Positions 1-64,000 are shown, counted from the first letter of the stretch. The stretch: DNA of 64,000 bases from Holothuria leucospilota (GCA_029531755.1 CM055977.1:30366229-30430228), one strand, 5' to 3'. Numbers and translations are program-made. The notes: generated by a model from the sequence alone, not told the origin.

Positions 1-2149
1 AAGACCGATCGCTGAACGCAGCACGATGTGGGGACAACTTTTTTCTTTGTAGAAATTCCGATTTATTAATTCCATTTTTCCAATGCTGTTTGAAAAAAAA
101 ACACTTTGGTACAACTGGATTAACTAGAAGAAATTGCCGATTTTACTGATAAGGTCGTTCTATATCCTCGTAGTAAAACAGCTTATTTCAACACTTATGC
201 GATGCTGCAAATCGTCCCAAGAATTAGGTTTGGCATCTGTTGGGAGTGGCCCAGCTTTCCCCCACCCCACCCGTTCTCAGTAACCGTACAAGTTTTTGTG
301 TTGGATGGGGCCTCTTTGTAGCAGTTGCCCCAAAAATGTACAATCCAGTGTTCCCATAATTTCTAGTTTGCAGAAAATTCTCTTACCTCGGAGAGCATAT
401 GAAAAGTAGTAGGCTAAGCCGTCCATTCTTTGAATATATCCTATTATTTCCTAGTTGGTGAAACGAGTGACGCTTTCCTCTCGTATATTTATTTGTCTTG
501 AGAGCATATAAAAAAGCGATGTCTGTGTCTTTTAAACGGCCATAGATGAAATATTCCATACCTTTACGTTCAAAGAACGGCAAATAATTTTCAGTAGCAA
601 TACGGTGCCGCATGACCCTTTAATAGATAATCAGTAGACTTGCATTTTAATGAAACTAAAACCCACTGCATTGTCTTATTTTTCAGCCCATCGTTCGTTG
701 TACTACGTATCTTTCATTTGATAGCCCCATGCAGCACACATATTCGCTTTACCTTCCTGGCTAGCTCGCTGCTACATAGCAAATGTAGACCACAGATACA
801 GTAATGCATTAGTGTGTTAAATTCCATGAGAAAACCTTCGCAGTTCGACTCAAGAATTTCCCAGGCACCTTGCAAGGGCCCCAGCTTATTTGCATACAAC
901 GTTCTGTACATTCCTTTGCTAGTGACATCATTGGACTATCAGCTATTTTTCACGGATTAACCCGTGTACAATTTCCATTGGCTGCTACCAATCCACGTGA
1001 AGGTTTACCGTAAACGAACAACTGCTAAATCCCGCCCTACTGGGCAACACCCACCTCTTGAAAACATACAGCACTCAGTACTGTCGCTTCCGCGTGTAGG
1101 CCTGATAGTCGTGTAATGTACAGTAGATAACCTAACGAAGTAAATTTCACATGGGTATCGTGTCGCTCTACGTGCGTTGCGAACATGCTGTCATAGCCTG
1201 GCCAAAATTCAGTATGCAGATTTTCAGCAAAATCAACCTTTACAAGCTAAATTTTGTACCTTATCTTATTCATGGGTGTAGAAGAAGTCCGATCTTGTGA
1301 AAAGTTTTCGGTAAGAGTTTAGTATCGAGCGAAATATCGCTTATATTTGAAAAACAAGATGGTGCCGTCTGCAAAAGTTTGAAAAACATCCGGAGAGATG
1401 TGTGACGTCACGTAACTGTTAAGACCAACCAAATGGGCTACGACTTCCAAAAAAGGTTACGCAAAAATGGGCGGTGGCCCTTATGAATGAATGAGTATCA
1501 AAACCCACAGCGGCGATTGGATATTCCACGTAATTAAGGCAGCTAGCTGCATTTGATTTTCCCAAGGTATTTGAGGTGGCTCACATAATAATAACGTGAA
1601 ACGTGGCAGGGCCCTATGTACATATTAGCGCGGTGCAGTTTTAGGCCCACGCAAATATGCGTAGGCTATACAGCGTGTGACAGTACTAAATGACAATGTT
1701 ATACGGTTCCCCAAGGGCCGTGTTAAAATTCGGGATCGTGTTAGCTGGTGAATTTTACCGAGATCTGGGCAAAGAATGATAGGGGGATGTACTGTCTTAC
1801 ATTCTGACATTTCCATCTTCATTCTCTCCCACTGAATGGACTATAATTGGATTAATTTTTGTCTATTAAGGAATCGGACTTCAACGGTTTTACCCTTGTA
1901 GGTAAGATTTGAAATTTTAGCAATTGCTTACTAGAGGGTACATATTCTATGTGAATGAAAAATAAAATGCGGCAAGGCCTTTGTATTGTACCGGAACATC
2001 GGAGGATGCAGGAAGTAAGCTGTGATACTATTGCAATGGCATTCTCCCTGATTATTTTTTTGGTAGAAAACAGAATGGTTCAATTTTATGGACTTGGCGG
2101 CCCTCCCTTTGTCTTCCTTTGCATATGAAAGACACAAAAAGTTTCAGGA

Positions 2150-3060
2150 CTTCAGGCTAACAGATATAATTTTCAAAGGTCACGCAATTGATTTTTTTTT
2201 TTGGAATGTGCAAAAAAAAAAAAAAAAAAAATCGAAGGTTTGAAAAAAAAATTGTTCCGTTACGGGAAGGATTCGCAAACGCGCAACAATATTTCCAAAC
2301 ATGTGGGAATATGTACGAAAAGATTTGGAACGTTCAACCAAATCTTTTTCTTTCCAAACTTACGAAATGTATTCATAATTGCAAAGAGAAATTCGAAAGA
2401 AAATTGCGGCCCTCCTTTTTTCCATACTCATGAAGTTTCAGACTAGAACGCGGGTCCCACTACAGTGATTTCGGATAGGATTATGTCCCGATTTTCATGA
2501 GTTTTAGTTAAAATCTTCTCCATCTCTGGTCAGAAACCGCCAAAAATCTGCCAACCTGTGTAAATGCATGATATCAGAGGACTACGAAAATGAAATGTAA
2601 ACTAATTATTTCATGACGTCACATCGACAAACAACTTTTATCGGAGTACAAAACTCGGGCTGATTTTCAAGTCAATATCGCTCTATTGAGCGATTTAAGT
2701 TATTTGGTGATAGGAGAACAGTTTACCGTGACAAAAACTCAGTTACGGAAAGAACTTGCAAACGCACAAGAATTTTTCCGAACGCAATGTTTTTGACGGA
2801 AGGTACGAAACTTTGGGAACGTTCTAGGTATTTCTTTCTAAACTTACGAAATTTATTAATCATTGCAAAGGGAAATTCAAAGTAAACTGCGGCCCTTCCC
2901 TTTACTTTACTTTGTATATATAAAAGACTCATGAAGTTTCACGCTAAATAATATAATTTTCAAAGGTCATGTTATTGACAATTTTTCGGAACGTTCGAAA
3001 ACTTTTTCGAACTTCAAAAAAAAAAATCGTTCCAACACGGAAAGCGTTCGGGGGGATTTG
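2150..3060. repeat. Two permuted copies of a roughly 280-bp repeat (2150-2450 and 2740-3060)
   Basis: Shared blocks include 'taattttcaaaggtca(c/t)g..attga', 'ttccgttacgggaag.a.tcgcaaacgc.caa.aat.tttcc.aac', 'aaacttacgaaat.tatt.ataattgcaaag.gaaattc.aag.aaa.tgcggccct.cc' and 'actcatgaagtttca'. The blocks appear in circularly permuted order. Confidence 0.6.
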
Positions 3061-5654
3061 CGGATGGTCGCAAGCGTATACGTACTGTATTCAATCAGAA
3101 AGTACGATTGTGTGCAGGCAGGCTTTCACAGGAAATTGATAATTGCTTTTCCCCACAAGAGAAGATTTCTTGCTACAGCGAATTACGGACACACAATGGG
3201 ACTTCTGTTAACACTGGCACAAAGGCACCTCGGTTTACCGGGTTGCCGATAATCCCCATTGAAAGAGCGAGGTACCTAGCGGTTCTATTGTACACTGAAT
3301 AGACCGGAGCGTGACCGAAGCGAACACGCACACTTATTCTTGGCGTATCTGTAGGTGGCACAGTTTTACTACCTGTAAGTTAAAAGCTATGTTAAATACT
3401 ATAGTTCAGCTAAAAATGACAACATATCAAGTTTAGGAAGTAGTAGTATTTTAACTGCAAAGGTTCACTATGTAACATATTTCCGTGACACCAAAGTAGC
3501 CTGTCAAAATGCAAAATGGCTATGTTTTTCTTTTCTGTACAATTGCTTTTGTCCAAACCTATATATGCATTAAACAATTGCACAGGCTTCAATCAACCAC
3601 TAAAACAAGAAAGATTTAGTTTTTACTGTAGGTATTTTTGGAAAATAAGATACTGAACTTTCACACTGTAACGGTAACACCAAATGTTACACGTGGAACC
3701 TCTCTTTCGTCGAATCCCAGGACAGAGAAAAATGTCAGTTTCTCATAAAATATGAGTTTCAAGGGTACAATTGATACCTCATCAACCATTTAAGTTAAAA
3801 TAACTGAGCAAGATAAGTGTAAAAATAAGGGAAAATCTAATTCCTGCTATGGTAGTTTAAATGTCGCACTTTTTGTCCCCAAAATTGCTTAATTTTAGCC
3901 AATTTTTTCATCAAAATTGGGAGGATTCACTACAATGATACTTATTTTTTGGAAGATATGCACTTACATAAATAGTGAGGACAAAATGAAAGCATAGCAA
4001 AGACCATGTGGATTAAAATAGCAAGACAGTTGCCTTTAAAAGCATATTTTACCATTGGTACCCTAATTTAAATAATCACCCATTTACACAACTGCCCGCC
4101 TGAAATCTTACAGTATGTGTACCAATAGCGTGAAGCCCCTTTCTGGGATTGCATTCTTCGAAACTTATCAAATTATAAATTGAGTCTCTTCCATATTCAT
4201 TACAAAGACCACGTCTTTCATGCAGTGTTGGAATAACCTCACAAAATTATGTTATTAAGATATCGGTGAACACACTGTTATATGTTTCACGCTATTGATA
4301 CACATACTGTAGGTGGGCAACTAATTGCCCGCCTAGAAGCACAACATCTCAAGTAAGGCGGGCAGTTGCTTGCCCTCCTGAAAAATTTTCATGACCAGCC
4401 CTGCTCTGAGTCCTGCCTGGAACTTGCTTTGCAAGTTTTAAGGGTTTTAAAGGCCTCATAAACCTCAGTAAGAGTGTAAAATAGGCCAAGTTTTGTGCTT
4501 CATCTGGAGAAGTGTCTTACCTTTTAAGTATGTATAGGCCTAGTGCACATCCTACATCTAACTTATGACATGTACTATATGGCCTAAATGTTGCGAACGC
4601 CTGTGCTTCACCAGCATACCTACATTAGCCTACAGCAGTTTATAACACTAGACAGTGGACTACCGAGTACCGTTTTTGTCTCATAGTTACATAGCCTAGG
4701 CCTAACTTTCGCGGGAACGTTTAATACGATAGGATAGGTATAAAAGCACATACGATAGGATAGGTATAAAAGCACGTCTCCTTTGTCGAACTCAAAGTGC
4801 TTATTGCGGTATAAACCTTGAACAAGATGCATCAAGCTCATTATATTTGATGTTAAGGCAACGCTTTCAAACAATTTTGGTCTTTTTCTTCAAAGAAAAT
4901 CTCACCTGAACTCACCACAAACGACAAAATTACACCTGTTTCCCGTCCGGTAGGCTTTCAAAACAACCTCCAAGTCTTATGCCTGTTACATATGGTGGCG
5001 CTATGCAACTACGCACAATTAACCGAGACCTTATGCGTCAGTACGTACGTACCTAGATGCATGATGCATGTTGATGTAATTTGTAAACAAGTAAAGGGCT
5101 TTGAAAACAACATCGAGGAACCCAGGCTGCCAGATCCATACATACCTGAATGTGACTTGATTAGTATTCAGACTGCGTCAAGTCCGGTCATCCATATTTT
5201 GAAGCCAAAGAACTAGAAGAATCAATTTCTTGCAAAATGCACGACTTAGTTGACGTTGGACCACTACAATTTGTCCATGTTTTGGATATGGTACGTTGTT
5301 AAAGTTAGGTTATAGTACAGCCTATTGGCATTGCATTTGCAGTGACCAAGCAAACATGGGTGTAACTCGATCAACTGTGTAAGCCTCTGCTAGAACTAGG
5401 CCTAATTGCTATAAATATAGTTTCGTTCCCAATACAACTAGGGACTGGATCAACCTCCCTAACAGTCTTATCGAGGGGGCTATTAGTCACCCTTAACCAG
5501 TGGAATTTATTACAAATTCTCTGAGGGTTTGACTGACCACTGCGCCGTACGTGGTGGTAATGTCCTAACTGGATGTCTCACCATTATCCAAAAGAAAGAA
5601 AAGAATGTTAGGCCTAGGCTTGAGTCTTACTGTATAAGCAGTTGGTAAGACCCC

Positions 5655-5800
5655 TCGACGGGTTACGGTCGTTTCGCCCCCTTGCCAGTTCGCCCCCAAC
5701 CAGTTCTCCCCCAAGAAACCAGTTCGCCCCCAAGCGATGACCAGTTCGCCCCCAAAGACCAACCAGTTTGCCCCCAAGTGCTGACCAGTTCACCCCCTAA
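5655..5800. repeat. MULE left TIR (CCAGTTCGCCCCC 13-mer repeats)
   Basis: About eight copies of (a/g)ccagtt(c/t)(g/t)ccccc. Reverse-complementary to 10139-10260. Confidence 0.75.
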
Positions 5801-5899
5801 TTTTTTACCCTCAAAATTTCGACCTATGCAATATTCCAAATGCAAAGGCTCATACATACGCCTTTTTTACGTGAAATTACCAATATTGTGTGCTGTACA

Positions 5900-6600
5900 T
5901 CAACTCTCTTTTTTTGAGTCTAATTTTTCATTTTTTGTTTTTCGTCCTTTGCTCTTAAACTTGCGGCAAAGGCTCATGCAGCATTTATTTTTTATTTTTT
6001 TTTTCATTTTATTTTGCGTTCGTATTTCCCAAAAAGAACGTTTTTTTTTAAATTAACTCTCTTTTTTGGAGCTAATTTTTCATTTTTTTTTTTTTGCGTC
6101 CTTTGCACTTAACTCACGGCAAAGGCTCATATATCATGTATTTTTCTTTTTTTTTCATTTTATTTTGCGTTCATATTTCCCAAAAAGAACGCTTTTTTTT
6201 AAATTAACTGTCTTTTTTGGAGCTAATTTTTCATTTTTTTTTTTTTGCGTCCTCTGCACTTAACTTACGGCAAAGGCTCATATATCATTTTTCTTTTTTT
6301 TTTCATTTTATTTTGCGTTCATATTTCCCAAAAGAACGCTTTTTTTTTAAATTAACTCTCTTTTTTGGAGCTAATTTTTCATTTTTTTTTTTGCGTCCTT
6401 TGCACTTAACTTATGGCAAAGGCTCATGTATCATGAATTTTTCTTTTTTTTTTTCATTTTATTTTGCGTTCATATTTCCCAAAAGGCCGTTTTTTTTTTC
6501 AATTAACTTTCTTTTATGGAGCTAATTTTCCCTTTTTTTTGGTGGGGGGGGGGGGTCCTTTTGCTCATATAGCATGTCCTTTTTTTTTCATTTTGCGTAC
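5900..6600. repeat. 151-bp T-rich subterminal tandem repeat inside the MULE (about 4.5 copies)
   Basis: The unit 'ctcttttttggagctaatttttcattttttttttgcgtcctttgcacttaacttacggcaaaggctcatatatcat...gttcatatttcccaaaaagaacgctttttttaaattaact' recurs at about 5905, 6058, 6209, 6357 and 6508. The identical ORF starts at 6066 and 6217 give a period of 151 bp. Confidence 0.85.
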
Positions 6601-7620
6601 ATGTTTCCATAGAGGGCCATATCTGCTGAACCCATATTTCAGGGCCTTCTCCACGTCAGTGTACGCACTAAGGAATTGAAACTGTGCAGGAATTCCCTCT
6701 CTAAAAATTTTTTTGTGCGGGATTTTCAAAATCAAGGCGGGACCTTATCCCTCCCATAAATTCTTCTTGAGCGGGATTTCCGTCGCCATCGCAAAACTAC
6801 TCCCCACGCAAGAGGTACTACTTGCTGTTAACGGCAGTTAATGCGTGTCACTAACGTTAGTGCTTCTCTCCAAGTTCAAAGCCTCCTCCAATACAGCTCC
6901 AATTCGTCACTGGGTGTTTTCCTTCTGAAGAATGAGTGAGTATAAATCCGTGAACTTGAAGTTGAAGTGGAAAATATGAGTGAACTTCATTGGAGATACA
7001 CATACGATCAGAAATTAACGAGAGCAATGTACGACGTAAAATGAAGAAAGTACATACTGTACATATTCAATACAATTACACATGTAAGACTCCACAGTGC
7101 ACTACAGCTCTACAGGTGTGTAACCAAACGTACTGTACACGATGCAACGTTGCGTTTGCAACCCTGGGACTGTGATTGAATTTCAATCCAATCAGATTCG
7201 CTCTTATTTATACAACCAGCAGCCAGCATATAAGAGCTGCACTGTGAATGGCTAGATTACGATGATATTTCTTGCTACCATAATCAGTGTTCAGCTTGGG
7301 ACTTGCGATCCGCTTGCTTGGGAACGATTCTATATTGCAATTTATTGTGCGTATTATCATTGCAATTTCTCTGTACAATCACAGCTGCAGAGAAGTGCGA
7401 TGGAATTTTGGCTAGATTCAGAACATCAGCTGCCCGCTTATGATTTATTTATGTGCGGGAGCGGAGAAGGTGTGCGGGATTTTCCTGCATTAGATTTAAT
7501 TGCGGGATTTGAAAGACAAAAGCGGGATTCCCGCAATCCCGCGCCTTAGTGCGAACACTGCTCCACGTCATGTTCACCCATGTTTCAGGGCCATATCTGC
7601 TGATTCTTTTACCCGAGAGA

Positions 7621-8076
7621 TCAAACAATTGCCGGACCGTTGATGTAAGCACAAGCCTTCAGCAGTTGCTTTGCAGTCAACTCATTGGTGTTGAACTTCT
7701 CCCAAATGTCGAAAACCCTTCCCTGCAGTTCTCTGTACTTCCTTTTCTGGATTCGTCGAAGTTTACGATCATACAGGAGCCGCACTTGGATCGAAGTCAG
7801 TCTGGCCTCCTTGTGCAGCAGGTCAATGAGCAGATAGAACGGCAGCTGGCATCTCCCGTTGGCATGACGATTCAATCTATTATGCCATCCCTCTACATCG
7901 TTGTTGGTCCTTACAGACTGCATGAAAACACTCCAAGCTGATGGTGGCCACGGTCCGTTGATCCAAGTGTTCTCAATATAGTTCACTACCCCCTTTATTG
8001 CATCTGATTCTGCCAACCGCTTCAGGTAGTGGAACATCTCTGGGATGAACTCGTGTGGCAGGAACGGTAACGCCAT
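7621..8076 (-). pseudogene. MULE transposase C-terminal segment, separated from the core by a frame break
   Basis: The ORF contains the C-terminal MULE motif RTNNDVEGWHNRLNRHA. The core ORF ends at 8125 and this one opens at 8076, so there is a frameshift or short intron. Together with the PHD segment being out of frame, this suggests a decaying copy. Confidence 0.55.
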
Positions 8077-8124
8077 AAGCCTCCTAATGTACTTATGGGT
8101 GTCGTTATCTGTTGTGTAGGCGAC

Positions 8125-9051
8125 CTATAACCCATGGTTCTGCACGTTATGCCATACTGCCTGCGTCCAGTGGAACACGCACCCTTGCAGTGTTACATCG
8201 GGGAAAACTCTTTGAAACTCCGTCCACATGGCCCTTTCAAAGTCCATCGTCACTTGTTGAACTCGTCGGTCTGGTACAAGGCTTTGCAACTCCTTCAATA
8301 CCTTTCTATAATCCTTCTTCTTCTTGCCAGACATCAAGATGAACAGAAGAGGCACTTGTTTACAGCTTTCACCCTCCTTGATGAATGCGTTGACAGAGAA
8401 CAGTTGGGTGAACGGTGGTCTGCATAGCTTGAACGTGGCATCGACGTACCACACCTTGGCTTTGCCCAGCAGATTGAGCTGCTTGTCTGTTGCAAACAGT
8501 ATGTGCTGGTTCTCTCCTACTGCAATATCAGCCCGTAGGAATCCAGTAGGTATATGCCTCTCATCAATATCAAATGCTAGATCAACTGGATCAGTCGGTC
8601 TCATCTGCTGCCGTACTCTGTTTGCTGCTCGTGCAAGGTGGTCTGGTTTAATAGGCATCGAAGGGCAAGGTGCATCTGTCATCTCGCCGAGCAAAACTTC
8701 ATTCACAATAGCTGCCGATGACTTGAAGAGGTGTTCCTTTGCCCTTTCTTTCACTGATGCACGGACTTTCACCACTGTTGCTGATCCTGGATGGGTTGGA
8801 TGACTGTGGCGTTGGTGCCCTGCTGTAAATTCGAATCGCTGGTGCTGTACAACTGTGGCAGGACATCTACTGCTCTTCTGACGTACAGTGCACTGCCAGT
8901 CTGTTGCATTGGTCCATCTTCTCTTCACATTGAGTGTGTAACCACGGTTGTCAACTAGTAGTTCTCTGCCTCTTTTAGTTCCGGATGCCACCACCTCATA
9001 GGTGACCGTTGATGTTGTTCTTGGTTGTGGATTGACTGCCTCCTCTGCCAA
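8125..9051 (-). CDS. MULE transposase core: FLYWCH zinc finger plus MULE DDE domain (308 aa ORF)
   Basis: FLYWCH signature: ELLVDNRGYTLNVKRRWTNATDWQCTVRQKSSRCPATV...HQRHSHP. MULE catalytic-domain motifs: WYVDATFKLCRPPF, PLLFILMSGKKKKDYRKVLKEL, VTMDFERAMWTEFQRVFPDVTLQGCVFHWTQAVWHNVQ. Confidence 0.8.
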   Translation of the reverse strand: MAEEAVNPQPRTTSTVTYEVVASGTKRGRELLVDNRGYTLNVKRRWTNATDWQCTVRQKSSRCPATVVQHQRFEFTAGHQRHSHPTHPGSATVVKVRASVKERAKEHLFKSSAAIVNEVLLGEMTDAPCPSMPIKPDHLARAANRVRQQMRPTDPVDLAFDIDERHIPTGFLRADIAVGENQHILFATDKQLNLLGKAKVWYVDATFKLCRPPFTQLFSVNAFIKEGESCKQVPLLFILMSGKKKKDYRKVLKELQSLVPDRRVQQVTMDFERAMWTEFQRVFPDVTLQGCVFHWTQAVWHNVQNHGL

Positions 9052-9150
9052 TTAGGACTCGTTGATAGGTTGAGGAATGTCGTACTCCTCTGGTTCAGCA
9101 TCCACCTTGGTGCATTCAGCAACCGGCTCTCCTTCCTCCACTGCCTTGCT

Positions 9151-9405
9151 CTAGCACCAGATGCAGGCCCACTCGATGACTCCCTCTTCCTCCACTGCTC
9201 CAGCATACTCTTCTTCAGTGACCCCGGTGTTGCATCCCAGATGTTGCCACCGGGAACAGCCGTCACACTGTATAGCCTTTTCTTCTTCTTGCACAGTGCC
9301 TGAACAATGAATGCAGTATTCAGTTGCCATTCTCAAGTTGTAGTTGTAAGTGATATATTCCAAATATAATCCTTTGGTTGAACGTCGATAACTGACATAA
9401 CTCAC
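9151..9405 (-). CDS. MULE transposase N-terminal segment with PHD-type zinc finger
   Basis: ORF CIHCSGTVQEEEKAIQCDGCSRWQHLGCNTGVTEEEY...IEWACIWC shows a C4HC3 spacing typical of PHD fingers. It is in a different frame from the downstream segment, so either an intron or a frameshift separates them. Confidence 0.5.
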   Translation of the reverse strand: MSYVSYRRSTKGLYLEYITYNYNLRMATEYCIHCSGTVQEEEKAIQCDGCSRWQHLGCNTGVTEEEYAGAVEEEGVIEWACIWC

Positions 9406-10138
9406 TAATTTTGCAAGAGATATAAATTGTTGAGTATGGACATGAAAGAGAATACCTTGATAACTTTGATAATCAATGTGAGTTCATTTGGTGTGCTAGC
9501 TTGGGTTACAAATTGTCCCAAATATGCACTTTCTTCGTAAGGAAATTAAATTGCAAAAAGGGTAGTAACAACTTGTATCACATTAAGTACATTCATTTCT
9601 TTTTAAAACAAAAAACATGAACGATTATGATGCAAATATCGAAATTACACAATAAAATTAGCTGAAATAAGTTGTAGTGCCTTATTCATTCGGACGTGCC
9701 AGAGAATACCCCGTCAACTTGACACCTGATTGGTTGTTAGTATAGTTGATTGCACATCTGAGTATGGTCAAAAGTATATTCTGTATGTGCTAGTTTGTGT
9801 CGGAATTTTACCAAATATAATACCCTGTCATTCTTAAAATTTAAAGGAAAACAATTTTTCAATATACAAATATCATGACAAGTGTATTTGAGCAAGTTGG
9901 AAACGATATAACGAACAACACTTGATGTAAATAGTGAGAAATCATTAAACTTTCACCTAGCACAGAGATGTGTTACTGAGTTCGTATATTAAATTCTGGC
10001 CTAATAGATGGCGGTATTTCAGTTTAAGTAAGACCTGCAATCGTTTCCGTTTCCATAACTGTATCCCTTTCCGTTACTGCTGTCGTTAAAAAAGGTTTTC
10101 GAAAAAACAATATCAACTTAAAAACTGCAACTAAGACC

Positions 10139-10260
10139 GAGGGGGCGAACTGGTAGGTACTTGGGGGCGAAACGATTTCCAGTTTCTGGCAAACTGGCAA
10201 GGGGGCGAACTGGTTGGGGGCGAACTGGCAAGGGGGCGAAACAACTGGGTACCACCTCGA
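10139..10260. repeat. MULE right TIR (GGGGGCGAACTGG repeats)
   Basis: Reverse complement of the left TIR. 'gggggcgaactgg' occurs four times and 'gggggcgaaac' twice. Confidence 0.75.
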
Positions 10261-10261
10261 C

Positions 10262-10800
10262 TATGCAGCCCAGGCTTGGAGTACGTCCCTTCTATGAAAA
10301 GGACAAGTTTCTTTTAGAGCAGGTTCAGAGGAGAGCTACTCGCCTTATACCCGAGGTGAAACACCTACCTTATCATGTTAGACTTAAGCATCTTGGGCAT
10401 ACCACCCTGGAGTTGAGAGAGATTAGGGGGGACATGCTTCAGGTGTACAAATTTCTCTCTGAAAGGAATCCTTTGTCATCTTGCAATTATTTAAAGGTTC
10501 AAAGTAATTCTCAGGTTCGAGGCTATTGTAAAAAGCTAGTTAAGTGTTTTGCAAGGCTGGACATTAGGAAGTTCAGCTTCTCTCATAGAGTTGTTAACGA
10601 GTGGAATAGTCTGCCTGAGTGGGTAGTTAACTCCACATCTGTGCACTGCTTTAAGGTTAACAAGTTCAGCTTCCATAACTGTGGTCGAATCTAATTGGAC
10701 TGGGCTCGTTTGGTGTTGGTTGGTCGTTTATTTTCAGTTAAGGTTGTATGGACTTCAGGGCATCTTATGGGGCCTTAGCCCTCCTTTGCCCTTTAACCAG
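10262..10800 (+). mobile_element. 3' fragment of a non-LTR retrotransposon (CR1/L2-like LINE ORF2 tail)
   Basis: ORF 10161-10694 reads PFYEKDKFLLEQVQRRATRLIPEVKHLPYHVRLKHLGHTTLELREIRGDMLQVYKFL...FSHRVVNEWNSLPEWVVNSTSVHCFKVNKF. This is the characteristic C-terminal tail of CR1/L2/Jockey-type reverse-transcriptase ORF2 ('SYEERLKxLGLxSLExRRxRGDLIxxYK...RVVxxWNxLP...FKxxLD'). The ORF's ATG lies inside the MULE TIR and is not part of the LINE. Confidence 0.7.
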
Positions 10801-13800
10801 TAATAAGATACCAAATGGCAAGTCAAATAATCTGTGGGTGTCAAACAGGAAAATTGAAATAGTTAAATACCATTTACTAGCTAAAAACAGTCAATATTGT
10901 ATAAAATATGTAAAAGTGTAGACCTTTTGACATGTGGAATTGTTGACAAAAATGAAACTGGCTTTTTTCAGGTTTTGGAGAAATCTTTCAAGCTTTTTCC
11001 ATGTTGTTGTTACAAAGGGTCCTAAATCACACTTAACTACGAATTTTCAACCATTAAGGATTTTTCTTTATTCTTTTAAAAGGAATTTTACCCCTGCTTT
11101 GGTGTCCCTGTTATGTTGGTCAATTTACTGGCATGTATATGTTTGAATGAATGTCCTCATGTGTACACAAGGCTCTATGTAAAAATATTTTTAATTTTAG
11201 TAAATGTTGATAATTCTCTATCATGAGTGTACAGTAAATTTCAATCAATAAAGATGATTTTTAAATTTGGACCTTATGTCCCACCACTGGTACCCTAATT
11301 TAGAGAAAGACCCAGTACCTGTAAGTTAGTGTGTAAGCTAGCTAAGCTAGTGTGTCTATCCCTCAACTAGGCTAGGCTAAACTGGGCATAACGATTTGAA
11401 CTTAGACCTTGATTGCATGTAGTACAGTAGCTGTACTACAGGAGCTGAAGTAGTGTGGCAGATTTTGTACGGGCGGAGCCCCCGGACAAAACAGCTAGTG
11501 GAGAACACTGCGTAACAAGAATCCAGTGGTCATCACACATTTACTCGTATGCAGTCAAGACAAGTAATCACAACATGATGACTTCCTACATGTATTACAT
11601 AGGGGCCAATATGATGCACCCTGCACCTTACGTACATATACAGAGTACGAATGCACGCGATCGCTGGAGCACAAACTGGATTAAACCAGTTGATGTTGCC
11701 TGCATGGTCAACTCACGCAAAGTAAACAAGTGTCAGTACTTGTGCTCTGTGGTGCTGCACGTGACGACTACGCACTCTGCAGCTTATAGCTACGTACTAT
11801 CAAACATTGTAGTAAGCACATGCAGGTTGCACAGACTCCCTTGTTAGGCAGCTTAGGCTAAGCCTAATGCAGTATATTCCGGGACCATTTAGACCTTATC
11901 AATATATTGTGAATATGTGTGCGTAAGATTGACAAGAACAAGCAGATTCAAAGATGACATGAGTGAAAAAAGATAGTTTTAATAGAAGGAAAGATGGGCA
12001 AAAGACAGAGAAATTTATAGAGTATTTGTATGGATAAAAACGGACGAAAAATGGGTTTTGTGATTAATTGCTAGTACAGTAGCTTTGTACTAAACGCTTA
12101 TTCCACATGCGATCCTTTAGCGATTAACCGCTACTCAGTCACAGCCCTAAACCCATCATAAACAAGCTCCAAATATGAACATGAATCATTAAAATAAACA
12201 AATTTGAGTGAAGTTAATAAAGAAAATGAAAAATGTTGTGGACATTACAAATTTCTAATGGTATTGAATGTAACGTCCATAACAATTTTCTCAAAATCAT
12301 AATTTTACAATTTTTGGCCCAGTTTTACTATTTCCTCTTCATTAATTGCTCTACTATAAATTTATAGTACAACTGAAATCAAGCAGTTGTATTGTTCTGG
12401 TAAAGGACAAAAATGTATAAATGGCTATGGTAAAATATTGTCCAAAATGTAATTTCCCCAACACTTGTAAGTCTAGTTTTAATTACCAAAACTTTATTTT
12501 TTATCATTCATGGGACAACTCATCATAAGTTAGCGTGAAATATGAGGTATCATTAAAACTGGTTCCTTTTACTGTGTTTTAGGGGAAAAACATGCTAAAA
12601 ACGTTACAGACATCACAGGTTGCATGGAAATGTTTAGCGTAAATTCAATGAACCCCACCCTATCGATGAAAAAGAAATACCAATTGTTTTGTTCTTACTA
12701 TAGAAGTATCATTCCCAAGCATTATTTAAAACTACAAAATATTTATCCTAAACCACTTTTAGGTGATACAGTGGAGACTTCCCTTCAGGACTACAGGATG
12801 TAGTTTTACGGGAAATTTGCAGTTTCTCAGTTTTCCCACACTGGTCATGTATAAATGGTAAAGTAGTGATGACAACAAGTGAAAACAGGTGACAAAAATA
12901 CAGATTCATAAGGTTTAGGTATCCCCTTAACCTGCAGTTGATGAAACAAAATTGTGGAATTAACTTCAAATTTTGACACTGATGTACTCTTGGAATTGCC
13001 CAGATACTGATTCACAGTGGCTCAGATTTAGCTAGAGTGCTTCTAATTTATCTCCTTTTTTCATTTTTATCTCATTACATAACATGTATCGAGATGTTGT
13101 CGCACTAGCCGGCCGCATTGCATAGTTTGTCAGTCGCCTGGAACTTCTTTCACGCACATTTTCAGTTTATTTACTGATTTTACGATGAACCAGCACACAA
13201 CAATTCAGTTTGGTTCAATAATTGGCCTGTGGTGCACAGGCAAAGAATTGAGCAAAAGATCAGCGTAGTGCAAGCAAAATCCCAATGCTCAAGACTCACT
13301 CAAAATATTCAGCTCAGTACACAATTCAGAAAGCACCAAATAATCACCATCTGTTGAAGTAGAGGACACCCCCTGGACCCCAGTGGGGTTTCACCCCCAC
13401 ACCCCAGCGGGGCCTGTGGGTGGCCATACGTTCGGCTTTTCGCTGTATTGTCTGGCTTTTCGGCAGTCCAACGTTACTTGACGCCGGACTTTGATTTGTA
13501 CTCCAGGTTTGTACCGTACTCCTTTTTGAAGATCTGCGAGGACACAGTGACAAAGCTTGCAAATTGCGAATGAAAATGTCAGTTACGAATAATTTTATTC
13601 CTGTCGCATACAATATTTCGACATGAAAAAGGAAAACTGTGGATATATCTCAAAATATAGACGGTACTCATCAGTCACATTCTCAGACGACCATAACTAC
13701 CGTACAATCCTAATTGTGCGGTCAAATTGATTGTTAAAATGACAACCATGTGTAGCGTGGTGGGCATGTAACGCACCTGCATCTGTGTACACAAAGCTGG

Positions 13801-16096
13801 TGTGTGGCATTGACTTGACATGGATAAAGACATTCATGTCCTCCTTTTTAAAAATTTGGAAATGGTCACCCTACCCCTGCACCCCATGTCCAGGCACAAA
13901 GCATTCATCAGCGTGAAGTTTCGAACTTAACAATTAAATTCCTTGTGCAATTAACAAACTATGCAATCTGGCTAGCCGCTTTCTAGCTGTAGCCAAAATT
14001 CTTTCTAACATTGTCATTTTGTAGCTGTTTAGGACCCTATTTGGAGAGCAAGTACTTTTGATGTAGAGGAAAAAGATGTGACCAGTGAATTTTGTACTTG
14101 TTGACTTCGTTGGGATATTTTGGCTGATTAGTGGGCAAAAACTACTGAAAATGAAAACAGAACAATGGCAGCTCATTGTATGTACTCCCATTTCCCATGA
14201 TTTCTTGTGTGCATTTAGTCTGCCATTGAAGCTGGCAGAAATCAGGAGGTCACATTTAGTTCTTTGCACACAGCACTCACATAGGAAACAAATCCTCTAG
14301 AAGGCTGTACAGTGGACAGATAAGATCACACAACCCTTGTGCATGTTTGATTTTAAAATACTGTGATTGATCATTCACAGGTGCTCTGGACACATAACCC
14401 TGTACCTGTACATGCTTACTGAAGGGTGAAATAGCAATTATCAGTGTCACACTTTCTCATGTTGACCATTCATTTTCATTTTCATTTATTTTCCACAAAC
14501 ATCATAAAAATGTAGACAGATATAAATTTACAGAAAGCAGAAAGACCATAACATTGTAGCAGTGCAGAGAGATTGAGGAGATGTTATGATCATGCAAAAA
14601 GGATCATCTTTTGTAGCCAAAATGTTGACCTGGCCAGGCCACTAGGATAAAGCCTTAGCCAGAGATGAGTTCTAATAATTATTGTGTGTGTGACTGTACC
14701 TAACAGCAACTCTGTCTGCTGCTGCCTTTGGCTGATTTCATTTCATGGTATCCTGTGGACAATTTTCTACCCTACTTCATGTACTGCTTACACATATCTG
14801 ATGACCCTTTTATTTCTGACTTGGGAATCATTAGTTAACCTACAATAGATCCAGGGATGTAGTTACGGTGGGCAGTGCTGGGCGGTGACACCCATCACTT
14901 GATATTCCTGCCCAGCAGTCCAGGCAAACACACCTCTCCCCGCCCACCACAAATCTGCCTACCGAGACCTAAAACTAGCCCTAAATTTACTCCCTGAAGT
15001 AAAATGAAGGCAAAATGAAAAGTGAATGGCTGAAAAATGGGTTAGATGCCATGGGGGTGAGGTGAGGTGCTTTCCCCAGATCAGACATTTACCCGGCACT
15101 CAAATTTGGCTAGCTATATCCCTGTATAGATCGTTTTTCCCAAACTCTAAATGCACATTTTTGGTATCTACTGTAGCAATGTTTGTAGCTAACATATGTT
15201 TTGCAATGCAGCTTTGGAATCAATGAAATTCCCCTCCTCTTAATGTTTTGGCCCACAGATAGCATGATCTGGCTTCTTGTTTGCTTTACAAATGACAAAG
15301 TCATAACGGAAAACTTGTGAGATACAAAGTGAATGTGTTTAAAAAACATTTTAAATCAGTAGCTTGGGCTATAATTTGGCCATAAGAATGATGCTTTGTA
15401 CATAAATTATTGATGTTTGATGATAGTATTGAAATACTGCAGCGTAACTGCCCTAGTTTTGAGAACGAGGTCGTGTGATGCTATGTAAGTCTTTGGTAAT
15501 GTGAAAAATGTCTTGGTCCATTTTTAGCTAGATTCCTAACTTAGGCCTTGTCCTAGTCAAACTCGAAGTGGCTGCCTGACTAGCCTAGGAATCTATTTCT
15601 GGCAAGATTCCTGGGTATGTACCTAGCCAAGTAAGTATTTATTTCTTGGCGAAGGGTAATTGGAATTTGCCCGCCCGGCGGACGTGTATTACTCCAGCAC
15701 CTATATTGGCTGCACTCGTAATACAAACGTCTGTAAACTTTCGCAACAATTCTTCGTCAAACTGCATAAATACTGTACCCTCTTAACTATTCATATATAC
15801 GATCACAACAAACAGAATTATAAATATTCAAGAAATAAATGACTAAAGCAAGTCATGATTATCAGGCTGTTTCAAACAACAAATGTCAATGGGGTTTCAG
15901 TGTGTGATTTCGCCTGCTTCAAGCTCACACAATGAAGTCCCATTGACTTACTGTGTAAAAGTGAACATTGTAGCTGACACAGAAGCCTTTTTGTGCAATA
16001 TGAATATTCATTGAAACCAATCAACAGTCAAGAGAGTAAAATTGTATTGGGCTCATAAATATAACAAAATTGGATGATCTCTGTCATTGTTCGCAG

Positions 16097-16149
16097 GTGT
16101 TAGAGTATGTACGCCAAAGAGGAGTACATATTCGACACCAGCTATGAAG
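16097..16149 (+). CDS. Candidate 5' coding exon of MVP (very uncertain)
   Basis: Acceptor 'ttcgcag' at 16090-16096 and donor 'gtaaaa' at 16150. ATG at 16107 reads MYAKEEYIFDTSYE, with weak resemblance of EEYIF to the conserved MVP N-terminus EEFII. Its phase (1) does not join the phase-0 exon at 17867. An alternative in-frame ATG-AAG at 16144-16149 would join in phase. The conserved IRIPPYHYIHVLD segment was not found anywhere in 16150-17866. Confidence 0.2.
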
Positions 16150-17866
16150 GTAAAATTGGAATTGATTTGACTAACCACCTCAGTTGTCTCTAAAATTTAC
16201 CCATGGCTGTAGTGAATTGTAGGCAGTCATGCTCGTAGGGGCACACACTACACTGTGTAACCCTTGAACTGGATGTGTCACGTTTTTCCAGTATACATCA
16301 TAGCCCTTGTGAATGTGATCTGAAACTGGGTAACATTTTTCAACATTGTAAACTTGGGGAAAGTATGAAACTTATGGCTGTGTATTGTAGTATTAAATTG
16401 TATTTATAATCAATTTGTTCTAAGAAGAATTTTAAAAACAGTAAATGAAAATTATTGCGCACACCTTCGATAATGGCAGTGATGTGTTTTAGCATGGGGG
16501 GAGAGACAAGCACATGGCCTGTACATTAAAATTCAAATTTATTTTGTGTGAAGATGGCACATTCTTTTTCTTTAGTGGATGAATTGAGAGAGTACAGTAT
16601 ATACACACTAATGAATTTGTGAGCTGAAACTGTTGTCAAGTTTTCCCTTGAAGGTCGTGTGACATGAAAATAACATAGTTGGATATTTGATGTAAAAAAG
16701 CATTAAATATCCAGAAAATGGCAGCAATTCCCATTAAAATCCATCAAATATTGACCATTTTACAGAGTCATTTCTATTTCACACTTGTATCATGAATAAA
16801 CATGAGCTAAATATGCAAGTATATGACATCGAAAGATGCATATATGGCTCATGTTAGCCTTTGCTTTTTCAACTTTAATTTCAAGGCCACTGGTAGAATT
16901 GTTATCCCCTGAGGGATTTATTATGAACTTAAAATTCTTTCCTTCGGAAACAGAAACATTGATTTCACTTAACAGACTGTAATCTATCTGATCAGTAATT
17001 AAGAGATAATTTATATAGGGTTAACAAAAGAAATTTTAACAATGTGCAACACTCCACATCATTATTTTTGCATAGGTAATGAGTTCCTTCAGAAACTATC
17101 AAATTTTGAAGACGTATATTGTGAGGAAAAAAGGAAAATTCCAACAGATCTTTCATTGGAGGATTTAATTCTTTAACCGACAGCTCTGTTTGGTGGCATA
17201 TCACATGACCTGTAATGCTAAAGTGGATGGGATATGTCTGTCTTTCTTTTGCAATAAAAAGAGGAAAATTGTTTTTACTTACATAATGGTTAGTTGCATG
17301 GTTCCTTCATGTATTATATCTTAAGAAAATTGTAACTTCATATGCTGTTTGGAATAAATTGTCAAATGCATTGAAAAGAAAATACTCAATGTTAAAACTG
17401 TTTGTAATGGACTGTCTGTTTATCATGCCATGAAGCTATGTACGTGTAAATTTTCAGGTCTCACTCTTCAGCTGTCAGTCCTCATTATTCTATTACTCTT
17501 TGAAAAATTCACAAAAAAGTTCTTTAATTTTTCTTTGATGCTCAGAGTTTCTTCAGTAATGTAAAAGAATGTATCCAAAGTGAAATTTTAGAATATTGTT
17601 GATTTGAAAAATTTGTCCATCCCTCACAGAGAAATGGTTCATCCCTCATATCTATTTTAGTTATCACTTTACCCCATGTGCATAGAGAAGTAGAAACAAT
17701 TTTGCTGGCTTTTCAGAGAAGAAAATACTATAATGTAGAAATAATTTGCAGGCAAAATTTTATTATAACTCATCAAGTTGTAAATGACAGGCAAAGTACT
17801 TACTTTGGTTCCTTTTAACTAGATGTATGTTCATTGTTTATTTGATGAGGTGTTTCTTTTTTCCAG

Positions 17867-18000
17867 TCAACAAACATCACCAGGTTAGAAGTTGGACCAC
17901 AGAAGCTTGTTCTCAAGTACAATGAAACCCTAGCAGCAGGTCCATTGAAGCTTATTGTCGTACCACCAGGAAAATACTGCCGGGTGAAAAACCCTGTGAA
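17867..18000 (+). CDS. MVP: MVP exon (STNITRLEVGPQKLVLKYNETLAAGPLKLIVVPPGKYCRVKNPV-)
   Basis: Poly-pyrimidine tract plus AG acceptor at 17851-17866 and gtaagt donor at 18001. Translation aligns to major vault protein repeat 1 (human [45 protein letters not shown]). Confidence 0.85.
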
Positions 18001-18104
18001 GTAAGTTCTTATATGCAAATGCAGTCACTCTGTACCCCTGTGTCCTAATTCATTTATGGTTCTTTTAAATCAGTGACAGTATGTTTTTATTGTGAATTCT
18101 GTAA

Positions 18105-18436
18105 AGGAGATATGGCATCCCCCCAAACCTGGGAGTTACCCCTGCCCAAATATATTTTTATAGGAATAGCCCAAGAGTTCTAAATACAGTTGATGACTGC
18201 ACTTTGACATTCATTCAAACAATAAAGCTTCACTCTGGTTGGTCTGCAATGGTATGTACAGTCAGTTGTGTTAAGCTCACACATGGTCACTGTGTGTCAG
18301 CATATATACTGTATGGCCTCTAGCAAATTACACTCAGTGATGGCTAGGTTACTGTGCCTCTGTCTTGGAGGTGTACTAGACAGGTGCTTTTTGTTTAAAT
18401 TGGAGGAGGGGCTAAAAGTAAGCTTAGTAGGGAGAA
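18105..18436 (+). repeat. Dispersed repeat of about 330 bp, copy 1 (unclassified; SINE or MITE candidate)
   Basis: Alignable to 54240-54577: 'catc.ccccaaacc.gggagtt.cc..tgcc.aaa.atat...aggaatagccc..gagttctaa.tacagttgatga.tgcactttga...ctgtgcctctgtcttggaggtgtactag.caggtg.tttt.gtttaaattggaggagggactaaaagtaa.cttagtaggga'. Confidence 0.7.
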
Positions 18437-19285
18437 TGTTTTTTTTCCAAAAGTCCCGACTCTCTGGCGAAGAGCCAGGGGTGAAAACCAAAACAATACT
18501 CCCGAAGGAGTTCTGCTACCCGATGGAGTAACAACGTCCCCAAGGGACAAACTTTGACTTAACTGACACCACCCGACAGCGGTCCCGTTCAAGACTGGCT
18601 GAATAGAACAGGTCCCACCGCCGTCATGATCATGGATACTCCTGCGCCAGGTAAGTATAGGGAAAATATTACTGTCTGGAATGAGATAAGAGAGCCTTTA
18701 ATGCATACAGAATAAATCCTTGGTTTACCAGGAACTGTAAAGTGTATATCCAGAAATATCAAGAAAGATATAGTGGAGATTATTAAGGTTTAGCAATATT
18801 TTGAAAGAAGGCTGGTTTGACTACTTACTTAGGCTTAAAATGCTTTAAAAATGAAGCAAAATAAAATACCCTGGTACAATGGTGGCAATCATGCAGTCTA
18901 AAATAAAAATGAGGAGAAATAACCTCTGGTTCATTCGTTTGTTATGTAACTTGGTTGGCTGTTGGTTTCCATGACATGGGAATCCCACTAGACCTATGGT
19001 TCCTTAGACTTAAAAGCTAGACTTAAAATCTACTAAGGTTTAGAACTGGGGTTAGGATTAGGGTTAAAAAGAGAATTAGGGTTTGGATTACGATAAGGAT
19101 TCACACCTCGGCATGATACTGGGTGATTTCCATTTTCAGTGATATTGTTCTAAAAAATAATTTGACTAAGTTAGATGTGGGACTGTGGGGAATTTTGCAG
19201 GCTAGGATTTAAACTTTGAATAAAGTTGCTCTGAGAAAATACGTTGAGACTACAGTACCATCTATACTCCTTTTATTCTTCACAG

Positions 19286-19349
19286 AAAATATGAACCTGG
19301 AAAACAATGTGAACTTCACCATGGACATGTGGAAGTACGTCTGAACAAG
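19286..19349 (+). CDS. MVP: MVP exon (KYEPGKQCELHHGHVEVRLNK)
   Basis: Acceptor 'cttcacag' and donor 'gtaaga'. Phase-consistent with the previous exon. Matches MVP ...RLRHADLEIRLAQ. Confidence 0.8.
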
Positions 19350-20804
19350 GTAAGAATGTCAAGCTGTGTATGCAGGACAGTTTTGACTTTAATCTGAAAG
19401 TTTTAGGGGCACATTCACCCCATGGGTATTGCCCTTTGCCACCCCTTCCCCCCTGCTGAATTAAAAAAGAATACTAATGCAAACCCAACTCATTGCCACT
19501 CCCCCTTTTATCTTTTCAGTGAAAAAAAATCCCCAATTCAGAACACTCATCTGTTTCCTTTTTCTACTAGAAAAGAATGCAGGTGATATGTATCACTGAT
19601 ATAGTTCAAAGGTAAACATTTGAAATTCCACATCCAGTTTAGGTTTTGGGCATCCAGAGTTCAAAACTGGTGTCTACACTTTGATTGATGTAACAGTGAG
19701 CAAGTTTAACAAATTTAAACAATGCTTTCAAAGAACAAGCCATTCTGAGTGGATAATGACATGTTCAAATCACTGAAATGTGACTGTGTAGCCTAGGCAC
19801 AGCAGACCATGGAGTTACTACCTCAAAACTCCAAGAGCAGATAGAGTGCTTAGATTACAAGGAGATAGTATTACAAAGTTTCCTCAGCAGAACAGGCCTT
19901 GGGTAGTTAAAATAATACACATGTTAGCCTATTGTATGTCTAGGAGGTGCAAGACATAAAATGGAGGACAGATTACGAGTAAAGTAAGTTAAGAGGACTG
20001 CATCTGTCTGGGACAAGAAATATTTGCTTGTAACAACTAACTTACTTGACCATCAAGTGCAACCATCTCTCTTGCACACTTGTGTCCTTGCTGGAGAATT
20101 TGGTGCTGTCTTAGTATGCACTTCAGGCCCATAGCAAGACAAAATACTAAAAGGGGGCCAGATAACTTCCAGGGGGCAAATATTTTTCAGGGGGCAAGAT
20201 TCACTTAAATGTATTATAGGCCATGATAATTTCTCATTTTCAAGGGAGGTGAAAGCAAGTTTTTCAGGGGGCAACTTCCCACCCCCCAGCCCTCCTTTTA
20301 TCTAAGGACTGGCTGCACATAACTTTAACAGACTCTGATTTTCCCATAATAAACCCACAGTAAAATTCCTATGGTCCCTAAAATTTGTGATTTGTCACCC
20401 AACTTTGATTTGAAAAGAGGGCAAGTTAAACTTTACTTCCAAGTTTGTGAAAGCCACTCAGATGAGTTAACGAAGTGAGAAGAACAGTTGATTAAACATC
20501 CTAGTGGCAGGACAGAGATGAGACAACACTTTCATATTTTCAAATTACATGAAGGCATGAAGTACATTGTTCAGGAAGGTGAGCTGCTGTACATGTAGTT
20601 TCTTCACTCTTCAGTTGCAGACTATTGGCCTTGGAGAAAAACTGCTCAGTAGGAGGTGCTGAGGAAGTTAATGAGATTTTAGGAGGGGCTATAAGTAAAC
20701 ACTTTGAGAATGTGAATTGTTTTGGATGAGTAAATTGGCCTTAAAAAGATTCAGTTGAACTCACTGAGAAGAAAGTATTCTTCTAGTTAATTTGTACTAA
20801 TTCC

Positions 20805-20872
20805 TCCTCCTCCTCCTCCTCCTCCTCCTCCTCCTCCTCCTCCTCCTCCTCCTCCTCCTCCTCCTCCTCCTC
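20805..20872. repeat. (CCT)22 microsatellite
   Basis: Perfect trinucleotide run 'cctcctcct...'. Confidence 0.95.
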
Positions 20873-21169
20873 GTATTAAATATGAAGCTATGTAGCTGTG
20901 TGTATAATGTCACTTAATTAAGAGCTTGGAAATTTTTTCCTTTAATATTGACAGCAGGGAAAATGGACACTAAGTGGTGAAATATTTGGTTTCTTAAAGG
21001 GGCAAACTCGATGGTCACATTTAGGAATGAAACAAAAAGTAGAGTGCTTACAAATCAGAATTCATCAGTGGCTATGGCTTGCATACTACTCATAGCCTGG
21101 AATTGCTGGCAGTAACTTTTTGAGATTGAATACGTTTGTGCTGATTGTGCAGGTTTTGTTTTATTGCAG

Positions 21170-21236
21170 GAGCCATTCCCACTTTATCCAGGAGAAATCT
21201 TGGAAGGAGCTGAAAGATTTGGGATTGATCAATTTG
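21170..21236 (+). CDS. MVP: MVP exon (EPFPLYPGEILEGAERFGIDQF)
   Basis: Acceptor 'ttattgcag' and donor 'gtaggt'. Contains the strongly conserved MVP motif DPFPLYPGE. Confidence 0.85.
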
Positions 21237-21846
21237 GTAGGTGATCAAGTGTGTTTTGTAAGTAAAACAATTATTTTCCACACATAAAAGTGTCCTTGAA
21301 AAGTTGAAATTTAATTTTTTCCAGAGGTGCTGTTTTCGGATTTTCACTGCAAAAGTCACCTTTGCCAATTAAAGAAAAGGGTTGTGATTGCACTTGTAGG
21401 GGTAATTTTGTAGACTTCAGATGTGAATTGCTGGTGCTCTCTCTTATTTCCAGTGCTAGTTTTGTTTTTAGGTATGACAGGTATTGAGCCGTAATACTTA
21501 ATGCTTAGATACTTTAGTTTTATCAACATAACATGGACGAACAGGCCTCTGTTGGATTCCTGTCCCTACAGGGTTGTATTGAAAGGATATTAACATGTGG
21601 CAACAAGATGAGAGAAATCTGTGAAAGGTAAATTTTTTATAAAAGTCAAAAGTTTAAGTAAAACTTTCCTTTGTTGCTGTGGTGGAAAGAAAAAGGAAAA
21701 CTAGAAAGGAATAGTAAAATTACATTTTTATCCCCAGCAGCACATTTGATGGCTATGTTATTCATTGTAGTTGAAAAGAAAAGCACTTCAGTTTGTTTCC
21801 TGCTATTATTTTGAGAAGTATTTTCCATTGTTTTGGATAAATGCAG

Positions 21847-22004
21847 GTTACTCTGGTGCTATCAAGAAGCTACCAGTGGTAAAGTCCAACCAAGCTATTA
21901 GATTATGCTCTGAAATAGATGGTGTAATTGATGGATCACCTCGGAAGGCTGGTGACCTCTGGCAACTTGAAGGTCCACTTACGTATAAGCCAACACCGGA
22001 GGCT
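21847..22004 (+). CDS. MVP: MVP exon (YSGAIKKLPVVKSNQAIRLCSEIDGVIDGSPRKAGDLWQLEGPLTYKPTPEA)
   Basis: Acceptor 'aaatgcag' and donor 'gtgagt'. Matches MVP ...[40 protein letters not shown]. Also present as a six-frame ORF. Confidence 0.88.
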
Positions 22005-23150
22005 GTGAGTTTGAGTACTTTTTGTTCTACTACTAACTGTGGATTGTAAACCTGTGGAGGATCCAGAATTTTTTGAAGGGAGGTGTCCTAAAGTGGGGTG
22101 CTGTATAAGACCAAAGCCATTCACAGCCCCACCCACTGTTACAAGTGAACCATTACATGCATTTAGTCTGGGGTATTAACACAGTTTTACTCAGATTTCT
22201 CCTGCATACACAGAGCTCTTAGCAGGACTGATGACATATATTGGAAAAAATATATAAGAAAAAAGTGGAAAAAGCTATTTTTAGTGCTAGATACAATAAT
22301 ACAATAAGACAAAGGTGCCAATGATCTCATGTCCACATTGATCCTGGCCCTGGAGCCTTTACATTACAATTTCATGCTTAAGATTGATATCAGAGGATCA
22401 CATCTGAATATGTATATTAGTTTACACCACTACCTGGATGTGGAGAGCAGAAGCTGAAGAATTCTCAAGATCCAGATTTGTTTTTTGGTGAACTCCATCC
22501 AAACACTTGGTGAAACTTTTACTCAATTTCTACTTTCAGTTCTGTCAGAGGTATGAGCAGCTAAAGTTATCACATTTTCTAAGAAAAGTATAAAATTTGG
22601 AGCATGCAAGTGTGATGTTATGGCTTCAGATTGATTACCAATGTTTTGGTTTTCTTTAAAACATGTGTACCAGATAAATCCCATGCATTCATAACATGAT
22701 TGCATCCTAAGCAGTGGAATATTGTTAACTTTTAAATTTGTACCTGTTAAATAAATTGCAACCCTAATTAAACCCTCATGATCAAAAAAATAGGTTGAAA
22801 AAGTGCTGGGGGGTAGTGGTGAATAGAGTGCAACATGCCCCCATTTGGCCCTTGAATTGCCATATGCTATAACAAATGATCCTTGTCAATGTGTCCTGGG
22901 CCTATTTCAAGTGATGGTTAACCCCCCTCTCCTCACCCCCACTCCAGTATCAGAACTCATGGCTACATGTTTTTTATGAGTTGTCAGAGTGGTGGTTTTT
23001 AGCATGGAAAATGGTGAGTCTTCTGTTTCCCATTTCAACAGATAAATGTAAATCTAGAATATTTCTTGCTTAAGGTCAGTAGCACTGCCAGCCTTTGTTT
23101 TTTCAAAGAAATATAAAATTTGTCACATAAATTCCTACTTTCTTTTGTAG

Positions 23151-23242
23151 ACTGTGGTTGGAATTGTCGACGCAGAGGTGATTGGAATTAATCAGGCAAT
23201 AAGACTAAGAGCAAAGCAGGAGCTGGTTACAAAGACAGGAGA
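23151..23242 (+). CDS. MVP: MVP exon (TVVGIVDAEVIGINQAIRLRAKQELVTKTG)
   Basis: Acceptor 'tcttttgtag' and donor 'gtaagt'. Matches MVP VVEIIQATIIRQNQALRLRARKE...RVTGEE. Confidence 0.88.
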
Positions 23243-23890
23243 GTAAGTTCTTTGGATGTCATAAATGTAAAAGCTGGTGTGATTCTACTGAGCATTGATA
23301 AACACAAAAGTAATTATCATATCAATAGACCCTTTTCCAAATAGCAATTGCAATGGATTGTGGGATAGAGTTCGGGTAGGCGATGTTGTTGTCAATGGTA
23401 TTTTGCTGTGGCAAAAAATGATGCATGCCAAAATTCTATCCACAATCCTTTGTAATTCCTATTGGGAAAAGAGTCTATGGCTGTCTCAGTTGTAATCATG
23501 GTCCAGATGGAGTCCATCTCAGAAATTAAACAAAGGGAAATCCAGGATACATGTGGAAACAAATCTGAAAGCCTCAGACATTAAAACTGTTGTAAGATTC
23601 TTTTAAACATTTCGTCAGACTTTGATGACATTGTGTTAAAAAGTTAAGTCTGTTCCAAAGCCCAGAAACAACTTCCTTGTTCCTTTGTCACGACGTTACT
23701 ATGCTAAAGCAAGGATCTGCATATTCTTTTGCTTGTGATCCAGAAAGTAATTGTTGTATTGAGGTTGCATAACCCACCTTAATGGACTGAAGTCACAAAA
23801 AAACAAAAAATTAATTCAGATATTTTGTTTTTATAAATTTTTTTGTGAGCACATCTGCCTTCAACTTAAAATCTTTCCTTGATCATACAG

Positions 23891-23960
23891 AGCCAAGTCA
23901 GCTGGTGAGGAGTGGCTGGTGAAGAAAGTGGGATCTTACTTACCTGGTGTGTATGAAGAG
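23891..23960 (+). CDS. MVP: MVP exon ([23 protein letters not shown])
   Basis: Acceptor 'gatcatacag' and donor 'gtgtgt'. Matches MVP [20 protein letters not shown]. Confidence 0.85.
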
Positions 23961-24365
23961 GTGTGTACATTGACCATACTTGCTTGAATAAAAATCTGTT
24001 GAGGATTAATATACCTTCTAAAAGGTTGATCATGCATGTTTCATACAATTTACTTAGCTTTACAAAAATAGTTATGTGGCATGTGCCCTTTTTTAATTAT
24101 TTTATAATGAATTGACAGGTGTAATAAAATTTTAGTTCCCACAGACATCTATTTGGTCACTGCCATGGTCTTAAGTATGACCATTCGTATTTATGTTTTG
24201 TGCTAGTTAATTGAAACTTTGAACAAACTTTGTGGTTTCATCAACGCAAAGTTTCTCACAATCAATTGAGAGCTTGTTTCTTTTCATTAATATATCAGTC
24301 ACCTATGCATTGAGCTAAGTGTTGAATGCTGCCCCTAGCTGAAATATATAAGATAATATAACTAT

Positions 24366-24428
24366 CCCTCCCTTCCCCTCCCCTCCCTTCCCCCCTCCCT
24401 TCCCCCTCCCTTCCCCCTTCCCTCTTCT
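24366..24428. repeat. Polypyrimidine (CCCTCCCTTCCC)n low-complexity tract
   Basis: 'ccctcccttcccctcccctcccttcccccctcccttccccctcccttcccccttccctcttctcc'. Confidence 0.9.
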
Positions 24429-24757
24429 CCTACTCTTAGTGAGGTACTTTCATGTCATAGACTTGATTTACTTCTTGATTTTCTGTTGTGCCACAGCTTG
24501 CTTCCATTTTAATCTACTTGTGGGGAAGGTGATGGTTGCCAAAGATGGCATTAGGAATTCCTTCGTTGGGAAGAGGTGTTTGGCAGAAGAAATTCTGCCA
24601 TACTATTATAATATGTTTTGAGAAATAAATGACCCCTTTCCTATCCCCCCAATCATGGTACCACCTTTGACTGTTGTGTGGAACCACCCTTTTCCACTGT
24701 AAACATCTTCCAGCATGATCAAAATCAATCTCTAATACCCCCCTCTATTGATGACAG

Positions 24758-24910
24758 GTGGTGGAAGTGGTTCCAGCATACATTTTAAAGCCAGACCAGG
24801 GACTTCATCTCAAGGCAAACCACAACTGTACAGATGCCCTGAATAAACCACGTAAGGCTGGAGACACTTGGCTGGTGACCGGAGAGCAGATCAATAGCTA
24901 CATCCCAGAG
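24758..24910 (+). CDS. MVP: MVP exon (VVEVVPAYILKPDQGLHLKANHNCTDALNKPRKAGDTWLVTGEQINSYIPEIGE)
   Basis: Acceptor 'ttgatgacag' and donor 'gtaagt'. Matches MVP [20 protein letters not shown]...[23 protein letters not shown]. Confidence 0.88.
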
Positions 24911-25912
24911 ATTGGGGAGGTAAGTTAGAACTTTTGACTGGTGTCAACTTTTGTGGAAGTTTAGTTTCTGGTAGAACTGCTCAGGGTGGCACAGCCAAAG
25001 AGAGTGTCAATTTCACTCTTTTAGAAGGAGTACTATAATTTAGAACTACTTGTTTGAAAATGAAGTGTGAAAAAATTAGATCAAAGTTAGACTGTTATTC
25101 AAAATGCTTTTAGATAAGCTTTTAGGTATTCAATTCCCACTGCTGGTTGGACCTATGAGTATGTTTACACTTGACTTCATGTGTGTTGCTGAAGACTGCC
25201 CTCATTGTCTGTTTGGCAGTTTAAATGGAAACTTCTTCTGATTTGAACATTGTAATTTTAAGGCAATGGGAAAATAGGGTCAGTGGTGTGTTGTAGACTG
25301 AGTGTTGTGTCCATTTTGCTGTCTAAACAAGGATCGTGTTGACACCAGTTCATCACTGACCTCCTGCTTCAAGTTCACACTATCTTGTGTTCATTGTACA
25401 TGAACATATTGAACAGTCCCTATCAGTACATGTCTCCAGTTTCCTGCATTGCTTTGTCTCGCTGACAGCTGGGCTTCCTGCTGTTGATCTTGAGAATGAG
25501 ATGACTTGTGGTGATTATGTCCTTGTACTCATGAGAATGAATTTGTACTCATTCTGACAGATTTTGAAAGTTTCCCCATTGCTGCAAGGCAAACTTACTT
25601 TTGTACTCGTACTTGAAAAAAAAAATATGTGTAAGGGTTCTGGCACTCACAATGAAAGATACTGCACCTGCACTCGTAGTCAGAACATTGTACTGACACT
25701 ATAGTTTTGGTGTGAGATTATATTACATTTGGATCCAGTGCAAATTTGCTGCAGTTCAAACTCGTTGATGTTGATGTGGCCGGGGTGTGGGTGTTGAACA
25801 TTGTGCACAGGATTATGCCCCAAGTGTAAACCTAGTATTTTAGTGACATTTTTCCCCTATTCATCATTCTTTTTTCTATTTATGAAACTTCATCTTATGT
25901 CTTGGTTGCTAG

Positions 25913-26054
25913 GAAGTGGTCAAGGCTGTCCGTAAGACTGTTCTACAGAAAGGTCAGTACTGTGTTGTCTCCAATCCTGTCGATGACAAGGGCTGTTGTC
26001 AGCTGGGTAAGGAGAAACTTTGGAAAGGTGTGGCTTCATTTTTCCTTCATCCTG
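25913..26054 (+). CDS. MVP: MVP exon (EVVKAVRKTVLQKGQYCVVSNPVDDKGCCQLGKEKLWKGVASFFLHP)
   Basis: Acceptor 'ggttgctag' and donor 'gtaagt'. Matches MVP [48 protein letters not shown]. Confidence 0.88.
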
Positions 26055-26309
26055 GTAAGTACCTTTTAGATTCTGCTTAGTACACTGTTCTTTGCTTCTT
26101 TAAATAAAACATTCAGTTTGTGTTGCATATTATGGTATGAGAAACAAAGCCTGACCTTTAAAGTCATGATAGTGCAAGGAAATTACAAACAAGCGGAAAC
26201 AAATGTTTCATAATATCTTGTTTGGAGTTCCAGATATGGCTAGTTGTTTGCATCAATACGGGCCTGCCATTTGCTAAATGTTCTAAGAGTAAGAGTTTTA
26301 TGAGTCATA

Positions 26310-26621
26310 GCCATGGGCGTCCGCAGAAAAAAATTCAGGGAGGGGCAAAAATTTTTTAGGGGGGAAAAAAGCTCCTCGCAAGCATGGGTTGGCACGGAGT
26401 GCAAGAAAATTTTGGCCCCCAAAGCCTCCCACATCGCTGGAAATGGCACTTCTAAAGCCTATCTACTGCATATAAATAGGAGTAACAGTGGGTGAACTGT
26501 GAAGAAATGTTGACGTTAATTTTTCTTCGTTTTTTCTATATTTTTTCTTCGTTTTTTCAAATTTTTGATTTTCCAGGGGAGGGCAAGTGCCCCCCTTGCC
26601 CCTACCTGCGGACGCCCATGG
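26310..26621. mobile_element. MITE (about 310 bp) with 16-bp perfect TIR and candidate 6-bp TSD
   Basis: TIR 'ccatgggcgtccgcag' at 26311-26326 pairs with 'ctgcggacgcccatgg' at 26606-26621. Both ends are flanked by the direct repeat 'tcatag'. The interior is rich in 'gggggcaa' and 'ttttt' motifs. Confidence 0.6.
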
Positions 26622-27162
26622 TCATAGCTCCACAACAACTTGGACATTTCCGTGTAGTTCTATACTTTCGAATGTGCTAACATCTCAGTTATTTCCTTGC
26701 TACAGTCAATATGGAGAGAAGTTTCTTTACCAAAGTATTAACTTTTTTTGTTGTGAATTTTGAAGAATAAAGAGCCAACTACTCCAACTTGTAATGATGT
26801 AATAAATTGGTCAAAGAAAACAAAGTGGTACATTGTTATCTGATCTTTACAAGATAAGTTAGAGAATGTTACAGATGTCAACCATGTTACTTATTACCTA
26901 TTCCTATTCTTTATATAGAACAGCTTTTGTAAAATGTCAAAATTTAATATCTAATTTGGTTGCAAAGTCATGTCTTGACAAATCTGGACACTTATCATAT
27001 TTCTGATTCTAATGATATTGAATTGCTGTCAATTTACAGACATTAAAAATTCTAAACAAGATGGTATTTATTCCATATATGTGTCATCAGTGCAATCATG
27101 TAGTTTGAGTCATTAAGAAAGATTTGATGTGAAAGGTTTGTGACGTACTACTTCTACTTCAG

Positions 27163-27264
27163 GTGAGTCCATCAAGAGAGGCATCCAGGAGCAATTTGTT
27201 CTGGGATCAGATGAATCCCTAGTGATGCAGGCTCAGTGTGACTTTGTGGATAAGTCTTATGAAG
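27163..27264 (+). CDS. MVP: MVP exon (GESIKRGIQEQFVLGSDESLVMQAQCDFVDKSYE)
   Basis: Acceptor 'cttctacttcag' and donor 'gtaaga'. Matches MVP [32 protein letters not shown]. Confidence 0.85.
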
Positions 27265-28662
27265 GTAAGAGGGACCTTTCCACGTCCCCAAACATTTTTG
27301 TTGCTTTTCAGGGGAGGGGGAATGTTACCCAAGATGTTTAAATTTCAGGAAATTTTTCTTAAATGAGCTATTTTAAATGGATTGTCCTTCTATATAGCTG
27401 ACTGATATATTCTCAGTTTAGAAAATTTTTGGTGGTAATGGAAGTTTTGTGCAATAGTTCACCCTTATGTTAACACTTGTTTACCTGTCGTGAGGAACAA
27501 TAGATATAATACTGTATGTTTTTCAAGAGTGACAATTGCAGCATGCTGACCAGAGCTGAATTAATGAAGACTTAGCTCTTGGTTGCTGGAAATCATGAGT
27601 TGAGTGAACTGGGAGCTACTGTGAGCCAGCTGGGAGCCAAGCCCATAGTAAGGGGTGGGCCATTATCCATTTACCCTAAATCCCCCCAGAAAGTAACGAA
27701 ATCACCATTGCCTTAATACATGTTAGTATATCTCTCCCTAAAAAACATATTTCATCCACCCCCAGAAGCTATCCTGCCCCCGTTAGTAGCTCGTCTGGCT
27801 ACAGGCCTGCAAGGCACAATTTTGTTTTTTCCTATTGATATTTGTGTGATTTACTGGGTCTTCCCTATAACCTGTCTTTTCCTATATTAACTAAAACATT
27901 CATGAAGGCTTTTTTTAGTGCTAGGCTTTCTGGTGGATAGACTTGAGGGGCTACCCAACTCTTCTTTAGAGTCACAACTTCTGGCTGGGAACCAAGTACC
28001 ATTTCCACTTTCCTTGGAGTTGGCTGTCAAAACAAAGCACAGAAATCATATGTAGGGTTCACATTTGTGTTCTTTCACATGTTTTACTAGAGTGTTGTAA
28101 CAAAACTGGCTCTTGTTATCTTTTTTTTCCTTGATCGCACATTTTCCCTTTGGTGGATGCTAGCTTCCTTGGTGGTTGACAGTTTATAGTTCACCTTAAC
28201 CGTTGAAACTTGAAAAGTTTGCAGTAAAGGCCTTGTGGTGTAATAACATTCCTTAGTAGGCTAGTAGTTGACAGGTTATTAGTTGTGATGTCATTGTCCT
28301 GTAGAAGGTGCACTCCATTCAGAGTATCCTACGGCCAATTCCGAACGTATTGGAGTTGCTTCAAAAGCTTTGTGAAATTTGGATGTAGACTATGTTTAAT
28401 AATTCTTATAAGCAATCAGGTGTAAATGTGATTATTTTCTAGACCCGTCCTTGATTGTTGTCATTTATGGTAAAATTGTGCCTTCTGTGAAATGAGATTG
28501 TTCAGCTACATTTAGAGCCTTTGTGTGTTGGCTTACTTAAAACTTGTACATCATCTTTATGGGAGTTGTAATCTGCATTTATAGTGGAAAGTGGCTATTA
28601 TAGACAAGTGGTTGCAGCAAAAGATTTCTTAAGATTTTCATCTTAAACTTGTTTTTCATCAG

Positions 28663-28774
28663 CAAAAGGAGTTCAACGACGTTCTGGTGATAGATGGATG
28701 ATTAAAGGTCCCTGCTGCTACATACCTCCAATAGAACTTGAGATCATTGACCAGGGAGATGGGCAGATTGTCAG
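28663..28774 (+). CDS. MVP: MVP exon (AKGVQRRSGDRWMIKGPCCYIPPIELEIIDQGDGQIV)
   Basis: Acceptor 'ttttcatcag' and donor 'gtgagc'. Matches MVP ...[30 protein letters not shown]. Confidence 0.88.
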
Positions 28775-31700
28775 GTGAGCGGTGATCTCCATATCTTTAA
28801 GGAAAAATTCTGGGCATTTTGATGGAAAGACCCAGTATAAAGATAGACTCTGATCTTCATTTGGTATACCAGTGCTTCACCAGTATAAAGTACATTGGTT
28901 TTACTTGCCCTTTCAGACCATACTCTCTCTCTTAAAAAAAAAAAAAAACAACACCATCACCATTGAATTTAAAGGTAGCCATGGTATATTTCTTTGCCCT
29001 AGGATAAGTGGTCGGGTTTGAAGATATTTGACACACATCCTAAACAATTTTCCACCCTGCCTGGCCTAGCTGATTTGATCCACCATTTATCTTTGAGATT
29101 TCATGGATGGTTGGGCCGAGGTAATTTTATCATAAACGTACTTGCAGCACATGTTTACTGCTGGTGTTCATTCCTGTCGAGCATATGAATATGACATCAC
29201 AGAACAGAAAGTACGCCCTCAGCTTAGGTAAGGGCATAGCATTACAACTTAATTCAACACAAATACAGACAGCTTAATTTTTGTACCAGTGGGGTATGTG
29301 CCTGTCTACATGTCCATGCAAAGGTGACATTGTGTGAACAGTATGTGTCCCAAAATCATGAAACTTGTCTAGCTAGTTTGAATGTTTGTCCTTTAATGTA
29401 TGTCAGCATAACATAAGTGCATAGGGTGAATACAGAACTCTGGGCCAGTCAGTGGCACAAGCTTCAAAAACTATCAGTGTGTCATTGATTCCCGACAATA
29501 GATGTAAAAATAATTCGGAGGACAGTCGATCCTGTGTTCAATGGAGAGAAAAATCATGTAATGAATTGTGTGACAGCCAGCTGCCACAGTGGCAGATAAG
29601 ATTGATGTTAATGTCACCTAGCTTGGCTAACTTTCCTCCCATATTTCCTAGTGACCATATTTTGCCATGTGTTGAGCGATGGCTGTGTTGTGCCAGTACT
29701 ATGGTATGGTAGGCTGATGTGGGTTGTGAGGATGAAAAATTTGGGTTAAGGATGTCCATATAATTATGTCAGTTATGATAATATTACATGTGATGAAGTT
29801 TGTGAAGAAGAATTTAATAGACCTAGCCTAGGCGTAGGCCTAGGCCTACAATAGAAAGTTATTACATAAAAGCTTTAGGCCTAAATCTGGGCTTTACTCA
29901 GTATGGGTGCATGGTGCATACAATAATGAAAGGGTTAATTAACTTCTCTTTTTAAACTATTTATATATTTTAATACCATACACCCTATTTTTGAAATAAT
30001 GCAGGCCTTAAATTTTTGAAATAGGGCAAGCCTTAAGGCCAGTCATTTTATGCCACAGAGCAACCACAAATGTGAGCAGAATCCATAAAATTAAAATGAC
30101 ATGTAAGGTGGCCTCCAATTTGTTTTCGTGTGCTTAAAAGATGGAAACTTTTTCATTACAAAGATCATTATAGAGAGGAGAACCGCAGGTTACTCTTGAC
30201 TGAAAACCCCATCTTGCTATGAATCACCTGGGATTTGACCCAGATCTTCCAATTTGCGAAAACTCAGTGCTCCAAATACAATCACCCATACCAACTGAGC
30301 CATAGTTGTGGTTAATATTTACACCTTTCAAGTGTGAGTGTGGTTCATACCCTTCCTCTTTTTTCTAAGCCTTCATGATGCAGAGGAGGTATGTATTGCA
30401 ATCTTGTCCGAGTGGGAGAATTACTTCAACTGTAATTATCAAACCTATTATCAGTGTCATGGTCAAGTGCCATGGCCAAGAAGACAAGGGCAGTGGTTTT
30501 TGAAGCACTGAAGCTTAGAGATTAGGGGGCTCAGGGTGTGATCTAGGCAGGGTCATGGTAAGGTGGGTATTTCATCTAAGAGCTGTTGTCAATGGTTAAT
30601 ATCCATTTGAAATTACTTCTTAATTGGAAGATACCAAACTAGATGTAAATATTATGCTATAATATTGGAAGCCACCTGACAAAACTTTATAATTTATATT
30701 TCCTTGCAGACTTCTCCCCTATTTACACTGCATTGCCAGAATGGCAGATGCTCCAAGACATTTCCATTCACTTAATAGGGATCATGCATTGTGTTCAGTT
30801 TCGTAAGAGTATGAATGTATGTTGCAGGGAGGGAGGATGGAAGTAAAGAACTGTGTGTGTTTTTTTCAAAATAGAGTAAAGGACTATGATTAGTTGATAT
30901 TTCACAGCTTTCAGACTATGCTCTGAGATGGAGGGAGGTGGTCTCAAGTAGTGGTAGGGTATGGTTTGTACACTTGTGAAAATATGAAAAAGAAAAAAAT
31001 GACTTCTTATGATCCTCTGCAAGAAAAAGATTTTTTTTCTATAATGCAGCCTACAACTCATCAGTAGCTTAAGCCTAAGGGCCCTTGTGTTTGCAAAGGG
31101 AAATAATTCCGCAAAACACAGCTCATTAAAACCATTAACAATCTTATAAAAAATTAATCAAATCATTCTTTAACCTCTGAAGCTCATGACACCCACAAGA
31201 TCAAGCTTTCGTAATATCTCCTGGTAAGCGATCTCTTTAAAGTTGACAGACAGTGTTTGTTAAGTGAGGATTAGTAAATACACTTGATCATATTATGACA
31301 GCAAGGTTACAGCTTCTTGTCTTACCAGGGGATAGATTAGATAATACTGGATGGGATCAGATAAGATTTATAACATGCCATTATATGTTGTTATGTGGCA
31401 GTTTCATGTGATCAGTGTACGTATGTTTTATAACTGTCATTAAAAAAATTTTTTAAAAGTTTGTCTCAGTTAGAGAGGATAAGTGCAGATTAGTAAATAT
31501 GCTTGATCATATTATGACAGCAAGGTTACAGCTCCTTGTTTTGCCGGGGTTTAGATTAGATAAGACCGGATGGGATCGAATAAGATTTATAATGTGCCAT
31601 AATGTGTTGTTATGTGACAAATTCATGTGAATTTCATGTGTGTGTACCTATGTTTTATAGCTGTCATTAAAAAGCATTTTAAAAGTTTGTCTCAGTTAGA

Positions 31701-32282
31701 GACTGGTGGAACAAAACAATGTGGTGTTCATGAGTTGACCTTTGACCTTTAGCCTCTGAGTCACATCAAGGAGACGAGTGCTCTGGCTTGCCCTTTAAGA
31801 ATTCACAAAGTGATATCTTGCTTAGTAACAATTCATTTATTGTGTTGCACAAAAACTAATGCATTGCATGACGTTTTGGATGGCTTGTGTACTGGCTGTG
31901 TTAGCTTTTAATACATTTAGACAGTTCTACCCAGTTTTGGTTAATTATGAAGATTTCTTGAACTCCCAGACATTGCGTGGTGGTTCTTGATGCACCAAGT
32001 ACTCAGGCTGGTATTGTTTCTTGTGACATTAGCACTTGAAAGCATACGAAATCAGTTTCATTCATAATTTGGGCTTAGAAAAAAATTCCTACTTCCTACT
32101 TTTCATGCTAAGACAAGTTAATCCATATATGAAAGGCAAGCAAGCATGGTCAAGCACTGGTTCACTTCACTGCAACATGAAGAAACAAATCTTTATGGGG
32201 AGGTGCTTAGTACATAAGGGGACTCATCTTCCAGTTAATCCCACCTGGTGAAACTGAATTAACCTTTTCAAGTTTTACTTGT

Positions 32283-33785
32283 TGGTTTCGATGATAAGAG
32301 AAACCTATGCAACTGTGCTGGCGTGTGTATGTATGTATGGGTGTATGTGTGGGGGTGTGTGTGTGTACGTGTGTTTGTGACACTTGCTCGTTAACACGAT
32401 ATCTCAAGAAGGGAAACTCTGACACTTCTCAAACTTGGTGCATAGGTGCCCCATATTGAGAGGAAGAACCCTATTGTTTTTGGTGGGGGTCGAAGGTCAT
32501 CTGGGGTCACCAGGGGTCAAACTCTGAAAACCTTGTTAACACAATATCTCAAGGTAGAAAACCTGGACAAATTTCATACTTAGTAGGTAGATGTGTTATG
32601 GAAAGAGGAAGAACCCTATTGATTTTGGTGGAGGTCAAAGGTCATTTGGGGTCACCAGGGGTCAAACTCTGAAAACCTTGTTAACACGATATCTCCATGT
32701 AGGAAGCTTGGATATATTTCATACTTAGTATGTAGATGTGTTATAGAAAGAGGAAGAACCCTATCGATTTTAGTTTAGGTCAAAGGTCATTTGGGGTCAT
32801 CGGGGGTCAAACACTGAAAACCTTGTTAATACAATATCTCGATGTAGGAAGCTTGGATAAATTTCATACGTAGTATGTAGATGCCTTATGGTAAGGCAGA
32901 GAATCCGTTTTTTTTTGGTGGAGGTCAAAAGTCATCTGGGGTCACCAGGGGTCAAATGCTGAAAACCTTGTTAACACTATATCTCGATGTAGGAAGCTTG
33001 GATAAAATTCATACGTAGTATGTAGATGTGTTATATGAAGGGGAAGAACTTTATCAATTTTAGTGGTCAAAGGTCATTTGGGGTCATAGGGGGTCAAACT
33101 CTGAAAAACTTGTTAACACAATATCTCAAGGTAGAAAGCTTGGATGAATGTCATACTTAGTATGTAGATGCATTATGGGAAGAGGAAGAACCCTATTGTT
33201 TTTGGTGGAGGTCAAAGGTCATCTGGGGTCACTGGGGGTCGAACATTGAAAACCTTGTTAGCACAATATCTCAAAGTAGAAAGCTTGGATGAATTTCACA
33301 CTTAGTATGTAGATGCGTTATGGGAAGAGGAAGAACCCTGTTGTTTTTGGTGGAGGTCAAAGGTCACTTGGGGTCACTGGGGTCAAACTGAAGACCTTGT
33401 TAACACGCTATCTTTATGTAGGAAGCATGGATAAATTTTGTGCATAGTATGTAGATGAGTTATGGAAAGGCAAAGAATGCTATTGTTTTTGGTGGAGGTC
33501 CAAGGTCATCTGGAGTCACCGGGGGTCAAACCCTGAAAACCCTGGTAACATGATATCTTGACATAGGAAGATGGATGAATTTCATACTTAGTATGTAGAT
33601 GCCTACTGGTGAGAGGAAGAACCCTATCACTTTTGGTGGAGGTCATTTGGGGTCATCAGGGGTCTGGCCTTAAAAAAGTTTGCAGTCACTTCATACTACT
33701 GTAATTCCATGATACCATAGGTGTTTATGAATCATCGAAACCACAATGCATTTTTGCATTCTGGTTTTATTGAAACAGCAATAAT
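32283..33785 (+). mobile_element. Satellite-bearing composite element A: head, (TG)n, then about 150-bp monomers x8, then tail
   Basis: Head 'ttggtttcgatgataagagaaacctatgca'. (TG)n at 32323-32385. Monomers 'gaggaagaaccctattgtttttggtgg.ggtcaaaggtcatctggggtcaccaggggtcaaactctgaaaaccttgttaacac.atatctc.aggtag.aagcttggat.aatttcatacttagtatgtagatg..ttatgg' from 32430 to 33660. Tail '...gaatcatcgaaaccacaatgcatttttgcattctggtt'. Head and tail share the inverted 12-mer ggtttcgatgat / atcatcgaaacc. Confidence 0.75.
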
Positions 33786-33908
33786 TTTCTAATTTGTCTG
33801 TGGTGTTTTTTTTTCAATAATTTGCAGTCAGCCAGCTTTAATTCAACTGGTTCATTGAGTAATAAATTTTAATTTTATGCTATTTCTTTGTAATCCTGTT
33901 TTTGATAG

Positions 33909-33969
33909 GAAAGCCATTGCTTTGGCTGAAAATGAAGGCATTTATGTCAGGAATTTACAGAGTGGTGAG
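33909..33969 (+). CDS. MVP: MVP exon (RKAIALAENEGIYVRNLQSGE)
   Basis: Acceptor 'tttttgatag' and donor 'gtaaga'. Matches MVP PLDENEGIYVQDVKTGK. Follows a 5.1-kb intron that holds a satellite-bearing element. Confidence 0.85.
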
Positions 33970-35233
33970 GTAAGATTAAGTTCCTTGTTGTCATGGTAAC
34001 CAGAATTAATCTGTAGGTATCTTACACCATTGCACATAGATAGTACAGTAGCTTCAGAAGCCTGTAAGAACTGGTATAGATTGAAGATAGCTTGCTATGT
34101 TACCTGCAGCTAGATTGAAATAAAGTCATATTTCCTTCATTATCTGTATTTTTCTATCATTTATGCATCACAGTATACTAAATTTAAATTCACCAAAAAG
34201 CCTTCACTGGCTCTCAAATAGTTAACCATCTAGTGTTGAAACCAGTGTTGGAAGTCTAAGGCCAGCCTCAGCTTTGAGACCAGTTGTTGGGGTCTTGGCC
34301 TTGGGTACAAGGCCTGGACAACAATTATATGGGTGGAGATCTTGAAGCTGGTCTTGGCCCCCAGGCCAATTTCTGACCTCTGTCCTGTTCACAGTGGCCT
34401 CAACTACTCCTGTGGTAGAAACCAACTACAGACTGCAAGAAAGCATATTTCTTTAGTACTTGAAACTATCTTTTGTCGACAGTTGTCATGGTAGAGAGAA
34501 GTTTATGTTACAACTGTATATCCAAGCTTGTCAGTGTAATCAAACCTTTCTTTTTACTGATTAATTTTCATTCATCAATGCTGTGTTTTGGAAGTTTTCC
34601 TGCTGTACAAAGCTTATCTTCCAGCTGTTGTGAGTGTATTGCCATTCGTACACTAAAACTTCAACATAGGAAGCTACCATTGTTTTGCAAACTGTTGCAT
34701 GTCTGTAGATAGACCTCAGTTCCTTTTGCTTTAAATGCTATGTAAGTTGTGTTACTCTCAATGCCATACATCAAGGGGTGGGGAACCTCTGGTCTGTGGA
34801 ATATACATTCATCCAGCCTGAATGACAGTTCAAAATCCAAATTCTTAAAGTCATGAATGATTATTTGTAATCCATTACTCTACTTGCTTCCCATTTGCTG
34901 AAATTACATTTACGTAATATTTTACTCTGTACTATGTAATACTCCTACAAGTGCAGAAACCAAGTACATTGCACACAAAGCATGCTGTAGCATGCATGGG
35001 GAGCTGACCAGCATGTGAGATCGTTGCTTGGCCTGGGAATGATTTTGTTACAAGAAAATGGCCCTTGATATGAAAAAGTTCTCCAACCCTGCCATAGTAA
35101 GTTTATGTGTTGCTCATGCCAGAACCATTGTGTTAGCTTGACATAACGTTGTTACTGACTGTTATAAATTTCTGTCATTGCGTAATTAGGGTCATGTTCT
35201 GTACATATTTTTTGCACTTCCCCATCTTTTTAG

Positions 35234-35328
35234 GTGAGAGCTATCATGGGACCTCAGTCCTATCTGCTAACTGAACATGAACAACTCTGGAAGAAGGAAC
35301 TCCCAGAGGTGGTTGAAAAAATTTTAAG
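35234..35328 (+). CDS. MVP: MVP exon (VRAIMGPQSYLLTEHEQLWKKELPEVVEKIL)
   Basis: Acceptor 'atctttttag' and donor 'gtaata'. Matches MVP [32 protein letters not shown]. Confidence 0.88.
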
Positions 35329-35563
35329 GTAATAAAGAGAACATGAAATCAGCTGTTGTACTCATAAGCTAGGTAAGATTCCCAGGCACTTGATATATGT
35401 GGCTTGCCTGGAACTTTTTACAACCAGTTTAAGTTTTTTTGCATTTAACTTGTACACAGACTATTGATAAAGTCACAGTCAATGGTGTACAGCAATGTTT
35501 GCATCTTTGGAGGGTATGAAGAGGCTTTTCACTTGAGTTCAGTGCTTTTACACCATGCTGCAG

Positions 35564-35800
35564 TAACTGCAGTGGTCAAGTGGTTAGAGCATCTGACTTG
35601 CAGCCGGAAGGTCTAGGGTTCAAATCCTGGCCAGGTCATACCAAAGACTTTAAAAATGGAACCTACTGCCTTGGTGCTCAGCATAAACAATGGAGTAGGG
35701 AAAACAAGCCAGTGAGCCACAACTGGAAAAAAGGCTGTGGTCGTCTCGACTTGAACCAATTGGTTGGAAACTGGGACGTTAAACCTCATCTAACCTAACC
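35564..35800 (+). mobile_element. tRNA-derived SINE, copy 1, with 15-bp TSD
   Basis: tRNA-like head 'gcagtggtcaagtggttagagcatctgacttgcagccggaaggtctagggttcaaatcctggccaggtca'. Conserved body '...taccaaagactttaaaaatggaacc...aatggagtagggaaaacaagccagtgagccacaactggaaaaaaggc...ttaaacctcatctaacc'. Flanked by the direct repeat 'tacaccatgctgcag' at 35549-35563 and 35801-35815. Confidence 0.8.
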
Positions 35801-36353
35801 TACACCATGCTGCAGGTCACAACGCATGAAAACAAGGTGTGGTCAGCAGGACAGTAGATAAAATTGTGATACAAGGAAAGCACGATGCTCACAATGTCCA
35901 ACAAACAAAGGAGACGCATGGTTCAGTGAAATTGGTGAAAAACATACATCCAGTATATCTGGTAGTAGCTGTAGTAGTTAGGTATTGTAGTTTGTGTAAT
36001 GATGTAGACAGCAGGCTCAACTATTGTATTTTACTTTCTCTTTTTCATTATTTAGAGGGAATTGCATATTTTGGACTTCTCCTCGAGCTAGCACAACCTC
36101 TAGAGTTTCAGACTATTTTAAGTCCTCTTCATGAAATAATTGATGGAAGATGAAAAAGAAGACAGTAAAAAATATCTTCTGCTATTATTTTTCTTCTGAA
36201 TTCCTTTATTCCCAGCCTTAGTGATTGAAATTCTAGGGTACTGTTGGAATGCAAGTAAAGAGATTATCTGGAGTTGTTGCAAGTTTATTTCTTCTCTTGG
36301 CTTATTGTCAGATTTAAGTCATCTGCTTTTATTTGTCTCTCTTATCTTTGCAG

Positions 36354-36438
36354 ACATGGAGGTGGATACGGTGAAGGGGATATTCGAAAACTGGCCTACT
36401 TTGAAACTTCCATTGATACAGACTTTGCTGGTGACAAG
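36354..36438 (+). CDS. MVP: MVP exon (RHGGGYGEGDIRKLAYFETSIDTDFAGDK)
   Basis: Acceptor 'tatctttgcag' and donor 'gtaatt'. Phase-consistent. Corresponds to the variable linker region of MVP (human GQDPLADRGEKDTAKSLQPLA), so the call rests on frame continuity and splice sites. Confidence 0.7.
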
Positions 36439-36765
36439 GTAATTTCAGTATTTCAAGATGGAGTGTCTTCTAAAGTTTAGAGGTCAAAAGTTGGGTGTTG
36501 TAATTTGTTAAGGAGATTTTACATCTTTAATGAATGAATGTTACAATTATCACAAGATTAAAATGATAGCCAGTTCTGTTGCCATGAGGAGGTTATGGGA
36601 ATCGTGCCTCTCACCTGCCCTGAGGAGGTTGTAGGAAGTGTACCCTTCCCCGAATGAAACAAATGATGCAACAAAAATAGTCATGTGATTATTAACTTTT
36701 TGCATTTTGCCTCCACCTCTGCCCTCCCCCACTATTCATAGGAAAGCAAAATTGTGACAAGCATT

Positions 36766-36826
36766 TTTGGTTTCGATGAAAAGAGAAACCTATGCAGTCA
36801 TGATGGCGTGTGTATGTATGTGTGTA

Positions 36827-36868
<42 letters not shown>

Positions 36869-38440
36869 TGACACTTTGCTCATTAACACGATATCTCAAG
36901 AAGGGAAACTCTGACAGTTTTCAAACTTGGTACATAGATTCCCCATATTGAGAGGAAGAACCCTATTGTTTTTGGTGGGGGTCAAAGGTCACCTGGGGTC
37001 ACCGGGGGTCAAAACCTGAAAACCTTGTTAACACAATATCTCGAGATAGGAAGCTTAGATGAATTTCATACTTTGTATGTAGATGCGTTACGGTAAGAGG
37101 AAGAACCCTATCATTTTTGGTGGAGGTGAAAGGTCATCTGGGGTCACCGGGGGTCAAACCCTGAAAACTTCGTTAACACGTTATCTCAAGAAGGGAAGCT
37201 CTGACAGTTCTCAAACTTGGTACATAGATGCCCCATATTGAGAGGAAGAACCCTATTGTTTTTGGTGGAGGTCAAAGGTCACTTGGGGTCACCAGGGGTC
37301 AAACCCTGAAAACATTGTTAACACAATATCTTGAGGTAGGAAGCTTGGATGAATTTCATATCTAGTATGTAGATGCGTTATGGTAAGAGGAAGAACCCTA
37401 TCATTTTTGGTGGAGGTCAAAGGTCATCTGGGGTCCCCGGGGGTCAAACCCTGAAAACTGTTAACACGATATCTCAAGAAGGGAACCTCTGACAGTTCTC
37501 AAACTTGGTACATAGATGCCCCATATTGAGAGGAAGAACCCTATTGTTTTTGTTGGAGGTCAAAGGTCACCTGGGGTCACCAGGGGTCAAACCCTGAAAA
37601 CATTGTTAACACAATATCTTGAGGTAGGAAGCTTGGATGAATTTCATATATAGTATGTACATGCATTATGGTAAGAGGAAGAACCCTATCATTTTTGGTG
37701 GCGGTCAAAGGTCATCTGGGGTCACCGGGGGTCAAACTCTGAAAACCTTGTTAACATGATATCTCAAGAAAGGAAGCTCTGACAGTTCTCAAATGTAGTA
37801 CATGGATACCCCATATTGAGAGGAAGAACCATATTGTTTTTGGTGGAGGTCAAAGTTCACCTGGGGTCACCGGGGGTCAAACTCTGAAAACCTTGTTAAC
37901 ACGATATCTCAAGAAAGGAAGCTCTGACAGTTCTCAAACTTGGTACATGGATGCCCCATATTGAGGGGAAGAACCCTATTGTTTTTGGTGGAGGTCAAAG
38001 GTCACCTGGGGACACCTGGGGTCAAACCCTGAAAACATTGTTAACACAATATCTTGAGGTAGGAAGCTTGGGTGAATTTCATACTTTGTATGTAGATGCG
38101 TTATGGTGAGAGGAAGAGCCCTATCATTTTTGGTGGAGGTCAAAGGTCATCTGGGGTCACTGGGGGTCCAACTCTGAAAACCTTGTTAACACGATATCTC
38201 GAGGTAGGAAGCTTGGATTAATTTCATACCTTGTATTTAGATGCCTTATATTAAGAGGAAGAACTCTATCATTTTTGGTGGGGGTCAAAGGTCATCTGGG
38301 GTCACCAGGGGGTCAAACCCTGAGACAGAGCTGCCAACCAGCACGGATTTTTCCATATTCAGTACGGAAAATCATTGTAAATGTGGGAATACGGATTTTT
38401 CCTTGATAATCCGAATTTTGAATGAGTAAATAGGTCCTTT
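36766..38440 (+). mobile_element. Satellite-bearing composite element B: head, (TG)n, then about 10 monomers arranged as an alternating two-variant higher-order repeat
   Basis: Head 'ttggtttcgatgaaaagagaaacctatgcagtcatgatggcgtgtg', near-identical to the head of A. (TG)n at 36806-36878. Monomers alternate between a variant with 'ctctgacagttctcaaacttggtacatagatgcccc' and a variant with 'aggaagcttggatgaatttcatat.tagtatgtagatgc', so the period is about 300 bp. A distinct tail follows: 'gccaaccagcacggatttttccatattcagtacggaaaatc'. Confidence 0.75.
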
Positions 38441-39399
38441 CATGAACTTTGTTATTCTTTAGCCAACATATCAAAAGACTGAGAATAGACTACAGTATTT
38501 CACTTGTCTGTACAGTACTGTAGTATATTTATTTGAGCCCAGTAATCTATGCTGTTATGTTATTGGTTAAATTTTTGTCAACAAGTTGATGTTAAACCAA
38601 TCAGAAGATAGTTTGCAGCAGATCCATGACATCCATAAGCTACCGTATCATTGGTTGATCAGTTGTAAACAGATCCACTTTTAACCAATCAGAAACTGTG
38701 TTAAAAGCTAGTTTCTGAGTGCAGTGACAGACTATCACACATAGCCTGCCTGCCAAGGTCTGTTGAGCTGGCTGAGTAGCCCAACGTTAATGTTAGATTT
38801 GACTGTAACTGAATTGGAAAATTAGCACCATGAAATGGAATAAGCAAACTTACAGCAGGAATATCACAGTATGTTGTAATATGGCTCCTCTTCAGAGTAG
38901 CATGGTAGCAGAGTAGCATGGTAGCAGAGTAGCATGAGTAACTTTAGTGGAAAATTTACCAGGCAGATCAAGTTTTAACGTAGGCCTAGGCCTAACAGTT
39001 AGGGCCTAGGCCCTAGGCCTAAGTGTTGTTACAGAACCAACAACAAACATTAGCCTACACACACAATAACGTTAGACTCAGTACATAAATCTAATGCAGA
39101 GTTCCAGGTTTATGGGCTAGGCCTAGACAAAGTCCTAGTCCTGTGACTAAGTCCTAGCCTAACTGCCACAGTACGGGCTAGCCTAGGCCTAATTGTAGTA
39201 CAGTATGTATGGGCTGATAATAGAGGTAGGTTACTGTAATAGCTATGGCCTAGGCTAGGGCTAATCAAAGCAGTTATTGCCTGTCAAATGTTGGTACCCA
39301 TCATCTAAGTTTGTAGTATTTACAGAGAGATTTCTGTGACCAGCTGTGCATAGGCCTAGGCTAGGTTTATACTTATAGCTAGGCCTAGGCTAGACCTAG

Positions 39400-40244
39400 A
39401 CTAGTCCTTGAACAGGACCGTGTACTACGTTAACGGTGAACCTACTCCGTACCACGGTCCTTGTCCTGCCTACACAAAATTTCCGTTCATTAGCCGGTCT
39501 GCCAGCAGACCGGCATTCCTCACAGCTTAAAATATTCACCTATGATTACCATACTTTCCATGAACGTTCTTTGTCATTGCATCTATGCTTCTTGACCAGT
39601 TTTTCTTGGAATAGAGGGGAGCAAGAAGGTGAAATTTGGAGGTAAAAACTGACCTTAACACTAAGTCAGTTACAAGCTTTTAGAGTGCCGGTGCAGTCAC
39701 ATGACTGACTTCCCTGTAGAAACTTGTAACCAGGGTAGTATGCAGATGGATATAGTATGTCGTATAGATCATAGATGCACATTTTTCGACTTTGGAGAAA
39801 ATATTTGTATATTAGGAATGGATCTTCACCCCAAAACGGTAGATATTGACTTCAAAATCTGAAATCAAGAAAATGTAACAAAATTTAAGGAAATCCTGCA
39901 AATAATTTTAGGAAATTGGACATCAAAATGTGGAAGCGCTACCTTGGGCCATTCTGACAATATGGCTGCCGTTTATTGACGAATGTCGAAGCGAGTTTTG
40001 TGAGTTTTGGCCTTAGAACACACCTGTGAGCTGTGTGAATGCATATTTTTCTACAATATAATGGTAATAAACTGAGTTGCATGGTTTTAGAATCGGAGAA
40101 ATGACAGTTAGTTTAGGAACGATCAATTTCTGATAGATTTTCCTCTCAAACCTTAACTGCGGGGTTTTTTGTGTAGGCAGGACAAGGACTCTAGCGCGGA
40201 GTAAAACAAAGTGTACGTAGCATAGAGTCCTGTTCAAGGACTAG
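39400..40244. mobile_element. Non-autonomous DNA transposon or MITE (about 850 bp) with roughly 85-bp imperfect TIRs
   Basis: Left 'ctagtccttgaacaggaccgtgtactacgttaacggtgaacctactccgtaccacggtccttgtcctgcctacacaaaa' pairs with right 'ttttttgtgtaggcaggacaaggactctagcgcggagtaaaacaaagtgtacgtagcatagagtcctgttcaaggactag'. There are 17-bp and 22-bp perfect blocks ('ctagtccttgaacagga' and 'tccttgtcctgcctacacaaaa'). It sits in a CCTAGG-rich island. Confidence 0.65.
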
Positions 40245-40496
40245 ACCTAGACTAATGTTACTTAGGGCATTGCCAAGTATTTAGCATAGCCTCTAGGCTA
40301 TACTGTAACGTTAGGCCTTGGGAATACTTGGGATATTTTGCTTTTTGTCCTTTGGTGACCCGATGACTTTCTTGGGAAATTTTGCTTTTTGACCTCTCGT
40401 AACCCCAGATGACGATCTTGGGAATTTTTGGGAAATTTTGACCAGTGACTGAAAGATATGGGACATCATGGCATTATTTGGAATAGAACATATATC

Positions 40497-40575
40497 ATCG
40501 AAACCTCAATGCATTTTTGCATTCTGGTTGATTCCTTGCCGAAGGCAGGCAAGGAATCTATGTATTGGTGATGTC

Positions 40576-40606
<31 letters not shown>

Positions 40607-43090
40607 TGTGTGGGTGTGTGTGTGTGTGTATGTGACGCCTAGCTTGTAAACATGATATCTCGAGATAGCAATGACCAACACTTTTCATATTTAGTATATA
40701 GATTTGTCATGTTGAGAGGAAGAACCGTATTGTTTTTGGTGGAGGTCAAAGGTCATTTGAGGTCACCAGAGGTCAAAAACCGAAAACTTTGTAAACACGA
40801 TATCTCAAGGTAGCAATGACCGACACTTTTCATATTTGGTATACAGATTTGTCATGTCAAGAGAAAGAACCCTATTGTTTTTGGTAGAGGTCAAAGGTCA
40901 TCCGGGGTCACCGGAGGTTAATCTGCGAAAACCTCCTAAATGGCTTGTAAACACGATATCTCGAGATAGCAATGACCGACACTTTTCATATTTGGTATAT
41001 AGATTTGTCATGTCGAGAGGAAGAACCTTATTGTTTTTGATTGAGGTCAAAGGTCATCTGAGGTCACCAGAGGCTTAACTGCGAAAAACCTCGTAAACAC
41101 GATATCTCAAGTTAGCAATGACGGACACTTTTCATGTTTGGTATACAGATTTGTCATGTCAAGAGGAAGAACCCTATTGTTTTTGGTAGAGGTCAAAGGT
41201 CACCCGGGGTCACCAGAGGTTAATCTGCGAAAACCTCATAAACGGCTTGTAAACACGATATCTCAAGATAGCAATGACCGACACTTTTCATGTTTGGTAT
41301 ATAGATTCATCATGTTGAGAGGAAGAAGCCTATTGTTTTTGGTAGAGGTCAAAGGTCATCTTAGGTCACCAGAGGTTAAACGGCGAAAAACCTCGTAAAC
41401 ACGATATCTCAAGATTGCAAAGGCCGACACTTTTCATATTTGGTATACAAATTTGTCATGTCAAGGGGAAGAAGCCTATTGTTTTTGGTAGAGGTCAAAG
41501 GTCATCCGAAGTCAACAGAGGTTAATCTGCGAAAATCTTGTAAACGGCTTGTAAACACGATATCTCAAGATAGCAATGACCGACACTTTTCATGTTTGGT
41601 ATATAGATTCATCATGTTGAGAGGAAGAAGCCTATTGTTTTTGGTAGAGGTCAAAGGTCATCTTAGGTCACCAGAGGTTAAACGGCGAAAACCTCGTAAA
41701 CACGATATCTCAAGGTAGCAAAGGCCGACACTTTTCATATTTGGTATACAGATTTTGCATGTCAAGAGGAAGAACCCTATTGTTTTTGGTAGAGGTTAAA
41801 GGTCATTTGAGGCCACCGCAGGTTAAAAGCTGAAAAGGCTCGTAATCAAGCAATCTCAAGACAGGAATGACCGACACTTTTCATATGTGGTATATAGATT
41901 CATCATGTTGAGAAGAAGAACCCTAAAATTTTTGGTGAAGGTCAGAGGTCATTTGAGGTCACCTTAGGTAAAAGGCCAAAAAGCTCGTAATCACTATATC
42001 TCAAGATAGGAGTGACCAACACTTTTCATATTTGGTATATAGATATGTCATGTTGAGAGAAAGAACCCTATTGTTTTTGGTGGAGGTCAAAGGTCATTTG
42101 AGGTCACCAGAGGTCAAAGACCGAAAACCTTGAAATTGGGATATGTCAAGATAGGAATGGCGGATATAGATTTGTCATGTTGAGAGGAAGAATGCTATTG
42201 TTTTTGGTAGAGGTCAAAGGTCATCTGAGGTCACCAGAGGTTGAACTACAGAAACCTTGTAAATGGCTTGTAATCATGATATCCCAAGATAGCAAGGACA
42301 GCCACTTTTCATATTTGGTATATAAATTTGCCATGTTGAGAGGAAAAACCCTATCAATTTTAGTGGAGGTCAAGGTTATCTGGGGTTACCAGAGGTCAAA
42401 AAACAAAATTTCCCAAGAATTCCCAAGATTGTCATCTGGGGTCACTGGGATCAAAAGCAACATTTCCCAAGAATTCTCAAGATTGTCATCCGGGGTCACT
42501 ATAGGTTAAAAAGCAAAGTTTCCCAAGAATTCCCAAGATCATCATATGGGGTCATCAGAGGTCAAAAAGCAAAATATCGCAAGTATTACCAAGATTGTCC
42601 TCTGGTTTTACCAGACGTCAGAAGCAAAATTTCCCAAGAATTCCCGAGATCGTTATCTGGGGTTATCAGAGGTCAAAAAGCAAAATTTCCCAAAAATTCC
42701 CAAGATCGTAATCTGAGGTCACCAAGGGTCAAAAAGCAAAATTTCCCAAGAATTTCCAAGATTGTTATATGGGGTCACCAGAGGTCAAAAAGCAAAATTT
42801 CACAAGAATTCCCAAGATAGTGATCAGGGGTCACCAGAGGACAAAAAACAAAATTTCCCAAGAATTTTCAAGATCCAAGATCCATTGGAGTTGAATTCCT
42901 TTCAGGACACTTTCGTTTTTCTTTTTTGTTATATTTGGTGGGGTTCAAAGTTCATGTGAGGTCAGCAGAGGTGAAATTGTTAAAATATCGTAAAATGATG
43001 TAGTCAAGGTAGATAAATTTGAGGGATAAACCTCAGTACAACAAAGCATCCCCATTCGGCAAGGAATCACTAAGCCCTTAGGCTTTCTGG
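40497..43090 (+). mobile_element. Satellite-bearing composite element C, bounded by 'gattccttgccgaa' inverted repeats; a diverged 150-bp monomer array plus a 57-bp subrepeat array
   Basis: Left end 'atcatcgaaacctcaatgcatttttgcattctggttgattccttgccgaagg'. (TG)n at 40573-40640. About 11 monomers from 40690 to 42400 of 'gaggaagaacc.tattgtttttggtagaggtcaaaggtcat...gtaaacacgatatctcaag.tagcaatgaccgacacttttcat.tttggtata.agatt.gtcatgt'. Then about nine 57-bp units '(ggggtcaccagaggtcaaaaagcaaaatttcccaagaattcccaagat.gt.atct)' from 42400 to 42900. Right end 'cattcggcaaggaatcactaagcccttaggctttctggtt'. Left 'ctggttgattccttgccgaagg' is the inverse of right 'ccattcggcaaggaatcact'. Confidence 0.75.
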
Positions 43091-43323
43091 TTCTTTCTTC
43101 CAACCTTGAAATGTCAAAAACACTATGAACTTGGGTTAATTGGGGTTGCCAAGAGTGATATGTTTTGAAGGGGATGGGGGGGATGTAGTAAGCATTATGT
43201 AAAAGACAATTTTCTTTTTTGTTTTTCTTATTAAAGCAGACTCCTAAGTAAGAGAATATTCTATACGGATACTTAGATATTATGACAAGAGGAACAATAG
43301 CTCTTTTCCTGTATATCCTACAG

Positions 43324-43380
43324 CCTAGAAATAAAACCAGAGTTGTTCGGTACAGATGTCCCCACAACACTGCTGTTCAG
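43324..43380 (+). CDS. MVP: MVP exon (PRNKTRVVRYRCPHNTAVQ)
   Basis: Acceptor 'atcctacag' and donor 'gtcagt'. Near-identical to MVP PRNKTRVVSYRVPHNAAVQ. Follows a 6.9-kb intron full of tandem arrays. Confidence 0.9.
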
Positions 43381-44034
43381 GTCAGTCATTCTAAAGCATT
43401 ATATTCATTGCATCATATTTTGTCCATTTTTGATGGGTTTTTTTTCATGAAAAACCTGGATATGTTATTTTGAAAATGTAAATTCCATTCTGAGAAAGCC
43501 CTGAAGTTTTCCAGAAGTCCAAATTTCATGGAAAGTTAAGTTAAAGGAGATGTTATTTAGGAAAACTTCCTGTCCATCTGACCTTAGTTTATGCTGGCAA
43601 GCTATGACAGAATTAACATTCTGACAGTGGAATAACTTAAATTTTATTAGACATTTTGTAAAGTTGAAAGTCATGTAATTTTACCACCATATCCGTGGAA
43701 ATCCATGTTAAAGTTGTGAATTTTTCCCGCAGGAAATGTGCAGGTGTCCAGTTTCAACAGAGAATAGTGTGGCGATTTTTAGTGATAACACTCTCAGTTG
43801 GAATGCCTTAAGAGTATAAAACACATTGGGACAAGTTTTTCAAAGTAAACCAAGCTAGTTTAGGTGCTTTCCAAGAAGAGATTTTAATGGGCACATTCTT
43901 ATATGAAAGATGTAATGATTGAGATGTACCAAATTCATTTCCAGTTTTGTTTGGGTCCTTTAAGTCTGACATTTGGAAACAGTTATTTCACAAATGTTCA
44001 GCACAACAGATTTGATCTTTAAATTTATCTACAG

Positions 44035-44131
44035 GTTTACAAGTACCAGGAGCAGGTGGGCCGTGTCATCTTTGGACCTGATATGGCCATCTTGGGCCCT
44101 CATGAAGATTTTAATGTTCTCAGTCTGAGTG
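44035..44131 (+). CDS. MVP: MVP exon (VYKYQEQVGRVIFGPDMAILGPHEDFNVLSLS)
   Basis: Acceptor 'ttatctacag' and donor 'gtgaga'. Matches MVP [32 protein letters not shown]. Confidence 0.9.
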
Positions 44132-44518
44132 GTGAGATAGTTAAGATTTTATTATCTTTTTAAATGTTCATTTTTACAGCTCTTTTTTTTTTAATCTAGA
44201 CTGGGGCATGTGTAAATTGTGTGGAAGGTGGGGGACAGTGAAGGGTTGGGAGGAGTGTGGGGAGGTTGACAGCACAAGTCCTGGAAAGACTTGTGTCATT
44301 TCCATGTAATAGCAAAAGTTTCAAGGTTTTTACCCATTAAATGAGAGCTTTTGAGTTGTGATTGTGCTTAAAATGTCAAAGTCATTTTCTTTTAGCAAAG
44401 TGTCAGTAGCCTAGTTGGTCATGATCAAGGAGTTTAGATTGAAAAAAAGCTTTCATCATTTTACACAGATAAAACAGTTTTTGTGAACTTGCATTTTTTC
44501 TTTGAAATTTTTCTTAAG

Positions 44519-44598
44519 CTGGGAAACCAAAGGTTGAGAATGCCCTCCAAACGATTTGTCTGATGTTGGGTCCTGATTACATCACAGATATTTTAGAG
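44519..44598 (+). CDS. MVP: MVP exon (AGKPKVENALQTICLMLGPDYITDILE)
   Basis: Acceptor 'tttcttaag' and donor 'gtaggt'. Matches MVP [29 protein letters not shown]. Confidence 0.88.
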
Positions 44599-45550
44599 GT
44601 AGGTTCCTGAAGGTGCTTATCTTCTGTGCACTTTTTTTATTATTTTAAAGGTGGGAGGGTTTATAAGGGCATTTGGGTCAAAGGTCACATAGCACCCACA
44701 GTGGTGATAGAAAAAAATAAGATGAAGGCATATTGCAGTGTAAGGAAATCTGTGGGAGCTGTGAAGTACTTTCATAGTAAAGGTTTGTGTCCTTCTGCTC
44801 CATTGTTACTAGGAAGTGACATCGCCAAGATGGCACCCCACTGATAGAACTACTATTTGACTTACCCACTAAGTTTGCTTCATTGCAAGGACCCCAGGGC
44901 TGCCTTGCTCAAGTTCACAGTATGCAACAAAACCACATAAAAGCTAAGGAGGTGGTTTATGATGGCATTTAAGCAAGAACAGAACAAAGTTCAGCTCTTT
45001 ACACCTTCCCTTAGGGTTGATCATCATATAGCAAAACATTACACTTTAGTCATGAAATCTTGTAATGATCTAAATGGTTCACCGATCCTCCCCAGTTTCA
45101 CCATGCATGAACTTCTGTGTATGCTCTTTCACATTCACCCAACTTCAAGACAGTAAACTTGTACTTCAGAAGTCTTTCAAAAATTTTAGACAAACATTTA
45201 GCTAGCATGTTGTGATACCTCAAGCCTATACCTGTATGGGATAGATTGAGTAGATGATGTTAGCTAGATACTGGATATACTTATTGCAGTCGGGGGGGAG
45301 GCATAAGTGTACGAAACTAGTAAGAATGAACACCTGGATATCTCTTCTATATGGAAACCTTACGTTAAATAGCCCAAATTAAGCTTGTGCAAATCCAATA
45401 CAAAATGGAGTGAATATGGGTCACATGTATGTTAAATTTATTGTCTTTTCCATCCCATAATGCATTGCACTAGCATTGGCCATAAAGTTTACTCTATAGT
45501 TTACTACCATTTTCTGATCGTGTTTCATCTTGTCTTCATCTTTATCCAAG

Positions 45551-45610
45551 GTTGAAACTGCTGACCATGCCAGGTTGAGAATCAAGCTTGCATTCAACAA
45601 CTTTTTTGAG
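45551..45610 (+). CDS. MVP: MVP exon (VETADHARLRIKLAFNNFFE)
   Basis: Acceptor 'tttatccaag' and donor 'gtgaga'. Matches MVP ETADHARLQLQLAYNWHFE. Confidence 0.9.
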
Positions 45611-45956
45611 GTGAGAAAGAGTTCTTTTGGTCCAAATTCTTTGATTGTTTGGAGAAATGCTTGGGGATTCTGGCCTTCTGATTGGCAGTTCTATTTAATT
45701 ATCTTGACTGGCCTAATTCATATGTCTACAGGAACATGTCCATCTTAAAGCCCATGAAGACTTTGAAAAAAAAAATGTTTTGTTTGTGAAGTTTTAGTCT
45801 CTAGAGATAGACCAATCTGAAGGTTGGCAAGTGTGAAAATTGTTGTGTTAAGTGGATTAGTTCGAAATGTGACAATCAAATGCATGTCAGTTTCTTTGTG
45901 TATTTATTTCCTTTCTTTGGTAGAAACATTGAAAAAAGTGAAACTTTTTCTTACAG

Positions 45957-46035
45957 CTTGAAAGGGGAAAGAAAGAAGAGGAGGACTCCATCTTTTCTGT
46001 CCCAGATTTTATTGGGTTTGCCTGTCGTGAAGTTG
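45957..46035 (+). CDS. MVP: MVP exon (LERGKKEEEDSIFSVPDFIGFACREV)
   Basis: Acceptor 'tttcttacag' and donor 'gtgaga'. Matches MVP [27 protein letters not shown]. Confidence 0.85.
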
Positions 46036-47748
46036 GTGAGATGTCGTCGTTTGTGTTTAAGTGTTTCTCTACGACTTATAATTTGGGGCTGCAAATTTGA
46101 TGTGGTCCTGAATGTTAGCTTAGGTTTCACCAGTAATGCTAATGTTTTCAAAGTTGGTCTGACTAGGAAACTGTTTCAGATGGAGTTCAAGCACATCTCC
46201 CTCCTTTGACTTTATGTGGTTTGCTGGCAGTAAGCTCCAGATCGTCTCACTCTCAAAAATTCTGTACCACTTAAACACGAGTAAGAAGTGATGACAATGG
46301 TTCTTGTTGTCTGCTAGATCTCAAACAGGTCTTGGGATGTTTTCACCCATTGCTGTTATATTGCCAGTTGCCAAGGAAAACAAAATTATTTCATTTCTTT
46401 AGACTAGTTCTCACTTTAAGGGTTCAAATAACTTATTGATAATGGATGCATGTTCCCCCATTTGAAGAGCAATCCAAAACCTTTTCAAAATTTCATAGAC
46501 AAAAAGTTTGACTTACCTGCTTTACCCAAAAGAGATGTTACGAATTCTTGGAAAAAATTAGAATAATACAGTACCCAAAAGAGATGTTACCAAATTATGG
46601 AAAAAAATTAGAATAACAAAGGAACTGGACCACCTAAGAGTACATTTACAGTTGTTTTAACTAGAAAGGTGAGGAAATTTGGTTTCACCCTTGTCGGTGG
46701 AGCAGATCACTCCAATAAGTTATCGTGGTCAAATCTTTGTTTGAGGATAACATCAGTATGAAAGGATAAAACTCCCATTGGAAAAGTTAAGTCGAACAAA
46801 TTTAGAAGAGGAACTCCAGGATCCATGAATTAAAGTATCTCTTGATTAAAAGGATAAAAGTGTTCTCAAGTGCATATTGTGTGACAGATGTAAGTTTTAT
46901 TAGGTGCTTAAATTCCATTTGTAACAGTTCCCTGGTCTGACTGTATGCTCCCTGCAGTAAGTTTAAATTCACATCCAGGGGGAAGGTGTCTCATGATGCT
47001 AAAAGTATGCATTGACAACACACAGCTGGATGCACTTTTTCACGCATCCCTCCAAGATATTTTGAATCCCTAGATGTGTGGCTTATTTGGCTTTAAAGGT
47101 ATGTGGACATGTAACCAAAGCAGTTTTTTTACTCATCAGTATTAGATTAAGATCCCCTGATGAAAAATCTGTTGGAATTATTTGAATATCTTTAACTGTT
47201 CTCAAGATATACATCTTCAAAGTTTGACCATTTCTGAGATTGTGGAGTGTTGCACAGTGTCTGCATTTCTTTAGTTAATCCTTTACAAGTATCCATTAAT
47301 TACTTACAAGCTAGTGTCTAGTTTGGAGTTTCACGTGGACATTTTCTATAAAGAGGAAAATGGCTACTTCCAAAATAAACCCCTCAGGGCATGCCATCAT
47401 TACAGCCAGCTGTCCTTGGAATAATATGAAATAATGTATACCCTTTTGAAATTTATCAAAAGAAAATTTTTGCAGAAAAATCGTTTGTCACATTTTGCCA
47501 AAATACACTTTTTGGGGAAATGGTCTTAAGACAGATTAAGTTTTGCACTGTTATGCAAAATATGAACAGAATGGATTACCTCTTAACCATAGCTCTGCTA
47601 AAGCAGGCGCAGATCCAGACATTTCGAAAAGGGGGGCTGAAAGCCCCCTTGAATATTCTCCTAGATTAATATTATGCTAATTTTTGCATATTTATTATTG
47701 TTGATGTGGCGAAAAAGGGGGGGGGCTTAGCCTGGGAAAGCCCCCTCT

Positions 47749-51795
<4,047 letters not shown>

Positions 51796-51843
51796 TCTTT
51801 GGTCCACGCCTGTAAAGGTCTATGTTTTTACTTCTGATGTAGG

Positions 51844-52073
51844 TTAGTTAGATGAGGTTTAACAGCCCAGTGTCCAACCAAATGGTTCACGTCGGCCTTT
51901 TTTCCAGTTGTGGCTCACTGGCTTGTTTTCCCTTACTCCATTGCTTATGTGGAGCATCACACACAATGGCAGAAGGTTCCATTTTTGAAGTCTTTGGTAT
52001 GACTCGACCTGGGAATCGAACCCAGGACTCCCGCGTGAGAGGCGGATCCTGTACCACTAGACCAAACATGCGC
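51844..52073 (-). mobile_element. tRNA-derived SINE, copy 2 (minus strand), with 11-bp TSD
   Basis: The reverse complement has a tRNA-like head 'ggtctagtggtacaggatccgcctctcacgcgggagtcctgggttcgattcccaggtcgagtca' followed by the same body as copy 1 ('taccaaagacttcaaaaatggaacc...ggaaaacaagccagtgagccacaactggaaaaaaggc...ttaaacctcatctaac'). Direct repeat 'tctgatgtagg' at 51833-51843 and 52074-52084. Confidence 0.8.
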
Positions 52074-53027
52074 TCTGATGTAGGAGGCTCAGTGAATGTG
52101 TGTGTGTAACTGTAATGCTCTTCAAAAACTTATGGTGTCATTGAAATTCAGAAATCAATATACAAGTACCCCAAATGAGATTTGGATCAGTAATGGTTTG
52201 GATATCACTGTTTATCATGCATATTAGTGGGGACAGGCTTAATGTAAAACATGCAAAAAGCATTTTCTGTGCTGTGGTTAGTATGCCTGATCTGTGCTTT
52301 GCTATTTGCATAAATACAGTTAAGTACAACTGTGTACATTAAATATCCACCATATGCAGGAGGCCAGTCATCGGCAAGGAATAGATTGGGGTGGGGTCAG
52401 TTTGAAATAAATTTCAGGTATTGTGCTTATTGTGGGATATCTCAAAAGACTTAAGGCCCTGTGAGACTCTTTAGACTGTTTGTTGATTACTGGATGAATG
52501 TGTTTTGTGATGGTTGTTCAGAGAAATTTGTAATACCTGGGTGTGTTTGAAATTATTATTAGTGATTACTGAATTGACATGTGTAGATCATTGAATTCAA
52601 GATGTACAGTAGTGTAGCCTCCATTTATACACAGTTGTATATTCAGGAGAATATGGCCTAGGGTTATTAACTACCTAAAGGCCTAGGTCTTTGTCTGGGG
52701 TTGTCAGATACTGTTACTTTTTAAATTGGGGTAAATAGGGGGAAGGGAGACAAGGTTAGAAGTAAATTTAGTTTGGAGGATGTATACTTTCTGGGATGTG
52801 GAGATTGGGCGTTCATTGTGTGAAACACATCATTACCTCCAATGATACTCATATTTGTTGTAAACTGGAATTTCTTTTTCTTTCACCAACTTCTTGGTTT
52901 TATATTCATATAAATTGAAGTGTTGCTATTATAACCAGTGGAGAAAAATAGACAATAATTGTTTTGGGAATTATTACATCTTAAAATAGCAATTTTTGCT
53001 TTTGAAATGCTTTCTTATTATTTTCAG

Positions 53028-53170
53028 GGAGCAGAATAAGAGGAGCTGTTTCTAGAGTGAAATTTGATGAGTTTCACCGTCATTCTATGAAATTGCTACA
53101 AGCAGCTGTATTTGGAGTTGATGAAAAAGGTGTTGTGAAATCAAGGCTGAAATTTGAAGCCAACAAACTG
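53028..53170 (+). CDS. MVP: MVP exon (GSRIRGAVSRVKFDEFHRHSMKLLQAAVFGVDEKGVVKSRLKFEANKL)
   Basis: Acceptor 'ttattttcag' and donor 'gtgaga'. Matches MVP [31 protein letters not shown]. Follows a 7-kb intron holding the foldback element and a SINE. Confidence 0.88.
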
Positions 53171-53895
53171 GTGAGATATTTACATAGAATGACTTAGTTT
53201 GACAAAGTTGATTGGTAATTTTAGACTCTCAGTCTTGTTACTAGCAGTATGAAGGTGTATGAAGGTATGCTACAGGATTTCCAGCCATTCTTGAAACCTG
53301 AAACATGAGTTTCCTTTCTTTCAGTCAGGGAAAAGGTGAGGAAATTTGAGAAAAGTGCCTCAAATCAGGATATAAAGAATTTAATGGCCCAAAAGACAAA
53401 TTGTTTAAAAATTTTGTCTCATGTCAAACAATATACATGATTACTATGGTTGCTTTTCAGACTTGTCAACCTGGAAATAAGTTGAAATAATTATCCTGTA
53501 AGTTTTGAAATTTATTAAGGAAAACTCCAGAAGATCCAGGGTAAAAAAAATTGGTTGAAAAATAAAGGAAGAAAAACATAAGCCATCAATGTGAGAACAT
53601 GGTATCACCCTTTTCTCCTTCAGTTTACTTGTGGCGGATGAATCTGATAACTTCAGCTGCTTGCATCTCAAGAACGGAATGTAGGAATTGAATGAAAATT
53701 CCAACAGAATGCTCAATCAAGTTCTTCTGTAACATTTCCAAAAAAAAAAATGTCCAGACTTTCTTTAAATATTGTTCAGTTTCTCCTTTGGTATTATGGT
53801 GAAAAAAAACCCTCTGTCTTCCTGTATCTGTCTGAAATATCACACTGATGAAATATTGTATAGTCCCTTAAGTTTTTTTCATTTTATATGCACAG

Positions 53896-53996
53896 GTCAT
53901 CACCAACATTGATATCCAGTCTGTTGAACCAGTGGATCAAACCATGAGGGACAGTCTCCTTAAATCTGTCCAGATGGCCATAGAAATTGCCACCAA
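53896..53996 (+). CDS. MVP: MVP exon ([33 protein letters not shown])
   Basis: Acceptor 'tatatgcacag' and donor 'gtaaga'. Matches [36 protein letters not shown]. Confidence 0.9.
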
Positions 53997-54239
53997 GTAA
54001 GACTCTCATTAATAGGGAATACATAAACCCAATTCGTTCTATACTTTGAAACATTGGAGTTAAACTTACAAACCTCTTCCTGTTTTCTATTTCAAGAATC
54101 TTTCATGTTTCAAAACATTTATAGTTCATTTTAAACTTAAACCAAGGAGATATCTGCATAGTAATAACATGTTAGTGATAAAAATATTGTCACATGATTA
54201 AAAGAGCCATGAACCAGACCTGCGTGTACTAATTAAAGA

Positions 54240-54577
54240 GGATATGTCATCTCCCCAAACCAGGGAGTTGCCAGTAACTCCCTGCCTAAACATATTAAGG
54301 AATAGCCCTGGAGTTCTAAGTACAGTTGATGATTGCACTTTGATTGACATTCATACAGGCAATATAGCTTCACTCTGATTGGTTAACAGTGACTTGTTTC
54401 ATCACTTGTGCTCCCACTTAAGCTAATACACCGTAACTGTGTGTCAACATATACGGCCTCAAGCAAATTGAATTCAGTGCAGGCTGAGTACTGTGCCTCT
54501 GTCTTGGAGGTGTACTAGGCAGGTGTTTTTGTTTAAATTGGAGGAGGGACTAAAAGTAAACTTAGTAGGGAAAATTT
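54240..54577 (+). repeat. Dispersed repeat of about 330 bp, copy 2
   Basis: See copy 1. Same orientation. Both copies lie in MVP introns. Confidence 0.7.
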
Positions 54578-55036
54578 TATTGTCTGGGTTGAGATTAGAA
54601 AGCCTTTAAAATTGAGATAAATGCATTTGCTTTAAACTTGAGATGAATGCATTTGCCCTTTATAGAGAACTATTCTCACAGCCCCAGGGTACCCCCATGA
54701 AGCCAGAGGAGCAGATGCAAAATCTTTCCTCTCCTGCACAGGTTTCCCAGCCATCCTGGAAATCAAGGAAAACATAGAAAATTGTTTTCCCTATTTCCTT
54801 TAAAAGTCAGGAAATTTCAGAAAAATTACCTCGAAATAGGGAAATGTCAGGGAATATGATTAAACCCAAAAGAGAAAGTGGTTTAGTGTGAATGTGAATA
54901 TGCAGTAGTGGCTTGAGTCATGTTAAGTTTTCTCTGAGGTGTGACATTAAGGAAAACAGGCAATTTACATGAAGTTTCTGGGAGGCAAGTTCTTAAATCT
55001 GTATTATTGTAATGACTCACTCTTCACCCGTCACAG

Positions 55037-55217
55037 ATCAGTGGAGAGAACTGCTGGACATGAAGCAGCTCGTAAAGAGCAAGAGGCAAGAGGCCATCTT
55101 GAGAGGCAGAAACTGATTAACCAGAAGGAGTCAGAGAAGGCAAGGAGTGTCCTGTATGAGTTGAGGGCCCAGACTTCAGCAGTGGAGTCTACAGGTCAGG
55201 CCAAGGCTGAAGCCCAG
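55037..55217 (+). CDS. MVP: MVP exon ([61 protein letters not shown])
   Basis: Acceptor 'ccgtcacag' and donor 'gtactt'. Matches the MVP coiled-coil cap-helix region [57 protein letters not shown]. Confidence 0.9.
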
Positions 55218-56168
55218 GTACTTAAAGCTATGGGTATCAAGTGTAATTCATGCAGTGGTATCCATTTGTATATAGGGTTGTGTGTCTGTTTGTAAAATAA
55301 CAAAGTTTGTATTTCACAAGATGTGAAAATCACTGTGTGTGAAAGTCTTGTCATTAAAGTTGAAAGAAGACAGTAGATGTCATAGGTCATTTTTGTTGGA
55401 CTCAAAAATCAGATGTAATGTCTTCGTACATTTCTGAGCAGTTCAGGAGATCTCATGATGCTGTCAAGCCCAGTACTAATCCTTCTGTCACCATTGTAAA
55501 GGTTGGCATAGATGAGTTAACACCAAGTGGTTTTATCCTCTTAATGAAGCAGATTTACTTACGTTCTTCCTACACTAAGGAACTTCCCCTGAAAAACCCA
55601 GCAGCAGGATTTTCAGGATATCGTCACCTGGCCAACCTTTTGTTCAGTTAGAAGTACATAATCACAGATGAGAGAGATGATTGTTTGCTAGTTGCAATCT
55701 TTACCCCAGAAACCCCTGACAAGAGGAACCCCTAAGAAAATTAGTTTCAGGTTTTAAAGTGGCATGTTGAGGGATCATCCATTTTTTTGTCATAATATTT
55801 ACAAGATTGCAAAAGGTATGTAGGAGGAGTGGGGAAATTGGGAGGCAAAGACTATGTATGCTTTTCAAATTGTATCAGTTGACAATATTTTTAGCCATAC
55901 AATATCTTTACACAGTTTAAAAAGGTATGCTCTGGGAGGGGTCTGAAGACAAAGTATGTTTGGAACTCTTTTGAAAATGATGAAATGATGAAAAAATTGG
56001 GTGACCCCTTAGAATTACATTTTGAATCAGAGTGTGTTAGCTCCAGAAAGTGCTTTGATTTACGCTATTGTATATTTACTGTTATTAAGTAAGTGAAAAT
56101 TTCAGTGTGTGATCAAAAATTGTGAAGAAGAAACTTCACAAAATTAAAGATGTAATATTTTGCTTTAG

Positions 56169-56360
56169 GCACAAGCAGAAAAACTCTTGATTGAAGGACA
56201 AAGCAGTATTGAAGCAGCAACACTTAAACAAGAAGCAGAGAACATCACTCACTCCACTGAACTTGAGATTCAGACAATGCTGAGAGATGCAGAGCTATCA
56301 TACCAGTCGGAGCAGGACAAACTAGAGATCAGTATGAAGAAGCAACTGGCTGATATAGAG
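56169..56360 (+). CDS. MVP: MVP exon (AQAEKLLIEGQSSIEAATLKQEAENITHSTELEIQTMLRDAELSYQSEQDKLEISMKKQLADIE)
   Basis: Acceptor 'tgctttag' and donor 'gtaacg'. Matches the MVP cap helix ...[58 protein letters not shown]. Confidence 0.88.
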
Positions 56361-56704
56361 GTAACGAACTTGATGGTGATATGGATGCTCTGAACTTAAA
56401 AATATTATAGAATACTGAACTTGACTGTGATATGGATGTACCAAACTTAGAAGTAATAAGTTGTGTACTTGAAAAATATGAGTTTTACCCACAAAAACTG
56501 CAAACTAGTTGGAAGCAGTTATAAGTTACGAAGGGTTAGGAAAAGAAAAGCTTACAATGTACAACACTTTGTATCATTTATATTTTGGTGTAGGAAATGA
56601 GCTATTTCAGAAATCCTCAAAGTTTGAAAAGGTATATCTTGAGAGCAGTGGAAGATATACTGAAATAATTCCCACAGATGTTTCATTACCTGTTGAGAAA
56701 TCTG

Positions 56705-56985
56705 GACCAGACAATTCCTCCCAGGGCAATTGCGGACAACTGCTCCGGGACAATTAGCCCCTGGATAATTCCCACTGCAGACAATACTTCCTGGACAAGT
56801 CCCACCCATGAAAATTGCCTCTCAGACAATTCCACCACACCAGAAAATTTGGAATTGTTCTGGGCAGGAATTGTGTGGGGATAATTATCTGGGGTGAGAA
56901 TTGCCCGGGGACAAATTGTCTCAGGGGAGTTGTCCAGGGGAAATTGTCTGGGGGGAATTGTCGAAGGGGGGGGGATTGTTTAGGA
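56705..56985. repeat. Dyad-symmetric minisatellite: about 9 copies of '(c)c.ggGACAATT' followed by about 8 copies of 'AATTGTCc.gggg' (a hairpin of about 280 bp)
   Basis: The left half carries 'gacaatt' at 56711, 56750, 56780, 56826 and other positions. The right half carries 'aattgtc' at 56855, 56915, 56943 and 56957. The centre is near 56850. This accounts for the overlapping six-frame ORFs on both strands at 56552-57033. Confidence 0.8.
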
Positions 56986-57485
56986 ACAGTGAGTAACAAC
57001 AACTCCCTGTGGCTGCATGTCGCCATACCATAAACAATGGTACAGAGGTACTAAACTTGGATGTAATAATTCTGAACTTTCTGATGACATGGAGGCACTG
57101 AACTTCAAAAAGTGATGTACATAAGTAAAATTTTATTCTGAATAGTCATAAAACTGCACATTTACTTTTATTTTTGGTAATAAAATTAACTTAGTACTTA
57201 CTATCATATCTAGAAATTTGATAAGTTTCAATATCTTTTGTCCTATGTTTAGTGACAACGTTTACGTCACAGGGTAGAAAGAATAATCAATTTTCGGTAA
57301 AAAATTTAGGTTGTGTGTGCAATGCAACTCAGATGCTCCAAACAGAAAAGTAATGTTTCCATTGTCTTCTCAAAAGATATTATATTATTGAAGCACATGA
57401 AGCAAAGTGTATGGTAGAATCCTCGGAAATTTTGGCTGTTTTGTTCGTGGGTATTTTTTAGTGTAATTTTGTGATTTCTTTCTAG

Positions 57486-57566
57486 GTTGAAAAGTTTGCA
57501 TCAATGGTGGACACTATCGGTACTGATACTATCACCAAAATTGCAAATGCTGGACCAGAATCAAAG
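57486..57566 (+). CDS. MVP: MVP exon (VEKFASMVDTIGTDTITKIANAGPESK)
   Basis: Acceptor 'ttctttctag' and donor 'gtaagg'. Matches MVP [27 protein letters not shown]. Confidence 0.88.
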
Positions 57567-58658
57567 GTAAGGCTATCATTAGACTGGACTGGTAAAGCCA
57601 TCAGCTGTAGTACAGACCCAATTCATGTAACATCGTATTTTGTTAAGACAGTCATGTAGAAGGCACACATGGGGAGCTTGTATGTGTTTTACAGGTTAAA
57701 CTTACATAGCAGTGAGTATAAATGGTATGTTGTATGAGCATCAGTGCCACCACTGCGATTTATTGGTAACTTTGTGTATGTGTGTAAATCTGCGTCTTGT
57801 TTATTCCCCCAAGATGGCGGCTTTTTTACATTGCTACCGCAAAAGTGACCTAGGTGGAATCAGTCTGTTTTGAATAGAAAAATACTGTTTATGTGCATTA
57901 TGCCTGTTTACATTAGCTTTCAATAAGAAATAGTTCCTGTTATTCATCTGGATACCAATCTCTGTTCTATTTACTCTGAAGTCATGGTTATTTCAGGATG
58001 TCTCACAAATTTCAACTCTAAACTTTTGACTAGATTGACTTGAAGTATTGGTACACATGTGGCCTTTCTTCCGTGTTTTCAGCCGCATCCATCCACTCTC
58101 ACCCCTCCCCCCTGGCTCACAGCTCTACCCCTCTCTGGATCCCTGTCCTTTTCTTCCTCCTCCCCCTTCTAAAAAAGAAATGAAAGAGTTATATAAAGGT
58201 AATTTCTTTTCTGGTACTTAACTCTTTCTACCTTCCCAGCAGACATAGGTAGAAATCCAGGGGGGCATGGGAGGGATATATTCCCCTCCACCTTCCACTT
58301 TCCAACAGTGCCCCCATTTCAAATTTTCCTAAAGTAAATTTTTTTTCAAAGGCTCTTTATTCATTGACTTTTTCACACAAATCTCCTCCATAACCATTCT
58401 TTTGTCTGCATGTACTCAACGTCAAAACTTTACTCAGCACAAAGGAAAGAGTACAACAATTTCTAAACGTTTGCTCCATACCCATGGGTGGAAAAAATCA
58501 GGAATCTGGGGAGCTCCTTGCCAGGAAATTTTGGAATTTGGAGGGACATTTTTCTTTTTTGTACAGGAAATTTCAATAAAGAAATTGTGGGAAATTTGAC
58601 TTGCTATCCTGGAAATACACATTTTTCCAACCCTGCCTACACCCTTTTTATTTTGCAG

Positions 58659-58766
58659 GTGAAACTTCTCCAAAGTCTTGGAATTGAAACAACTCTCATT
58701 ACCGATGGCAACTCACCTATCAACTTATTCAACACCAGTGAAGGTTTAGTTGCAGGTTCCAAGTGA
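58659..58766 (+). CDS. MVP: MVP terminal coding exon ([35 protein letters not shown], stop TGA 58764-58766)
   Basis: Acceptor 'ttattttgcag'. Matches the MVP C-terminus [32 protein letters not shown]. In-frame TGA stop. Confidence 0.9.
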
Positions 58767-58976
58767 ATTAGTTAATCATTTTAAATTATGCTCAATGCAG
58801 TTTTATGAGTAAACTTAAAAACATTTTCTTCTTTGACCAGCTTAGTTCATTTCTTGTTTGGTGACATTAGGTGTATATTTCAAAAGTGGGATAGAATTGA
58901 CTTCATTTTTGGTGGATTGATTTTGGAATGTTTTACTCAGTGCAAATGAAACAAAGAAAATGATACACATTAAGGA

Positions 58977-58982
58977 AATAAA
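58977..58982 (+). promoter_or_regulatory. Candidate MVP polyadenylation signal (AATAAA)
   Basis: First AATAAA hexamer, about 210 nt downstream of the MVP stop codon. No transcript evidence. Confidence 0.25.
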
Positions 58983-60159
58983 ACAAAGAAACTAGCCAGA
59001 CAATGTTTGGATAAAAATGAAGGATTTGTCTCCGGTGAATTTATATCAAACAACTTTTAATAGGACTGGAGAAATGTATTTTTCAAGTCATGTTGAGGCT
59101 TAGAAGAAGTAGGATTTAAGAGTTGTGAAATAAGCCAATGAAAATCTATTTTCATAATACTTTCAGAAAAAGAAATATGTAATATATTTCTCTCAGAGAA
59201 ACTTTGTCCAAAGTTTTTGAGATGTCTTTTATGGAGAATAGGTTTACTCTCAAGTTAAAAAAAAATAGATTTTGAAGTGCACAGATGGGTAGTCTCATGC
59301 CTCCAAGTTGGAGCTGAACATAGACTATGGCTGTTGATATCATTGTTTTAGCCAGAAACAGAACAAAAAAGAGTCGTAATGTTAAGATTACACTCTCTGA
59401 ATCATATAAAAATATTTTTTGTGTTGTCAGTGATTTAAATTGTAGAACAAATGTTATTTCAAGAGAGTATTTATCTTGTTACAAGAATATGTACAGAGTG
59501 ATGCAGTATAGTGTAGATAAGCTTCTTTAGTTTTACAAATTATATTACGTATGTCTTTCATTGTATGTCTCTTCATCGTAATAAAAGACTAAACAAGCAC
59601 AAATATAATTTGTGCATATACAGTGCCTATATTTTGTAAAAAAATTTCCTACAATGTCGTGTAGATATGGGGTTTACATTTAAAATTATTTTTGGACATT
59701 TGGTTGGTACAAATTTTTATGATGAAATCTTGGGTAGACAAAAGTATGAATGTGGTACCTCTTATGAATTCATGTTCTCAAGCTTCGTATATTATCACTG
59801 AAAATGTGCTTAAATTAGGCTTGGATGTGGGTGGAGACTTAGCCTGCTCAAGGCCCTCTGTATTTGCAGACTTAAAAAACCCATCATAAAGCTGAATTTG
59901 AATTAATACTTTTTTATAGTAATTTGACTGAAATTTGTGAGGTCAAAGCATGGTTTGGCATGTTTTATCAGTCGATAATAAATCACAACGGTAATCTTCG
60001 ATGATTGACAGGAAGAGGTTGGTCTCCAGACTCTAACCCAGTTGTTCATCTTATGACAGGAATACATGGTCACCCAGATCTTATTTTACAAGATGTTACA
60101 AATCTCCTACTAGTTCTGTTAAAAGTATCTGTGATGTTTCAAAACAGGGACTGTTGTCT

Positions 60160-60370
60160 GATTCGATGTCTCTTTGTTCCGACTTCTCTATATTCTGACA
60201 AGTCTAGGTTGAGCTGTCAGTGTTAGGATAAGGGTTAGATTCTAACCTAGGTTAGGTTCTATCCTATTCCTTATCCTAACACTGACCTTCATGACTTGTA
60301 AGTTAATTGTCGGAATATAGAGACGTTGGAACAAAGGGATGTCAGAATATAGAGTTATAACCTCTCAACA
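60160..60370. repeat. Nested inverted repeat / MITE-like hairpin
   Basis: Inner pair 'cagtgttaggataagg' / 'ccttatcctaacactgac'. Outer pair 'ttgttccgacttctctatattctgaca' against 'tgtcagaatatagag...tcggaatatagagacgttggaacaa'. Confidence 0.6.
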
Positions 60371-63329
60371 CATAAGTATGTATGTTACAGGTAGACCAAG
60401 GAGTAATTCTTGCAGGAATTAGGATACTGTGGTACACTACTTCAAATTGAGGTATAAAGTCTGCATATACACCTATGTGTGGTATCAGAGTATGTGCATC
60501 TGTGAGAAACTGTCATTACTAGAAGAGGGTCAGCAGCAAGTACAACTCCAGACACATTTTAAAATAACATGGACTTGTCATCAGTGATTGTGCTTTAATT
60601 TTTGAAGTCTCTGTGTATTAAACATAACATATTATTTATCTGTGAGGGGCCACCATTATGAGATATGATGGGGGAGGGGTTGAAGGCTGAGTGACTTTGC
60701 AAACATTTGTGAACATAATTTGCAGAATATCATTCATTCAAGAAAGTTTAAGGATCCTATTTTCTAATGGGTAAAAGTCTTTACATTCTGGTTTAAGTAG
60801 TGGTTGATGTGGTCTTTTGTCTCAAAATTATGACATTTCAGCTTAATTTGAAACTTCAGTTAGAGAAGTCAATCAGAAAAGACCCCTTTGGTTTTGTAAG
60901 GATGTCCATCCATGTCCATATGCTAGTGGTATACCATACATACCAGTTCTTAGTGCATTTAAAGTGAATAAGCAGTCATCCCAAACTTGACACATGAACT
61001 AAATATTGAAAATCTCATCTTATTTCTATTGCAAGCATCTTTCATAATGTGTCAGAACATTAATGTGGCATTCTCAAGGTAGACAAAAGGGTTTATTTTG
61101 CATAAATTTAAAAATTTAGTTACTAGATTGCTGTCATATGATTTTAAAGAGCCATTTACTATAATTAGGATACCAGGGTATTTTAATTCAATTTGAGGAG
61201 ACTGCATTTCTTCTTAACTGCCTGAGTGGTTCCCCACCCCAGGTTTAGTGATACCTCACCATGGCTATGGCTTCGAAGTGTTTTCTTCATTTTCTATTTG
61301 TATAGGATGTACCTTAATTGTGCTTAGTGATTCTGCCGTAGTTTGAATTTTAACTCTCCATCATGTACTGTAGGCTATTTCATGGGTTTGACCAATCATA
61401 TTGCATCTAAGTAAGAGATAGTACACTAGTCAGTGAAGATAGTTGAAATGACTAAATTCATGTTAAAAATAGACCAATAAATCAGTTAATGAACTTTGAA
61501 ATTACAAATTTTTTGATGTGAAAGAATCATATAATAATGTATTAATAAAGTATATTGGTAAAAGTTATTCTGTGGTACTGTTTTATGTCACATATCATAT
61601 TAGTGGTTTATTGAGGGATCCTATTCAACTACCTAAATGGACCAAAAAAAATATTCACTAAGGCTGCTCTTGCATAACTCCAAACATATAAGGAACTTCC
61701 TTGGTATCTACATTCACACTGGTGACTGTCTGCACTTTTGTTGACTTAAATTCAAAATATAGCATGAAATATAAGTACTCTGATTGGCCGATGACTTTTG
61801 AAGATCAGGTTGTGACACAGTATAGCCCATTGCATAGCAGACAGATCAAAGGTCACCACATTACAGGAAAATCACACACATACAGCAGTGTACTGCAGTG
61901 TAAGCAGCAGTGTGGCCTACAGCAGTTAAACTCAACGCAAGCTGCTTTGTCTGGGAGATGCAGTAGACATATTTTGTAATCTGAGGGGTTGAAAGTAGCC
62001 TAGACCCACATAGGGTTGGGGTGGGAGCCATTTGGAGATCCTTGGCCCCCTAACCGTACCTTGTGTATGTGAACTTCATGCCAGTAAAATTTGTGTTTTG
62101 GGGGAATATCCCCTTTCCCCTGGGCTAAATCTGGAGGATGACTTTCCCTTGGTGAATAATGTGCACAACCACTTCTTCAACTTGGGAGAATTTCTCTCAT
62201 TGTGTAAGTTCAGGATACTAGCCTTCAAGGATAATCCAAATCCAGTGTTGTAACAAGTCATGACTCCAGTTACTAATTTTCAAAAGGGAAATGACTTGAG
62301 GAATTGCATCATAATTTTCCTCATAGAAATAATACAATGACTTGAGTCACTGATTCGACTCGAGTCACATTGAAAGTAGCAAATGACACGACTCGACTGC
62401 AAAATTGAGTGACTCATTCATTACAACACTGTCCAAATCTACCAGTAAGAGCGAATAGGTGCTGTAGTGCTGGGGTAAATCATTAGCCTAGCTGAAACTG
62501 AATATGACTCAGACTGTTGCTGTCAGGAGGGAAACCAGGGAGAGCTCAACTTGAACAAGGGTCTTCCCCCCTTCCCACATATGGTTGAAGACTTTAAAAA
62601 ATGAAAGCCCCATTTATTGCCCCAGATTATGGTGGTGGCCTCTGAACCAAGGAAATTGTATTGGGAGGATAATCTTTCCCAATTTTTTCTGGGGGAAGTC
62701 CTATATGTGGACCCCATCCCCAATGCCTTTTGGCACTGAAATTCAAGGGTTTAGATCATGAGTGAGCCTCTTGGTCTATGCCTTTTCCTAAAACTATATC
62801 CTGTATGCAATAGTTGGAAAATGTCATTTGAACCAAGAAAAATACTAAAGAAAAGGAAGTGGATGGAAAGCTGGTAAAGAAGCCAGGAAGTTTATTTTGT
62901 GGAGAAGGCATTTGATGTGTTTGAATATTTCACCTGCATAGGAATCACTTAACAACAATAAATCACTATGTGCAAGTATAAATTTACCAAAGCTTAACAT
63001 TTGTAGTGAAGATTGACATCTCATTGATATGTGCAGATCAATGAAATGTTACTACAGTTGGCATTGCACAGAAACAGGTTTTCTCAGCAGACCATGGCCT
63101 TAAGCAAGGGATCAATGGTGTAAATATGCCAGAAAAATTTGTGTGGTGGGCTTCAAGGACATGAGGCTCTAACCACTTGACCATGCAGTCAGTTTGGGGA
63201 CTTCTGGAGGTGAAATACTTCATGGGGGGGGGGGGGGGGAAGGCAGGCTACACAACTGCCAGGGATAGATATTTTTACACTGGAGGCAGAGCTGAAGTTA
63301 ACTTTGTTTTTGGGGATGTCCCCTTGACT

Positions 63330-63592
63330 ACCGTTAAGCTAGAGATGACTTCCCAAGATCGTCATCTGAGGTCACCAAGGGTCAAAAAGCAAAATTTCCC
63401 AAGAATTCCCAAGATTTTTATATGGGGTCACCAGAGGTCAAAAAGCAAGAATTCCCAAGAACATCATCTGGGGTCACTAAAGGTCAAAAAGCAAATCTTC
63501 AAGAAAGATAAATTTGAGGGGTAAACCTCAGTCCAACAAAGCCTACCCATTCGGCAAGGAATCACTAAGCCTTGAGGCTTTCTGGTATTTCA
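63330..63592 (+). mobile_element. Truncated copy D of the right end of element C (57-bp subrepeats plus right terminus)
   Basis: '...cccaagatcgtcatctgaggtcaccaagggtcaaaaagcaaaatttcccaagaattcccaag...cccattcggcaaggaatcactaagccttgaggctttctggt' matches 42700-43090. Confidence 0.7.
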
Positions 63593-64000
63593 AGAAATGA
63601 TTACAATTAAATTAAAAAAAAAATGTCATACAATTAAATTTAAAAAAAAATGTCATGTGATATCAAAGGAATGTTTAATGTACACGTTACCCTTCTGGAT
63701 TTTGCCTGAAGTTTTATTGATTATGAATTTCACAAATTTTGTACAATCGAGTAGAAAGACACAATAGCCAAGTGTTTAATTTTATCCATTTTAATAAATC
63801 AAAAATGTTGAAATAATAGTTAAAAATTTAGTAATAATCGATTTTGCAAATTACAACAAATAATGATGAAATAAATTTTGTTTTAATTTTGAAATAAACA
63901 TAAAAAGGCCAAAAAGGTAAAAATTGTATGCAAAAATTGCTTCCTTTTTCCTTAATAAATTAAATAAGGCGCTCTTCTGGTGGCTTTTCAACGACTGAGC

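Follow-up and report, generated by a model that had tools for sequence, protein, structure and literature searches.

Satellite-bearing repeats in MVP introns of the sea cucumber Holothuria leucospilota are probably non-autonomous Helentrons

The repeats that carry tandem arrays within the MVP locus of Holothuria leucospilota (black sea cucumber) are very probably copies of non-autonomous Helentron-type rolling-circle transposons (HINEs), of the DINE-1-like, pearl or Cg_HINE kind, bearing satellite arrays of ~145-bp monomers. As a kind of mobile element they are known rather than new, and they exemplify it clearly in an animal group new to it. A preliminary description of this DNA had proposed transposon-borne satellite DNA on a non-autonomous element reminiscent of pearl/CvA, and that proposal holds module by module against the structural definition of HINEs. 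Module lists are available for HINE/DINE-1 (Thomas, Vadnagara & Pritham 2014, PMC4067079) and for Cg_HINE (2020, PMC7492417), and pearl-type elements have been re-categorised as non-autonomous Helentrons (PMC7492417).

The window, the whole stretch of 64,000 nt that was analysed, is the MVP locus, and its exons match KAJ8025971.1. Three inserts lie in MVP introns, in the same orientation and within 11 kb. Their arrays, at 32.4-33.7, 36.9-38.3 and 40.6-42.4 kb, comprise 9, 10 and 12 monomers of ~145 bp, and each is preceded by a conserved head and then an imperfect (TG)n tract. Element A occupies the intron bounded by exons at 28.7 and 33.9 kb; elements B and C share another, flanked by exons at 36.4 and 43.3 kb. 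The two introns had been described as adjacent, but three exons (33907-33975, 35234-35329 and ~36346-36438) separate them. The fourth fragment reported at 63.3 kb is present as a truncated copy, element D, downstream of the last MVP coding exon (58656-58763). Two families exist, set by their subterminal inverted repeats (subTIRs): A, B and an orphan 3' end at 40.5 kb form family 1, while C and D form family 2. The only transposase ORF in the window is MULE/FLYWCH.

Element A is a complete family-1 HINE of 1.48 kb (32282-33766; this and all further features are on the plus strand unless stated otherwise), with both ends set by alignment with other copies. Behind a T at 32282, its 5' subTIR TGGTTTCGATGAT (32283-32295) is a perfect 13-bp complement of the 3' subTIR ATCATCGAAACCA (33731-33743), the latter located by sequence and motif search. 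An inverted-repeat arm, GAAACC (32300-32305), pairs with GGTTTC inside the 5' subTIR to give a 6-bp stem with a 10-nt loop; folded as DNA, this hairpin reaches -4.0 kcal/mol (z = -4.4). The imperfect (TG)n microsatellite and then the conserved junction ACACTTGCTCG follow at 32323-32379, as seen in the sequence and the head alignment, and lead into an array of nine ~145-bp monomers, one alpha-type and then beta-type (32391-33676; TRF, profile HMM and monomer comparison). At the 3' end, the fold and the alignment of copies place the palindrome AATGCAttttTGCATT (-7.9 kcal/mol, z = -4.3) and the terminus TTCTGGTT at 33746-33766. In the tail alignment the likeness of A to other copies stops at this terminus, and the element ends at 33766 rather than at 33785 as first drawn. 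The family-1 head motif GGTTTCGATGA has four exact sites, at 32284 and 36769 on the plus strand and at 33732 and 40495 on the minus strand, a count reached in 0 of 100 shuffles.

Element B (36767-38323; TRF, motif search and profile HMM) is a family-1 HINE consisting of a head, a (TG)n tract and 10 monomers without a recognisable 3' end. Motif search places its head TGGTTTCGATGAA at 36768-36780, followed by the inverted-repeat arm (36785-36790), a (GT)n tract detected by TRF (36808-36870) and the array (36883-38323). TRF and monomer comparison resolve this array as an alpha/beta higher-order repeat of 290 bp, a period that scores 2100 in TRF, in agreement with the two-monomer repeat noted before. 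Family similarity stops at 38323 with no 3' end there, short of the 38440 given in the preliminary description. The orphan family-1 3' end (ATCATCGAAACC T CAATGCATTTTTGCATTCTGGTT, 40494-40529) lies 2.2 kb downstream of the B array, is identical to the 3' end of A at 35 of 36 positions and abuts element C; upstream of 40494 there is no further family similarity. It may be the displaced 3' end of B or a solo fragment. The preliminary description had read it as the tail of A reappearing as the head of C. The motif does recur, but it is no part of C: a family-1 3' end and a family-2 element stand here end to end.

Element C proper starts at 40528-40530 and not at 40497; 40494-40529 is the 3' end of that other element. 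It is a complete family-2 HINE of 2.56 kb (40528-43092), delimited by TRF, motif search, folds and head alignment. Its 5' subTIR TGATTCCTTGCCGAA (40529-40543) is perfect over 15 bp and is followed by the inverted-repeat arm GGCAAGGAATC (40548-40558), which forms an 11-bp stem (-11.8 kcal/mol, z = -5.8), and by a (GT)n tract (40576-40634; TRF). The main array (40647-42403; TRF and profile HMM) contains 12 monomers in which 145/146 bp alternates with 156 bp, a 302-bp higher-order repeat that the preliminary description had not mentioned. The same two methods define a second array at 42378-42874, with 8.9 copies of a unit whose first ~34 nt correspond to monomer positions ~106-139 in the profile HMM; this extra array had been seen before, and TRF corrects its unit from 57 to 56 bp. 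An inverted fragment of ~2.3 such units lies on the minus strand at 40317-40440 (TRF, self-BLAST and profile HMM). The right end of C (43055-43092; motif search, fold and tail alignment) holds the 3' subTIR TTCGGCAAGGAATCA, the palindrome AAGCCcttaGGCTT and the terminus TTCTGGTT. As had been suspected, an inverted motif bounds the element: GATTCCTTGCCGAA at 40530 (plus) and 43055 (minus) lies in the 15-bp perfect subTIRs of both ends, and with a site at 63550 (minus) it totals three exact sites, matched in 0 of 100 shuffles. The last site belongs to element D, a 5'-truncated family-2 copy (63347-63586; self-BLAST, motif search and tail alignment) that has 56-bp repeats (63350-63494; TRF), a right flank with an internal deletion, the 3' subTIR (63550-63563), the palindrome AAGCCttgaGGCTT, the end TTCTGGT and a single T at its 3' end. 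The 5-bp palindrome AAGCCnnnnGGCTT occurs in both C and D, with different loops, and does not exceed shuffled sequences in stability (z = -0.9 and -0.3).

All copies follow one module order. TT precedes a 5' subTIR with an adjacent hairpin. A conserved core (CTATGYA...GATGGCG) comes next, and after it the imperfect (TG)n tract, which a junction that is likewise conserved (TGTGACRC..GCTYGTWAACACGAT) joins to the ~145-bp monomer array, constant in orientation. The right flank is variable and leads to the 3' subTIR, from which 2 nt separate a small palindrome; TTCTGGTT completes the element. HINEs have subTIRs of 11-15 bp, of which the 5' one lies 2-4 nt from the end, and those of A and C agree with this, each after TT; they are perfect over 13 bp in A and 15 bp in C, and 1-2 nt lie between the 5' one and the end. 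A few nucleotides downstream of the 5' subTIR follows a short inverted repeat complementary to it, and the stem measures 6 bp in family 1 as against 11 bp in family 2. This hairpin adjoins the subTIR at the same position in all six head variants despite their differing sequences, with folds of -5.6 kcal/mol (z = -4.5) in contig L004 and -5.3 kcal/mol (z = -3.0) in contig L009. In A, B, C, L002 and L004 the left flank holds a microsatellite, and the tandem repeats in the centre come after it in fixed orientation; L002 and L004 likewise have (TG)n and then a ~145-bp array, and L009 has a short TG-rich tract and ~128-bp monomers. The 3' subTIR is followed by a short palindrome near the 3' end, that of family 2 being no more stable than shuffles.

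Perfect inverted repeats of 13-15 bp near both ends could also point to a MITE, that is, a cut-and-paste DDE transposon with terminal inverted repeats that has been reduced by deletion and carries a satellite inside it by chance, and pearl-type elements were originally described as MITEs (PMC7492417). This reading is quite unlikely for the present elements. Their 3' repeat is not terminal but lies inside the conserved end, 24 nt from it in A and 23-24 nt in C, and the ends are asymmetric, with a 5' hairpin at one and a 3' palindrome plus TTCTGGTT at the other. When seven tails and six heads from different loci were aligned, similarity began at TT and the subTIR and stopped right after TTCTGGTT. 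At least two T's precede five of five aligned family-1 and family-2 heads, the 5' flanks are T-rich in all five, and six of seven tails end in TT. No target site duplication (TSD), which the preliminary description had suggested looking for and which MITEs have at a fixed length, flanks the three complete copies, except for T runs. Both TT targeting and the absence of target modification are read from the flanks of ~7 ends. 5'-truncated copies with exact 3' ends, such as D, L005 and L006, are atypical of cut-and-paste elements.

A non-autonomous canonical Helitron (Helitron-N), the other class put forward at first, would likewise be non-coding and free of TSDs, with a 3' palindrome near its end and clustered or end-to-end copies. 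Canonical Helitrons have 5'-TC, CTRR-3' and a 16-20-nt palindrome ~11 bp from the 3' end, and insert between A and T (PMC4067079). The present copies start with TTGG.. or TTGA.. and finish with CTGGTT, their flanks are T-rich and not A|T, and subterminal inverted repeats are a feature of Helentrons and not of Helitrons (PMC4067079), which makes this assignment very unlikely. The suggestion of a rolling-circle, pearl-type element is thus retained, with the Helentron type in place of a canonical Helitron or a MITE. By analogy with the family, a Helentron Rep/helicase-endonuclease encoded elsewhere would nick the element ends, one strand would be copied and the copy placed into T-rich (TT) sites, leaving no target duplication, with the 3' palindrome as the stop signal. 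An ORF search of the 64,000-nt window gave no Helentron Rep/helicase plus endonuclease ORF.

The arrays belong to one monomer family, as had been supposed. TRF reports a 145-bp period in A (32459-33645/33664, 8.2 copies, score ~1500) and in B (36883-38323, 9.9 copies), and periods of 145/156 in C (40646-42159), where the 302-bp period scores 2127. A profile HMM built from 57 monomers counts exactly 9 monomers in A, 10 in B and 12 in C, and the rest of the window has none; array copy number differs between element copies. Mean monomer identity is 78% between A and B, 65% between A and C and 69% between B and C, close to the ~70% estimated by eye for the diverged monomers of C. Within arrays, the pairs B3/B5 and C5/C7 are 97% identical, as against 78% for A versus B. 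Since the higher-order repeats are younger than the divergence between copies, the monomers are amplified locally, by unequal exchange or slippage.

Three arrays in one orientation within 11 kb might suggest that nothing here is mobile, the arrays being a local satellite of the ordinary kind or the product of segmental duplication inside MVP. This is extremely improbable: self-BLAST finds no common non-repeat flank, the ends fall into two different families, and both ends and monomers recur at loci unrelated to this one. The copies are not a segmental duplication because their flanks are unrelated. Many dispersed copies are found, as for HINEs, and the ends are not unique to the locus, recurring in contigs L002 (a family-2 head), L004 (a complete family-1 copy), L005 and L006 (5'-truncated copies with intact 3' ends) and L009 (a diverged complete relative). 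Translated as an ORF, the monomer matches 27 clusters of H. leucospilota 'hypothetical proteins', which are spurious and lie on 18 chromosome-scale scaffolds of different sizes. The element is the vehicle by which short satellite arrays are scattered over all or most chromosomes, with three insertions in MVP introns. Truncation at the 5' end with an intact 3' end, as in D, L005 and L006, could also arise by incomplete reverse transcription if the element were a retroposon, SINE-like or derived from a non-LTR element, that contains tandem repeats, and DINE-1 was formerly allied with non-LTR elements (PMC4067079). A SINE would carry a Pol III-type head of tRNA, 7SL or 5S origin. A retroposon is nonetheless highly improbable: there is no tRNA match and no Rfam family, hence no RNA-derived head; the 3' end carries neither poly(A) nor a simple-repeat tail, and TSDs are absent; and inverted repeats connect both ends.

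As non-autonomous Helentrons, the elements most resemble in layout the bivalve Cg_HINE, pearl/CvA, DTC84 and MgE (PMC7492417). These share a left flank of 5' subTIR (there 11-12 bp), complementary inverted repeat and microsatellite, a satellite-like core in fixed orientation and a right flank with 3' subTIR and palindrome. They also share T-rich or TT targets without TSDs and ends that co-vary per family; in both, some elements hold two arrays and some copies are inserted in introns of genes. The host is a holothurian echinoderm instead of a bivalve, the microsatellite is dinucleotide (TG)n and not mostly 4-nt motifs (GTCY etc.), and the monomer is ~145 bp as against ~160-170 bp. The spacer from microsatellite to first monomer is ~11 nt and conserved, compared with a variable 10-500 bp, and the 6-bp family-1 5' stem is just below the 7-12 bp of Cg_HINE. 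Likeness to bivalve pearl, Cg170, HindIII and BIV160 is claimed for architecture only, the host here being a deuterostome. DINE-1/HINE elements (PMC4067079) similarly have subTIRs, the 5' one of which contains the 5' arm of a short inverted repeat; they also have a microsatellite, repeats in the centre, a 3' stem-loop, TT preference, boundary T's and clustered copies. The likeness is one of structure: here, unlike in DINE-1/HINE, most of the element is tandem-repeat core, and the 3' subTIR lies 24 nt from the end instead of ~38-60 nt as in mite HINEs (PMC4067079). Within the same phylum, a sea urchin, Strongylocentrotus purpuratus, has the Tsp family (Cohen et al. 1985), which is listed as DINE-1-like with ~1000 copies (Thomas et al. 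2014, PMC4067079). Helentron proteins have been reported in sea urchins and a sea star, in a survey without holothurians (PMC4067079).

The most conserved block of the monomer, across 57 monomers from nine arrays and all end families, is GGTCAAAGGTCA. It lies within four direct RGGTCA half-sites spaced by 1, 4 and 4 nt (AGGTCA-a-AGGTCA-tctg-GGGTCA-ccgg-GGGTCA), the layout of a DR1 plus DR4 nuclear-receptor response element. Conserved boxes in other satellites have been proposed as bound by transposition machinery or a chromatin protein, and the same idea may be considered for GGTCAAAGGTCA. Judged from sequence, selection on the block through binding of a protein, whether a host nuclear receptor or transposition machinery or a chromatin protein, is unlikely. 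If it did operate and the protein were a host nuclear receptor, the element would spread clusters of hormone-response-like sites into introns genome-wide. More plainly, homogenisation may have kept the block as an internal sub-repeat of ~10 bp. The arrays hold 112 of the 140 plus-strand RGGTCA sites in the window and 18 of its 19 perfect DR1 sites.

The modular organization of the repeat copies in the window supports assigning them to Holothuria leucospilota families of non-autonomous Helentrons (HINEs), with copies A and B belonging to family 1 and copies C and D to family 2. The preliminary description had interpreted them as transposon-borne satellite DNA, either Helitron-N or MITE-like, and that interpretation is both supported and sharpened by the anatomy of the individual elements. 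At its 5' end, A reads ..acttg TT GGTTTCGATGAT aaga GAAACC TATGCA...GGC, followed by (TG)n and ACACTTGCTCG; its 3' part consists of 9 monomers, 54 nt and ATCATCGAAACCA c AATGCAttttTGCATT CTGGTT, after which the flank begins with ttattg. The motifs bounding family 1 are TGGTTTCGATGAT...ATCATCGAAACCA-palindrome-TTCTGGTT. The 5' end of C is ..ctgg TT GATTCCTTGCCGAA ggca GGCAAGGAATC TATGTA...GTC, again followed by (TG)n and then ACGCCTAGCTTG; its middle is made up of 12 monomers, 8.9 copies of a 56-bp unit and a 180-nt stretch containing a degenerate monomer, and the element ends with TTCGGCAAGGAATCA ct AAGCCcttaGGCTT TCTGGTT ahead of ctttc. Read module by module, A and C therefore share one layout. 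An inverted repeat lies 1-2 nt inside the 5' end, and a second, short inverted repeat folds back on it; a core common to both elements, the microsatellite and a common junction lead into the array, and the 3' side has an inverted repeat with the element end 23-24 nt further on. Within these final 23-24 nt lie a small palindrome and the octamer TTCTGGTT that both elements have in common. The 5' and 3' inverted repeats pair without mismatch over 13 bp in A and over 15 bp in C. Single-strand DNA folding of the 5' hairpins and of the 3' palindrome of family 1 is more stable than that of shuffled sequences (z -3.1 to -5.8); the 5-bp family-2 palindrome folds no better than shuffles. The head of B is one mismatch from that of A; B has 10 monomers, and its family similarity is lost at 38323. 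D comprises 56-bp repeats together with a 3' end of family 2 in which the palindrome loop differs. The head and tail motifs quoted in the preliminary description were found where it had placed them, far above chance in the window; what it had taken as the head of C (40494-40529) is actually a family-1 3' end directly abutting the TT and subterminal inverted repeat (subTIR) of C.

The earlier observation of satellite arrays holds as a whole, with small corrections of coordinates and context. Tandem Repeats Finder detected a 145-bp period in three strong arrays (32459-33645/33664, 36883-38323 and 40646-42159), imperfect (GT)n directly preceding those of B and C, and a 56-bp unit both as an array at 42378-42874 and as repeats at 63350-63494. 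With a profile HMM trained on 57 monomers, 9 monomers were counted in A (32391-33676), 10 in B (36883-38323) and 12 in C (40647-42403), and none elsewhere in the whole window; the 56-bp unit includes monomer positions ~106-139. Mean monomer identity is 78% for A-B, 65% for A-C and 69% for B-C. Two subtypes are present in A and B, an alpha subtype consisting of A1, B1, B3, B5, B7 and B8 (mutual identity 88-97%) and a beta subtype made up of the remaining monomers, with an alpha/beta dimer repeat forming most of the B array. In the C array, monomers of 145/146 bp alternate with ones of 156 bp to give a 302-bp higher-order repeat. The pairs B3/B5 and C5/C7, which represent local higher-order repeats, are 97% identical, as compared to ~87% for the A and B heads and 93% for the first monomers A1/B1; the local higher-order repeats postdate the divergence of the copies from one another. 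Array length differs by copy, from ~4 to 12 monomers.

By definition, HINE/DINE-1 elements carry 12-15-bp subTIRs placed 2-4 nt inside the 5' end, and the 5' subTIR has a short inverted repeat nested within it; a microsatellite, central repeats and a short 3' stem-loop complete the structure (Thomas et al., PMC4067079). They insert at TT or T-rich targets with boundary T's and leave the target site unmodified, and their copies tend to cluster or join end to end (PMC4067079). Cg_HINE has the same modules, and pearl has been reassigned to the non-autonomous Helentrons (Vojvoda Zeljko et al., PMC7492417). All of the sequence-level HINE features are present in the H. leucospilota elements, and a search for flanking direct repeats as target-site duplications (TSDs) returned only T runs. 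A canonical Helitron was rejected since 5'-TC, CTRR-3' and a target between A and T were not found, and a MITE since terminal repeats and a TSD were lacking. A tRNA- or Rfam-type (retroposon) head was also rejected, as tRNA and Rfam searches of the whole window gave no match.

Related copies beyond the window were drawn from ENA and JGI contigs. Contig L004 carries a complete family-1 element in which cccTTTTT is followed by GGTTTCGATGAT, (TG)n, ~12 monomers and TCATCGAAACCACAATGCATTTTTGCATTCTGGTT, and then by ttttctagg; 2.2 kb downstream lies a second element with a third head type in the same orientation (10130-12329; 14540-14648). Contig L002 has a T run followed by a family-2-like head, with a monomer fragment ~270 bp upstream of the new head (9764-9854; 10120-10902). 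HINE clustering is thus seen at these two loci as well as at MVP. Family-1 3' ends occur on 5'-truncated copies in L005 and L006. A complete but more diverged relative is found on L009, a JGI marine metagenome contig; its monomers are ~128 bp long and its co-varying ends form a fourth pair. A scan of JGI metagenomes with the family-1 tail returned nothing, and a scan with the monomer core returned two contigs. Related arrays from open-ocean metagenomes are present on L007 and L008 (Tara Oceans / marine metagenome) and on L009 and L010 (JGI Ga0308014, Ga0308008), and presumably come from echinoderm larvae or tissue within the samples. Seven tails and six heads were aligned: similarity begins at TT plus the subTIR and stops directly after TTCTGGTT, and beyond these ends the sequences are unrelated. 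When 31.5-43.5 kb was compared with the window by self-BLAST, no shared non-repeat flanks were returned. The preliminary description had raised two ways in which its interpretation could fail, namely heads and tails unique to this locus or a local segmental duplication. Since matching ends exist on other contigs and the flanks are unrelated, neither applies.

The 3' end of B is missing, and the orphan family-1 tail 2.2 kb downstream (40494-40529) may be its displaced end or a solo fragment. Comparison of the right flank of A with the region preceding the orphan tail gave no significant similarity, and neither did comparison of the sequence downstream of B with any right flank of the other copies. 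No inverted partner was found for the sequence that replaces the B array at 38326. A search for a nested transposable element that would explain the stretch from B to the orphan tail yielded just a separate MITE-like element of ~860 bp at 39390-40254. This element is unrelated to the HINE copies and has ~85-nt terminal inverted repeats that are 86-87% complementary.

The element is non-coding and modular. Its ends are conserved and structured, its copies are many and dispersed, and its insertion sites are T-rich without a TSD. By analogy with its family, it would be mobilised by a Helentron Rep/helicase-endonuclease supplied in trans, and transfer may proceed by rolling-circle copying of a single strand, for which the 3' palindrome is the putative terminator. 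Junctions between a family-1 tail and a family-2 head could arise by insertion beside, or read-through past, an existing 3' end; such end-to-end junctions have been noted for Helitrons in bat and maize (Thomas et al., PMC4067079). Since the two ends co-vary across at least four families, the requirement at the ends is supported as structural rather than sequence-specific. Arrays most likely expand and contract afterwards via unequal exchange or slippage, and the element thus serves as a vehicle for seeding short satellite arrays throughout the genome.

HINE-borne dispersal of satellites has already been described extensively in bivalves and Drosophila. Among other echinoderms, Tsp elements of the DINE-1-like type and Helentron proteins have been listed (PMC4067079). 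For holothurians, a literature search for satellites or Helentrons found nothing relevant, the H. leucospilota genome paper (PMC10120082) makes no mention of Helitrons or satellites, and no description of such HINE families was found. The present elements offer a dissected example of Helentron-borne satellite DNA in Holothuroidea, a deuterostome class, and extend to sea cucumbers the picture of HINEs dispersing short arrays. They do not introduce a new mechanism or open a long-standing question.

The sole less ordinary lead from these elements is a GGTCA block in the monomer. GGTCAAAGGTCA is the most conserved monomer block in the arrays of the window and of loci L002-L007, and lies within four direct RGGTCA half-sites spaced by 1/4/4 nt, a DR1/DR4-like layout. 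The arrays contain 112 of the 140 plus-strand RGGTCA sites in the window and 18 of the 19 perfect AGGTCAAAGGTCA sites. There is a low probability that this strongly conserved direct-repeat block is a functional signal.

Further copies were also sought with a 92-aa ORF read through the C array. Array ORFs were rejected as genes because the periods of 145 and 156 are not multiples of 3, and none of them, the probe included, matched a Pfam domain. The probe matched 54 predicted proteins; among them were 27 clusters of H. leucospilota 'hypothetical proteins' from scaffolds of 18 different chromosome-scale lengths, in an assembly of 23 chromosomes (PMC10120082). It matched ORFs of ENA metagenome contigs as well. 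At least 27 such clusters (P0122-P0172, P0181-P0183; for example HOLleu_28923, HOLleu_07151 and HOLleu_07124) are translations of HINE monomers, 56-147 aa in length and without a Pfam domain. They are likely gene-model artefacts, and the practical consequence is that these annotated clusters should be masked as repeat.

Exons of MVP were mapped to the plus strand by tblastn of a human MVP sequence against the window, in which the gene extends from 5237 to 58763. A protein search returned echinoderm MVPs and one Logan transcript near-identical to the window exons; H. leucospilota MVP KAJ8025971.1 clusters with this transcript and equals the window exons except for residues at exon edges. A lies between the exons at ~28.7 and ~33.9 kb, B and C share one intron from ~36.44 to ~43.32 kb, and fragment D is 3' of the last coding exon. 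Based on these exon coordinates, the introns of A and of B and C are not neighbours, contrary to the preliminary description. All four copies are oriented along the MVP sense strand. Other repeats populate the locus. Intron 1 holds a MULE-type DNA transposon (5668-10245) with 45-nt terminal inverted repeats, 96% complementary and made of 16-22-bp sub-repeats; its ORF at 8125-9051 (-) matches the Pfam MULE transposase and FLYWCH zinc finger, and a T-rich 151-bp tandem array lies within it at 5902-6540. A near-perfect palindrome of ~3.5 kb (48000-51534; arms 95-96% complementary) lies in the intron flanked by the 46.0- and 53.0-kb exons and has a perfect (TA)72 tract (49684-49827) at its centre; it represents a foldback-type element or else an artefact of long-read assembly. 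A ~170-bp dispersed repeat occurs as two inverted copies with 83% identity in separate MVP introns (35635-35807 and 51835-52003), and a direct local duplication with 85% identity is found at 31283-31476 / 31502-31702. Simple repeats include a perfect intronic (TCC)23.7 microsatellite at 20802-20872 and a G15 homopolymer at 63226-63240, shortly upstream of fragment D.
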